Positions 1 to 64,000 of a stretch of 64,000 nt of DNA are shown one piece after another. The DNA is taken from positions 248,001-312,000 of the forward strand of contig NIVC01001293.1 in the NCBI GenBank assembly GCA_002269645.1, read 5' to 3'. Source of the DNA: Macrostomum lignano. Taxonomy: Eukaryota. The position numbers and the translations under genes are program-made. Below the pieces are notes generated by a model. The model was not told the DNA's origin and did not search any database. It saw nothing but the letters and a program-made list of their open reading frames with translations. The stretch's first letter is position 1. Each line of letters begins with the position of its first letter.

Positions 1-309
1 ATCCCATCGATTTGTATATCGTCTAGCTCCATGAAAGTGTGAAATTGCTAAACTGCAGACGATTCTGCAAAACTGCTGAAGGTATTGCTAAATGCTGAGT
101 TTTGCAAGACTGCCGATATGTATCGAAAATGGATTAGTGAGCCGTACAATGCTGAGCAAATTATAGTTTTCTGAGGATACTGAGGAGCCGGCTGAGAGGA
201 GAACTGCAGACTGCTGAGGGGATAAATCAATAAGCCTAGGATTACGAGCCGTATTGCACTTGATAAACCAAGGATTACTGCGCTTCATCATTGAGATCAT
301 TTCGAATCG

Positions 310-990
310 GACTGGGGGATCATTGCAAGCCTGACTGATGATTATTGCAAACCTGACTGGGATCATTGCAAGCCTGACTGGGGATTATTGCAAACCTGAC
401 TGGGATCATTGCAAACCTGACTGAGGGATCATTGCAAACAAGACTGGGATCATTGCAAACCTGACTGGCATCATTGCAAACCTGACTGGCATCATTGCAA
501 ACCTGACTGAGGGATCATTGCAAACTTGACTGGGGGATCATTGCAAACCTGACTGGGATCATTGCAAACCTGACTGAGGGATCATTGCAAACTTGACTGG
601 GGGATCATTGCAAACCTGACTGGGATCATTGCAAACCTGACTGAGGGATCATTGCAAACTTGACTGGGGGATCATTGCAAACCTGACTGGGATCATTGCA
701 AACCTGACTGAGGGATCATTGCAAACAAGACTGGGATCATTGCAAACCTGACTGAGGGATCATTGCAAACAAGACTGGGGGATCATTGCAAACCTGACTG
801 GGATCATTGCAAACCTGACTGAGGGATCATTGCAAACTTGACTGGGGGATCATTGCAAACCTGACTGGGATCATTGCAAGCCTGACTGGGATCATTGCAA
901 ACCTGACTGAGGGATCATTGCAAGCCTGACTGGGATCATTGCAAACCTGACTGAGGGATCATTGCAAGCCTGACTGGGATCATTGCAAAC
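310..990. repeat. Minisatellite, 20-24 bp unit GATCATTGCAAACCTGACTG(G/GGG/AGG)
   Basis: Head-to-tail copies read directly; no unique spacers. Confidence 0.95.
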
Positions 991-1801
991 GTCCCGAGAC
1001 TCTCAGAGATCGTCTTAATCCAAAAGCGTGCTAAGGGTGTCGAAGGTTGATGGAAGAGCAACCGCCGATTCAAGTATCAAGGAGGAAGATGAGTCCAGTC
1101 ACCGTGACAACTCGCGAGAGGCCGGCATGTCCAGTCACCCGAACGAGAAAGGACAGCAAGAATCCGGTGACGAATCTAAAGAGACTGGCTCATGTGGTCC
1201 CCCACAAGGAGAGGAGATTGTTCTGCGAAATTCATCCCACGGCGGTGCTGTCTCAGACGCGTCGTCGGGTCGCGAATCGAAATGTCTACTGATTCGAGCG
1301 GTATGTGCCGGCTGTCTGTTGTTCTATCTTCTCATGCTACCGACTGAGACACCATAATTTATGAAGTGCTTGGTTACTGTAGTATTGTTGACCAAAAATG
1401 ATAGCTGAATGATGCGGAGCCAAAGGGTTTTATTTACCCACTGCTCTCCTATCAGCACTCGTAAAACTTGCTGAGGTGTTCCAACCTGGTCCCTGAAACA
1501 TTCCGACATCTGCCGATGTTACCCGACTTACCACGACATTATGCCGACGGATGACGATGTTATACCGACAATTGATCAGTTTAACTGTTTAGCAAGCAAA
1601 TGGTGCATATTTCGGATGATTCACGTTGACACTTCAGGTCGTGACGGTGACGTTGAGTCTAATTCTGCGTCGGATTCTGGAAACCACGGCCGGAGCGAAC
1701 AGAATGTTCCGTAAGCTGTTTCACTGCTGTTTGGTGAGTGATTCAGTAGATTGAAAGAGGAAAGAACAAATCGGGGAGAGAGAAAAGAAAAGAGATGAGA
1801 T

Positions 1802-1965
1802 CAGGGACTACTCAATTCTCGGGACGGGAAACGGCCAAATCATGCAGAAAAAAGATGGAGGCCGATTTTCTCTGTTCTCTGCTGATCTTATGTTTTATCG
1901 CAAGAGCTTCAGCTTTTTTCTGCATGATTTGGCCGTTTCCCGTCCCGAGAATTGAGTAGTCCCTG
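1802..1965. mobile_element. hAT-type MITE (164 bp)
   Basis: Perfect 53-bp TIRs starting CAGGGACTACTC (1802-1854 / 1913-1965); 8-bp TSD GATGAGAT at 1794-1801 and 1966-1973. An 8-bp TSD with CAGGG ends is typical of hAT. Confidence 0.9.
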
Positions 1966-3473
1966 GATGAGATATATGAGACGAGATATAGAGATGAGAT
2001 ATATGAATTGAGGGGGGAAAGAGAGCGACCCCTGAATTATATCAAGCAGTTGTAGATGAATGCTCCCATTTATTACCTCTTACGTGTGCATATACATAAT
2101 CATTTCTTACCCCAAGTGAGTCATCCTCGAACGGTCAGCAGCAGCGGGATGAAGTGCGGCGACGCCCAAGGCAAAGGGATCGCACCAGGCCCTGGGGCTT
2201 AGCTGGGCAATCCCAGCTCAGTCCTCAGACAGCAGGACACGACATGGCTTCGGACATGCCATCCCAGTCCGGTCCGAACGGTAACTCTACCGTGGTAAGC
2301 AGTCGTCAAGCAGCAAACCAAAACGCAACTTCAGAAGGTCCTCGTGCTTCAAACAGTGCTGAAGTTATTGCTTTCGAGCTCAATCAACATGTACCGCTTG
2401 CGTACGTGGTTAAAAAAGGACACCCTGTGACGTTGCCAGTTTAAGGTGGTCCCGAAAAGGGCCGTTGGACTGCTGTTTCTCCATAGTTTCAACCCTTCAG
2501 TTTCACCGTTTCAACTAAACTTTTCCATTTGTTTATTGCGACGTTTACTTGTAGTAGTGCCCAACGATTTTGTGGCAATTTCTAATTCACTGTATATTTT
2601 GCTATCCTCTCTCGCGACCGTATAAAATTGGATCGATAATTTTAAGTTCTCTCGCCAGCCAATGAAAATCACTCGTGCTTCGCGCTACCCCCCTCTGCGC
2701 TCCTTTATTAAACCCCCGCCTGGCGGCGGGCACTCCTCACGTGCTGCCTCTTATCTGTCTTATCTGTTCTTCCGTCCCTTTTTGCGTTCTTGTCTGGCTG
2801 CCTCGAGCCTCCTTATTTCTCGCCACGGCCCCTCTGTCTGGGCCAGCCTACTCACACGCTTACTTGACTGCCTCACGCCACGGCTGACGCCAACCCCGCC
2901 ACTGCTCATCTGCCTGCCTACTGCGTCTCACTGCCTTCACTGTGCTCATTGCCATTGCTCATCACGTCGCATCGCCATTGCACCGTTCGTCTGTCACTTG
3001 ACTATCCAATTTATCTTCAAGGAAACCATTGTTGCAGCCGCCAGTGCCCAGAAAGCTATAGTTTGTTTATTGACATAACTTCTAACCAAGCCCAGTATTG
3101 ATACTACCAATAAAACCAACTACGGCAGTTCCTGCCTTCATCGCCAAGTGCTCCGCTACAAAATCCGCTTTACAAGAATTGACTTCAACTTATTTTGGGA
3201 CTAAAACGGCCCTTTTAAGGGTCATCGCATAGCTGGCCGCTACGCCAATAACGTGACAACCCCATATACTAAAAATACGTACTCAAGATATTTATACTTG
3301 GCAACATTGAAAAGTCGCCACTCCATGCGCCAGTGAGCAATTTCTCTTTTGACTATTCTGGAATAGAAATAAGAGAAAACTGCTTTAATCCGTCCAACCC
3401 TCGCACACCGCTCCCCCCACTTCATTCTTCAACTCAAGTCTGCCGCTGAGTCAATTGGACAACTAAAGTAACG

Positions 3474-3541
3474 TATATACTTTAGTATACTTTAGTATAT
3501 ACTTTAGTATACTTTAGTATATACTTTAGTATACTTTAGTA
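3474..3541. repeat. Short tandem repeat (TATACTTTAG/TA units)
   Basis: Direct reading. Confidence 0.85.
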
Positions 3542-3931
3542 ATCCTTGAGCTAAGTTGCGTCCACTCACAAAGATTGAGAGACTTTAACCTGTAACAAAC
3601 AACAAGTAATAATATACTAATAGAATTTAACATAAAAAGTTAAAATAAAAATAAAATTTTACTTTAAATTCTTATTTACTCCTCAATAGGTCTAAATGTT
3701 TTTCAATTGATTTTTTAATTCAAAACACAGACTTTCTTTTAATCACAAATATGGCGTACATGTTTCATACCATACATTGCATGTAATATAGATATATATT
3801 TTCCAGTTTTATTCCCACACTAATTTGGACTCCGATTCAATCTTAACGTCAATTCTAATTACTCGTAACTGCTATTTTATCAATTATGGATTCCTTAATT
3901 TAAGCAAATGATTTCTCATAATAAATTATTG

Positions 3932-4112
3932 TGATTCCCTGATTCCCTATCTAGGGTGATTCCCCATCTATAGGGTGATTTTCCATCTAGGGTGACTCCT
4001 CATCTAAGGGAGGTTCCCCATCTAGGGTGATTCCCCATCTAGGGTGATTCCCCATCTAGAGGGATTCCCCCATCTAAAGTGATTCCCCATCTAGGGTGAT
4101 TCCCCATCTAGG
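3932..4112. repeat. 17-bp minisatellite GTGATTCCCCATCTAGG
   Basis: About 10 imperfect tandem copies. Confidence 0.9.
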
Positions 4113-4614
4113 ATTGCTCAAAAACAGTCTCCCGGGAAGTTTAAGGAGTACTGACTGAGTTACTGTGAGTTATGTGCATGCCGCAATAGACACGACTCAC
4201 TTATTGACTGTGACGGACAGTGCTAAGTTAAGTCTAAAGCTAAGTTCGTGCTACATATAGGTATAGTGCCACTTGATAAAACGCACAGTTTGCTTGATTT
4301 ACATTGATGAATAGACAAATAAATATGTCGATTTAATTCTTTTAACATTCCCCTTCAAATAGACCCTCTGTGTTTCTATAAATAGCATGCTTGTACAACT
4401 GTCTATACCGTGAACAACCTGCCCGCAATGTACACCCTACGGTGTACATAAGTTTGACCGTGGAATTTCCAAGAAAATTTGTGAGCCGACAATTTCTTGG
4501 AAATTCCTTATAGCTTCATTTTCTAAGTATAAAACTGAACAAAAGTAAAATAAATACATTGAAATAAATGCAAACCGAGCTCACTAATCAGACACTGTGG
4601 TAAGAAGATACCGC

Positions 4615-7600
4615 ATGGCCAGCTCAGTACAGACGCCCCTTAGCAGCCTCAACAGGCGGTTGAGAAACATCTGCGAGAGAGAAGGCATGGACTATGGCGA
4701 AGACGTGCTCGACGAGGACGAGCTTGTGAGGCGATTTCGAGTGGCCACTCAGATGACAGCGAAAACAATTCGCGGCGTCATGTCGGAAATCAAACGAGCA
4801 AAAACTGTCGATCTCTGCTTCCTCATCGATGGCACGTCAAGCATGCGGCCACACATTGAAGGAGTTCGGGATAGCGTGGCCAAGATCGTCAACACCATGG
4901 TCCGCAGCAGGGCGGCACCTACCGGCATCGAGCAGCTCCGACTGGCTGTAGTTGTGTACCGCGATTTCGACAATCCGACACCCATGGAGGTGTGCCAGTT
5001 CACGGAAAGTCCCGACAAATGCGTCGATTTCTGCAAGAACGCCAAAGCGATTAGTGGGGCCAAGCACGACCCTCCGGAAGATGTTTTCGGGGGACTTGAA
5101 CAGGTAAAAAACCAATCTGTGTCCTTAAAATGCTTTTCATGAGACTCCAAGGACAATAAAGCAACGTATATACAGGACGCGACACTCACGTTTCATGGAA
5201 AGTGTTTTGAAGGCCACTTTTCACCGAATAATACACTACGGAGATAGGAAGTTTTCATTTTCCAGCACTAAAAATTGTTATTGATTTTGATAGGAGGCAG
5301 ACCCAATGATCATCTTTTGATATTTTGTGCTTTTCTTATAGCTCTACTCGTATTGATATTCATAAAGCATTTTGTTCAGAAAATTAGGATTCTGTGTTTA
5401 TTTTTATTCATTCTACGTGTAAAAATCATAAAAAATGCATGGCACAGCTCGACTCTTTGGTATTATGAATCTATTATATCATATCCGTTACACATATTGT
5501 TACACAGTAAGCTCCATTTATAAGAATGACAAAATGATTTATAAAACCAATGAGCTGAGCCGTGCCATTTTAATGCTTTTTAGGCGCGGGATATGTACAA
5601 TTTGTAAGTAGAATAAGAAACTATTTTAAAATGCTGCGTCTTTCTACTTTAGTAGCCCTTGTACATTCAATATACAAGTCACTCTGCCCTGTCAGTTGTA
5701 AATGTACAACAATGACATTTAATATTTTGCAGGCGAGTAAGCTTCAGTGGTCGAAAGACGCGGGCACCAGGATTGTCTTCCACATGGGCGACAGTCCGTG
5801 TCATGGCAACCGATACCACTCTGCTTCAATGCGAGATTCCTATCCCAATGGCGATCCTCGGGGTCGCACCTCGCAAGATCTGTTTAAGCGCTTCAAGTAA
5901 GCATTTTTCTGGCTCTGTTGCAAATTCTGGATACTTCCGTATGTCACTCAAATCAAGATTTAAAGATCGCTCCAGTTATATATCTAGTTTTGCTACCAGC
6001 TCAGTTGCAATTGTTTCCAAAAGTACTCTCTCTGCACGCTAATCTTTGTTGGTTTTGGTGAGCCTTTTGTCAACTCAACAGTGGGGAATACCAAGCCATT
6101 TTCCAGTTAATTTTCCAAGGGGTGATGACGAAATGCTTGAGAGACTGGCTGAGGATGTCCAGCAGTTAAGGTTTGCCCCACCGTCGAGGGGGTCGCCATC
6201 ATAAGCTCGAAAAATCACATCGTCGAAAACTGATTTAGCAACCACCATCACAAGCTCAAAAAATCAATCGTCGAAAACTGATTTAGCAACCACCATCACA
6301 AGCTCAAAAAATCACATAGTCGAAAACTGATTTAGCAGTCACCATCACAAGCTCGAAAAGGCACATTCTCTAACCCTAACACCAAGGGCCCCCTGTCGAG
6401 GCTTGATCAGTGAAACTAGAGGGGGTGGGTTTCATAAACGCGAAACTTCACAACCGCTAAATGTCATCTACTTTCACAACCGCGAAACTTCAATCGCGGT
6501 TGTGAGATTGAAGATTCGTAATCGCGAGATTCATGAATGAGATTCATAACCGCGAAACTTCACAACCGCTAAAATTTTTGCACTTACTTTCATATACAAC
6601 AGTCTTTTTAGCGGTTGTGAAGTTTCACGGTTGTGAAAGTAGATGACATTTAGCGGTTATGAAGTTTCGCGTTTATGAAAGTAGGTGATTTAGCGGTTGT
6701 GAAATTTCGCGTTTGTGAAAGCAACCCAACTAGAGAAATTCGCAAAAGGGTGTCCATACCATAGTCGCCTGGTGCCATCAGTTGAAGGTCCAGAAGCTCT
6801 GTCTGGGTGAAAGCCAGCGACCAAAAAAGTCAGGGCTGATGCAGGCACATATGCTCGACGTACTGATGAAATTTGGAGACTTGGCAAGGCCGCATGCGCA
6901 CTGAGTCTCAGTGCTGATGGGCGCACAAGGGTGTATTGATCATTGATACAGTGGCGTTTGTGGGAGAAACCCGACCTTCCGGCAAAATCGTTGAATTGAA
7001 TATCTCGACGGTCCGGAGGGTTGGCGACTTTATTCTTGCTTGAGAAGGTGCGCAAAAAAATTTAGTCTGTGTTGCTCCGTTCCGGCAAGCAAAATAGTGG
7101 TCAGAAGGAGGAGAAAATCCCCCCCCCTTTAAAAATTTAATACAAAACGTCAGGGTGTACTTTTAAAAGCCAAGGTAAAATTGTAAAAACCGAGTTTGAT
7201 GCAAATATAAACATTGCAGAGAGCTTGGCATCGACTACTACTTTGGCAAGATTAGCCGCCACACCGATCAGATGATTGACGAGTTCTGCAAAGACTACGG
7301 CCGGTTTATCACAACTTTCAGCGTTGAGGACGTCTCAAAAATAGCCGGCTCAGTGATCTCCTCCATCAGCACTTCTGTTGAGGAGAACGTTGAAAAGTCT
7401 AAGCTGGGCATCTCGCGTCAGGCCAAACTGAGAGACTACCGACTCGACGGAGGCACACCCGCCTGGGACTCGCTGCCCGTCCTTCAGGGCACTTACCTGG
7501 TCTACGAACTGCCAGACACCGTTGAAGATGTCGTAGACGACAAGCCGCTAGTTGAGAAGCAGATCAGCAATGTTCGAGTGAAAATCGCCCCGAATCCGTT

Positions 7601-8634
7601 CGCTGAAGGCTCGGAACGAATCGCTTATTTTGGGCAGGATCTCTTTGTTGGATACGGCGACCATCGAGCTCGTTCAGCGACGCGTCGAGGCGGCAGAGCT
7701 GTCAGCGCACCAAGGCGCACAGTAGTGGTCGCAGAGCCCACTCCGGCAGCCACGCCGACAGACATTGTACTGAAGGAGTACAAGTACCTCGGTAAGAAGC
7801 AGAACACGCTAGAACGGTACAAGACGGCGTGCGAGGCTCAGACTGTTGCGTTTTACCTGGCTGACCAGTTCAACTCACTGACTGGCCCGCTGGGCGAGCC
7901 GCCAATCAAGTTTCTAAAGACCAAAGCTCTGCTATTGACGTCCTCGAAAGGACTGCGCATTATGTCGTGCGAGAGAAAGTTCTTTGGCGACGTCAAATTC
8001 GTCAAGTTCAGCAACAACTGCGCCTACTCGATGCAGTCCGCCGCCCGTGAGGTCAGCACGAGTGGTGTCGATCCGCGCATTGTGGGCACGGTCATGGCCT
8101 TCAGCCACTGGACGTTTCAACGCACCGACGGCTTTTTAATGGTTGTTGATCTGCAGGTAATTCTAAACGACATTTATCTATTGTTGAGGGCAACGATCCC
8201 GCGTGTTTAAATACATGTATACGTATAGCAGAGCCAAATTGCTTATCTACTCGATCTCAACTCTGCAGGGCTGCATCTGTGAGGACGGCACGATAACGAC
8301 ATCGCTGCAGAAGTCGAATGATGCTAAAGCTGCAGCCGTTAAAAAGACAAAAACCAAGAAGGTGCTGATGACGGATCCTGCCATCCACTGCTTGGACGTT
8401 ACGCGTTATGCGCCGTTGAACCTCGGCCGATCCGGCATGCAGGCCTTTTTCAACGGTCACCAGTGCGGCCAGTTGTGTCGTCGACTCGGCTTGGAGGAAG
8501 TCACGCAACCCAGTGAAAAAAAGTATATGGATTCCATGTGGATTTTTCATATGAAATCCATATGTGCATTTGTCTCCGTCCATCCATGTGGAATTGAGAT
8601 ATGGATTCCACATGGAAGATCCACATGGAAGTAA
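4615..8634 (+). CDS. vWA-domain alpha-kinase (eEF2K/MHCK family), 4 exons: 4615-5103, 5733-5896, 7220-8156, 8269-8634
   Basis: vWA MIDAS-type VDLCFLIDGTSSM, RLAVVVYRD, PEDVFGGL, FHMGDSPCHG. Alpha-kinase motifs FAEGSERIAY, VLKEY, AFSHWT, VVDLQG, TDPAIH, NLG..G..FF..H.C...C..LGL. All introns are GT-AG and phases match (0, 2, 0). Confidence 0.9.
5290..5420 (+). repeat. Unnamed dispersed repeat fragment, second copy at 44748-44867 (minus strand)
   Basis: ATAGGAGGCAGA..CATCTTTTGATAT..TTAGGATTCT..TTCTACGT shared between alpha-kinase intron 1 and DEG/ENaC intron 1. Confidence 0.75.
6203..6360. repeat. ~49-bp tandem repeat x3
   Basis: AAGCTCGAAAAATCACATCGTCGAAAACTGATTTAGCAACCACCATCAC repeated. Confidence 0.85.
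6423..6727. mobile_element. Foldback MITE in alpha-kinase intron 2
   Basis: Imperfect TIR GGGT(GGG/TGC)TTTCA(T/C)AAACGCGAAA; inverted subterminal TTCACAACCGC repeats; flanking duplication AACTAGAG(G/A) at 6414-6422 and 6728-6736. Confidence 0.8.
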
Positions 8635-11056
8635 TTATGTATTTCACATAGAATCCACATTGTCATTGAGTAAACAGCCATTATACTGGTTGCCATAATA
8701 AATTGTTGCATCCTAAATCTCAAAATAATATCAGATCTCAAAACTTTATATGAACCCCAGATCTCAATACCATATAAAAGAAACTGAAACACAGATAAAA
8801 ACACTAGCTATAGCGAAAAAATATTTCTGCACAAAAATATATTCAAAAAGGATGTCTCAATAAGTAAGGTGTATTTATATACAGTAGTGAGTCACTGGCA
8901 CACAAAGAATAAACACACTGATATAGATATTGATATCTTTAAAGTTGCGCTGCGCATATGATATAATATATAATTTGAAATTGACATTGTCAATAGCATT
9001 AATTAATTAACAATAATATAATGCACCAGAATTAGAACAGTCAGAAACATGCTGCTGCCAATTGCCAGAATGCTGCTTCTTCAGGTCAGGTGAGAAACCT
9101 TAGAAAAGAAAGGGGTTAAATTACAGAATTTTATAACAGATTGATGACAGATTTTATAATAGATTTTGATAGATTTTGATCTTATAACAGATTTTGATAA
9201 CAGAAAAAAATCAGTTTATAACTAAAACTTACCATTGCTTCACAAAAGGTAGCATTCTAGATATTATATTCAAATTCCAAGTAGCTTTGCATGCTTCTTC
9301 AAAGGAAAGACCAAGGTGACATCCAAGTTTGAGGATGGGCCATGTAATGTTAGGCTGAAATGAAATAGAAAAATAATTGTTGCCAATTAAGATTGATAGA
9401 TTATATTGATATAATTCATAAAACTAATTTAAGGATGAATACTTAATAAAGTTTATTTTAAAATTAACTAGGCCTAAGTTCTAGGTTTATTTTTTTAAGC
9501 GCAAAGTGTGCATATGCGCCTTAAATTTTAAAATTGCACCTTGAAAATTGAAATTAAAAAGTGGATACAGTTTAGGTGCGATTTCATTACCTATTTTTCT
9601 GTTGAAGCCTTATTTGCACTGCCTTTATATAAGAAAAAAGAGAAATTGCATTCTAAGCCTTAAAATCATAAAACCCTGAAAGTGAGCATAGGATATAATT
9701 TTGCACTTTGTCTCTAGCAAAAAAGAAAACCCTACCTAAGTCAATCAATAAACCAATAAAATAATAAATACAAAAATAATTAATATATGTTTCTATAAAT
9801 TTAATTTTTTATTTTAAAATTGATTTTAAACTATAAAGTATTTAGGCAAAGCAATGCATGTTTTTTTATATTTGCTGGCCTAGTATGATTTAACATTAGG
9901 CCTAAGCCTAAATAGCTATGCCCTATGCCTATGGCTATTAAATTCTGGACTTGGCCTAAATCAGATCAAATTTACAATAATCATTATTTATTTATAATAG
10001 CAACCTTAGGGAACTGCTAGGCTAGCTATGCCAAAAGCAAGTTGCAAGTGTAAATGCAGAATTATTTATTATAATTAATAATACTGTTTTTAAAAATGCA
10101 ACAAGTCCAAAAGATGCTAATAGGCTTTTTTGAAGAAAATCATAAATTAATAGATTTTTAACAGATTAACTAGATTGACTAGTCACAATTCACAAAGTCA
10201 AGCTAGTCCCAACTCCCAACCTTAATTAAAATAGAAGGACCTAAATTGATAGTTATAGGCCTAGCTTAAAATAGGCCTAATAAGCATACATATAAATAGA
10301 TAGGTAGGACTAAGAGGAAATTATGAACTTCTAAAGGCCTATTTAAGTTAAAAAATGAGTAGCCAATCTATGGACATGGCCATGGAATTCCTAGAAATTG
10401 GATAGGGCCTAGGCCTAAATAAATTTATCATGGATTTTACCAAAAGTATTAGGCCTATCTATGATAAAATACTGATTTATCTAATTTCTAATCCCATGGA
10501 GGCCATGGCCTTATACTCGTAAGTTATTGCCTATAGGCTAGGTCTACTAAAATTTTTAAGGTGCTTAAATAGCCATAAACAAGGCACTTTATCTTTCAAG
10601 GCCTTGGACCAAGACATTGACGAATATAAAATAAAATTAATTTAATTTTAAAACGTACGAAACGTTTTTTATTGTTAACTTCTATTTTGTCTATTTTAAC
10701 AAACAGTGTCTTTTTTTCCAATTATAATTTAGCTTTTAGATAATAATTTTTACTTAAAAGCATATAAATATAATAATTAATTTTAGTAATTTCATAAAAA
10801 CGTCTAAATAAGGTGTATCACAGTTTTTTATCGAAGTGGATTCCATGTTGAATCAATATACGCTTATTTCTCATGAATTCCTTGTAAAATCCACATCAAC
10901 ATTAGGACAGTAAAAATAAAAAAATAATGCATAAAAAATACTTTGCATACCATTATGTCATCTTTAAGTCATTAATTTGCAAAAATTAAAGAAACATTTA
11001 AATTCCACATGGCCACGTGGAACCCACGTGGAATCCATGAATCATTTTTCACTGGG
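8509..11056. mobile_element. Non-autonomous CACTA/EnSpm (CMC)-type DNA transposon inserted in the last alpha-kinase exon
   Basis: Ends CCCAGTGAAAAA...TTTTTCACTGGG; subterminal CCACATGG/CCATGTGG repeats at both ends; 2-bp TSD AA (8507-8508, 11057-11058); AT-rich interior with no transposase ORF. Confidence 0.8.
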
Positions 11057-12059
11057 AAATCCCTTCACCTGAAAAATGTTGAGTTGGGACGAGGGTAGGA
11101 ACTTAAACTCAAAGTACTCAAACACAGATGCGTGGGGGTCTTAAGCAGACACTTAATCGTGCATGTAATGTACATGTATACCATGCACAGTTTTGACGTG
11201 TAACCTCTTCAATTAGTGTATTTAAACTTAAATTTGAGAGTGGAAAAGTCAAAATAATATTTTTTTGACTTTTTGAACCACATGATCAAGCTGTATGATG
11301 CACGGGGTATGATGATTAGCTCGCATTCATGTTTGATAATGTTCAAATATATATTGCTCATAATAATATACTTCCGTTTAATTCAATTATATAATAGTGA
11401 TTGTATTATGATTCACCGTTTTTTGTAGATAAAGCTTCTTTGAAGATCATAAATGAATTGGATTCGTCTCAAGGGCGTTCCCACAATCTAAAAAATACGT
11501 GTTGAAAACGCCCAACTTTCTATTGGATTCGATTTTGATATACGTGTAGGGCATGTATAACTCAATCTACACGTCAGCTTAAATGAATCTAAAATAAGCA
11601 AGGTTGAATTTCTTTAAGCCTTTCTATTGTAAATAACAATTAGTTTAGGGTTTGTATTTGTTAAACTTCTTGATTGGAATTGGAACTAATCGATCAAGAA
11701 GCTTCCAAAAATATGCCTTTCCTTATGAAACTGAGTTTCCGGATTTTCGTCAAAGTCACTTGATTACATTTAATAATCATATTTAAATTGGGATTTTCAC
11801 AGGAAATCGCGCTCAACGCGCACGCGTTTCGTTTCAAGCTTAGTCAAGAAAACATACATAGTGAAGTTAAGTTTAGTTAGTTATATAGATGGCTTAACTA
11901 ATATGCATGAAAGCGATTAATTCGAAAATAGGCAGTTATGGCAATGCTGTTAACCAAAAGTATATTGTATTTTTAAATGATACAAATAGTTTCATGATCA
12001 TGAGGTTTCGCAATGATGCTTTTGTTAGCTCGTATTCACGTATTGCTGTGTGATAATTT

Positions 12060-12171
12060 GGCATTCTTCAAGTTTCGTTCGTTTAATTCCAACACCCACC
12101 CCCCACCACCCTTGAATAGAGGGCGAAAATAATTCCGGAAATAATTAAACGAACGAAACTTGAAGATTGCC
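12060..12171. repeat. Short inverted repeat (29-bp arms)
   Basis: GGCATTCTTCAAGTTTCGTTCGTTTAATT versus the reverse complement of 12143-12171, one mismatch; no TSD found. Confidence 0.7.
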
Positions 12172-12791
12172 GAAAATTTAGCTCCATGAGATTACAATTG
12201 ACAAATCCAATTTGATAAAGCTATAAAATCGGAATCAGAATATCTTTCCCAGGAAACGGGAGACTGCGGTTGCGGGTCATTTCGTCTGCCGGAGGTCCTG
12301 TCCTACGTGCTAGGGTGGACGGGTTGTCTGCTGTTGTGTAAAATGAAAAAAATACCCAGCAATAAAGCAGCGAAGCATGTATTGGTGCGAAGAGCAGTAT
12401 TTGCCGCAAATAAGCACCTATTTTTTTACCATTCACATGAGAGTTTTTCCAAGACTGCTAAATCATTTAGTAAATGGTCATTATTGGCATAAACAGTAAA
12501 TATAGGAAACCATGAGATATCACTTTGGACTTGCTAAGACCTAAGTTGCTATTTGATAGTCTGATTAAGCAAATAAAATTAAACAAAGCTAGGCTAAAAA
12601 TTCAAAATTTAGAATATTTTTAATATTTTCTAGGCAGGCCTATTTGCTATTTGTATCCTTTGCTATTTTTATATTGTTTGTTTGTAGTCCTATTAGTTAT
12701 TAGGAAATGATTTAAGTTAAACAAGTGAAGTTATATATGATTTAAATTATATAACTATGATTGATATAGTTTGATAAATTTTATTTATGGT

Positions 12792-14800
12792 AGGGACTCC
12801 AGTGAGGTTACCGTAAAGCTGATAATTACACGAAAAATCGTAAAATAATGTTTTTTAAAAATGAAATTGCCATGCATAGAAAATGTTTATAGTAAAAACA
12901 AAATATACATGTTAAAGAAGAGTTTCTATTCTTTTTAATGAGATAAAGAAACAAAAAATATATACATTGTATGCCGAGTAATGTCCCACTGAACTTCGTC
13001 TTTTTTTTAATACACTCGTTTTGTTGCCAAAAAAAGTGACTTTCGAAAGTTCGTTTTTTTGTTGGAAAGCAATTATTTTAACAAAATATAACTATTTATT
13101 GATACAAAAAACTATATTTACAAACATTTTTTGACATTTTGAGAAGAAATTTTTTTTCTTTTCTATTTATTTAGACAGTATAAAAAAATTAAAGTTGAAT
13201 AAAAATCGTACCCGTATTTCCGAAGCTTAGTAAAACCCGGAAATGAATGCTACTCCGTAATATGATTACATTAAAAAAAACCGCACATGTCTATCTATAT
13301 CCGCCAAAAAGTTATTGAAGCCTGTTTTTTGCCTATCTCTTCAGTGTAAAATAGACGGATAAAACAGAAAATTTAAATTTTTTTCTAGCAGTAATTTCCG
13401 AAGACTATTCTTCTACTCCATTTAATAGAGGAACTTATAGGAATTCTTCACAGCACTTTTATATCTTTCCACATACATCCGCCGAGGAGCAGCAGCAATG
13501 TTTGCTTTTTAGTAGCGATACTACTTACATACTACTTATATAAAAAGTGGCTTATTATGGCTTTTCTTAACCAAAAAGAAGACGTTTTACCATTGCAAAT
13601 TAGTTTTGAAGGCAAAATAATACAAATAAATGTATGCTTTAGCTTATTGAGCTATAGCAATTGCAATCCCAATAAATGACCCCTTGAATGCACGTAACCT
13701 TGGTCTGCAATTCAAACTCCCATAAAAATAAACTGAATTTCATAAGAAATTGTGTTTATTCCATTTGTAAGTTTAATAAGCAACTTCACAATATACAATT
13801 TTAAGTACAATATATTTTTAAATACTTCTTTACACTTGTTTACAGAAATGTTCATCGGTAGGCCTAACTTTATTCACAATATACAATTTTACAATAAGGA
13901 TAGGCTCAATCAAAAAATATACAAGACAATAGTATCAACAATTATTTACCTATATGTTTTACAGTTAAAAAGCAAAGCAGACAATATACATTATGTGTGT
14001 AAAGACAATAAGCATTAAATATATGCTAACTTCAGTCTTCAGTTGCAGCTACTCAACAAGCAATAATATTGGAAAAAAAAGAACAAGAGCTTTTAAATAA
14101 ACCAAAGTACACAAAAAAACATTTTCATATGTTTTTCATTAAAAAAACAAATCAAACTTTATATATATTCATTAGTCTAAAAAATATAATCATTCAAAGT
14201 TGAAAAATGTGCAATTTTAAGATATGCTATCAAGTTCCAGTAGCAAAAAAGTCACAAAATTGGTGAATTTTTTAACCTTTGTCAATATATAGGAAAAAAT
14301 GGTATAAAAATATATACTTTTATATGTTGTGGAGTAAACAAATAAAAAAGATTTCAGAAAAAGCAATTAACTTTTAAATAATAGTCATTTGAAATTTTAA
14401 TTTTGCTCTATTTTTGATGTGCATTTTTCACTTTTTAAAAATTCAAATGCAAACCCCAAGAAAGATACATTAGAAAGAATAAAAACAATTTGTTAATCTT
14501 ATGTAGAACTGCTTGGTCTTTAAAATGATACCAGACTCAATATTGTATGTTGAATAGCAAAAAAGAAATGACAACAAAAAGTGAAAAATTTTGTTTTCGT
14601 ACATCTAATGGCAACAATCTATAATGTATTTTTCCTATCTAAAAAACGTAATTTTTTGGGCACAAAAAATGCTATAACTTTTTTATTACTCAACCAAATT
14701 TAATAAGTGAAGCCATTTTGTGATGCTGTTATTGTCCTCTATCAGATACATATCTGAAAATATATAAATTTTAAAGTTTCAAAATCTCACTGGAGTCCCT
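12792..14800. mobile_element. Non-autonomous TIR transposon with 9-bp TSD (Mutator-like)
   Basis: TIR AGGGACTCCAGTGAG / CTCACTGGAGTCCCT; ATTTATGGT at 12783-12791 and 14801-14809; very AT-rich, non-coding interior. Confidence 0.8.
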
Positions 14801-15529
14801 ATTTATGGTGTAAATACAATACAGATGCAAATATTAAATTCAAATTGGTACCTACTAAATTATATGGAATAATTCCATTTTAATAATTGCCAATAGGGCC
14901 TAGGCCTTATTTAATAATTTAAACTTTAGCTAAAAAACATTATTTATTATTAGATTTAATTAATGATGACCATTGACAGTCAGCTCTATTATGAGCTTCC
15001 TAATTGATAAAAAATAATTTTTAATTGGTAATAATGTGGCAAGATATAGCATAGTAGTCAGCTATAGTCTATAGATAATTTAACATGGCTTGGGTGTATT
15101 TTGTATATTGTGAATTTAATTTATTTTTAAAATATAAAAAGTTGAATTCTAATATTAAGCCAAATAGTTAATATTAAATCAGATTAGTACTAGCTAATTT
15201 AAACTCTTGATTTTATATCAGAATTTTTGGTATATTAGGTATAACTTATAAGTTCAATCAAATATTAATATAAATTTTTTTGTCAAAAAGAGTCATCTGG
15301 CTTCTATTTTACCATTAAAAATTCAGTTTTATACATAATTTAAAGTTTTTATACCTTTTTTGCAAGGTCAAAATTTAGCAAATATTAGAGATTTAGTATA
15401 TTGTGATAAATCATATTATATAACAATAAATGTTTTAAGTAATTTTAGTTCTACGAATGCTACTAGTTCTCAATTTTGTAATTTTCATATTTGCTTACTG
15501 CATTGATAGCTTGGATTGCTCATCCTGTT

Positions 15530-17446
15530 ATGCCTCATTGGTATTCCTCATATTGCCTTGTGTCCTGCTGCATTGTTGCCATATTATTCAACATTGGCCA
15601 ATCTTCTCAGTTATTAAATAATACCTCTGAAGCAGCTCTGAGTGCACTGCTAGCAATGCAATTGGAGCAGAGAACAGTAAAGAATGCTCTTCAACAGTGT
15701 TCAACTGCCCAAGCTGCTCAGCTGCCCAAGCTGAACTGTGCCTGGCTTGTACTCACAGGCAGTTATAAACCTTCGAACAGCAGCATTCGCTTCACTAGCC
15801 CAGTGGAATACCTGACATGCTTTGATCCAACTAGGCAGTTTTGCGAGTACCACCAGCCCGTCAGCAGGTACACAGCTAGGATGGACTGTCTGGGCTGTCC
15901 AGCCTGTCAGTTTAAAGGCTGCAACAGCGATTTGGCCGGCTGCCAACTGGCCTGCGTTTGCGACTGCGGTTCTGGCGACCTGGGAGTGATAGCTTGTCAC
16001 CAACTGTGCGATGGTGCCGCTCAGTGCCACAACTCGCTGGCGGATGAGGCTCTGGGTGAGCTGGGCTCTTCTAGCAATGCTGCTGATGAAAGTTCTCAAT
16101 GGAACTTTTGCAGCTCATGCATCTCCTTCCAGTCATGCTTTCCCCATTGTCCCAATCTCTTCTGGCCTCTTCTTCCCCCCCCCTTCTAACCTCCTCCCCT
16201 TATCTCCCTAGCCCTCCTCCCTCCCTTGCCCTCCTCCCTATCCCTTGCCCTCTTCCCCTCTCCCTTGCCCTCCTCCATCTCCCTTGCCCTCTTCCTCTCT
16301 CCCTTGACTTCCTCCCCTCTCCCTTGCCCTCCTCCCCTCTCCCTTGCCCTCTTCCCATCTCCCTTGCCCTCTTCCTCTCTCCCTTGACTTCCTCCCCTCT
16401 CCCTTGCCCTCTTCCCCTCTTCCTTGCCCTCTTCCCCTCCCTTGCCCTCTTCCCCCTCCCTTGCCCTCTTCCCCTCTCCCTTGCCCTCTTCCCCTCTCCC
16501 TTGCCCTCTTCCCCTCTCCCTTGCCCTCTTCCCCTCTCCCTTGCCCTCCTCCCTCTCCCTTGACTTCCTCCCCTCTCCCTTGCCCTCTTCCCGCTCCCTT
16601 GCCCTCCTTCCCTCGGCCCTCTCCCTTGCCCTCCTCCCCTCTCCTTTGCCCTCCTCCCCTCCTCTCCTCTCGGCTTCCTGCGGTTTCCCCATCAAACTTA
16701 TCAATGATCGCCAGTCCCTCACATAGGCGTAGGAACGGGGGGGGGGCAGTGGGGCTATGGCCCCCCACTTTTTACAATGGGGGCCAGTAATGGTATCTGG
16801 CCCCTCCACATTTTAAATGTAAAATGTAGACTTTTTGCTTATTTTTGGTTTTTGCTGCTTTGCATGAATGCATTTTGCTGCAGGGCGACAAAACATAGCG
16901 CCTGTGGCGCCAAAATGAGTGCCTGCGGCGCTAAAATGAGTGCCTGCGGCGCTAAAATGAGTGTCTGCGGCGCTAAAATGAGTGCCTGCAGCGCTTTATA
17001 AAATGAGTGCTGACAAGACAGATTCTGAAAATAATCGGTGCATGATGTGCATTTTCCATATAAAAAATCCAACTCGATGGGGGCGTGCGCCCTGTGTTTT
17101 TGAAACTTTCCTACGCCTATGATCCCTCACCTCTCTAGCACCCATCCTCATGGCCCTCCCTTCTGATCTCCTCAAACCGCTCCCAGACAACTGCAAGTTA
17201 GTCGTTCGCCAGCCAACAACGCCTGCAGCTCCGACTGGCCTCAGCGGCGCAGCTGCCGGGTTGACAGCCGCTGCGCTGACCCTCCTGGCCACGGCGGCCG
17301 CTGTCGGCCTGTTTCTCTTCTACAGACGTCGACAAGCGGCGGCCGGCGCTGGCAGGCGAGGCGCGTCGGTGGAATGGCGCCGACTGTCTACAGGGGGCGT
17401 CGGAGATGGGGGTGAGGCCAGCATCCCGCTGGGTGTGTCGGCTTGA
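15530..17446 (+). CDS. Cys-rich type I membrane protein with an LDLa-like module, 2 exons: 15530-16055, 17187-17446 (~261 aa)
   Basis: Hydrophobic N-terminal signal. G|GTGAG donor and CCCAG|AC acceptor join in phase 1 to give CDGAAQCHNSLADEALDNC (LDLa CDGxxxC..DE..C pattern). TM LTAAALTLLATAAAVGLFLFY followed by RRR. Confidence 0.75.
16185..16675. repeat. Polypyrimidine minisatellite (~20-21 bp, CCTCTCCCTTGCCCTCTTCC)
   Basis: Direct reading; intronic. Confidence 0.9.
16722..17121. mobile_element. hAT-like MITE with an internal 21-bp tandem repeat
   Basis: TIR CATAGGCGTAGGAA / TTCCTACGCCTATG; flanks GTCCCTCA / ATCCCTCA (7 of 8 match). Confidence 0.75.
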
Positions 17447-17499
17447 GGAAAAGTACTCTCTAACTTCCTTATGATCTGCTGAATAAATAATAGCTTGGC

Positions 17500-17845
17500 T
17501 ACTATGAGCTACTTATTAGCTACTTATCAGCTACTTATCAGCTACTTATTAACTACTCATTCGCTACTCATTAGCTACTTATTTGCTACTTATCAGCTAC
17601 TTATTAGCTACTTATTAACTACTCATTCGCTACTTATTAGGTTATCATTAGCTACTTATTAACTACTCATTAGCTTCTTATTAGGTACTCATTAGCTACT
17701 TATTAACTACTCATTAGCTACTTATTAGGTACTCATTAGCTACTTATTAACTACTCATTTGCTACTTATCAGCTACCTATTAGCTACTCAGCTACTTATT
17801 AACTACTCATTAGCTACTTATTAGCTACTCATTAGCTGCTTACTG
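17500..17845. repeat. 11-12 bp tandem repeat (GCTACTTATTA / ACTACTCATTA)
   Basis: Direct reading. Confidence 0.9.
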
Positions 17846-18480
17846 GTTAGTAATTTTTTGAATAATTGTTATAGAGAGGAAGCAATTATCGTTGAAAATA
17901 TCATTCGCTCAAGTTTTATTTATCATGTACGCAGCCATTTTAATGACATGATGTGTTTTTAGTGCTGTGCCAAATAAACTAACCATAATTTTCCTAAGTT
18001 TGCATGCATATTACTCCTTTACAGTAGTATATAATTATTGATAGCTCAGTATTTAGAGTTAAAAAATTTCCTACTTTTTGATAAACTAAACCGGATGATT
18101 ACCGTATTACTATAAGTAGTAATATGCAAAAATATTAGTAATTTTGACTTGTATTTTAAGTTATATTTATAAATATTATTTTTTTGTCTAGTCTCACTTT
18201 GTATCATTTTCAGTTGTGTATAGAGATTTCAGTTGCAGATCGATGCAATGAGGGCGCACTTTTCATTTCAATGCGTACTTTGCACACGTTAACAGCTGTT
18301 TTTTTCTAATTTCTAATAAAAATTGTACATTCCTTTTTGTAATTAGCTCGTAATTTAAATGCATCACTTCTGTTCTAATGAAGACTTACAACTGTATTTC
18401 CCAAGAAAATCATTGAAACCGCGAAAGTTGATTGCAGAGTTTCTTTTATCAATTTCATGACTCTTGGGTAATCGTATAAA

Positions 18481-18750
18481 GGGGGTTGTAGCCTCGTGGT
18501 TAGGGCGTCGGACCCACAACTTGAAGGTCGGGGGTTCGATTCTCGACCAAGTCGGAACACTTTGTGTCCTTGAGCAAGACACTTAACTCTGCATTGCTTC
18601 AGTTCACCCAGCTGTAAAATGGGTGCCAGCATTAGCTGGGGTTATTGAGGGTGTGTGTGGCGACCCCCCAGTCCTTGGACTGAACAGCCGTTCGCAGCCT
18701 TCAGATGCGCCGCGCAATAGCTGCGGCTGAGCTGTCGGTTGCACATCTGC
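18481..18750 (+). mobile_element. tRNA-derived CORE-SINE
   Basis: Pol III A box TAGCCTCGTGG and B box GGTTCGATTC, followed by CORE-like GTGTCCTTGAGCAAGACACTTAAC...CAGCTGTAAAATGGG. Confidence 0.85.
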
Positions 18751-18754
18751 CCAC

Positions 18755-19470
18755 TCACTGGATAATCACTCAAATATTCGCTGGATAATCACTCAAATAT
18801 TCACTGGATTATCTCTAAAATATTCGCTGGATAATCACTCAAATATTCACTGGATAATCACTCAAATATTTACTTGTTAATCACTCAAATATTCACTGGA
18901 TTATCTCTAAAATATTCGCTGGATAATCACTCAAATATTCACTGGATAATCACTCAAATATTCACTGGATAATCTAAAATATTCGCTGGATAATCACTCA
19001 AATATTCACTGGATAATCACTAAAATATTCACTGGATAATCACTCAAATATTCACTGGATTATCTCTAAAATATTCGCTGGATAATCACTCAAATATTCA
19101 CTGGATAATCACTCAAATATTCACTGGATAATCTAAAATATTCGCTGGATAATCACTCAAATATTCACTGGATAATCACTAAAATATTCACTGGATAATC
19201 ACTCAAATATTCACTGGATTATCTCTAATATATTCGCTGGATAATCACTCAAATATTCACTGGATAATCACTCAAATATTTACTTGTTAATCACTCAAAT
19301 ATTCACTGGATTATCTCTAAAATATTCGCTGGATAATCACTCAAATATTCACTGGATAATCACTCAAATATTTACTGGATAATCACTCAAATATTCACTG
19401 GATAATCATTCAAATATTCACTGGATAATCACTCAAATATTCACTGGATTATGTCTAAAATATTCGCTGG
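18755..19470. repeat. 23-bp minisatellite ATTCACTGGATAATCACTCAAAT at the SINE tail
   Basis: About 30 copies with recurring variants. Confidence 0.95.
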
Positions 19471-19719
19471 GATCACTTAAGTACGAAGTATCTACTGAAA
19501 AATCGCCTCAATATCGACTTAATGGTGTCCATCCAAGACTTTTCTTTTAGTATTTTCTTTCAAATCTCTTCTAAAAGTAGACTCAATTGCGTATAAAGTC
19601 TTTCTGTCATCTCTATGGTATTATTATACTTTACCCATAAGTGTTTTGCAAGACTAGTGATGCCTACAAAGATTACTAAGTTGCGCGAAGTTACCTCAGC
19701 TTCGCATGATAACAGAGAG

Positions 19720-20166
19720 ATGGACCAGCCCGACAACGAGGAGACTCAGTTCCAAAAGAGTTTACTCCGACATCGCTACAGCATGTCGTTCAGCTTGAAC
19801 CTGCTATCAACCGACATTACTATTAGAGAGCTCAAATTGATGGTGCTGGAGAAGCTGCAGATTCCCTTGCGAGATCAATTAATCTACAGGTGCACCAGCA
19901 ACGTGATCACGGACGGTGGCTCCTCCGCCGACCAGACTCAGTTCTCGCGGCCAGACGACTCGGTCAGTCTGCGCTATCTGGGCCTCGCATCTGGCGACCA
20001 TCTGCACCTGGTGGCGCTGAACCGCGGCACCCGCTACCTGCTCATCTTGCACTTCTGCCAGGAGTTCCGCTTTGCTGAACGGCGCCGACGGAACTGGAAC
20101 CAGCGGATGGTGCCTAGTAATGACATTGAGATTGGCGGCGGCTCCTCTGACGCGCAGTTGCAGTGA
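19720..20166 (+). CDS. ORF or terminal exon with a ubiquitin-like domain
   Basis: TDITIRELKLMVLEKLQIPLRDQLIY...DDSVSLRYLGLASGDHLHLV fits a beta-grasp Ubl pattern; GC-rich coding-like composition. The true start is uncertain. Confidence 0.55.
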   Translation: MDQPDNEETQFQKSLLRHRYSMSFSLNLLSTDITIRELKLMVLEKLQIPLRDQLIYRCTSNVITDGGSSADQTQFSRPDDSVSLRYLGLASGDHLHLVALNRGTRYLLILHFCQEFRFAERRRRNWNQRMVPSNDIEIGGGSSDAQLQ

Positions 20167-20439
20167 TGCTGAGACTTGTGCTGATATGAATGCACAGCCT
20201 TTCAATAGTTGTTAATTAAAACTTATATACACTCGTAATACGGTTAGTTTACTGAAGCTTATGCTGCTATGTTTTTATACTTTAACTAATGATTCGTTTC
20301 ATTTGAGTTCTGAGTTCTGAAGAGCTAGTTGAATGCTTACAGATTCACAAAATAGCCAGCGATAAAGACTAGGGGGGCGTAGCCCAGTGGCCCAGGTTCG
20401 ATTCCAATCGTAACGTAACATTACGGTATTGCAACCGTA

Positions 20440-20718
20440 AATATGGATACGCTTGCGAGTACAAGAGCCCCTCGGTGGGCCAAAAGAACGACAATTGGAA
20501 GAAGGTGTCGTTCAAGAGAGCCATCTACAACTCCGTGTACTGCCACGCTGACCTGCTGCAGGTGAAGAACGCAATGCACTGCGTGGCTGCTGGCCAGCTG
20601 CAGACACGTGCTGTACAACAGCAAGCTGAGAGCCTGCCGCCTGCTGCTGTTCACCGACGCTCAGGTGGAGGCGGAGATCGAGACGAGCGCCGACTGGGTC
20701 AAGTTCGGCCTGGTTTGA
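20440..20718 (+). pseudogene. Frameshifted small Cys-containing (PAN/apple-like) coding fragment
   Basis: One frame gives ...YCHADLLQVKNAMHC; the shifted frame gives CRHVLYNSKLRACRLLLFTD...WVKFGLV*, resembling the C..C...C...YN...C.L spacing of PAN domains. Confidence 0.35.
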
Positions 20719-22067
20719 TTGATCTTGCAGCACCATTGAACTGAAACTTAAAGCCGTCTAACTGTAGAAGTACATGCTTTTTGGAATATTAATAAGCTTT
20801 ACATGTAATGTTGCCCGTACAAGAGATTTTCTTTCGGGACAGCTTTTTAATTGTTTCGATCAGGCAAAGGCTGGAATGAAAAAATACTCTTCGAGAGTTC
20901 GCGGCAAAAAAAGCAGACTTGGTACAGAGGTCATGGCAATACTAGCGTGTAAAATGCGTGGCTCGGGCAGTGGCAGTTGCTTATTTTCTCACTAACCATC
21001 AAATGAGTCAGTGTTTAGCCTGAAATCCCACGGACTTAGATATCCCAAAAGTGGGTGTATTAAGTAAATCCATTTATACTTAACCCTAGTACTTGTCTCG
21101 GTGCGCCAAGGCTTCAAAGCCAGGTGCGTATAGCCACCGATCGTCAGGTGCCGCAGAGCTGATGAGTCGCTGTTGTTCACTTGTTCCTCGTGCACCCGTG
21201 GCTGTGGGTGATGGCAAGGAGCTCCTACAACTCCTGCATGTCTGCCGGCCGGTTGTCTTCACTCACACCGGCCTTCACGCGCTCAGCATTGGCAGATCTT
21301 TGTCTTCCAGAGCGTTCTTTGTCCTCCCTGCAATCTCGGCCTTATTGAATCTCCTGCACCCACTTCCTGACTAATCTGATTAGATGAGGCAGCTTCTCCG
21401 AGGAGGACCTTTATGAGCTCTTGGTGAATTTGTAAGCTACTTTCAATTCAGTAGTAAGTTAAAACAGAAGCATTTTAATGCATTTTTAAAGCCAAGGCTC
21501 TTTTATCGGCTCTTACCCGCAGCTTAAACCCTCCAACCGCCGCCTTTCCCCGCCCCGACCCAATTTTTATTGCCTTTCTTGGAATTCCAGCCTAACGCTG
21601 TTATGTACATTTCAGTGGACTGGCTAATGTACATTATTGCTGAACTAATTAGCAAGTTGTTTACGCCTGCAAGCTTGGGCTTCTAAACTTATCAAAGTCA
21701 TTTTATCTGCCTTTATTTTTATAAAATAGCTTATGGATTCTTCTTTGCTACTGAACTGAAAGTAGAAAGTGTATACACGGCATTACATTATTCCAAGTGC
21801 ATATTGAGCTTATGTACGTGAAAGGTGCACGTTTCTCTCGTATCGAACCCTTAGGTTTTGAGAACCCATTCGGGGCGCTCAAATAGCAAGGAACAAAATG
21901 CAAATCGATTAAAAAAGCTCATCTTCTTATGAAGCAATTCCTTCTTCAGTTTTATAGCTCGTAAATCACCTTATTCGAGTAAAATAGTCATTGACAAAGA
22001 TGCTTGCTTTGAATCTCTTTCTAAAAATAACAAAAAGACCTAACAAAATCAAGCCTTCACAAAGATA

Positions 22068-25000
22068 ACTGGCATCCCCCAGACAGCAAGCATCCCCCCC
22101 CCAAGACAGCAATCATCCCCCCCCCCCCCAGATAGCAAGCATCCCCAGACAGCAAGCATCCCCCAGACAGCAAGCATCCCCAGACAGCAAGCATCCCCCA
22201 GACAGCAAGCATCCCCCCGATAGCAAGCATCCCCCCCAGACAGCAAGCATCCCCCCCAGATAGCAAGCATCCCCCCAGATAGCAAGCATACCCCTCCCAG
22301 ATAGCAAGCATCCCCCCTCCCAGATAGCAAGCATCCCCCCCAGACAGCAAGCATCCCCCCAGATAGCAAGCATCCCCCCCCCCCAGATAGCAAGCATCCC
22401 CCCCCCCAGATAGCAAGCAACCCCCCAGATAGCAAGCATCCCCCCAGATACCAAGCATCCCCCCAGATACCAAGCATCCCCAGACAGCAAGCATCCCCCA
22501 GACAGCAAGCATCCCCCCATATAGCAAGCATCCCCCCCCAGATAGCAAGCATCCCCCCCCAGATAGCAAGCATCCCCCTCCCAGATAGCAAGCATCCCCC
22601 CCCCCCAGATAGCAAGCATCCCCCCTAGACAGCAAGCATCCCCAGACAGCAAGCATTCCCCTCCCCAGACAGCAACCATCCCCCCCCAGACAGCAAGCAT
22701 CCCCCCCCAGATAGCAAGCATCCCCCCCAGACAGCAAGCATCCCCCTCCCAGATAGCAAGCATCCCCCCTCTCAGATAGCAAGCATCCCCCCAGATAGCA
22801 AGCATCCCCCACCCAGACAGCAAGCATCCCCCCAGATAGCAAGCATCCCCCCCAGATAGCAAGCATCCCCCCCCCAGATAGCAAGCATCCCCCCCCCAGA
22901 TAGCAAGCATCCCCCCCCAGACAGCAAGCATCCCCCCAGACAGCAAGCATCCCCCAGACAGCAAGCATTCTCCTCCCCAGACAGCAACCATCCCCCCCAG
23001 ACAGCAAGCATCCCCCCCAGATAGCAAGCATCCCCCTCCCAGATAGCAAGCATCCCCCCCCCAGACAGCAAGCATCCCCCAGACAGCAAGCATCCCCCCC
23101 AGACAGCAAGCATCCCCCAGACAGCAAGTATCCCCAGACAGCAAGCATCCCCCCTCCCAGATAGCAAGCATCCCCCCCAGATAGCAAGCATCCCCCCCAG
23201 ATAGCAAGCATCCCCCAGATAGCAAGCATCCCCCACCCCCCAGACAGCAAGCATCCCCCAGACAGCAAGCATTCCCCCCCCAGACAGCAAGCATCCCCCC
23301 CCCCAGATAGCAAGCATCCCCCCCAGATAGCAAGCAACCCCCCAGACAGCAAGCATCCCCCCCAGATAGCAAGCATCCCCCCCCCCAGATAGCAAGCAAC
23401 CCCCCAGATAGCAAGCATCCCCCAGATACCAAGCATCCCCCCAGATAGCAAGCATCCCCCAGACAGCAAGCATCCCCCCCCAGATAGCAAGCATCCCCCC
23501 AGATAGAAAGCATCCCCAGACAGCAAGCATCCCCCAGACAGCAAGCATCCCCCCAGATAGCAAGCATCCCCCCCCCAGATAGCAAGCATCCCCTCCAGAC
23601 AGCAAGCATCCCCCCAGATAGCAAGCATCCCCCCAGATAGCAAGCATCCCCCCTCCCAGATAGCAAGCATCCCCCTCCCAGATAGCAAGCATCCCCCCCA
23701 GACAGCAAGCATCCCCCCCCCAGATAGCAAGCATCCCCCCAGATAGCAAGCAACCCCCAGATAGCCAGCATCCCCCCAGATACCAAGCATCCCCCCAGAT
23801 ACCAAGCATCCCCCCAGATACCAAGCATCCCCCCAGACAGCAAGCATCCCCCCAGAAAGCAAGCATCCCCCAGATAGCAAGCATCCCCAGACAGCAAGCA
23901 TCCCCCAGACAGCAAGCATCCCCCAGATAGCAAGCATCCCCCCCCAGATAGCAAGCATCCCCCAGATAGCAGGCATCCCCCCTCCCAGATAGCAAGCATC
24001 CCCCCCCAGATAGCAAGCATCCCCCCCCAGATAGCAAGCATCCCCCAGATAGCAAGCATCCCCCACCCCCCAGACAGCAAGCATCCCCCCCCCCAGATAG
24101 CAAGCATCCCTCCAGACAGCAAGCATCCCCCAGACAGCAAGCATCCCCCCCCCCAGATAGCAAGCATCCCCCCCAGATAGCAAGCAACCCCCAGATAGCA
24201 AGCATCCCCCCAGATACCAAGCATCACCCCAGATACCAAGCATCCCCCCAGACAGCAAGCATCCCCCCCCCCAGATAGCAAGCATCCCCCCAAATAGCAA
24301 GCATCCCCAGAAAGCAAGCATCCCCCAGACAGCAAGCATCCCCCCATATAGCAAGCATCCCCCCTCAGATAGCAAGCATCCCCCCCCCAGATAGCAAGCA
24401 TCCCCCTCCCAGATAGCAAGCATCCCCCCCCCCCAGATAGCAAGCATCCCCCCCCAGACAGCAAGCATCCCCCAGACAGCAAGCATTCCCCTCCCCAGAC
24501 AGCAACCATCCCCCCCCCAGACAGCAAGCATCCCCCCCAGATAGCAAGCATCCCCCCCAGATAGCAAGGATCCCCCCTCCCAGACAGCAAGCATCCCCCC
24601 TCTCAGATAGCAAGCATCCCCCCAGATAGCAAGCATCCCCCCCCCAGATAGCAAGCATCCCCCCAGATAGCAAGCATCCCCCCACCCCCAGACAGCAAGC
24701 ATCCCCCAGACAGCAAGCATTCCCCCCCCAGACAGCAAGCATCCCCCAGACAGCAAGCATCCCCCAGACAGCAAGCGTCCCCCAGACAGCAAGCATTCCC
24801 CCCCCCCCCCCAGACAGCAAGCATCCCCCCAGATAGCAAGCATCCCCCCCAGACAGCAAGCATCCCCCCAGACAGCAAGGATCCCCCCCCCCAGACAGCA
24901 AGCATCCCCCAGACAGCAAGCATCCCCCAGACAGCAAGCATCCCCCAGACAGCAAGCATCCCCCAGATAGCAAGCATCCCCCCCCCCAGATAGCAAGCAT

Positions 25001-26640
25001 CCCCCAGATAGCAAGCATCCCCCCACCCCCCAGACAGCAAGCATCCCCAGACAGCAAGCATTCCCCCCCCCCAGACAGCAAACATCCCCCCCAGACAGCA
25101 AGCATCCCCCCCCAGATAGCAAGCATCCCCCCCAGACAGCAAGCATCCCCCCTCCCAGATAGCAAGCATCCCCCTCTCAGATAGCAAGCATCCCCCCAGA
25201 TAGCAAGCATCCCCCCCCCCAGATAGCAAGCATCCCCCCCCCAGATAGCAAGCATCCCCTCCAGACAGCAAGCATCCCCCCAGATAGCAAGCATCCCCCC
25301 CAGATAGCAAGCATCCCCCTCCCAGATAGCAAGCATCCCCCCTCCCAGATAGCAAGCATCCCCCCCAGACAGCAAGCATCCCCCCCCATAGATAGCAAGC
25401 ATCCCCCCAGATAGCAAGCAACCCCCCAGATACCAAGCATCCCCCCAGATACCAAGCATCCCCCCCAGACAGCAAGCATCCCCCCCCCAGATAGCAAGCA
25501 TCCCCCTAGATAGCAAGCATCCCCAGACAGCAAGCATGCCCCAGACAGCAAGCATCACCCAGATAGCAAGCATCCCCCCAGATAGCAAGCATCCCCCCCC
25601 CAGATAGCAAGCATCCCTCCAGACAGCAAGCATCCCCCCAGACAGGAAGCATCCCCCCCAGATAGCAAGCATCCCCCCAGATAGCAAGCATCCCCCAGAT
25701 AGCAAGCATCCCCCAGATAGCAAGCATCACCCAGATAGCAAGCATCCCCCAGATAGCAAGCATCCCCCCAGACAGCAAGCATCCCCCCAGACAGCAAGCA
25801 TCCCCCAGACAGCAAGTATCCCCCAGACAGCAGGCATCCCCTAGACAGCAAGCATTCCCCCCCCCAGACAGCAAGCATCCCCTAGACAGCAAGCATCCCC
25901 CCAGTTACCAAGCATCCCCCCAGACAGCAAGCATTCCCCCCCCCCCCCAGATAGCAAGCATCCCCCAGATAGCAAGCATCCCCAGACAGCAAGCATCCCC
26001 CAGACAGCAAGCATCCCCCAGATAGCAAGCATCCCCCCGAGATAGCAAGCATCCCCCCAGATAGCAAGCATCCCCCCTCCCAGATAGCAAGCATCCCCCC
26101 CAGATGGCAACCATCCCCCCCCCAGATAGCAAGCATCCCCCAGATAGCAAGCATCCCCCCACCCCCCAGACAGCAAGCATCCCCCCACCCCCCAGACAGC
26201 AAGCATCCCCCAGACAGAAAGCATCCCCCAGACAGCAAGCATCCCCCCAGACAGCAAGCATCCCCCCAGACAGCAAGCATCCCCCAGACAGCAAGCATTC
26301 CCCCCCCCCCAGACAGCAACCATCCCCCCCCAGACAGCAAGCATCCCCCCAGATAGCAAGCATCCCCCCTCCCAGATAGCAAGCATCCCCCCTCCCAGAT
26401 AGCAAGCATCCCCCCTCCCAGACAGCAAGCATCCCCCCAGACAGCAAGCATCCCCCCCAGATAGCAAGCATCCCCCCAGATAGCAAGCATCCCCCCACCC
26501 CCCAGACAGCAAGCATCCCCCAGACAGCAAGCATCCCCAGATAGCAAGCATCCCCCCAGACGGCAAGCATCCCCCCCAGACAGCAAGCATCCCCCAGACA
26601 GCAGGCATCCCCCAGACAGCAAGCATCCCCCAGACAGCAT
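22068..26640. repeat. 4.6-kb satellite, unit C(4-11)AGA(T/C)AGCAAGCAT
   Basis: Hundreds of copies with variable C-run length; the source of all long low-complexity ORFs in 22-26.6 kb. Confidence 0.97.
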
Positions 26641-27220
26641 GTAGCTAGTGCAACAATTCCCTCAGCTATTGCAATAATCGCTTTCTCAGGTACTGCAATA
26701 AATCCTTTCTAGCTAGTGCAACAATCCATGAATCAATTCACTCAGCCTGTGGGTTGAGTGAATCACCAACTTAGGCCGGTGATAACTTCTTTAACAACAA
26801 TTTATTTTGAAGCTGTTACTGGCAGTAAAATGAATTAAAAAAGAAGCGCATGAACACGTGTGCCTGTGTAGCCAGACAGAGTCACAAGCCAACACCACGA
26901 TCGAGCAACGCGCAATTGCCGGTAGTTAAAGCCAGTCACGCGCAATTTATATCATATAGCTAGGGAGTACACCGAGTCTTTCAGCTCGCTAAAAGCTATC
27001 TGAGACTTTGTAAAACTCTCGTGACTCGCTAATTCCCGTATGCAATTAAGATTGTTCCTTTATGAGTTGTCATACCAAGGTATAATGTCTGACTACCCGC
27101 CCGTTCACCTGCATTATATAGGCAAAGCACTTTTAGCGATGAACTGCCAATGTGAACTATCCGTAACACCAAGTAGCAGTCAATTTCATTCGAATCGAAA
27201 TGCGCACATGGAGAGCATCA

Positions 27221-29996
27221 TCAGAGATCCGAGTTACTCATGGATGGATAATAAGGCGGCTGAGTGAATCCGTGGACAAGTTTCAAGGAGAACGGTTCGT
27301 TAATGGCAAACGACGGCTCCGCCACTGCTACGGCCGGTTTCAGCTGCCTGTTGCCAAGCACCAGGGTCTCGAGCACGCAACTGTCTGTCTGCTGGTTGCT
27401 GCTAGTTGAGCATGGCTTCCGATGCACGAATGGCACGGAACCGTTGAGGCTCAGGCACGGCCTCCTGCCGGACGGCATGCCGTCCTCAATCATGTGACTG
27501 TAGGCTGAGGTCAGGCAGGTGCCAGTGCGGCCGTAAGTCAGCTGGAGAAAGGCCAGAGTGTCCCGAGGCACGGGCAACCGCAGGTGTTCAAACGGTCTGG
27601 CATGCGTAGGCAGGACTAGCCATTTGGGATAGACAAACCAGTGCGAATAAGTGGCCATGTGATCCCACAGGTGCGTTGAGTTTTCCTCAAAGAAGCTCAC
27701 GTCCAGGTAGGGCCAGCGCCACGGATAAGTACTGGTTCGACGCGACAAGCCTCTATCATAGATTTTGTCGTGTCCGCCAGCTTCTTGAAGCACCAGTTCT
27801 GGCGTGGCGGCTGCCAGCATTGCTGGCAAACGTCGCCGGAAAGTCTTGTTCACTAGCAGGTCGACGTCATCGTCCCAGGGCACCAGGCCGTGATGCCGAT
27901 GCGAGCCGAGCAGAGTGCCACCGTAGATTATGTAGGTGACATTGTACTTCTGGGAGTGTGACATTGTACTTCTGGGAGTGTGACATTGTACTTCTGGGAT
28001 TGTGACATTGTACTTCTGGGAGTGTGACATTGTACTTCTGGGAGTGTGACATTGTACTTCTGGGAGTGTGACATTGTACTTCTGGAAGTGTGACATTGTA
28101 CTTTTGTCGGAAGGGAGAGGGATTCCGGAAGCGAGAGGGTTGCCGGAAGGGAGAGGGTTGCCGGAAGGGAGAGAGGGTTGCCGGAAGGGAGAGAGGGTTG
28201 CCCGAAGGGAGAGGGTTGCCGGAAGGGAGAGAGGGTTGCCCGAAGGGAGAGAGGGTTGCCGGAAGGGAGAGGGTTGCCGGAAGGGAGAGAGGGTTGCCCG
28301 AAGGGAGAGGGTAATTGCTTGGAGCGAATGGTTTGAGACCTCAAAGTCTTTAGGGACTTCTTTGATAGGTCTCTAAGTGTAACTACAAGCGTTATTGAGC
28401 TAATAACTCACTTCGCTACAGCAGGACTCACCCGAAAAACATGGTCGATTCTCTTCAACAGTCGCAGCATAACCCACCGCTCCTGCTTTGTCACGAACGG
28501 CTTAAACAGCTTCACATTCTTGACCCGCTCTCTGGCCTTAGCCAGATCCCGGTCCAGCTTTGTTAAAGTGCGAGCTGTAGTCGATGAGAATTTCAGAATT
28601 TTTAATGTACTTTTAGATTTAGGACTTTTCTTGGCGTTGACAGCTGTCGCTGAATAACTCTTCATTGTTGTCGATTTCTGCCGACTCGCGGCTCCCTGCG
28701 TCAGCGAAAGATTTTGGCGTTTCACTTTTGGATTTAATTAAGGCTTAAATTTCCTGTGTTATGGCTCCAAGTTTCAGAGGCTGGGTTCGTGTTGTACAAG
28801 CCTAATCCAGTTTACCAACTTGTAAGATTTCTCAAACTGCCCAGCTTAAAACTACGAGCCTAGAAAGGAAAAGTTGAAGCCTTAGAAAAGTAAAAGCAGT
28901 CAGTCAGTCAGTCAGTCAGTCAGTCAGTCAGTCAGTCAGTCAGTCAGTCAGTCAGTCAGCCAGTCAGTCAGTCAGTCAGTCAGTCAGTCAGTCAGTCAGT
29001 CAGTCAGTCAGTCAGTCAGTCAGTCAGTCAGTCAGTCAGTCAGTCAGTCAGTCAGTCAGTCAGTCAGTCAGTCAGTCAGTCAGTCAGTCAGTCAGTCAGT
29101 CAGTCAGTCAGCCACTCACTCAAGTCAGTCAGTCAGTCAGTCAGTCAGCCACTCACTCAAGTCAGTCAGTCAGTCAGTCAGTCAGTCAGTCAGTCAGTCA
29201 GTCAGTCAGTCAGTCAGTCAGTCAGTCAGCCAGTCAGTCAGCCACTCACTCAAGTCAGTCAGTCAGTCAGTCAGTCAGTCAGCCACTCACTCAAGTCAGT
29301 CAGTCAGTCAGTCAGTCAGTCAGCCACTCACTCAAGTCAGTCAGTCAGTCAGTCAGTCAGTCAGCCAGTCAGTCAGTCAGCCAGTCAGTCAGTCAGTCAG
29401 CCAGTCAGTCAGTCAGTCAGTCAGTCAGTCAGTCAGTTAGTCAGTCAATCAGTCAGTCAGTCAGTCAATCAGTCAGCCAGTCAGTCAGTCAGCCAGTCAG
29501 TCAGTCAGTCAGCCAGTCAGTCAGTCAGTCAGTCAGTCAGTCAGTCAGTTAGTCAGTCAATCAGTCAGTCAGTCAGTCAGTCAGTCAGTCAGTCAGTCAG
29601 TCAGTCAGTCAGCCAGTCAGTCAGCCACTCACTCAAGTCAGTCAGTCAGTCAGTCAGTCAGTCAGTCAGTCAGTCAGCCAGTCAGTCAGTCAGTCAGCCA
29701 GTCAGTCAGTCAGTCAGTCAGCCAGTCAGTCAGTCAGTCAGTCAGTCAGTCAGTCAGTCAGTCAGTCAATCAGTATTTACCTTGTCAGGTGCAAGGGTCC
29801 GCACAGCTTCATGCATATTTTCGCCAGAGATTCGTACAAAGTGCTGGTCAGGCGGGGGAAAATTCAGTTGCTTGCGATCGATGTGCTTCGTGTTGTGACG
29901 AATGGCTTCGGACAGCAGCAAAATTAGCAAAGCCAGCATCAAGAAGTTGAGCAGTCTGCACGGAGTAGGCACGATTTTGCGACAAGAAATTCGCAT
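27221..29996 (-). CDS. LicD / fukutin-related nucleotidyltransferase-fold protein (type II membrane), exons 29996-29781, ~28695-28432, 27949-27221
   Basis: YIIYGGTLLGSHRHHGLVPWDDDVD and WPYLDVSFF are LicD signatures; N-terminal TM LLNFLMLALLILLL; donors AAG|GTAAAT and CGG|GTGAGT. The spliced product reads IDHVFR|KYNVTYIIYGG. The exon-2 acceptor is the least certain part. Confidence 0.8.
27936..28105 (-). repeat. 22-bp tandem repeat containing the LicD exon-3 splice acceptor (7 CAG copies)
   Basis: Minus-strand unit (A)CACTCCCAG|AAGTACAATGTC; CTTCTG occurs at 27947, 27969, 27991, 28013, 28035, 28057 and 28079. Confidence 0.9.
28108..28312. repeat. Purine-rich 19-21 bp minisatellite GGAAGGGAGA(GA)GGGTTGCC
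   Basis: Direct reading; intronic. Confidence 0.9.
28897..29772. repeat. (CAGT)n microsatellite with CAGCCACTCACTCAAG interruptions
   Basis: Direct reading. Confidence 0.97.
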
Positions 29997-30369
29997 GACT
30001 GCTCTATCCTAGGTCGAAATTAGAGTTGGAGCAGGGCAAGTATTTTTTGAGAAATTGATATATTTCTCTTCTTTGAGCATAGTTGCAATTTAACAGGAGC
30101 AGGAAGGTAAACGATCCGCTCTCCAGAGCTGACTGCTGCCCTGCTCAATGCTTCAGGGACACGACTAACAGCTGTTAGACGGGAGGAAATCTTCCGCTTG
30201 CTGGAACAACGTGCTACAGTGTGACGTTTCGTATCTCGGTATGAATGCATAGTGAGGAAATATGAGATCCAGTCACATTTACATGGCCCCCGCTAACTAA
30301 ATAGTGCTTGATACATTTGTCCAGTGCAGTATAGTAGGTCATGGGCGATTCTGTCTGTGTCTATTGCGT

Positions 30370-31460
30370 TAATCAAGCGACAGTTTCTGATGAATTAAGA
30401 GGCCATTTCCAGTTTATCAAGCTATGCAGTTTCTGATGAATCAAGAGGCCATTTCCAGTTTATCAAGCTATGCAGTTTCTGATGAATCAAGAGGCCATTT
30501 CCAGTTTATCAAGCTATGCAGTTTCTGATGAATCAAGAGGCCATTTCCAGTTTATCAAGCTATGCAGTTTCTGATTAATCAAGAGGCCATTTCCAGTTTA
30601 TCAAGCTATGCAGTTTCTGATTAATCAAGAGGCCATTTCCAGTTTATCAAGCTATGCAGTTTCTGATGAATCAAGAGGCCATTTCCAGTTTATCAAGCTA
30701 TGCAGTTTCTGATTAATCAAGAGGCCATTTCCAGTTTATCAAGCTATGCAGTTTCTGATGAATCAAGAGGCCATTTCCAGTTTATCAAGCTATGCAGTTT
30801 CTGATGAATCAAGAGGCCATTTCCAGTTTATCAAGCTATGCAGTTTCTGATTAATCAAGAGGCCATTTCCAGTTTATCAAGCTATGCAGTTTCTGATGAA
30901 TCAAGAGGCCATTTCCAGTTTATCAAGCTATGCAGTTTCTGATTAATCAAGAGGCCATTTCCAGTTTATCAAGCTATGCAGTTTCTGATTAATCAAGAGG
31001 CCATTTCCAGTTTATCAAGCTATGCAGTTTCTGATTAATCAAGAGGCCATTTTCAGTTTATCAAGCTATGCAGTTTCTGATTAATCAAAAGGCCATCTCC
31101 AGTTAATCAAGCGACAGTGCCTGATTAATCAAAAGGCCATTTCCAGTTAATCAAGCGACAGTTTCTGATTAATCAAAAGGCCATTTCCAGTTAATCAAGC
31201 GACAGTGCCTGATTAATCAAAAGGCCATTTCCAGTTAATCAAGCGACAGTTTCTGATTAATCAAAAGGCCATTTCCAGTTAATCAAGCGACAGTGCCTGA
31301 TTAATCAAAAGGCCATCTCCAGTTAATCAAGCGACAGTGCCTGATTAATCAAAAGGCCATTTCCAGTTAATCAAGCGACAGTTTCTGATTAGTGATGAGG
31401 CCATTTCCAGTTAATCAAGCGACAGTTTCTGATTAGTGATGAGGCCTTTACCAGTTTATC
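30370..31460. repeat. 46-bp minisatellite CAGTTTCTGATGAATCAAGAGGCCATTTCCAGTTTATCAAGCTATG
   Basis: More than 20 copies, with polarised variants toward the 3' end. Confidence 0.95.
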
Positions 31461-32512
31461 CAGTGACAGTTTTCGTCCTACTTTACTCATGACGAATTTC
31501 GAATTATTACTACTCAAAATGAACTTTGATCAATATTCTTACCTGTATTAGGTAGCTGTCAGAAACTTATCTCACCTGATATCGGATGTCTGCACGTGCG
31601 TGACCAGAATCGGCTATGGAGGCTAAAGAAACGTTCTCAAGGAGGCTGAGACATCTGACGGCTCACGTCACGGTCGCGGGCAGTTGAAGTCGCAGTTGAT
31701 TTATCTTCAACTGTCTGGTGTGACGCGAGTCGTGCTTTACATAAGTTTGACCGAATAAAAATAACTGTGAAAATTATTGTATTGTTCTAAACCCCCGCGT
31801 CGTTAAAGTCCACTTGCTGTCTTGCTGCTTCTATAAGCTACCCTATGGCCAGCCTCCTTTCGGTTTCAAATAGATCGTTGCCTTGCCACGATGATGCGCT
31901 GAGTTTCCTGTTGGCGCAACCGGGGGTGCATCCTGAAATGTTGAAAATAGCACCGGATCTCTATGGATCTCTGACAAAATAGGAGACAACTCGTATTAGT
32001 TACGGATGAAGCATGCTCGCCCTAATGTTTCTTAGGTTCGATTCTGCATGAATTTGCGGCTCAAGCATGAAATATCGGCCTTCCAGTATGCGTACTCGTC
32101 TGCGCCTCCTCACTTGCTGCGTGTTGGCTGTGGCCGGAGCTGATCTAATCAAATTTTGCTCTAATCGACACTGAACAAAGTCATTAGGAACTTGAACGAA
32201 TTGGGAAGACGAGCAGAGAGCTCAAGAACGGATGAACGGATTCAAGTTACCAGGAAGCGGAATTTCTTGAAAGGATCCAAGAATACGTCTTAGACTGCTT
32301 CTTCTCTCTGTGTATCATTGCTTCCGTGTTTCAAGCCAGTTTTTGTTCTGAGCTCTCAAAGTGTTTCCTTCTCAATTGTCCATGCTAATGAGAACAGACG
32401 GTACCGCTTTCAGCTTTCAGGAATAGCTCGTAAATCTCAGAGCAAACATCAACAGAAACTTGGCTAAGTAATTTTGGGCGTGTGCCTGACCTCCTGTTGC
32501 CCCATGCTTGTC

Positions 32513-33122
<610 letters not shown>

Positions 33123-33327
33123 TCTTAAAGTACCTTGTCTCTAGCTACATTCTACTTTGAGTTTAGCCCATCTGCCTCGTGATTGGCCGCTGCCCTAGTT
33201 TAAGATCTGCCGTATTAGTAGATATCCATCTGAGATAAAACACGGAGCTCAGACGAAAAAAAGTGAAACCAAAGTTTTAGGCTGTACTTTGAATCATCTT
33301 GACTTAAACACAAGTTCGGTGCCAACC

Positions 33328-35248
33328 ATGCCAGACAATGATACAATTCAGGTTGTCGAAGTTGGTGCAGAGCCGGGCAGCGCCTTGGACAGTTCCGCCA
33401 TCCGCGCCCTGTCCTTGGCTTATCGACTGGCCTTCGTCTGGGTGGTGCCGGTTCTGTACCTGCTAGGCTGTTGCGGCAGCGCCCTGTGCGCTCTGGTGCT
33501 CCTCCGTAGCCGTTGCACCAGACGGGAGCTCGCTAGGCCCTGGTTTATAGCACTCTGCCTGATGGACATTGGCGTGCTAAGCGTGGGCCTGACGCTGTTG
33601 TATGCCAACATTGTGCAGGTGAGAGCAGCAAATAATTCAACGAAACGTTTCACAATCAACAGAACACGTCACCACAACCAACAGAATACGTCACCACAAA
33701 CCAGCAGAACACGTCACCACAAACCAGCAGAACACGTCATCACATCCAGCAGAACACGTCATCACATCCAGCAGAACACGTCACCACAAACCAACAGAAT
33801 ACGTCACCACAACCAACAGAATACGTCACCACAACCAACAGAACACGTCACCACAACCAACAGAACACGTCACCACAACCAACAGAACACGTCACCACAA
33901 CCAACAGAACACGTCATCACATCCAGCAGAACACGTCACCACAAACCAGCAGAACACGTCATCACATCCAGCAGAACACGTCATTACATCCAGCAGAACA
34001 CGTCACCACAAACCAACAGAACACGTCACCACAACCAACAGAACACGTCACCACAACCAACAGAACACGTCACCACAACCAACAGAACACGTCACCACAA
34101 CCAACAGAACACGTCACCACAACCAACAGAACACGTCACCACAACCAGCAGAACACGTCACCACAACCAACAGAACACGTCACCACAACCAGCAGAACAC
34201 GTCATCACAACCATATTTATTGTTGATGCTCTCCTGACTTGAACTTGGACAACTGATAGGTGCTGCTTGCCCTGGACGGCTCAGGAGTGAAGGAGCTCGA
34301 TCCCAGGAAATGGAATGCAGCCTGCTGCTACGGCATCATGACTCTGCAGCTGTTCACCCTACTGGCTTCCAGTTGGGTTCAGGTCAGTAGCTTTACCAAT
34401 TCGTCTTAAAGTCGATGCTCTTTTATGTTTTAGCTGATAATTAGCCATCGATTCATGCTCAGGTTGGTATTTCCCTTCTACGCTGCTTGTCAATCGTACT
34501 GCCAGTCAGTGATCGCAGTTCTCGTCAAGCTTTGACTGTCACTCTGGCCGCCTCAATGCTGGCGGTTGCCTGCGTGGTGCCCAGCACTTTGGAGTTCAGG
34601 GTCAGCAGCAACTCGACCGGACCAGGGCAAGGCAGCTGCCAGCCAAGATCGAACTCCCAAGGATACTACTACAGTAGTATAACTCTTCGAGTCCTGCTAC
34701 CGGCAGCTTGCCTTACCGTCAGCACGGCCGTCATGCTGTACAGTCTGTACAGGTTCCGCCGAACTTTCAATCATCAAGTTGACGAAGCCAGTCGCAGATT
34801 AAATCAGCAGCGCCGTCGGGTTGGGCTGATCCTGATCGGTATGAACTGCAGCTTCCTGGTGTTCGCCCTGCCCTACGAGCTGCTGCTCTTGGCCAGAAAC
34901 TATGCTCAACCGTCGGCACCAACGGAGCTAGGGGAATTGGTTACTCTGAACATTTTCGAACGGGCCCTGTCCATACTGATGTACGCCAACAATGCTAGCA
35001 ACTGGGTCTTCTACCTGGTCCTTGGAGGCCGATTTCGCAACGAAATGCGTCGCTGGCTGCTGCAGCTGCTCATGTGCTGCTCTGGACGTCTTCAGAGGCG
35101 TCTTCGACAGCGGCAGCAGCGGAAGCGGCTGAGGCGACGTCAGCATCAGAGACAGGTGTTGCTGTTTCAGCAGCGACTAACAGCAAGTCAGAGGCAGCGG
35201 TGCGAGTACAGACTGACGCCCAGGCAGATCTATGGACGACCAGTTTGA
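33328..35248 (+). CDS. Class A (rhodopsin-like) peptide-receptor-type GPCR, exons 33328-33618, 34260-34382, 34463-35248 (399 aa)
   Basis: Seven hydrophobic segments; TM2 LCLMDIGVL, DRY-position SLLRC, TM4 VVPSTLEF, TM6 FALPYELL, TM7 NNASNWVFY. GT-AG introns in phase 0. Confidence 0.85.
33655..34212. repeat. 18-21 bp minisatellite (AACAGAACACGTCACCAC) in GPCR intron 1
   Basis: Direct reading. Confidence 0.92.
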
Positions 35249-35339
35249 CTGCGCCTCTGAGAAAGTTTCGACTGTTTCTAGCGTGGAAGGGTGCACGTTA
35301 CCACCTTTCCTGTCGTTTTATGTCTAAGACTGTCAACCC

Positions 35340-36126
35340 GTGCTATAGATTATGGAATCCTTTCTGACCCCTGCTATGGATGATGGAATCCTTTCTGACC
35401 CCTGCTATGGATGATGGAATCCTTTCTGACCCCTGCTATGGATGATGGAATCCTTTCTGACCCCTGCTATGGATGATGGAATCCTTTCTGACCCTGCTAT
35501 AGATGATGGAATCCTTTCTGACCCTGCTATAGATGATGGAATCCTTTCTGACCCCTGCTATGGATGATGGAATCCTTTCTGACCCCTGCTATAGATGATT
35601 GAATCCTTTCTGACCCCTGCTATGGATGATGGAATCCTTTCTGACCCCTGCTATGGATGATGGAATCCTTTCTGACCCCTGCTATGGATGATGGAATCCT
35701 TTCTGACCCCTGCTATAGATGATGGAATCCTTTCTGACCCCTGCTATAGATGATGGAATCCTTTCTGACCCCTGCTATAGATGATGGAATCCTTTCTGAC
35801 CCCTGCTATAGATGATGGAATCCTTTCTGACCCCTGCTATGGATGATGGAATCCTTTCTGACCCCTGCTATGGATGATGGAATCCTTTCTGACCCTGCTA
35901 TAGATGATGGAATCCTTTCTGATCCCTGCTATGGATGATGGAATCCTTTCTGACCCCTGCTATAGATGATGGAATCCTTTCTGACCCCTGCTATAGATGA
36001 TGGAATCCTTTCTGACCCCTGCTATAGATGATGGAATCCTTTCTGACCCCTGCTATAGATGATGGAATCCTTTCTGACCCCTGCTATGGATGATGGAATC
36101 CTTTCTGACCCCTGCTATAGATGATG
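35340..36126. repeat. 31-bp minisatellite GATGATGGAATCCTTTCTGACCCCTGCTAT(G/A)
   Basis: About 25 copies. Confidence 0.95.
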
Positions 36127-36781
36127 GTACATTGTACACGCGGAAAACTACCCTGGTGAAGAACCCGTCATTGTCTTGTATTCACTTCCTAGTTTCAGCA
36201 GAAGTAACTTAATAAGTCCGGGCCTTGAGCAGAGGCAACATATTTTTCTGAAAATTTTCAAGTCCTCGGGGTCACTCCGTTACGCACAATCTGCATACTT
36301 AATTAAACAGACCAACTGAAGGAAAACACCTTTTAGCTGCTAGCTTTTAGCTCTTTTTGTGTTTTCTTTAGCCTCTTTTTTAGCTTATTACATCCACTGC
36401 GATTTATTATCAACAGAAATTTCATTAAACTTCAATAGATCGTGATCAATGAATGCAATGTCAAAACAAGTCCAGGCACGAACGAAGCTGACGTAAACAA
36501 AATTATTAATCAGATTTTTGTTTGTTTGAATCGAATTTTTTGTGGATATTTCGATGCTTGTCGATATTAGATATATTTATATATTTAGATATATAGATAT
36601 TTATTTCGATATTTCGATTCCATCGTGGTTACTTGTGGTTAATGTGGTTAAGAAATTAATTAAAGTCCTACACTGGCTCTTCTCTGTCTAAATACCACGC
36701 GGTCCTATTGCTACACTCTCCCTCACTGTCTCTTCAAATTCAAAAGCGATAAGAAATCCGAAAATCAGCATGTGGTTTTTT

Positions 36782-36820
36782 CGACGCGTTTCGCACACCA
36801 AGGTGCATCGTCAGGTATAT
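36782..36820 (-). ncRNA. Minimal type I hammerhead ribozyme motif (PLE-associated), GUC site intact
   Basis: CTGACGA-T-GCAC(CTTGGT)GTGC-GAAA-CGC-GTC; stem II is formed, stem I is weak. Confidence 0.6.
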
Positions 36821-38164
36821 TGTTTGAAACGAAAGGTGTGAGTAAGCGAATTTATAAATTATTTGTCTATGAAACGTATGTAGCTGGTGATCAGTAAGTA
36901 TTTTGTATGTACAGAGTAGTAGGAGGTTGATAGTCCGTAGGGCGGGGCGAAGACCAATAGGCAGAAAACGAAATATAATTGAATGAGCACTGGTTACAAC
37001 AAGGTCAGCAAGGTCAGTGCTCTCTCACTCAGAATACACGGAGAACATGGCCTGCACCACTATGTTGGAGTTGCGTATTAAGGGTGGGCGACTGGTTTTT
37101 AGGTACAAGGCTTCTAAGATCTTGAGCTTGTGATCAGATGGGCATTGGTCGATGATTTTAAAACGTTCTTCAGGTGTACAATTAGAGTAACTGTTACATT
37201 CCAAAAGGTGGGTTTGGATGGCCGACGGTTTGAGCCAGTGCTCCCTGGTTCTAGTGTGCAGGTGTCTTTTGGTCTTCCCCACGTAGGAGACGCTCTGGTC
37301 AACAGAGCAGTTGAAACAGTAGACAACACCTGCACGCAGAGCAGGGGGTACACGTGAATTTAACCGACCGACAAAACTGCCAACTTTGGAAGAGCGGAAA
37401 ATAACGCGAATTTGGCTGTTGAAAGAGTTGTGGAATAATTTGCAAATCCTGTTTTTGAAGGTGAGAGAAGGATGGCCAAAGAAAGGGAGAATGAGGGTTG
37501 GTTCACTAAGGTCAATGTGGTCAGGTTTGGAAACTTTTAGGTTATTCACTCTTTCAGAAATGAATTTGTGGATGTTGTGGTGGATGAAGAACCGGACACT
37601 GCCGGTGGCGCGGCCTTTGTTCGCGCCCAAGCCATGAAGCGCGCCCTGTGACGCTGACTTTTGCCATCCTGACAGCGTATTTTGTTGTTGTTGTTGGTGG
37701 TGGTGGTGGATGAAGGCAGATGGGTAACCGTTTTGTTGGAGCATTTTGGTCAGGAATCTAATTTCTTGGTCCAAACCCACCTTTTGGAATGTAACAGTTA
37801 CTCTAATTGTACACCTGAAGAACGTTTTAAAATCATCGACCAATGCCCATCTGATCACAAGCTCAAGATCTTAGAAGCCTTGTACCTAAAAACCAGTCGC
37901 CCACCCTTAATACGCAACTCCAACATAGTGGTGCAGGCCATGTTCTCCGTGTATTCTGAGTGAGAGAGCACTGACCTTGCTGACCTTGTTGTAACCAGTG
38001 CTCATTCAATTATATTTCGTTTTCTGCCTATTGGTCTTCGCCCCGCCCTACGGACTATCAACCTCCTACTACTCTGTACATACAAAATACTTACTCACCA
38101 GCTACATACGTTTCATAGACAAATAATTTATAAATTCGCTTACTCACACCTTTCGTTTCAAACA

Positions 38165-38203
38165 ATATACCTGACGATGCACCTTGGTGTGCGAAACGCG
38201 CCG
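38165..38203 (+). ncRNA. Second hammerhead motif copy with GUC>GCC change
   Basis: Same core as 36782-36820 but ending GAAACGCGCC. Confidence 0.5.
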
Positions 38204-38395
38204 AAAAAACCACATGTTGATTTTCGGATTTCTTTTTATTTTATTTGCCAAGCGAGCCACTTTACCTGATTCAAAAGCGATAGTTTAGCAAAATAATTAC
38301 TTTTTCACGATAACAAGTATTGAAGAGTATACAGAAAATTGTCAATAATAATTAAGCGTAATCTGTCAGCACGTGAGGTTCCTGCGTTCTTAAAT

Positions 38396-40528
38396 TTACC
38401 AAAACACGCACTTTACAATTGGATTCATTCGATCGCCTGGTCTGCAACCGAACTGGTGAGCAAACTCGCCGCTATTCATCATCTGACCATTGACTCGAAC
38501 ACTGGCCACACTGTGCTGCTCAACCAGACCTTCAAAAAGGTGAGGCGATTCTTCTGAACAGAACTGCTGCGCCGCGAGCACAAAAAACTGCTGCTCCCTG
38601 GTGAGCCCGAGATCCTCTGGGTGGTCTGGCATCGCTGTAGCTTCCATGATGCTTCTCTTCGCAGCCTCGGATGCAATTCGAATGCCGACTGTGTCGCTAA
38701 AGTCTTCACTGAACGTGTTAGCTGCATCATTTGAGTTGAACAGTCTACTATGAAGCTGAGAATATTGGCGTACAAGGCACTCCTTCTGCGCGGTGAGGTT
38801 CAGCCACTGGATGAGTTCTTGATCGTGAAATATGTGCCCGATCTCGTGCGCAATTGTAGATCCAATGCTACCAATGTTGATGTAGCGAGGCAGCGCAGTG
38901 TGGTAGAATAAAGGCCACATATAGGCCAGAGGTACCACCAGGTTATAGCCGGGATGTGACTCGCCAGAGTACAAGAATGCATTCGCTTTGAAAGGGTCCG
39001 TGTTATCAAAAGCTGAAAGATTTCGTTCGCCGGTGAGTAACATTTTCACATTGTAAAACCAGCGTGCTCCGGTTAATGCCCACAGCAACTGACTGAAGTG
39101 GCTACTTGTGGATGTAGTAGTATTACTAGAGTCAATAATCTGCAGAAAGTCAATTAAAGTTTGATGAAGTCTCTTCATCTCTGACGTAGATAGTTGGTTG
39201 TACCCGATGCTGTATTGCAGTTGTTCGGTGAGCCTGCGCAGCAGGACCTCTTTTCCGGCAGCGGATAGCAGAGAACTGCGTTGAATTTGACGCGCGGTTA
39301 CGTTCACAAGTTCAGTGACAATACTCTCTACATCTTGGATAGTTCCTGGGTAAAAGTACTTGGCGTAAAACATACTGGATACAATACTTCCGACACTATT
39401 TTGCATCAAAGCTGCGCATGATGGAGCGAAAGCTACCTGGTGTGATAATTGGGAAAGCCAGTCCAGAATCAGGAATCTGATCAAGCTAGAATCTAGCAGA
39501 TCGTCAATTCCAACAGTTGCACTCTTTACCAGCATGACGAACTGGACTAACTGAGGCACATCAGTCACGTGAACCACTCGCTTTCCCACATTGTCGTCAT
39601 TGTCGAGTAAGCGCTCGAAAAATTTCGTCCAGATGAACGGTTCGAGCTGCTTGGAGGCGCATTTCGTGATTCTGTCCAGTTCTTCAACTGTGTACATTCC
39701 ATCAGGGCTCTCCCGGAAGCAGCCCCTTAAACTCAACGGCACATTTGAATTGCAACAACTTTCTGCATACCGACTTACGGCCAGGAATGCTGCTCTGCTT
39801 AAATATAACCGGCTCTTCGAATTAATATTACTGAGAAAATATTTAAAATAGTCATCGTAACCAAATATTAACCCAGAAATCTTACAATTTGCATGAAGAC
39901 TAGGCACCAATGGCAATATTTTTTCAAGATGACTGACAGCTTCTATCAGTGTCTTCGAGTGGAGCCTTAAGCTGAACCGACCACTCGGATTGTGCTTCAC
40001 CAGCGCCGCTAGTAGAACTTCTGCGCTTAAGTTTTGCCCGCTTGACAAGATTTCCTCTTCCAGCTGGCTTAGCAGAGCCGCTGCAAAGTTCTGGTAGACA
40101 CTGGCATCCTGAGCTCCTGTTGGTGATTTCACAAGTCTCCGGAAGTCGTTGCAGTGTTCGCCAAAGTCTCGCACGAATTGGTACAGGCGATCGACTGTCG
40201 GATCCGAATGACTCGCGACCGTCTGGTTGCCCTGGATGAGATCAACCAGACGCTGGCTGATGTCACTGTGAGCAAGGCTCTGCATCCTGAGCTGGTTGTT
40301 GGGGCTTCCTACAGCGTTGCTGAAGTTGCCGCATGCGAACTCGTAGAAATTGTCGCACGGCTTGGCCTTGCGGTTCATCCAGGCGGTGAGGCGGCTGACC
40401 AGCAGCTGAGGACACTCCGCATCGGCTGTGCAGGCTGTTGGCAAAGATTTCTGGCTTGCTGCTCCGCTCAGAAGCAGAGTTAGCAAGAAAACAGCAGCTG
40501 CTGAGACACTTGTAGATCGCTGCTGCAT
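38396..40528 (-). CDS. M13 family metallopeptidase (neprilysin/ECE-like), intronless, 710 aa
   Basis: PCDNFYEFACG, NAF(L)Y, HEIGH zinc motif, EDFSD third ligand, QHS, RVNG, FGC...MNP..KC..W C-terminus; N-terminal hydrophobic signal. Confidence 0.93.
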   Translation of the reverse strand: MQQRSTSVSAAAVFLLTLLLSGAASQKSLPTACTADAECPQLLVSRLTAWMNRKAKPCDNFYEFACGNFSNAVGSPNNQLRMQSLAHSDISQRLVDLIQGNQTVASHSDPTVDRLYQFVRDFGEHCNDFRRLVKSPTGAQDASVYQNFAAALLSQLEEEILSSGQNLSAEVLLAALVKHNPSGRFSLRLHSKTLIEAVSHLEKILPLVPSLHANCKISGLIFGYDDYFKYFLSNINSKSRLYLSRAAFLAVSRYAESCCNSNVPLSLRGCFRESPDGMYTVEELDRITKCASKQLEPFIWTKFFERLLDNDDNVGKRVVHVTDVPQLVQFVMLVKSATVGIDDLLDSSLIRFLILDWLSQLSHQVAFAPSCAALMQNSVGSIVSSMFYAKYFYPGTIQDVESIVTELVNVTARQIQRSSLLSAAGKEVLLRRLTEQLQYSIGYNQLSTSEMKRLHQTLIDFLQIIDSSNTTTSTSSHFSQLLWALTGARWFYNVKMLLTGERNLSAFDNTDPFKANAFLYSGESHPGYNLVVPLAYMWPLFYHTALPRYINIGSIGSTIAHEIGHIFHDQELIQWLNLTAQKECLVRQYSQLHSRLFNSNDAANTFSEDFSDTVGIRIASEAAKRSIMEATAMPDHPEDLGLTREQQFFVLAAQQFCSEESPHLFEGLVEQHSVASVRVNGQMMNSGEFAHQFGCRPGDRMNPIVKCVFW

Positions 40529-42564
40529 TTTCCAAGTATCGTCAGAACAAGTATGTCTATTTTAGAACCCCGCAGCATAAACCAGCCTTTTTATTCAATT
40601 TGCGATTCTCTTTTTAATGATATAATGAGCAATAATTAGTTTCATGCGCAAAAATAGCTACGCTTTAGACTCCCTGTAGCAAGTCAGAGATCGTGGGAGT
40701 GGAAATTAGCAGAACATTTCGTGGCTTATTATTTATAGAGGGTGAAATCTTTTGAATACATTGCGCTGCTAAATTACGCTTTAGAAATAGATACTTTATG
40801 ATTTTTTTGTGAAGCGAAAAATTAAAGATATAACGCGTGCGCAACTAGCAAAGGGGATGTGAAGCATTGGGTCCCGATTTCTCTTCGCCAATCCCTTGAT
40901 TTGGAGCCATTCTAGAGCCTTAAGTTCACATGAAATCCCCATTTCTCCCATTTCTCTCCACAGAGATCCCAAAATGCTAAAGTGACTGGGTTTTCGACAT
41001 AACGGGAAGCTATTTGGCTCCAAATGAAGGCATTGACGTAGAGAAACCGACTTTTTAAGTTCACATCCTCTTAAGTGTGGATGAAAAAAGGCTGTTATAA
41101 CATGACGTTTTAATCATTATCTCGCTAATTCGCAGACATCATTATTCTGACATGAGCTCAGAGCGAAACAGAATAAAATTAACAAAGATCTTCATTTCAT
41201 AGCGATGAAAGAAGTTTCCGACAGCTTAAATTTTTCAATAGAAAAACCCTACCAGCAGGTAAAGAAGAGTCAATGCAACAAATAAATTACTATTTTTTTA
41301 TCCCAACAGAATAAAAAGCAATGAATTTGAATTGCAGGCCAAGAGAAGCGCTAGGGATGGCTGATTGATGACTTACTGTGGGGCTCTTCCCCTCACCTAG
41401 TCGCAGAAGCAGCGGGCGATTGCCATTCAGATTCATTGTCTGAGCAGAGACAATGAGCAGCCACCGCTAGACCCCCTCCCCCCCCATCTGCGCGGGCGTC
41501 TCTTTGATGTTTGCCGACCCTACCGGGCTGGGTTTTGTTTGCTAGTATCCCATTGGAGCGTGTATATCTTCCCGCACGATGGCATGGCATGGAATACTAG
41601 AATTCTAGACGTCTGGACTGGAAACACATGGCCAAGAGCTTTTCGAAAAAAGTTTAAAAACGGTAACTTTTTACACGAATACATGTTAGTAAATTTCAGC
41701 CTTCAAAACTTTCCAAGAAACAAAGTCTCCAAAGTCGCCTTTGAGAATTAAAAAAATCAATAAACTGTGTTTGTTTGGTTTTAATCAACTTCGGAGCGAA
41801 TGTTGGTGATTTCTAGTTTAAATTGAATAAAACAGACAAAACCTAAGCAAACAATAGGAACGCCATGCAGTTGAGTCCGGGGAACAAAATTGTCATTTTT
41901 TGAGGCAGTCGGGTCTGTTTCCACTCCAGAGGCTCCTTTCAGACCTCCACGCCAGCCCCATGTCAGCTTTTCTGCTCCCCTCCACTCACCTCCCTTCAGC
42001 TCCGCTCCCCCGTCCCTCATAGAAACAAAGAACTTCACTCAGCAGCTCACGGAAGCCCCAGCGTGCTGAGCATAAACCTGTCAAATTTATATGACTACTC
42101 TTTCCGCCTACGTTGAGTTTGTATTATGACCATCAGAGCCCTCCCTCCTCCCTCATCAGCCCCTCCTCAGCCTCCGCCGCGGCTCAAACTATAATACAAA
42201 TTGGGCTGCGGGCCAAGTGGACTGAAAAACTATGCAAGTAGCTGCAGCAGTGCCATTGCTCTTCTCACTGCCGACCTACTCTCCCCTCCCCCATGTAGAA
42301 GGCACTGACCCAGGCGAACTGATTGTCCGAACACAGCTCTTCGGTGTTAAATTTATGTCTGGCCAAACTTATTTGCCCAGATATGATCGTCAGATCAGTA
42401 AATATAGATAAAGAGAGAGAGAGCTGTGCTTGGTCACATCAGTGGCTGGCTCGGATGAACGGCTTAGCAGGAATAGAAGCTTATTGACTCCAAATTAAGG
42501 TAAAGCAACGTGCCGCTGATTGTTAATTTTGTTTTGTTATTTTCGTCTGCTGTGGCATCCTTAC

Positions 42565-42932
42565 GACTCAGTGTCACCCCTGCTGACTCAGTGTCACCCC
42601 TGCTGACTCAGTGTCACCCCTGCTGACTCAGTGTCACCCCTGCTGACTCAGTGTCACCCCTGCTGACTCAGTGTCACCCCTGCTGACTCAGTGTCACCCC
42701 TGTTGACTCAGTGTCACCCCTGTTGACTCAGTGTCACCCCTACCGACTCAGCGTCACTCCTACTGACTCAGTTCACTCCTACCGACTCAGTGTTAATCTT
42801 ACTGACTCAGTGTCACTCCTATCGACTCAGTGTCACTCCTATCGACTCAGTGTCACTCCTACCGACTCATTGTCACTCCTATCGACTCAGTGTCATTCCT
42901 ATCGACTCAGTGTCACTCCTACCGACTCAGTG
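42565..42932. repeat. 20-bp minisatellite GACTCAGTGTCACCCCTGCT / GACTCAGTGTCACTCCTATC
   Basis: Direct reading; related units recur near 43410-43460. Confidence 0.92.
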
Positions 42933-43555
42933 ACACTGAGTTTACCTCCGCCTCGCCTCGGCTTGCCATGGCAACTGCGCCGCCAGTCTCGATCGCGCTG
43001 GCTTCCGCTCATTCTACGGCCTCGTTGGTGGTCCAGGTTAAGGCAGGAATTGCTCTGGGGGCGAGATGTTGATCCGTTGCACCTCCGATGTGCTAGGAGC
43101 TGTCGTTGACTGAGACATTCAGAGCCCTGTGTACTTTTGTTGCCTGGAGCTTGATTACTTTGCAGTGGTGGCCTTCCAGGCTGGGTTGGCACTCAAATTT
43201 ATTTAAAAACTCAAAATTCCAACTTGTGGGGGGTAGCCTAGTTTGCAATGCCAATGTTACAACTGAGAAAGTCAGACTGATTTCGGGGTACACACGACCT
43301 CTAGACCACGTTGGCCTTCCGACTGGTATATTTATGCTTTAGCCGGCGACAGAGAAATATCGCAAACCGATGTACATAGCAGTACAGACCAACTACACGA
43401 CACTACCAACTCAGTTTCACTCCTACCGACTCAGTGTCACTCCAAATGTCTCAGTATCACTCCGACTCCGGCATGTGCTGTAAATGTTTAGTTAGAGGCA
43501 TTCCAATATGCAGCAGTGCATGTCATTTATGCTCAATCAAACGAGAGCACAAAAT

Positions 43556-45885
43556 TCAAAAATTTTTCTCCAAACTCTCAACAAACATGCCCTCCTGGCT
43601 ACTGTTATAAGCACTATCCATAGTCGATCTCCCACTCTCGGACGCTTGTCCAACCTTAGCCGACGAAGAAGACTTCTTGCAGGCAAAAGCCGCTCCTAGA
43701 AGATTGTGCGCCAGTTCGAGCACCTCAACAAAGGTGAGCACGGAGCAGCCCAGATAGAGACCGGACAGACCGCCCACTTCGGCGAAAAAGCTGATTCCGG
43801 TGTAGGCCAGAGTCACAACGAGTCCGTTGCTGAGCTGCTCTGTACTGCTCAGCCTCACGGACAGGACCTGCGATTGCAGCTGCTCGTTGAAGTCCAGTAG
43901 CAGCCGCTGTCGGAGCTGGGAATCGGTAGAATTAACCAGACTAATATTGTCCAGCATTGAATAGAAATAGCTGATTAGTGGGGCCGATAAACTACTGGGC
44001 TTGGTTTGGGCCAACAGCAAACGCAATGTGTCAAGCATGTTTCGATTGTCAGTTCCCGTCGGCCAGGTGCCCGTTGACCTTGCCAAACTGTACGACTTCT
44101 CCTTGCATGGCCGGCGCTTCGCGCACGCCATGGCCGCATCGTTGCTGACGGATGCCAGTAGGGAAACGTTGGGTTTAACGTAGACTCCAGTAGCTGACCA
44201 GTTATAGCAGTTGATGACGTCAGCGTGATGGTCCGGCCTTGGATAGCTCCGCTCTGTGCAGTTTAGCAATGACTTGGTTCGCCTGTGCAGCTCTGGGCAG
44301 GTGAAACAACAGGGTAGATGAGGCTATTTGTAAATACGAGTATAATATTCAATTGAGAATAGCCTGGATTCCGGTAAGGAATACTGGATGCATACCGCAA
44401 TAGTGCATTTATGTTTCATCGCTATGCGTTCATTAGAGTATACCAACTCAAGTAATTTTAAGCGTTTATTAAGTTAGCTTCGAAATTTGTAATAAAAATA
44501 AGTTGAGATCGCTTGCTCTGCTGTCGACAGTACGAGCTAGAAGCTCGTCCTAGCGCGTCGGGAACTTTCAGTGATTGGGTCTCTTAACAGTGTCAGAGAA
44601 AGTTCTAATCACACTGTTTTGTGCCTCACATGCTGCTCTAACGACGCATTAATCGATTTTTCATGTTAAATTGGTCTGTTCAGTTGAAAAAACGTTTAAA
44701 ATAACGACAAGATCAATAATTGTACGTAGAATCGTACGCAGGAAATGTACGTAGAATAAAAATTTACATAGAATCCTAATTCTTTGAACAAAAAGCTTTT
44801 TGAATATCGATAGAGCAATAAGAAAGGCACAACATATCAAAAGATGAACACTGGATCTGCCTCCTATGTTTGAATTTTCATTCCGAATAAAACAAAATAA
44901 ACTCACCATCGTAATAGCAGTAGTCGTAGCTGTACCGGCTGCTATAGGGCTGGTCAGGCGAGTAAGGGTTGTAAAAGCGGACCTGTCCCTCATCTGGCAA
45001 GCACTCGTCAGTCAGCATCTTGTGGTCCATCTCGGCCTGGAGCATTGAGATGCCCAGCTCAGTGAATGTACCGGGCCTGAGCAGCACCGAGGCAGAGCTC
45101 AGCTCACTGGGATAAGTCCCCGGCTCCGTTAAGAACAGCCTCAGCGCGGCTGGCTTCATGTAATCCAGGCCGTCAAGATAGCTCCACTGTGTTGGCATCA
45201 CGGTTGCGTTGCTATTAGCTCTGGAGTAGAATATCTGGTTATTTGGATCACTGGGAAACTGCAGCATGTGACTGTCGACGCTCAAGTAGAATTGCACAGC
45301 GTTTGCTGGATCTCTCAGAGCATCTCTTAAAGCATCGGACAGCACCAGCTTGGTGCAACGCATTCCGTTTGTGTAGTAGAACGGCTCAACCGTCAGAGGA
45401 GCCAGTGGATTGTTGACTGCAATAGCGGACATCACTGTTTGCTCAGTGCGATGGCCCAGCAAGTCTGCAACCAGTTTAATTGGTAGCGAGTTCAGCACAG
45501 CTCGCATCAGTACATAGATGTAGTCATTGCCTTTGTAATGAGGCCCAAACTGATTCATCAGTAGATCAATTCTAGATCTCAGGTATTCGGCCTCAGTTGC
45601 GTTCAAGCTCATCGAGTAGCTACCGGAGAAGATGTTCCATGGGCAGATGTACACGTCGGGAAAAACAAAGTTCATATAGTCCTTGTACAGAGATGTGCTG
45701 TGAGCCCCGCTAGCGTATCTCACGGCCGAGTTGAATAAGCAATATCCAAATAGTGCGGACACCGCGAGAAAAGCCAGAGCCCACAAACATTTCAGGTGAG
45801 TTGGTCGATTACCCGTCACTAGGCGATTTAAACCGTGGGCGGTTGTCTCCGTGGCGAACTGGCTGAGCTGTTGGCGTAGGAGCAT
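43556..45885 (-). CDS. DEG/ENaC (ASIC-like) channel; exons 45885-44907, probable small exon ~44632-44589, 44323-43556
   Basis: TTAHG pre-TM1 motif, TM1 LWALAFLAVS, FPDVYICPWN, RPCKEKSY, TM2 FFAEVGGLSGLYLGCSVLTFVEVLEL. The middle exon is not securely defined. Confidence 0.85.
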
Positions 45886-47202
45886 CTGGGAGCAGCTGCT
45901 GATGGTAGAGGGGCTGTGCGGCTCTGCCAATTGAGATGTTGGTTGGGCTTCAATTATTTTCACAGCACAGCTGCTATTGAGCTATCTACTGTAGCAATGG
46001 CTATTGCTAGTTCCAGTAAGAAAGAACACCATTTTGAATGTACCGGAGTTTCAGTTTCAGCTAGGTTCAGTGGATGCTTATAACTATAACTGCATTTTTA
46101 GTGTCATAAAGTTTCGGTGTTCGATTGGCCGCTTCTATACCGTACCTTTTTTGTTTCCGTATGAACTGTTATAAACTAATTAAATATGTAATCAAAACTT
46201 TCTTTTGAGCCCTAAATTCTTACCTGATTCAGCCAGTCGATCAGTTGTCATAGCCGTCAGCAAAATGTCTAAGAGGTTTTTTTAAGTCTAGTAAAATGCG
46301 ATCCTGATAAAATGTTATATACTAAACTGTTAGCTACAATGCCATGAACCAATGGCTAGTTTAAAGCTTTATAATTTATCCATTTTCCCTATCGGAGTCA
46401 ATACCCCTGAAGAGAAACGAGAATTAATCGTGCAAATATTGGAGTATTTGCATTAAGCAAGCCAAGCGACTGCGAATGATGGACCAAAATCAACAGCGCT
46501 TAATTTAATGTCTCATTCATTCGCCATAGGAACACGGACGGGATCACGATGGTAAACACTGGGGAACTTATTTACTGTAGAGACTGTCTTTTGAGTCAAT
46601 AATAAGTCAAAGCCATTTTTTGGGTATACGAGCGTAATATACAGGTGCGAGCTCAAGGCTGATCGATCGTGCAGTAAATCAAGGTGCACTTACAGAACCG
46701 CTACTCGCACAAATGTCTGGCCACAGTAAGAATTGAGAAGCCTTGAGTCGGATTCAGTCTTGTTGCCCTGCTAAGGGCAGTTTTAAAGGGTAGTTAGGTA
46801 CTGTTGCGACGCGCAGAAGTAAGACGGCCCCTTTACTACGATCCATGCATGAGCATTGCATGTATACGCTAGAGCTGTTGCTCCATGTACATGCATGGGG
46901 ACTCATGCTCATGCTTATCGCCCGTCCCACTTCCCCGCGCACCAACCCCCACCTGAAATAAATCATGAGAGGGGCAGCTTTACACGACCTCCAATCTACC
47001 CAAGCTTTCCCCACCTGTTACGTAATCCCCCATCATTAATCACTTCTCTCCGCTGTGCCCCTACCTGATTTCTCGGCCAATCACAGTGCGTCTGCCGGCG
47101 CGGGTGACGTCATTAGGGTTGTTTGTAATGGAGGTCCAAGGACAGGTCTCAGCCTTCAATGTCACACATCACACGCTCACGTGATCGCGTGACGCGTGAT
47201 CT

Positions 47203-47450
47203 CAGGGCTATAAATAGGAACCTGTTTAAGTCTTGAGCGGATAATTTTACCTTATCCTTTACCCCTTACTTTGCTGTGCTGTTGTCTGGGCTTCGGCCTT
47301 TGTGTTGTTCTGTTTGCTAACGAGACCCAACCTTCCCTGAGAAACTCAGCACCCGAATGGGCAACTCTTCCAATCTTTTCTCTGGGGGGGGGATGCTTTC
47401 ACAAGGTTGAAATTTCAACACAACAAAAATTCTAGCAAGGGACTTCATAA
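47203..47450 (+). repeat. ~250-bp direct repeat, copy 1 (TATA-containing segment plus MITE-like end)
   Basis: Diverged match to 51160-51410. Confidence 0.85.
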
Positions 47451-48399
47451 AGTCGACATTTCACAAGGTCGAAAACCCATAGAAGCCACTTACACAAGGT
47501 CAAAATTTCGAGTCTGTGAAACCCCGCTTCTCTGGACTGGATCGACTCTCGCCCTTTAATAATTTGATTGCTCCTCTATTCTCAGGATCTTCCCAATACT
47601 CGTAAGCACCCGCTAGCTATCCTTCCCTTCCCCATCGTTTGCGGCTTCCCCTAACACACACCCCAATACGAGACTTCCGGGTCGCCCACGACTGCAGCCG
47701 CCGTGACCATCCGACGACCACCGCGCCAAGCAGCTCTGCCCGTCCGCCGCGTCTGTTAAGGTATTTTTCCTCTGTTGCGCTGCCCTTGGGTCGCATTAGC
47801 CTGCGGTCTCCTCCCGACCCATTGCTCACATCTCCTAATGTTCTGTCTTAACCTACGAGTATTTCGCTTTAATAATAAACCTAACTGTTAGGGCCAAGTT
47901 TAGGGCCAACAATTCAGGGCATTTAGCCATTCAACTCTGTTGCTTGTCTGTTTACTTATTTACCAGGAGTCGTGGTATACATGTAAGTGTTAGTAGTGAG
48001 TGCGCCTGTCGCAGGGCATGGAAATATAGTACAAGGGGGCAAAACAATTCATGAGGGCCGGCTGAGGGAGCCACATTCATCACATATGGTTGTCTGTGAC
48101 TAAAACTTAATTCTGCGATCGCCACAGAGAATTCGTCGTCCTACACAAATTGTCTTGTGAATGTACTGTTTCCATCACGGAAGAAGGCGGAAGAAGCTCC
48201 CGCTCGTCACGACCCCTCCGAGGACGTGGACCCTGTCAGAGGGAAAGCCGCGAAAGCCGCAGCCACAGGCGGACGTTGAAAGGGCCAGAAAACCCGCCCG
48301 GAACACTATCCGCTCTGGTCTGACTCAGCGCGAAGCAGCTGCTGGACACCGCTAAGGCCAACAACCGCAGCAACCCCCAGCCCAGTGTCACCACTGCGG

Positions 48400-50799
48400 C
48401 CCCCGGAAAACCGGGCCGAGAGCGAGAATGCCGCCCAGGTGGTGGCCCCGCCCTCGATTTAGGCTACGGTAGTCTTCATAACCAAGCCAGGGAAGGGAGA
48501 CTATCACTCTGCCAAGCTTACCGCCCTATCAGTCTGACGTCTTTCTTCCTCAAACTAATGGAACGGCTGATGCCCAGGCGCCTCCTCCTCGTAGAGCTGA
48601 GGAACTCCCCGTTCTCCCCCAATCAGCACGCTTTTCGTTCTGGACGCTCCATCGAAAGTGCGCTGCACGCCATTGTCGACAAGCAAGAGCGCGGTGCTTA
48701 GCAGTGGATACACGCTGTCGCTTTTCCTCGACATTGATGGTGCTTTCAATAATGTGCTTTTTGAAGCCTTTAAGCGGGCCCTGGAATCCCGGGGCACGCA
48801 CGAGCACCTTACCCGCTGGATCATGTACATGGTTTCCCATCGTACTGCCACTTCACACCCCCTGGGACACTCCCGCTCCGTGGAAGTCCAGAAAGGCGGA
48901 CCGCAAGGTGGAGTCCTCAGCCCGATCCTCTGGAACTTAGTCATGGACGAGCTGCTTTGCAGCCCGCATCCGGACCCAGTTCAGAAGGTCGGCTATGCGG
49001 ACGATGTTACCGCCACTGTGGCTGGACCATCGCCCGCGGTCCTCAGGGACCTCCTTCAAGCCTTCATCCACCGTGCCGAGCGCTGGGCACATAGCTGCGG
49101 TTTCAGGTTCTCTGAGTCTAAAACCGTGGCTATCCTGTTCACCAGCCGCCAAAACTGGAGAATCGAACCGCTCTCCTTCTATGGCAAACCCGTTGCCATG
49201 GAGAAACAAACCAGACGTCTGGGCGTCACCCTCGACCACAGGTTGAGCTGGACCCCGCACGTCCAAACTAAAGCCCACAAAGCTCTTGCGACTCTCGCGC
49301 AGATCCTCAGAGCTTTCGGTGCTGCCTGGGGCCTCACCCCCCGCCGCCTCTGGTGGATTTACACTGACATTGTTAGACCGGCCATCTCCTTCGCCGGCTT
49401 CATTTGGAACAGTGCCCTAGAGGTGAAAGGGGTTCTCGAGGTTCTTAATAGGGTACAGGGCCGCGCTTGTCGAGCTATCATGAGCGCGACTCCTTCCACT
49501 CTCTTCGCTGGCATGAACTCCTTCTCGGACATTCCCCCCTCGACCTCTTTGTTAGAGGGGAGGCAATGAAAACCACCCGCCGTCGGCTTGACGCGGGTGT
49601 CCAAATCCAGAAGCAGTTCGCCTTCAGAAAGCGGAACCTCCGGCCGCATAGCGACCTCAGCCTGCGAGACCTGGAAGCGGCGGGAGGCCTGCTGACCCTT
49701 TCGGACGGAATCCCGTCCACGCTCTGCCCTCCGCTCAAATTCAAAACCAGCATTCCACCACGTCACGAAGCAAGGGACAACTGGAAATCCCGTGAAATCC
49801 ACTGCTTCACTGACGGGTCCCAAATCAACTCCGCCTCTGGCTACGGCTACTGCATCGTGTCTGGAGGGAGAACTGCGGCGACCTTCTGCCAGCACACCGG
49901 CACCGCTCCACCGTCTTCCAGAAAGAAGTTCTTGCCATCAGCTCCTGCGCCATGGAGCTGTACAATCAGCGCGTCTGGGGGAAGGAGATTACCCTCCACT
50001 CGGACAGTCAAGCGGCGATTCACGCCCTTGAGCGCACCACCACCTGCTCGCGTACAGTCCATGACTGCATCGGGCAGCTCAATCGCTTAGGCGCCTCTAA
50101 CAATGTGTCCCTAAGGTGGATCCCTGGACATTCGGGCCACCCCGGCAACGAGCTGGCCGATCGCCTGGCCAAGGCTGGCTCGACCGGTTCTTTTACTGGT
50201 ACCCTGCCCGCGGCACCCACCCCCATCGCCGTTGTCATCACTCGGATCAACCAGTGGGTGGCTTCTAAGCACAGGGAGAGGTGGGCTAACGCCCCCGACT
50301 GCCTGCAATCCCGCGCGGCCGCTGTCCCCTGTCCTTCCTCCGCCCTGCGCAGGGCCCTGCTTGGACTCAACCGCAGGGACATCAGGGCGGTTACCATGGC
50401 CCTCTCGGGTCATGGCTGCTTTGCCAGGCATCGTCACCTCCAGGGAAAAATCCGCAGTGAGGAATGCCCTTTCTGCCTCTCCGGTGTCGAGAATGCGGAG
50501 CACTTCATCTGTGAATGCCCCGCCTTTACTCAGGACAGGCTCACCTACCTCGGCTCAAACCCAACCTCTCCGACGTTTTCAGGCCCGAGAATCTCTGCCA
50601 GCTCGTCCGCTACCGAGCGACAATCCACCTCCTGGACTCTCCGGAGGGGGACCGCGCTGCGGACACCGGCACCACCGGAACTCCCTGCGCGACACCGCAT
50701 TAGCTGCCCGTGGTCGCTAGGGGTTAGCAAAATGGGCGGCAACGCCTCCTCGCTGTTTCCGGTCGCACGGAGCCCCCTGCAGCTAAGTCAAGTCAAGTA
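48400..50799 (+). mobile_element. 5'-truncated, frameshifted non-LTR retrotransposon with RNase H (R1/LOA/I-group)
   Basis: YRPISL, FLDIDGAF, PQGGVLSPILW, YADD; RNase [32 protein letters not shown]; C-terminal CPFC...EHFICEC; (TCAAG)n tail at ~50783-50799. Confidence 0.92.
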
Positions 50800-51159
50800 A
50801 GAAGGTGTGAATAGATTAGGAGCCTGCCACTGGACAGCCTTGGTCCCAAGAAACGCCACAGCTTTCCGGATTTGATTAAATACAGCTGTCTTGCTGCTCG
50901 GGCATTGATCGCTACCAGCAGATTAAGAATCAATCAATCAATTTCGAAACCAATCTTGCAAGAACGATATGTCAACAACTTGGTGACAGAAAGCTATAGA
51001 ATTTATTTAATACATGTACGTGAGGACGATAAAGTATTAGTACAACTTGGTGGTAACAGTAGGATAATTTTAGCGCAGAAGCAAAACGCCTGTAACAGCT
51101 TGGTGTAGTTGGTGGCAATTTTGGTATTTTTCAAGAGATATAGCTCTTGCTATATAACG

Positions 51160-51410
51160 CAGGGCTTATAAATAGGAACCTGTTAAGCCTTGAGCAGAAG
51201 ATATGTTACCTTACCCTATACCTTATCCTTTACCCTTTACTTTGCTGTGCTGTTGTCTGGGCTTCGGTCCTAAATTTTTTTGTTCTGTTTTCTAGCGAGA
51301 CCCTGAGAAACTCAGCACCCGAATGGGCAACTCTTTCTATCTCTCTGGGGGGATGCTTTCACAAGGTTGAAATTTCACAACAACAAAAATTCTAGCAAGG
51401 GACTTCATAA
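51160..51410 (+). repeat. ~250-bp direct repeat, copy 2
   Basis: Diverged match to 47203-47450. Confidence 0.85.
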
Positions 51411-53876
51411 GGTCCTTGGACTATCGAACTAGGACTATCGAAAGTCCCGACTTCCATATGGATAGTGCTACGTGATCGTAAAACGAAATAATACCGCCAG
51501 AAGCCTGACAGTAACAGTACGGCTATAAGTCTAAAGTCTATAAGCATACTTTGTATTTAAAAGATAATTTATAGGCCTAGCCTTCTGTTCTGCTGAAATT
51601 TTGGTGCAAATACCAACTGGATTCCGGTTGTTTCGCCCCCAAACTGTTTCGGCCATGGACATTTCGCCCCCAGACCATTTCGCTCATAGTTCGTTTCGCC
51701 CATAAACCAGTTTGGCTATAGGCGTTTTCGACGTATGAAACATTCGCCGACACTTATTCAGACACTTCTACAGACACTTTAGTTTCTGTCGTACGAATCG
51801 TAGGAACAAGCATTAAATTTGTTTATTCCTTACAAACTATCAGTAAACTGCTTTATTTTAAGCTTTTTTGCTTTATTTTATTAAATATGAATTAGGAAGT
51901 GTCCTAGACAAATTTAACATTCTTCTTTACGTGAATAGAATCTATGCAGAATAACAAATTTCATGATTTCATGAGAGTGAGGCCTGAGATAAATAAGCAA
52001 CCAAATTATTAGCCAAAAAAGCTAAAGGGTCCTTTACACTAATACACAAAAAGGTCATTTACTATCGCAATGCAAAAAAGGTAGAAAAAGTAGAAGAAAG
52101 ATGAAAAAGTTCATTTTGAAGCGCAAATTTCTAGCTTTCCGGTTTTTTCAAGCTTGTAAAAGAACATTTAAACAAATCTTCGCGTGAATAAATTTTCCGC
52201 TGTAAATAGTATCGCCGAAAAAGCATAAAAAGCAACTATATTATTTGGTTATAAGGTTCTACTACGCAATTTGAAAAAGTCTTTTATTGTCACAACGTAA
52301 AAAAGGTCATTTATTGTCACAACACCGGCGTATTTTTGAGAATGGGCGTGCACTACATTTATTTCCGGCGTGCATTTGTAATTATTCAATTTTTGTACGG
52401 GCGTGCACCCAGCATGATCCGGACTATGGCTTTAACTGTCTAGCCATATATCAGTTTGCTTTTTGGTGCCTTAGTCTATGACACCTAAATAATAAAAAAG
52501 TAGGCCCCTAATTTTATAACAAATATAATATTAATAATAATTTACCAAACATTTCATTTATCTAATAAAAGCAATATCCATTTTGTTAAATTGGCATGTT
52601 TCCTAAAGTTATAAAAACTCTAGGGCCTATTTGATTTAATTGTAAGCATCTACTATAGGCCTATCCTGTATATATAAGGCTACACTTAATAAACATCAAA
52701 CTCTTTATAATATATCACGTTGAAATAATTTAGAGTGGGAAACCAAAGGATTGCCAGCATGTGTATTAAGATAAAAATACTTAAGTAAAGATGAAATCTA
52801 TCAACTAGAACTAGGCCTAGGCCTATGGCTATGCTATATATAGTTTTGATCAAAATTATGAAATCTAACAATTCCATTTTAATATTGATTTCTTAAGCCA
52901 TATGATTGTTGGCTCAAGTGGGGGGGGGCTTGAACTATTTTCCTTTAGCTGAGAAGCTGCTAATATCTGCTTTTTATTTTGGACAACATATTGTATCATG
53001 GCTGGACAACTACCAAGACCCTCGTGAATAGTTCCGCCGAATGTGGAACAGTTGCCCAGTGACAAGCTCTGTATCCGCGCCACTAGAACACAATGACGAG
53101 TTGGCAAGTTTGGCAACCAGGGAGCTAAAAACTCTGCCACAATCATTAGAATGGTTTAAAACATCAATTTTATTGTTATTGTTTTCTGGTTTCGAACTTT
53201 CAAATTTAAACGAAAAATAATTTCGCAAACGAAACTGCACTATTGCCGATTGTTTTTTCTTGACTTAAGAAATTGGGACAAAAATTTAAATAGGCCTATT
53301 ATAATAGACTTTTAAAAAAAATAAAATAGTAGATCAGCTTAACAAAATGAATAATAGTAATATCCTAGTTTTTTAAGCAAAGAAGGGTGTAAGACCAAGA
53401 TGGCCACACACCAAGATGGCCATAGCTGGGGTGGGGGTCACGGAAAATGACAACTGGTTTTCTATTGTATAGCTTCGGGAGGGGAGATCAGAAATATGGG
53501 GTTTCAATGGGGGGAGGTTCGACAGGCAGTCAAAATTTTATTAGTGTATTGTAGGGTTAAAGACAAAAATGGTTACGAGTCTTAATTTCCTACTTATAGT
53601 AGCCCATAAGAGGTGTAAACATATTTCATATTAAACAAATCTTTTCTACATATAAAATCAGGTGTAGCTTTTTTCAGTTTCTCTTATTGGTTGAGACTAA
53701 TTTACTTGTTAAAAAAGGATAAAAACTGGGTAAATTTCATGCCCTGTTCAAAGTTCATCTGTTTCATTCACTGACAGCAGTCTAAGTCTAAGCACTTAGA
53801 TACAAAATGGCAGGTGCATATCCATGTGTGGTCAGTAGAATGCATGAGGGGGCTTCTGGGACAAAATTTTTCACCT

Positions 53877-54075
53877 CCTCCATAATCCCATTAAATCCAT
53901 CCACATTATCCCTGACAGAATCAGAAAAAAGGGGGTCGCACTCACTCACAAAACGTCCTCCATAATCCCATTAAATCCATCCATATTATCCCCGACAGAA
54001 TCAGAAAAAAGAGGGGCCGCACTTGCTCCGAAAACTTCGATTATAATCCACCTAATATCCATCCATATTATCCCC
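53877..54075. repeat. ~80-bp direct repeats (x2.5) in the Polinton terminal region; partial copy at ~54690-54735
   Basis: CCTCCATAATCCCATTAAATCCATCCA..TTATCCC.GACAGAATCAGAAAAAA starts at 53877 and 53957. Confidence 0.85.
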
Positions 54076-54161
54076 ATCACATTGCAATGCTTGCAACTAT
54101 TTATCTAAGGGAAAAATGTAAAACTACCCTCTAGGGCACCAGCTACAGAGCCAGCTACAAA

Positions 54162-54425
54162 TGTTCCTCAGCCGAACAAATGTTCCTCAACCGAACAAAT
54201 GTTCCTCAGCCGAACATTTGTTCCTCAGCCGAACATTTGTTCCTCAGCCGAACATTTGTTCCTCAGCCGAACAAATGTTCCTCAGCCGAACATTTGTTCC
54301 TCAGCCGAACAAATGTTCCTCAGCCGAACATTTGTTCCTCAGCCGAACAAATGTTCCGCCGCCGAACAAATGTTCCTCAGCTGAACAAATGTTCCGCCGC
54401 CGAACAAATGTTCCGCCACCGAACA
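54162..54425. repeat. 14 x 19-bp palindromic array TGTTC-CTCAGCC-GAACA-(AA/TT)
   Basis: Units start every 19 bp from 54162 to 54409; each has inverted TGTTC/GAACA arms. Confidence 0.93.
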
Positions 54426-54763
54426 TGTACAGAGCAAATATCTCTCCCCCCCATGCAAAAGCTTCATGTGGATCATGCCCTCACTAACTCAGAGTACGCA
54501 GGCCCCGTATACAGAGAGAACCTCTCTTCCTATGCACAAGCTTCTCCTCTCCGCGTACATTTATTTCTACATAGCAAGTTCTCTCTCTTTCCACTTCTCT
54601 AAGTACAGTCAATCCCGCGACACGTTTAAGCTACGTAAGGAAGAAAGCTTATTTATACAACCACTTGCAGAGCTACTCGGTTAAAAATGTATTATCCCTG
54701 ACACAATCAGAAAAAAAGAGTGGGTCACACTTACCCTTTGAAAAAAATAAATTCTCAATAAAA

Positions 54764-55000
54764 ATGCTTCCAGTTGTCTGTCCAGGTTCTTATTACAAAG
54801 CGCACGAGCCTAATTACAAGAGTAGGTACCAATGCAAACTAGAATGCAGCGAGTACATGAGAAAATATTGGCCCGGCATTGAAATCAATGTCCCTAATAT
54901 TAATCAAGCACTTAAATCTCACTGGTTTGAAAAACATGGAGTAGTCATTAACGATTTTGACAGCTACTATAACTTTGCTGAAGTTATAAGGCAGTTGTAG
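54764..55000 (+). CDS. Small Polinton accessory ORF (78 aa), unknown function
   Basis: AAAAATG start context shared with the other viral genes; converges on the penton gene; C.GSYY...C..EC. Confidence 0.55.
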   Translation: MLPVVCPGSYYKAHEPNYKSRYQCKLECSEYMRKYWPGIEINVPNINQALKSHWFEKHGVVINDFDSYYNFAEVIRQL

Positions 55001-55061
55001 TAGTCAACTACAAGGTTGTACCTGGCGGCTTATATCCTAATTTAACAAGTCTGAAGACGAC

Positions 55062-55919
55062 TCACATTCTCTCAATAATAATTGTTAACATAAACTCTTC
55101 CCCGTTAAAATCGACACCAACTCCATCCTCTGTTTCAAACTGCAGAACGATTTCATGTATCTCCCTATTACTCAGAATCACTCTTTTCACAGGGTTTGGC
55201 TTTTGCACAAGCATTTTGCCACCAGCAACAGAGTTTGAAATGTTAAAAAGTATGTTGGTTCGTTTGCCTTTGAATATCCAATCATGGCTCAGATTGCTAC
55301 GAATTAATATATTCAAACCTTTGACAATGTCAGCGATATTTGGCGCCAAGTACATACCGGATATTAGCCGGGACACAGCAACAGTGCCAGGCGCCTGCAG
55401 CGGGCTTTGGTCTGTGGCGCCACCATAAACTCTCTTTTCAAATCCCAACTCGCGATACCAAGTGCCATCTTTAAACTCTACCTCTGCGTCCTTATGAACT
55501 TGCAAGATAACTCTCATGACAGTTAGATCATAAGTTAATCTAACAGGGAACAGTTTATTTTCTGGTTTGCTTTCATCCGGTATCTCAAAATGCTTTCGTT
55601 TAGTGAAGACGTTCTCCAAGAAGTAATTATAAGTATCCACGCTCTGTGTGCTGACAGGAAATATCACAACCTCTGTTGTAGTACGCTTCCATTTGTAATA
55701 AAACTTGTTATTTTCCGCTGTCACATTGGGAACATTTGACCACCCAGTGAAATCATTGAGATAGACGTGGTAATTCGCCTCGGGATCCAAACGAAGTGGT
55801 TGCTCCAATTTTTGAATGAAGATTCCGTTTGACTCAGTAATGCGACCCGCTACAGTGATTGGAATGCTCTCCTTAGAGTGTGAAACAATGTTGTTCAGTC
55901 TTTTGGCTATGGCTTCCAT
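55062..55919 (-). CDS. Polinton minor capsid protein (penton, single jelly-roll), 285 aa
   Basis: LEQPLRLDPEANYHVYLNDFTGWSNVPNVTAENNKFYY and C-terminal EIVLQFETEDG..VDFNGE fit the Polinton penton pattern; adjacent to the MCP. Recognised from motif memory, not a search. Confidence 0.75.
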   Translation of the reverse strand: MEAIAKRLNNIVSHSKESIPITVAGRITESNGIFIQKLEQPLRLDPEANYHVYLNDFTGWSNVPNVTAENNKFYYKWKRTTTEVVIFPVSTQSVDTYNYFLENVFTKRKHFEIPDESKPENKLFPVRLTYDLTVMRVILQVHKDAEVEFKDGTWYRELGFEKRVYGGATDQSPLQAPGTVAVSRLISGMYLAPNIADIVKGLNILIRSNLSHDWIFKGKRTNILFNISNSVAGGKMLVQKPNPVKRVILSNREIHEIVLQFETEDGVGVDFNGEEFMLTIIIERM

Positions 55920-55941
55920 TTTTTTATTGAAAAAAAATTAT

Positions 55942-57237
55942 TCAAACTTTACTAGACAAGTTATTGATCATATTGACCTTGATCTTCCTCTCAAATGCAT
56001 AGATAATAAACAGATCAACAGCCGTTGCGGCACCAAATTCTTTACGCTCGATATTAGTCACAATGTTAACGGGGCTATTGTCTGTAGGCATTTGTCTAGC
56101 AGTCACATCAACACCAAATATTGGATATAGTTTTTTATACTGCAAGGTTGTCAAAACAATACCGTTATTCTCTTTGACAGCCAGGTCCGACAGTTCATTG
56201 TAAAACTTACTAATCTTGTTCTCCGAGAAATTCCCATTTTGTGGCAATGCAGGGTATAAATTGTCACTGATCTCATGTTGAATCGATCGAACGTTTCCAT
56301 GTAGATATCTACCTACATTAGTTGTATTCCTCATAGTGACAATAATGTACCTTGGATTGCTACAGGAGCCTTCTTTAATGCAAATATTGTGTCTTGCGTC
56401 ATTCCGCTCATCTCTGCACATATAAGCTGTATAAGCAACATCAATGTCTTTCTCAATCGCCTTCAAGTATTCAGCTTTGAGTGCAGTCTTGGGCTCAATA
56501 ATTTCTAGGTACAGCTCCACGCCAGTTAGCTTAATCTCCATCGATGTATGATTGGCCCCCGACCAAATTCCTCTGTTCCGATCATCTCTAGTCAGTCTAA
56601 ATGTGTAGCTAAAGTTGCTTGTCAACCGATTGAAACTATTACAGAAACCACTCATAAACCTCAAAGGTACAAAAATATCTACAGACCTAAACAGCGGATT
56701 CTTAGCAGCATCGTTCTCACCAACAAGAGCATAGTTGTATCTCTCCTTTCTCTTTTTGTAACCAGGGTCATTCTCATCTCCTGTCTGTTCATTGGGGATG
56801 AATCCAGCACCGCTCCCCATCTGAATAAAATCCGGGTTCTCAATCAAGCACTGGGTATCATAGACCACACCAAAGTTTGCTATTCTTTCCAATTCTGTAC
56901 TTCCATTGGACACATTAAACTCTTTGAACATATAAGCCCAGAAATTACTGGTTAGTGCGACATCCGCATTGTGTAGATCATCATTAGCATGAGCGGCGTC
57001 TGCGCCTCCTTTAGTTTTGAATTGATACGTCATATAGAAGCCGCTCCTTAGACTGTGCACACTAACCAAAGACGAACATCCATTGTATGTAAATGTCAGT
57101 GTTTGACCAGGACCAAGATTAGTTTCATTCTGATTTTCCTGACTGGGAACTCTTACCTGAGTCGCTTTGATTGTGCTATCATCACTCAAAATAGGCTTGT
57201 TAATTTTGTAGAAAACTGGTGTCAGTGGGTCGTTCAT
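55942..57237 (-). CDS. Polinton major capsid protein (double jelly-roll), 431 aa
   Basis: Size, beta-rich composition, PRYIIV / YPALP / YPIFGVDV motifs, and position beside the penton in a PolB/ATPase/protease cluster. Confidence 0.78.
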   Translation of the reverse strand: MNDPLTPVFYKINKPILSDDSTIKATQVRVPSQENQNETNLGPGQTLTFTYNGCSSLVSVHSLRSGFYMTYQFKTKGGADAAHANDDLHNADVALTSNFWAYMFKEFNVSNGSTELERIANFGVVYDTQCLIENPDFIQMGSGAGFIPNEQTGDENDPGYKKRKERYNYALVGENDAAKNPLFRSVDIFVPLRFMSGFCNSFNRLTSNFSYTFRLTRDDRNRGIWSGANHTSMEIKLTGVELYLEIIEPKTALKAEYLKAIEKDIDVAYTAYMCRDERNDARHNICIKEGSCSNPRYIIVTMRNTTNVGRYLHGNVRSIQHEISDNLYPALPQNGNFSENKISKFYNELSDLAVKENNGIVLTTLQYKKLYPIFGVDVTARQMPTDNSPVNIVTNIERKEFGAATAVDLFIIYAFERKIKVNMINNLSSKV

Positions 57238-57267
57238 TTTTTAACTAAAAATAAAATAAAATAAGAA

Positions 57268-58500
57268 ATGAAGCGAAAAAGTACACAGCAGATATCTGAA
57301 TTGGAGAAGCTAGCACAAGCAGAGAAACGAGTTACCGGGCTAATAAATAAGGAGCAACAATCCTACAATGAATTCGTCCAAGCAGCCACCGAATTTCACA
57401 AACCCGGATACACAGAAGCGAAGAAAAACCTCGACACTGTGAAGGAAGCAGTTGATGATATTCAAGAGAGCCACTTGCAAAACACATTGGGTAAAATCCC
57501 ATCTTCACTGGGACAAACACAGGCTCAGCAACCAGGACAACCAGTGCAGATGAATGTGAAGGATAACTTTTTTGGCCCCGTATTGGATGATGGAAAATAT
57601 ATTTTTGGAATTAGCGACTGGCGAAAAAATATTACCGGGGAACCGGCGGATTACAACATTGAAGTGACGAAGGAAACTATTTCAATCAATAAAGGCGCAG
57701 AAACTAAACGAATCCCCTTCACTCAAACTTTACTTGATTACATGACTAAAAATCAGGAAAAAAGATCCGAGAAGCAGCTAAAAAATTACAAAGATCTTGT
57801 TACCTTTGCTCTTGATAGGGACATAGACATTCTCAAGAACAACGGTGTTTTGAAAATTTTACATGAAAACGGGATTGTCTTGAACAATTGTAAAAAATAC
57901 AAATACTTTAAACAATGGTTTGGTTTGCCGGATCAAGAAGAGGTCATAAGACAACAAACACAACAACCACAACCGCCACAACAACCACAACAGCAGCAAC
58001 CACAACCACAACCACAACAACCACAATAGCAGCAACCACAAACACAACCACAACCACAACAACCTCCACCGCCACAGCAACCTCCACCGCCACAGCAACA
58101 AAAAACCCAGGTTGAACAAGTACTTGATCAACTTGACACTGTAGACCCGATTCTTGTTTCGCAGTACAAAGATAGAAACCCTGATACTTGGCGACAATTA
58201 GAACAGTTCTCCCCAGAACGAATGAAGCGAATCAATGACAGAGTATTCACACCTAGGCTACAGCAACCCTCACCAGGAACATCCTTCTCTGACCAATCAT
58301 TCGAATCACCACCAAGCTCTTCCGGAAAAGGCATGCCTGAATTCTACAAGCGAGTAGCGGTTCTTCTAGGAGCGGCAAAGACCGGAATGAAAGATGAGAA
58401 TAGAAAAGAGTTCGTTCACATCCTCAATAAAATGCTTGAGAGAAAATACATCGATAAGAGGGCGAGAGAGCTTCTGCTTTCGCGGTTCAACAAAAAATAA
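57268..58500 (+). pseudogene. Polinton protein with a Q/P-rich linker and conserved C-terminal helical motif, interrupted by an in-frame TAG at 58027-58029
   Basis: ORFs 57268-58029 and 58222-58500 are in the same frame; the TAG sits in a CAA/CAG repeat; C-terminus RVAVLLGAAKTG...EFVHILNKML..KYI. Confidence 0.7.
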
Positions 58501-58516
58501 TTTATTTCAAGTAAAA

Positions 58517-58888
58517 ATGCCACTTATTTTCGAAAAAGACATTGACAAATACTATGACAAAGAGGAACTTAATCTCATTAAACGCGGATCTGGACTTTTC
58601 CCTGCCGGCCACTATCCAAGAAAAGAACGCTCTGGGAATGGCCTTGCCGATTTGATCGCTCAGGGGGCCAAGATTTTTAAGGTCATTGGAGAGAACATCA
58701 AGAACGTTGCCGAAGCGGCTGGCAGTGTAGCCACAGCAGCCAAAAAGATTAAAGATACGGTTCATGAAACCCGGAAATCAATACAAGATATTCAACCCCT
58801 TGCACCGAGTGCAGATAGTGTCGATCCAGCCATCTACGCAAAGATGAGAGCTGAATATAAGAAAGGAGGCGGTTTTAAATTTGACTAA
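58517..58888 (+). CDS. Small basic Polinton protein with GxG motifs (putative protease-processed core/membrane-active protein), 123 aa
   Basis: AAAAATG start; RGSG, SGNG and KGGG motifs; amphipathic LADLIAQGAKIFKVIGENIKNVAEAA. Confidence 0.7.
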   Translation: MPLIFEKDIDKYYDKEELNLIKRGSGLFPAGHYPRKERSGNGLADLIAQGAKIFKVIGENIKNVAEAAGSVATAAKKIKDTVHETRKSIQDIQPLAPSADSVDPAIYAKMRAEYKKGGGFKFD

Positions 58889-59083
58889 TTTGGTGCACCC
58901 TGACGGTAAAAGAGGTGTGAGGGTGTAGGACTAGTCGGATGTAGGACTAGTCGAAAAAAGACACACACAACCCGAAAAAGACACACACATCCCGCAAAGA
59001 GACACACACATACACATCCCGAAAAAAGACACACGCGTCTTAAATACACAAGTTTAAAAAGAAAAAGTTTTTTTACATAAAAA

Positions 59084-59884
59084 ATGGACTTCACAAACGA
59101 CTTTCATCCCCACTGGACACGCAATCAGATAAAATTTGCTCACAACGAGATAATTCCAGGGCACTTCCGATGCATTGTTGTTGGCTCATCTGGGTCAGGG
59201 AAAACCTTCAGAGTTTTTAACATGCTCCTCAGACCTGGATTCCTTGATTATGACACACTACATATCTATTCACCCACTCTGTATCAAGATGAGTATAAAA
59301 TGCTAGTAGCGGGCCTACAGAACAAACTCAACAAGGAAGATATTATTCAATGTTTTAGACATCAAAAAGACCTCAACAGCAACCCGGAAGTTGTAGCCAC
59401 TGAATACGCAAAGCACATCCCAGACAATGAAAAATGGCAAAATATTAAAGTTTTCACTTATGGAGATCCACAGATAGATCCTAAAACTAAACTCTTACCT
59501 CAACCTGATGAACTAGAAAAGGGGAGAAAGCACCTGATTGTCTTTGATGACTGCATGACCGGTCCCCAGAAACAGATAGAAAATTATTTCACCCGGGGTA
59601 GACACAATAACTGCAATGTTATTTACATTGCCCAAAACTGGTTTGAACTGCCAAATAAAACAATTAGAGGTAACTGTAATTTGATTCTCCTTTTCCCAAC
59701 CATACCACAGGATCGACTGAAACGATTTTATAATGAGGTCATTGCCCCAGCTCACATTACATATCCAGCTAAAAACTCTAACAGAACAATATCACAGGAG
59801 GAATTTGTTAACATATGCTATGAAAAGTGGAACCAACCCTATCAGTTTGTCATGATTAATAAGGAGAAAAGAATTTTACTTTAA
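59084..59884 (+). CDS. A32/FtsK-type genome packaging ATPase, 266 aa
   Basis: Walker A GSSGSGKT, Walker B LIVFDD, FTRGRHNN and IAQ motifs. Confidence 0.93.
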   Translation: MDFTNDFHPHWTRNQIKFAHNEIIPGHFRCIVVGSSGSGKTFRVFNMLLRPGFLDYDTLHIYSPTLYQDEYKMLVAGLQNKLNKEDIIQCFRHQKDLNSNPEVVATEYAKHIPDNEKWQNIKVFTYGDPQIDPKTKLLPQPDELEKGRKHLIVFDDCMTGPQKQIENYFTRGRHNNCNVIYIAQNWFELPNKTIRGNCNLILLFPTIPQDRLKRFYNEVIAPAHITYPAKNSNRTISQEEFVNICYEKWNQPYQFVMINKEKRILL

Positions 59885-59901
59885 TTTTTCATTTAAAAAA
59901 A

Positions 59902-60711
59902 ATGTCTATTAATTTTGCTGGTGAGTCAACTACAGGCAACAGCACTCTCACAACTTCCTTCCTTGACAAGCGCTACATTAACACTGATGAAGAGATCCCA
60001 GAGATCAAACTGAATAAAAACAGACTGAAACAATTAGAACGCTCCATGCACCAGTTGCAAATAAACATGGAAGATCTCAGGCTTAAAGTAGCTAGGCAGA
60101 AGTTTGAAAGTGATAAGCTTTATGTGCCGTTGTTAAACGCAACTATTGAACTAAGGTCAGAAATAACTTCGATAGTCTCGCAAATCAACAGCTTAAGATC
60201 GACAGTTAATCTTCTGGGAAATTCCACTGATAGACGGATGCGTATTCTTGAAGGAGGAGTTTTCACAAACACAGCTAAAGTAAATAATTTAGAAGAGTTC
60301 ATGAACCAGTCAACAGCGTTGCATGATAGAATTAAAGAAAACGTCGCAACCAACACAGTTAAAGTAAATAATTTAGAAGAGTTCATGAACCAGTCAACAG
60401 CGTTGCATGATAGAATTAAAGAAAGACTTGAAGCATTAGAGAAAAGCGATGTATCACACAGTAGCTATCTAAACGGAATGTATAGCTCTTGGGGTAAAAT
60501 AATAAGGAGGCTTGATCGTCTGGAGAGAACACTCAATCTTCGTGATATTGCTATTGATGAAGCAGAATCTACTGCTCGTCCGGTCATGTCTACAGATCGA
60601 GTAGAAGGAGCTCTGGACCCCGCTGGAGTAATCCGGCACGCTCTCAAACGTCAGCCGCCCAGCCGCTGCCTGCTGGACTCGCGATCCTCCGGCGTCACGA
60701 GAGCCGCCTAG
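59902..60711 (+). CDS. Coiled-coil protein (putative fibre/spike), 269 aa
   Basis: Heptad-rich; internal 84-bp (28-aa) duplication; A-tract start. Confidence 0.7.
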   Translation: MSINFAGESTTGNSTLTTSFLDKRYINTDEEIPEIKLNKNRLKQLERSMHQLQINMEDLRLKVARQKFESDKLYVPLLNATIELRSEITSIVSQINSLRSTVNLLGNSTDRRMRILEGGVFTNTAKVNNLEEFMNQSTALHDRIKENVATNTVKVNNLEEFMNQSTALHDRIKERLEALEKSDVSHSSYLNGMYSSWGKIIRRLDRLERTLNLRDIAIDEAESTARPVMSTDRVEGALDPAGVIRHALKRQPPSRCLLDSRSSGVTRAA

Positions 60712-60801
60712 ACAACCGGCGGTGCAGATGGAATTATCAAAAAGAAAACAGATCTTTCAACCGGATAGTTTTATAATTTTTTTATTTTTTCTAGGGAAAA
60801 A

Positions 60802-61521
60802 ATGGCCCAACAAAATTCTCTATACGATCAGTCTAAATACGCTGAACCTAAAATACCGACAGCACCAAACCCAATGGCACCGAATTCGAACACACAAAGC
60901 CTGAATGCACCGAATCTGAATGCACCTCAATATGAGCAACAAAAACTTTACCCCGTCATTACTTGTAACTCTCAACAGTTTCGACTGGTAGAGATTCAAA
61001 AAATGCGGGATGACATTGAAAACAATATTTTCCACAACACAAAGAAAATTAAGCGCTATGAAAGCCACTGTAAATTTTTCGACTACAGCAATATGATTCT
61101 AGGATCTGTGTCTGTTCTATCTGGATCTGCTGCGGCTGTCTCAACGTTGCCAGTCATCACAGCCCCAATCGCAATCCCACTCGGCTCTGTGGGTGCTGCA
61201 TGTGGATTTATTTCAGCAATTACTGGAGCATTAGCGCGAAACAGGCGAAAAAAACTAAAGCAGCTACAGGAGAAGCAAGTAAAAGAGAAAGGGGTGCACA
61301 CTTCAATCATAGGGTACATTTCAAGGGCAATCGAGGATAAGTTCATTTCAGAGGATGAGTTCAAAACCATTCAGGATCTTTATGAACAATCAATTCGAAT
61401 GAACTTGAACATGGTCGGTACTGATGACATGAGTCAGCTGAGAAATGAACTCGAGAAAGTTCTTCAACATTATGTGGAAAGAAAGTCGGCAAGAAGGACA
61501 ACGAGAAATACACCACAATGA
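60802..61521 (+). CDS. Two-TM Polinton membrane protein, 239 aa
   Basis: QQFRLVEI, Gly/Ala/Ser-rich hydrophobic hairpin (aa ~97-143), basic RNRRKKLK, ISRAIED..ISEDEF. Confidence 0.75.
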   Translation: MAQQNSLYDQSKYAEPKIPTAPNPMAPNSNTQSLNAPNLNAPQYEQQKLYPVITCNSQQFRLVEIQKMRDDIENNIFHNTKKIKRYESHCKFFDYSNMILGSVSVLSGSAAAVSTLPVITAPIAIPLGSVGAACGFISAITGALARNRRKKLKQLQEKQVKEKGVHTSIIGYISRAIEDKFISEDEFKTIQDLYEQSIRMNLNMVGTDDMSQLRNELEKVLQHYVERKSARRTTRNTPQ

Positions 61522-61525
61522 ACCC

Positions 61526-61927
61526 TTATGAAACACAGCCAAGAATAATTTCCTTGTAGGTCTTTCGTGTTTTGGTCATTGCATACAAAACAGTCATGCA
61601 CAGCTCACCGCAAATATCACTGCTAAGACCTTGGAGAATAAAGTCTGAGCGATAAATTTTTTTATTGTTTTTCCCCTTCATATAATTTCTTAGCTCTTCT
61701 GGTACTGCCGTCCCATAGCTATCGAAGTAATAACACTTGTGCTTGCGATCGGGATCAATCACCCAGCAAACCCAATGAGATCCTGGCTTATCGGTGGTGT
61801 CAAAATTCATGATGCCGCATTCCTTTCTTAGAGGAAAATCAGGCAGAGTGTCCCTCATAAATATTCCTCTAAAGTTTGGGATTTCCAGTTCGTTAGCCAA
61901 AGCTTCAAGAAAGTTATTTGTTGTCAT
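61526..61927 (-). CDS. Adenain-like cysteine protease (virion maturation)
   Basis: FRGIFMRD, GSHWV (His), FDSYG (Asp), LQG (Gln), ICG (Cys); ATG at 61927. Confidence 0.92.
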   Translation of the reverse strand: MTTNNFLEALANELEIPNFRGIFMRDTLPDFPLRKECGIMNFDTTDKPGSHWVCWVIDPDRKHKCYYFDSYGTAVPEELRNYMKGKNNKKIYRSDFILQGLSSDICGELCMTVLYAMTKTRKTYKEIILGCVS

Positions 61928-61979
61928 TTTTATGAGGTTTATTAAACTTTCTCTTAAACCTAAACCTAATCTCAACCTC

Positions 61980-64000
61980 CTAAACCCAATCTCCTAAACC
62001 TAATCTCCAGTGCCCGAACGGTAGACTGTTAATATTGTCATCAAAAATGAATCTCTTATTATCTGCACCTGACAGTCCAATCTTTTTTTGCTGAATTGTG
62101 TGAATAATATGGTTTTTGGATTGTAGCTTTGAGAACTCATGTGATGTCTTTTTGTTGCAATTCAAGGCGTCTCTGTATTCAGCTTCATTAATTTCCTTCC
62201 TAACCACGCGTTTTGGAATTCCCTTTGATTTTTTAATTGGGTCTGACGACTCACATTTTACAAAATAGGACTTTGCTCTCAACCCAATGAATTCAGTGAT
62301 TATGTCACCAGCAATCTCGTCCTTCATTTTCCCAATCACTTTCTTGTTAGTGGCGTCAAACACTTGATCGCCATTCTGTGTCCTGAAAGATTCATCATAC
62401 TCAGACAAGTCAAACAAATCTTTTTGCTGCAGCATGTCCTGATAAATGTCTTCTGTTTGAATGTCCATAATAAAACTGTCTGTGTCAGTGTACAAGAGTT
62501 TCATTTTATCCTTGTACTGCTGCTTCATGCCATACAAGAACTGGTACATCAGACGTTTTGATTCGTCGAGAACAGTGACACCTGTATAGATCGGCTTGCG
62601 CAGCGTCACCTTGGTTTTGTAAAATATGATCACACCTAAGTAGCTATTAAAGATATGGAGTTCTTTGAATGTTGGCTTTGACATATTTGCCTGAATAACA
62701 GCAGGCTCTGATGAGGTAACAAGTTTCAGGTTTGTTCTTTTCCGCTCATTCTCAAGAGTCTTGCCATAGACAGAGTTGTTGGCCAACTTAAAGAGGTTCT
62801 TGTCAAAGTCGTTGGTTGCTTTGGTCCTAAACTGGGTATTCTTATCAATGTAGGGTTTCATCCACGCTTCCTCTGTAAATGTAAGAGCCCGGTGAACTTT
62901 AGTGACCCTGCAACCAAGTGAGATAAAATACTGAAGCAGTTTGTAATGGATTTTGTAACGTGTCTTGTTGTTTAGATTCTGTGTTAGTTTCTCTGTATGT
63001 TCTTTTTCTGTTCCTGACAGGTGCCAAGTTCCATTATTATCATTGGGAGTTTCGATTATTTTCGGGCACTTGATGTTCTCTGGGAAGGGTGGAAAGTCAG
63101 AGAAATAGTCGTGAAGCTCTGGTGGAATGTAAACATCAACCTCATAAATGGCAGCCAATGAAAAGTCCCATTTGAATTCTGATGAGGGTAGCCATCGAAA
63201 ATCTCTAACTGGAAGATCTTGACTCATCGCCCACCCGTAGAGATTATTAGCGTCCAAGTAAGTAATGTAGTTTGAGGGCTGCTCCTTATTGTAAGATTCA
63301 ATGTAGGGATTGTTTGCTTTTGCATACCTGTTAACGCAAATTGAGATTCCCCCTCGCTTTGACGATTCGACAAAATTGTACATGTCAATGTCTGTAAGAA
63401 GTTCAATGTACCAATCTGGATCTTGATCCCATTTCATTTTAACAAAGATTCCCAGCTAGTGGCAGGGAGAGACACATAATGTGCTGGATCGAGGCCATAT
63501 GCTGTGTACCAGGTGTATCTGAAGGTTTCAAACACATCGGCCAGCAGAAACACATCTGTGTAGAGGTAAAGCAGGTGATACTGGAAGAAGTTTTGACAAT
63601 TAAAGTAATTATAGACATGCTTCGCGTGCTCATAGTCTTTGTCAGAGATTCCAGAGTCTGTTAGCTTTGAAAAGAACTTTTCTTGTGGTGGTAAACCTTC
63701 TCAAATACGTGATACCCAGTAATATTTTCATAGGGGTAGAAGCCTTTCTTTCTTAAAAGTTTAAATGATTCATCACTGTTGTTAATTTTACTTGCAAATA
63801 TCTTTGTATATGTACATTGTTCATCTTTTAGATTCTTGCTTAGTTCGTCTAGACTGGCCGCTAGAAATTGATATGAATCCTTCAGTCTTATTTTACCTGT
63901 ACCCGAATTATCCTGTTTAATATCAACGCACTTAAACTTCTCCTTGTTTTCTGCGATGCAGTCAAGGTGTATGTCTTGAATCATGCCGATTTTTTCAACT
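61980..64000 (-). pseudogene. polB: Protein-primed family B DNA polymerase with two single-base frameshifts (~63698 and ~63438); 5' part outside the window
   Basis: DSYQFL, KGFYPYE, YLYTDVFLLADVFE, YLDANNLYGWAM, KLANNSVYGKT, YTDTDS, GLRAKSY, KGI. Confidence 0.92.

Follow-up and report, generated by a model that had tools for sequence, protein, structure and literature searches.

Results

The right end of the window, by which we mean the whole 64-kb stretch of DNA that was analysed, is occupied by a Polinton-like element of which 10,673 bp (53328-64000) are visible (Table 1). Ten ORFs lie within 54764-64000, separated by gaps of 4-195 bp, without introns and with 94.7% of the sequence coding, which confirms the tightly packed layout noticed in a first-pass annotation. 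Seven of these ORFs reach at least 200 aa, compared to none in each of 200 shuffles. The neighbours of the element are animal genes and retroelements, and ASC channel, GPCR and M13 peptidase genes point to an animal host; an alpha-kinase gene is also among the flanking genes. Rfam families and tRNAs are absent from the 64-kb window. The element had been called near-complete, a description that we do not retain: the window end falls inside the polymerase gene, and neither a right TIR nor a TSD is visible up to 64000, where the element runs off the window. Pfam scans of the ten ORFs, and of 37 out of the 41 small frames between 50.8 and 55.1 kb, found no rve integrase, which is one of the two genes that give Polintons their name. 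PLA2, the PLA2X of the Alphadintovirus-type virion module, had no Pfam match in the ten visible ORFs.

Table 1. Features of the element, from left to right (window positions)
Feature	Position	Strand	Basis or remark
Putative left end, terminal or subterminal non-coding sequence (candidate TIR)	53328..54763	.	begins AGTAG
ORF1, accessory, 78 aa	54764..55000	+	T(A)nATG start
Penton/minor capsid protein, 285 aa, predicted single jelly-roll with insertion	55062..55919	-	fold searches
Major capsid protein (MCP, hexon), 431 aa, predicted double jelly-roll	55942..57237	-	PF21738 and fold
ORF4, ~410 codons, Q/P-rich repeat linker	57268..58500	+	one frame, one internal stop
ORF5, 123 aa, candidate Cupiennin-like (pVI-like) membrane-active core protein	58517..58888	+	synteny
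A32/FtsK-type genome-packaging ATPase, 266 aa	59084..59884	+	PF04665, E 7.5e-7, above cut-off
ORF7, coiled-coil protein, 269 aa, internal 84-bp duplication (60268-60424)	59902..60711	+	
ORF8, 239 aa, hydrophobic hairpin at residues ~109-145	60802..61521	+	adjoins adenain
Adenain-type cysteine maturation protease, 133 aa	61526..61927	-	PF00770, E 1.6e-4, just above cut-off
Protein-primed family B DNA polymerase (PolB), C-terminal part, ~672 codons, three frames	61980..64000	-	homologues and motifs

Because self-BLAST of the window found no partner TIR for the end at 53328, the left boundary is one that we infer, and we consider it plausible. The sequence AGTAGA at this end is one of six AGTAG[ACG] sites within 50800-54764 and matches neither (AGT)2 nor (AG)3, the end motifs of vertebrate Mavericks (PMC8097293). 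The distribution of a flank motif, TAGGCCTA, supports a left end at this position, since its 12 occurrences in the window end with one at 53291 and none lies inside the element. The candidate TIR region contains an 80-bp repeat in 2.5 copies (53876-54075) and 14 tandem copies of a 19-bp unit whose core is palindromic (54157-54425).

The fold of the MCP had been set beforehand as the test of the virion claim, and failure of the fold was not observed: the protein is predicted with high confidence (pLDDT 94.4, pTM 0.91) to fold as a double jelly-roll capsid protein. Its sequence passes the Pfam cut-off for PF21738 (E 1.1e-8), and its model matches the Sputnik MCP (E 2.3e-21, TM 0.65) and the PBCV-1 chain (Z 25.2, rmsd 3.5, 343 aligned) in fold searches. 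PDB sequence searches with MCP profiles returned nothing significant; the evidence for a capsid protein comes from Pfam and the fold searches. The penton was modelled with moderate confidence (pLDDT 65). Its best Foldseek match is the mavirus penton 6g42 (E 3.6e-6, with a TM of just 0.28), and the top six VIA rows are all viral capsid entries (6ncl_a6: Z 9.0, rmsd 2.8, 110 aligned). With matches to virophage and adenovirus pentons, the modelled protein is assigned as a single jelly-roll penton.

Large-database homologue searches covered the MCP, PolB and the penton. The MCP falls within the PF21738 family (2505 representatives at E<=0.001), where it belongs to a long-stemmed, unnamed clade of 12 sequences. 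Eleven relatives share 40-76% identity with it, after which identity falls to about 25% (only 23-28% outside its own clade). The six closest relatives differ among themselves by 15-27%, and the clade relatives are open-frame and located on short contigs. The penton has 12 unnamed homologues at 53-63% identity. Atlas searches with the penton and the MCP relative P0001 led to viral or PF21738 clusters, with recognition scores under the tool threshold. The capsid module is part of a distinct family, which comprises several subfamilies.

The ATPase carries Walker A, Walker B and RGRH motifs. In the protease the His, Asp and Gln/Cys catalytic motifs were found, and it matches the adenovirus proteinase 1avp (E 0.0016). 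PHROGs searches with the element proteins gave one ATPase-type match and two weak unknown families only, and NCBIfam gave sub-threshold matches only. PDB sequence matches of ORF8 and the ATPase were dismissed as chance hits.

Five ORFs had been left without an assigned function. None of them has a family match above cut-off in Pfam or NCBIfam; three occupy positions of named genes of Beta adintoviruses. ORF1 has no Pfam match at cut-off and none in PHROGs or NCBIfam; a Pfam match to RNase T2 lay under the cut-off and was dropped. ORF4, with no significant family match in Pfam, PHROGs or NCBIfam, sits at the Adintoc2 position, and synteny suggests it as a candidate Adintoc2. For ORF5, synteny likewise suggests a Cupiennin-like protein. 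Its amphipathic helix near residue 52 is not significant (8% of shuffles reach the same), three GxG sites are present (4% of shuffles), a canonical adenain site is absent, and a Pfam match to Colicin under the cut-off was dropped. ORF7 gave only weak, sub-threshold matches of SMC type and is possibly fibre-like. ORF8 is the only ORF with Kyte-Doolittle windows above 1.6; its match to SLATT_1 is weak and below cut-off (E 0.0097), and its position suggests a candidate GasderminX (or SLATT-like) membrane protein. Searches of Pfam and PDB sequences matched no accessory ORF to gasdermin or cupiennin.

PolB is severed by the window end within its exonuclease region, and its N-terminus lies beyond 64000. 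At E<=0.001 it has 3722 homologues; the top 120 are 42-47% identical to it, and identity to the listed homologues is at most 48%; the named matches among those listed come from cnidarians, echinoderms, molluscs, a nemertean and a spider. The Pol A, B and C motifs (DANNLYG, KxxxNxxYGK and YTDTDS) were found. The DANNLYG type had been singled out in the first-pass annotation; the motif is present, but it occurs in 117 of the 120 listed homologues and thus marks nothing rare. The polymerase domain has no PF03175 match in Pfam, and the exonuclease piece reaches this family only below threshold (E 0.002). An ExoIII-like motif sits in the middle piece, while an ExoII-like motif, carried by 30 of 34 long homologues, is absent from the visible pieces. 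As had been stated, the checked catalytic motifs are kept in the ATPase, the protease and the polymerase domain. The proposed identities of the penton, MCP, A32 ATPase, adenain and pPolB all hold by fold, family or motif.

All three lesions reported earlier are present. Two are frame changes in PolB, near 63690-63710 and 63410-63470, across which homologues align in frames -2, -1 and -3. The third is an in-frame stop in ORF4 (58027-58029), the frame being otherwise unshifted. With two frameshifts in PolB, this copy, as read from its sequence, could not make a full-length PolB and would be unable to replicate itself. The capsid, ATPase and protease genes still have open frames, and their products could serve in trans at most. 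Assembly errors may account for the frame breaks, though no homopolymer longer than 3-4 bases lies within 30 bp of either.

Seven of the nine complete genes start with T(A)4-7ATG, a motif present at only 8 of the 382 ATGs in the element; the motif was picked after inspection of the data. The start codons of the divergent MCP and ORF4 genes are 30 bp apart, and a nearby AATAAA or ATTAAA is missing for 8 of the 10 ORFs.

Discussion

The segment 53328-64000 is very probably an integrated, now defective Polinton/Maverick (adintovirus, Eupolintoviridae), most likely of the Beta type, in an animal genome. What is demonstrated are the folds of the capsid proteins, the families and motifs of the ATPase, protease and polymerase, the order of the genes and all three lesions. 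The Polinton family itself is well known, with lengths of 13-25 kb (PMC10748475) compared to the at least 10.7 kb visible here, and the element is a further member of it in the form of a defective copy. Its unusual trait is the distinct, unnamed capsid lineage; the divergence of PolB and the shared T(A)4-7ATG starts also set it apart.

Adintoviruses have been reported across all eumetazoan phyla, and the Beta group (Betadintovirus) includes the Terrapene box turtle adintovirus and elements from Astyanax, Branchiostoma, Eucidaris, Pinctada and Rhodactis (PMC8502044). As labelled in Fig S2B of that paper, the Beta order is Penton, Hexon, Adintoc2, Cupiennin, FtsK, Adenain/GasderminX and PolB, and the element follows the same order of labels. 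Beta PolBs are defined as divergent from pfam03175 (PMC8502044) and lie closer to the Terrapene reference; the polymerase domain without a PF03175 match and the sub-threshold match of the exonuclease piece would fit the first of these traits. Two candidate membrane-active accessory genes stand at matching positions, and the host is an animal in both cases. Differences exist as well. The Beta map puts the integrase beyond the penton, where the element has only ORF1 and non-coding repeats. The coiled-coil ORF7 is an extra gene between the ATPase and ORF8, the MCP shares only 23-28% identity with sequences from outside its clade, and the copy is broken. The OTU domain found at the PolB N-terminus in both adintovirus genera would lie past 64000.

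With vertebrate Mavericks (PMC8097293) the element shares core genes, intron-free ORFs and an AG-starting end, and its candidate TIR region of up to 1.4 kb compares with TIRs of 46-1,447 bp. Its gene order differs from their modules int-mCP-PW-MCP-pro and ppolb-atp-pm-pz. Most Mavericks of vertebrate genomes are degraded, and under the definition of 'intact' used there (uninterrupted core ORFs, TIRs, TSD) the PolB frameshifts and the ORF4 stop place our copy outside (PMC8097293). Virophages (Sputnik, mavirus) give the best structural matches for MCP and penton and have the same ATPase/protease module; however, these matches reach only 10-12% identity (11-12% for the MCP), the MCP of the element belongs to PF21738 by sequence, and its host is an animal.

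In flatworms, the host group proposed in the first-pass annotation, Jeong et al. 2023 (PMC10748475, supplementary tables 2 and 3) counted 748 integrase-linked PolBs, spread over 8 of 73 genomes; for Dugesia, expansions of Mavericks have been reported. The view that such elements are poorly characterised in flatworms thus holds for capsid modules but not for PolB-integrase pairs. The catalogued flatworm Polintons, which may or may not include the present family, are given as coordinates only and classed as pPolB1/Group 2; a PolB frameshifted like ours would fail the 900-aa ORF filter of that study (PMC10748475). Listings of literature on Polintons/Mavericks in Macrostomum, flatworm capsids and DANNLYG showed no description of the family, subscription papers and Repbase lying outside this scope.

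The small number of lesions, three in about 9.2 kb of coding DNA, makes a young element plausible, and together with the retention of every checked catalytic motif it would also fit an intact, recently active provirus in which the lesions are assembly or sequencing errors. Private changes in the MCP (23 of 254 columns) are inside the range of four relatives (12-24). However, the ORF4 lesion is a stop codon that leaves the frame unshifted, and the breaks lie at no long homopolymer; we consider this reading unlikely. In the penton, 11 of 110 columns carry private changes (1-6 in the nine relatives compared), and in PolB 19 of 132 conserved columns deviate, against a maximum of 7 otherwise. We dropped these excesses as proof of decay, since in both sets the window sequence is the most distant member, which confounds the counts. 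The suggestion that this copy might be virion-competent is not supported, given the two PolB frameshifts, the ORF4 stop and the unseen integrase and right end. The lack of an integrase at the Beta-map position and in the 37 small frames left of the penton would fit an integrase-less MELD virus or Polinton-like virus that entered passively or via the integrase of another element, and animal MELD viruses without integrase, like the Hydra and Anelosimus elements, have been described (PMC8502044). We regard this as improbable: the MCP lies in the large PF21738 family, PolB is of the common invertebrate type, and many elements carry their integrase on the side of PolB, where the window simply stops. 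In the 30 flatworm rows of the supplement considered here the distance between integrase and PolB ranges from <1 kb up to about 20 kb (PMC10748475).

Open capsid genes alongside a broken PolB, with the right junction outside the window, could also reflect capsid genes domesticated by the host, or a contaminant or chimeric contig end. Yet PolB is twice as long as any other gene, so more lesions are expected there by chance; the complete viral layout is kept with its short gaps and without introns, and at least 11 mutually different relatives fit a multi-family mobile lineage. Such an origin is very unlikely. A further proposal is that the family still circulates and forms virions, is possibly restricted to free-living flatworms and is transcribed, like a provirophage, by a helper large DNA virus instead of host Pol II. 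Hints in this direction are the T(A)4-7ATG starts, which we take to be reminiscent of poxvirus late starts, the 30-bp divergent starts, the lack of a nearby AATAAA or ATTAAA at most ORFs and the long-stemmed capsid clade with its open-frame relatives on short contigs. The same data would also be explained if translation starts have an A-rich context and promoters are polycistronic or internal. The text of a paper on entomopoxvirus-associated PLVs has no mention of TAAATG, promoter, motif or transcription. We regard the helper-virus proposal as improbable.

For an intact relative of the defective Beta-type Polinton, family biology suggests the following cycle. Linear DNA, released by excision or made by copying, would be replicated from its terminal repeats by the protein-primed PolB. 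The A32 ATPase would package the genome into an icosahedral shell, built from MCP trimers with pentons at the vertices, and adenain would mature the particle. Membrane-active core proteins, a role that synteny assigns to ORF5 and ORF8, may aid cell entry, and re-integration would occur via an rve integrase expected right of PolB.

A single broken copy adds little, given that Polintons have already been counted in flatworm genomes. The value of the element is that of a handle on an unnamed capsid lineage, whose 11 relatives at 40-76% identity stand well apart from the next sequences at about 25%. Should the host be a laboratory flatworm that is tractable, and should intact siblings be expressed, the lineage would allow a whole-animal test of germline Polinton particles and of what drives their transcription.

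Gene content and capsid proteins

We show here that the element at the right of the window is a real but defective Polinton/adintovirus insertion, cut by the window end; it is probably fairly recent and likely of the Beta type. From 54764 onwards, ten intron-free ORFs are separated by gaps of 4-195 bp (coding density 94.7%), and seven ORFs in the element reach at least 200 aa, a length not attained by any ORF in 200 shuffles. The first-pass annotation had named penton, MCP, A32 ATPase, adenain and pPolB, and these assignments are borne out by Pfam, fold and homologue matches. The MCP matches PF21738 above the Pfam cut-off. Its model, folded from a 115-sequence alignment (pLDDT 94.4, pTM 0.91), finds double jelly-roll capsids as best structural matches, with Sputnik at E 2.3e-21 (TM 0.65) and PBCV-1 at Z 25.2 (rmsd 3.5, 343 aligned), and virophage, adintovirus and adomavirus models in BFVD, which supports the predicted double jelly-roll. 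The penton model (13 sequences, pLDDT 65) resembles mavirus, Sputnik and adenovirus pentons with a best E of 3.6e-6 at a TM of only 0.28; in VIA, viral capsid chains fill its top six rows. The packaging ATPase matches Pox_A32 (Pfam, E 7.5e-7) and the protease Peptidase_C5 (Pfam, E 1.6e-4) and adenovirus proteinase (E 0.0016), both with their motifs present. For the C-terminal PolB ORF, 3722 of 6648 candidates proved to be homologues. The best 120 of these are 42-47% identical, those named coming from corals, anemones, crinoid, molluscs, nemertean and spider. The DANNLYG motif singled out earlier is present, but 117 of these best 120 carry it, so that it marks a common type among the relatives of this polymerase.

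The sequence T(A)4-7ATG, a motif picked post hoc, starts seven of the nine complete genes; of the element's 382 ATGs, only 8 have it. The eighth precedes a four-codon frame that sits in a third copy of a 26-bp motif belonging to the 80-bp subterminal repeat. MCP and ORF4 diverge from start codons only 30 AT-rich bases apart, which leaves scant space for two promoters.

Features of the window and of the element
Feature	Coordinates	Strand	Remarks
VWA-alpha-kinase gene	4588-8210	+	VWA domain frame, then alpha-kinase frame
Satellite	22124-26639		4.5 kb, 19-bp unit, ~225 copies, strong strand skew
LicD/fukutin-type gene	27221-28372	-	frame crosses two tandem arrays at 27936-28312
GIY-YIG frame	37025-37870	-	right at Pfam cut-off
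M13 (neprilysin-type) peptidase frame	38396-40561	-	720 aa, no introns
Two neighbouring long frames, amiloride-sensitive sodium channel family	43556-45981	-	profile positions 1-300 and 305-455
Non-LTR retrotransposon	48601-50800	+	frameshifted, reverse transcriptase and RNase H, 60% GC, ~2.5 kb left of Polinton
Putative left end	53328		AGTAGA
Three YY1-like motifs	53397-53420, 53804		<500 bp from putative left end; 12 in whole window
19-bp array	54157-54425		palindromic core GAACA-NN-TGTTC
Eighth T(A)nATG	54687-54716
ORF1	54764-55000	+
Penton	55062-55919	-
MCP	55942-57237	-
MCP/ORF4 spacer	57238-57267
ORF4	57268-58500	+	in-frame stop 58027-58029
ORF5	58517-58888	+
ATPase	59084-59884	+
ORF7	59902-60711	+	coiled coil
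ORF8	60802-61521	+
Adenain	61526-61927	-
PolB	61980-64000	-	frame breaks near 63690-63710 and 63410-63470

Class and lineage

Adintoviruses are divided into Alpha, with a pfam03175-type PolB and PLA2X, and Beta, with a divergent PolB, GasderminX and Cupiennin (PMC8502044). The labels in panel B of Figure S2 of that paper are Integrase, Penton, Hexon, Adintoc2, Cupiennin, FtsK, Adenain/GasderminX, PolB and Oncoid; taken in the order of the PDF layout text, this Beta map agrees with the window from penton to PolB. ORF4, ORF5 and ORF8 occupy the three accessory positions (Adintoc2, Cupiennin, GasderminX), whereas ORF7 is additional and no integrase lies beyond the penton. The polymerase domain gives no PF03175 match in Pfam. 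Gene order, accessory positions and this negative make the Beta type rather probable. Of all the ORFs, ORF8 alone has a hydrophobic hairpin, and it gives a weak SLATT match. ORF5 has an amphipathic helix, at a non-significant level, and three GxG sites; by the definition given in 10.1101/341131 it lacks a canonical adenain site.

Searching with the MCP gave 14 proteins out of 3767 candidates (seven at 66-76% identity, four at 40-44%, three at 23-25%), and searching with the penton gave 12 out of 577 (53-63%), the close relatives lying on contigs of 0.7-8.5 kb. For the MCP relative P0002 and the penton relative P0143 the longest contig is 3702 bp each, a hint that a relative may carry this gene pair too. 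The MCP family is large, a profile search giving 2505 representatives at E<=0.001. A quick ML tree was built from 84 rows (the window, 13 nearer matches and 70 of 104 full-length representatives, with no named references among them; fragments P0009, P0013 and P0148 excluded). In it, a branch of length 1.01 (SH-aLRT 100) separates the window and 11 relatives from all other rows. The PolB sits on a branch of 1.64 and is at most 48% identical to the homologues used (38 of the best 120), in a search confined to proteins of 266-849 aa that could miss close full-length relatives. No prior description of this family was found in the openly readable literature, a scope outside which Repbase, subscription papers and preprint supplements fall.

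Lesions and completeness

All three lesions noted on first pass are present: PolB homologues align in three successive frames, hence two breaks, and ORF4 has an in-frame stop. A full-length enzyme is impossible from this copy, since the polymerase domain is downstream of both breaks. The description as near-complete was too strong, since PolB is cut short, at ~672 codons in view versus 902-1,328 aa in 30 flatworm rows of the PMC10748475 supplement (filtered at 900 aa), only 10.7 kb is visible, and Pfam finds no integrase, whether among the ten ORFs or in the 37 small frames scanned near the left end; of the 41 there, the RNase H frame and three others that overlie the penton were set aside. 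For intact vertebrate Mavericks the mean length is 16.9 kb (PMC8097293).

Tests for missense decay gave a mixed outcome. Private changes in the MCP (23 in 254 columns) fall within the 12-24 of four relatives, while those of the penton (11 in 110 columns) exceed the 1-6 of nine relatives. In PolB, 19 of 132 conserved columns are changed, compared with at most 7 in the comparison sequences; this excess may be explained by distance alone, since the mean identity of PolB to the set is 44% and set members average at least 51%.

Left end and flanks

Between 50800 and 54764 there are six AGTAG[ACG] sites. The proposed left end is one of these and is not an exact match to either published Maverick end motif (PMC8097293). 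It is nevertheless plausible: the flank motif TAGGCCTA is present 12 times, last at 53291, and no other such site lies between that copy and 53328. Self-comparison found no second copy of this end within the window. The 1.4 kb of non-coding DNA left of the ORFs contains the 80-bp repeat and the 19-bp palindromic array, whose core occurs 13 times in the element and nowhere else in the window; the array is a candidate set of binding sites for a dimeric protein.

GC content is 46% and simple repeats are abundant, both of which would be in keeping with a Macrostomum genome. Farther left lie two ASC/DEG-ENaC frames, a rhodopsin-type GPCR, M13 peptidase, alpha-kinase, LicD and retroelement remains, and these animal genes identify the host as an animal. 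The two channel frames are probably a single DEG/ENaC gene with two large exons, and the GIY-YIG frame is probably a Penelope-like element remnant. The M13 family is normally intron-rich; the frame seen here is possibly a retrocopy.

Discussion

Two flatworm assemblies, with ~175 and ~78 pPolB1 rows in a table of accessions without species, are presumably Macrostomum lignano. That table (PMC10748475, supplementary table 2) covers 73 flatworm genomes, 8 of which have integrase-linked pPolB1 genes, 748 in all; the two row numbers correspond to 350 and 156 term occurrences at two per row. A Maverick expansion has been described in Dugesia (10.64898/2025.12.11.693146), polintovirus genes are reported to be expressed in corals (PMC11131425), and two preprints report cupiennin/gasderminX-type elements in insects. 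With every defining feature decidable in the window found, the element would, as read from its genes, work like a member of the Eupolintoviridae. Its modest point of interest is a divergent capsid lineage within an already known kind of element.
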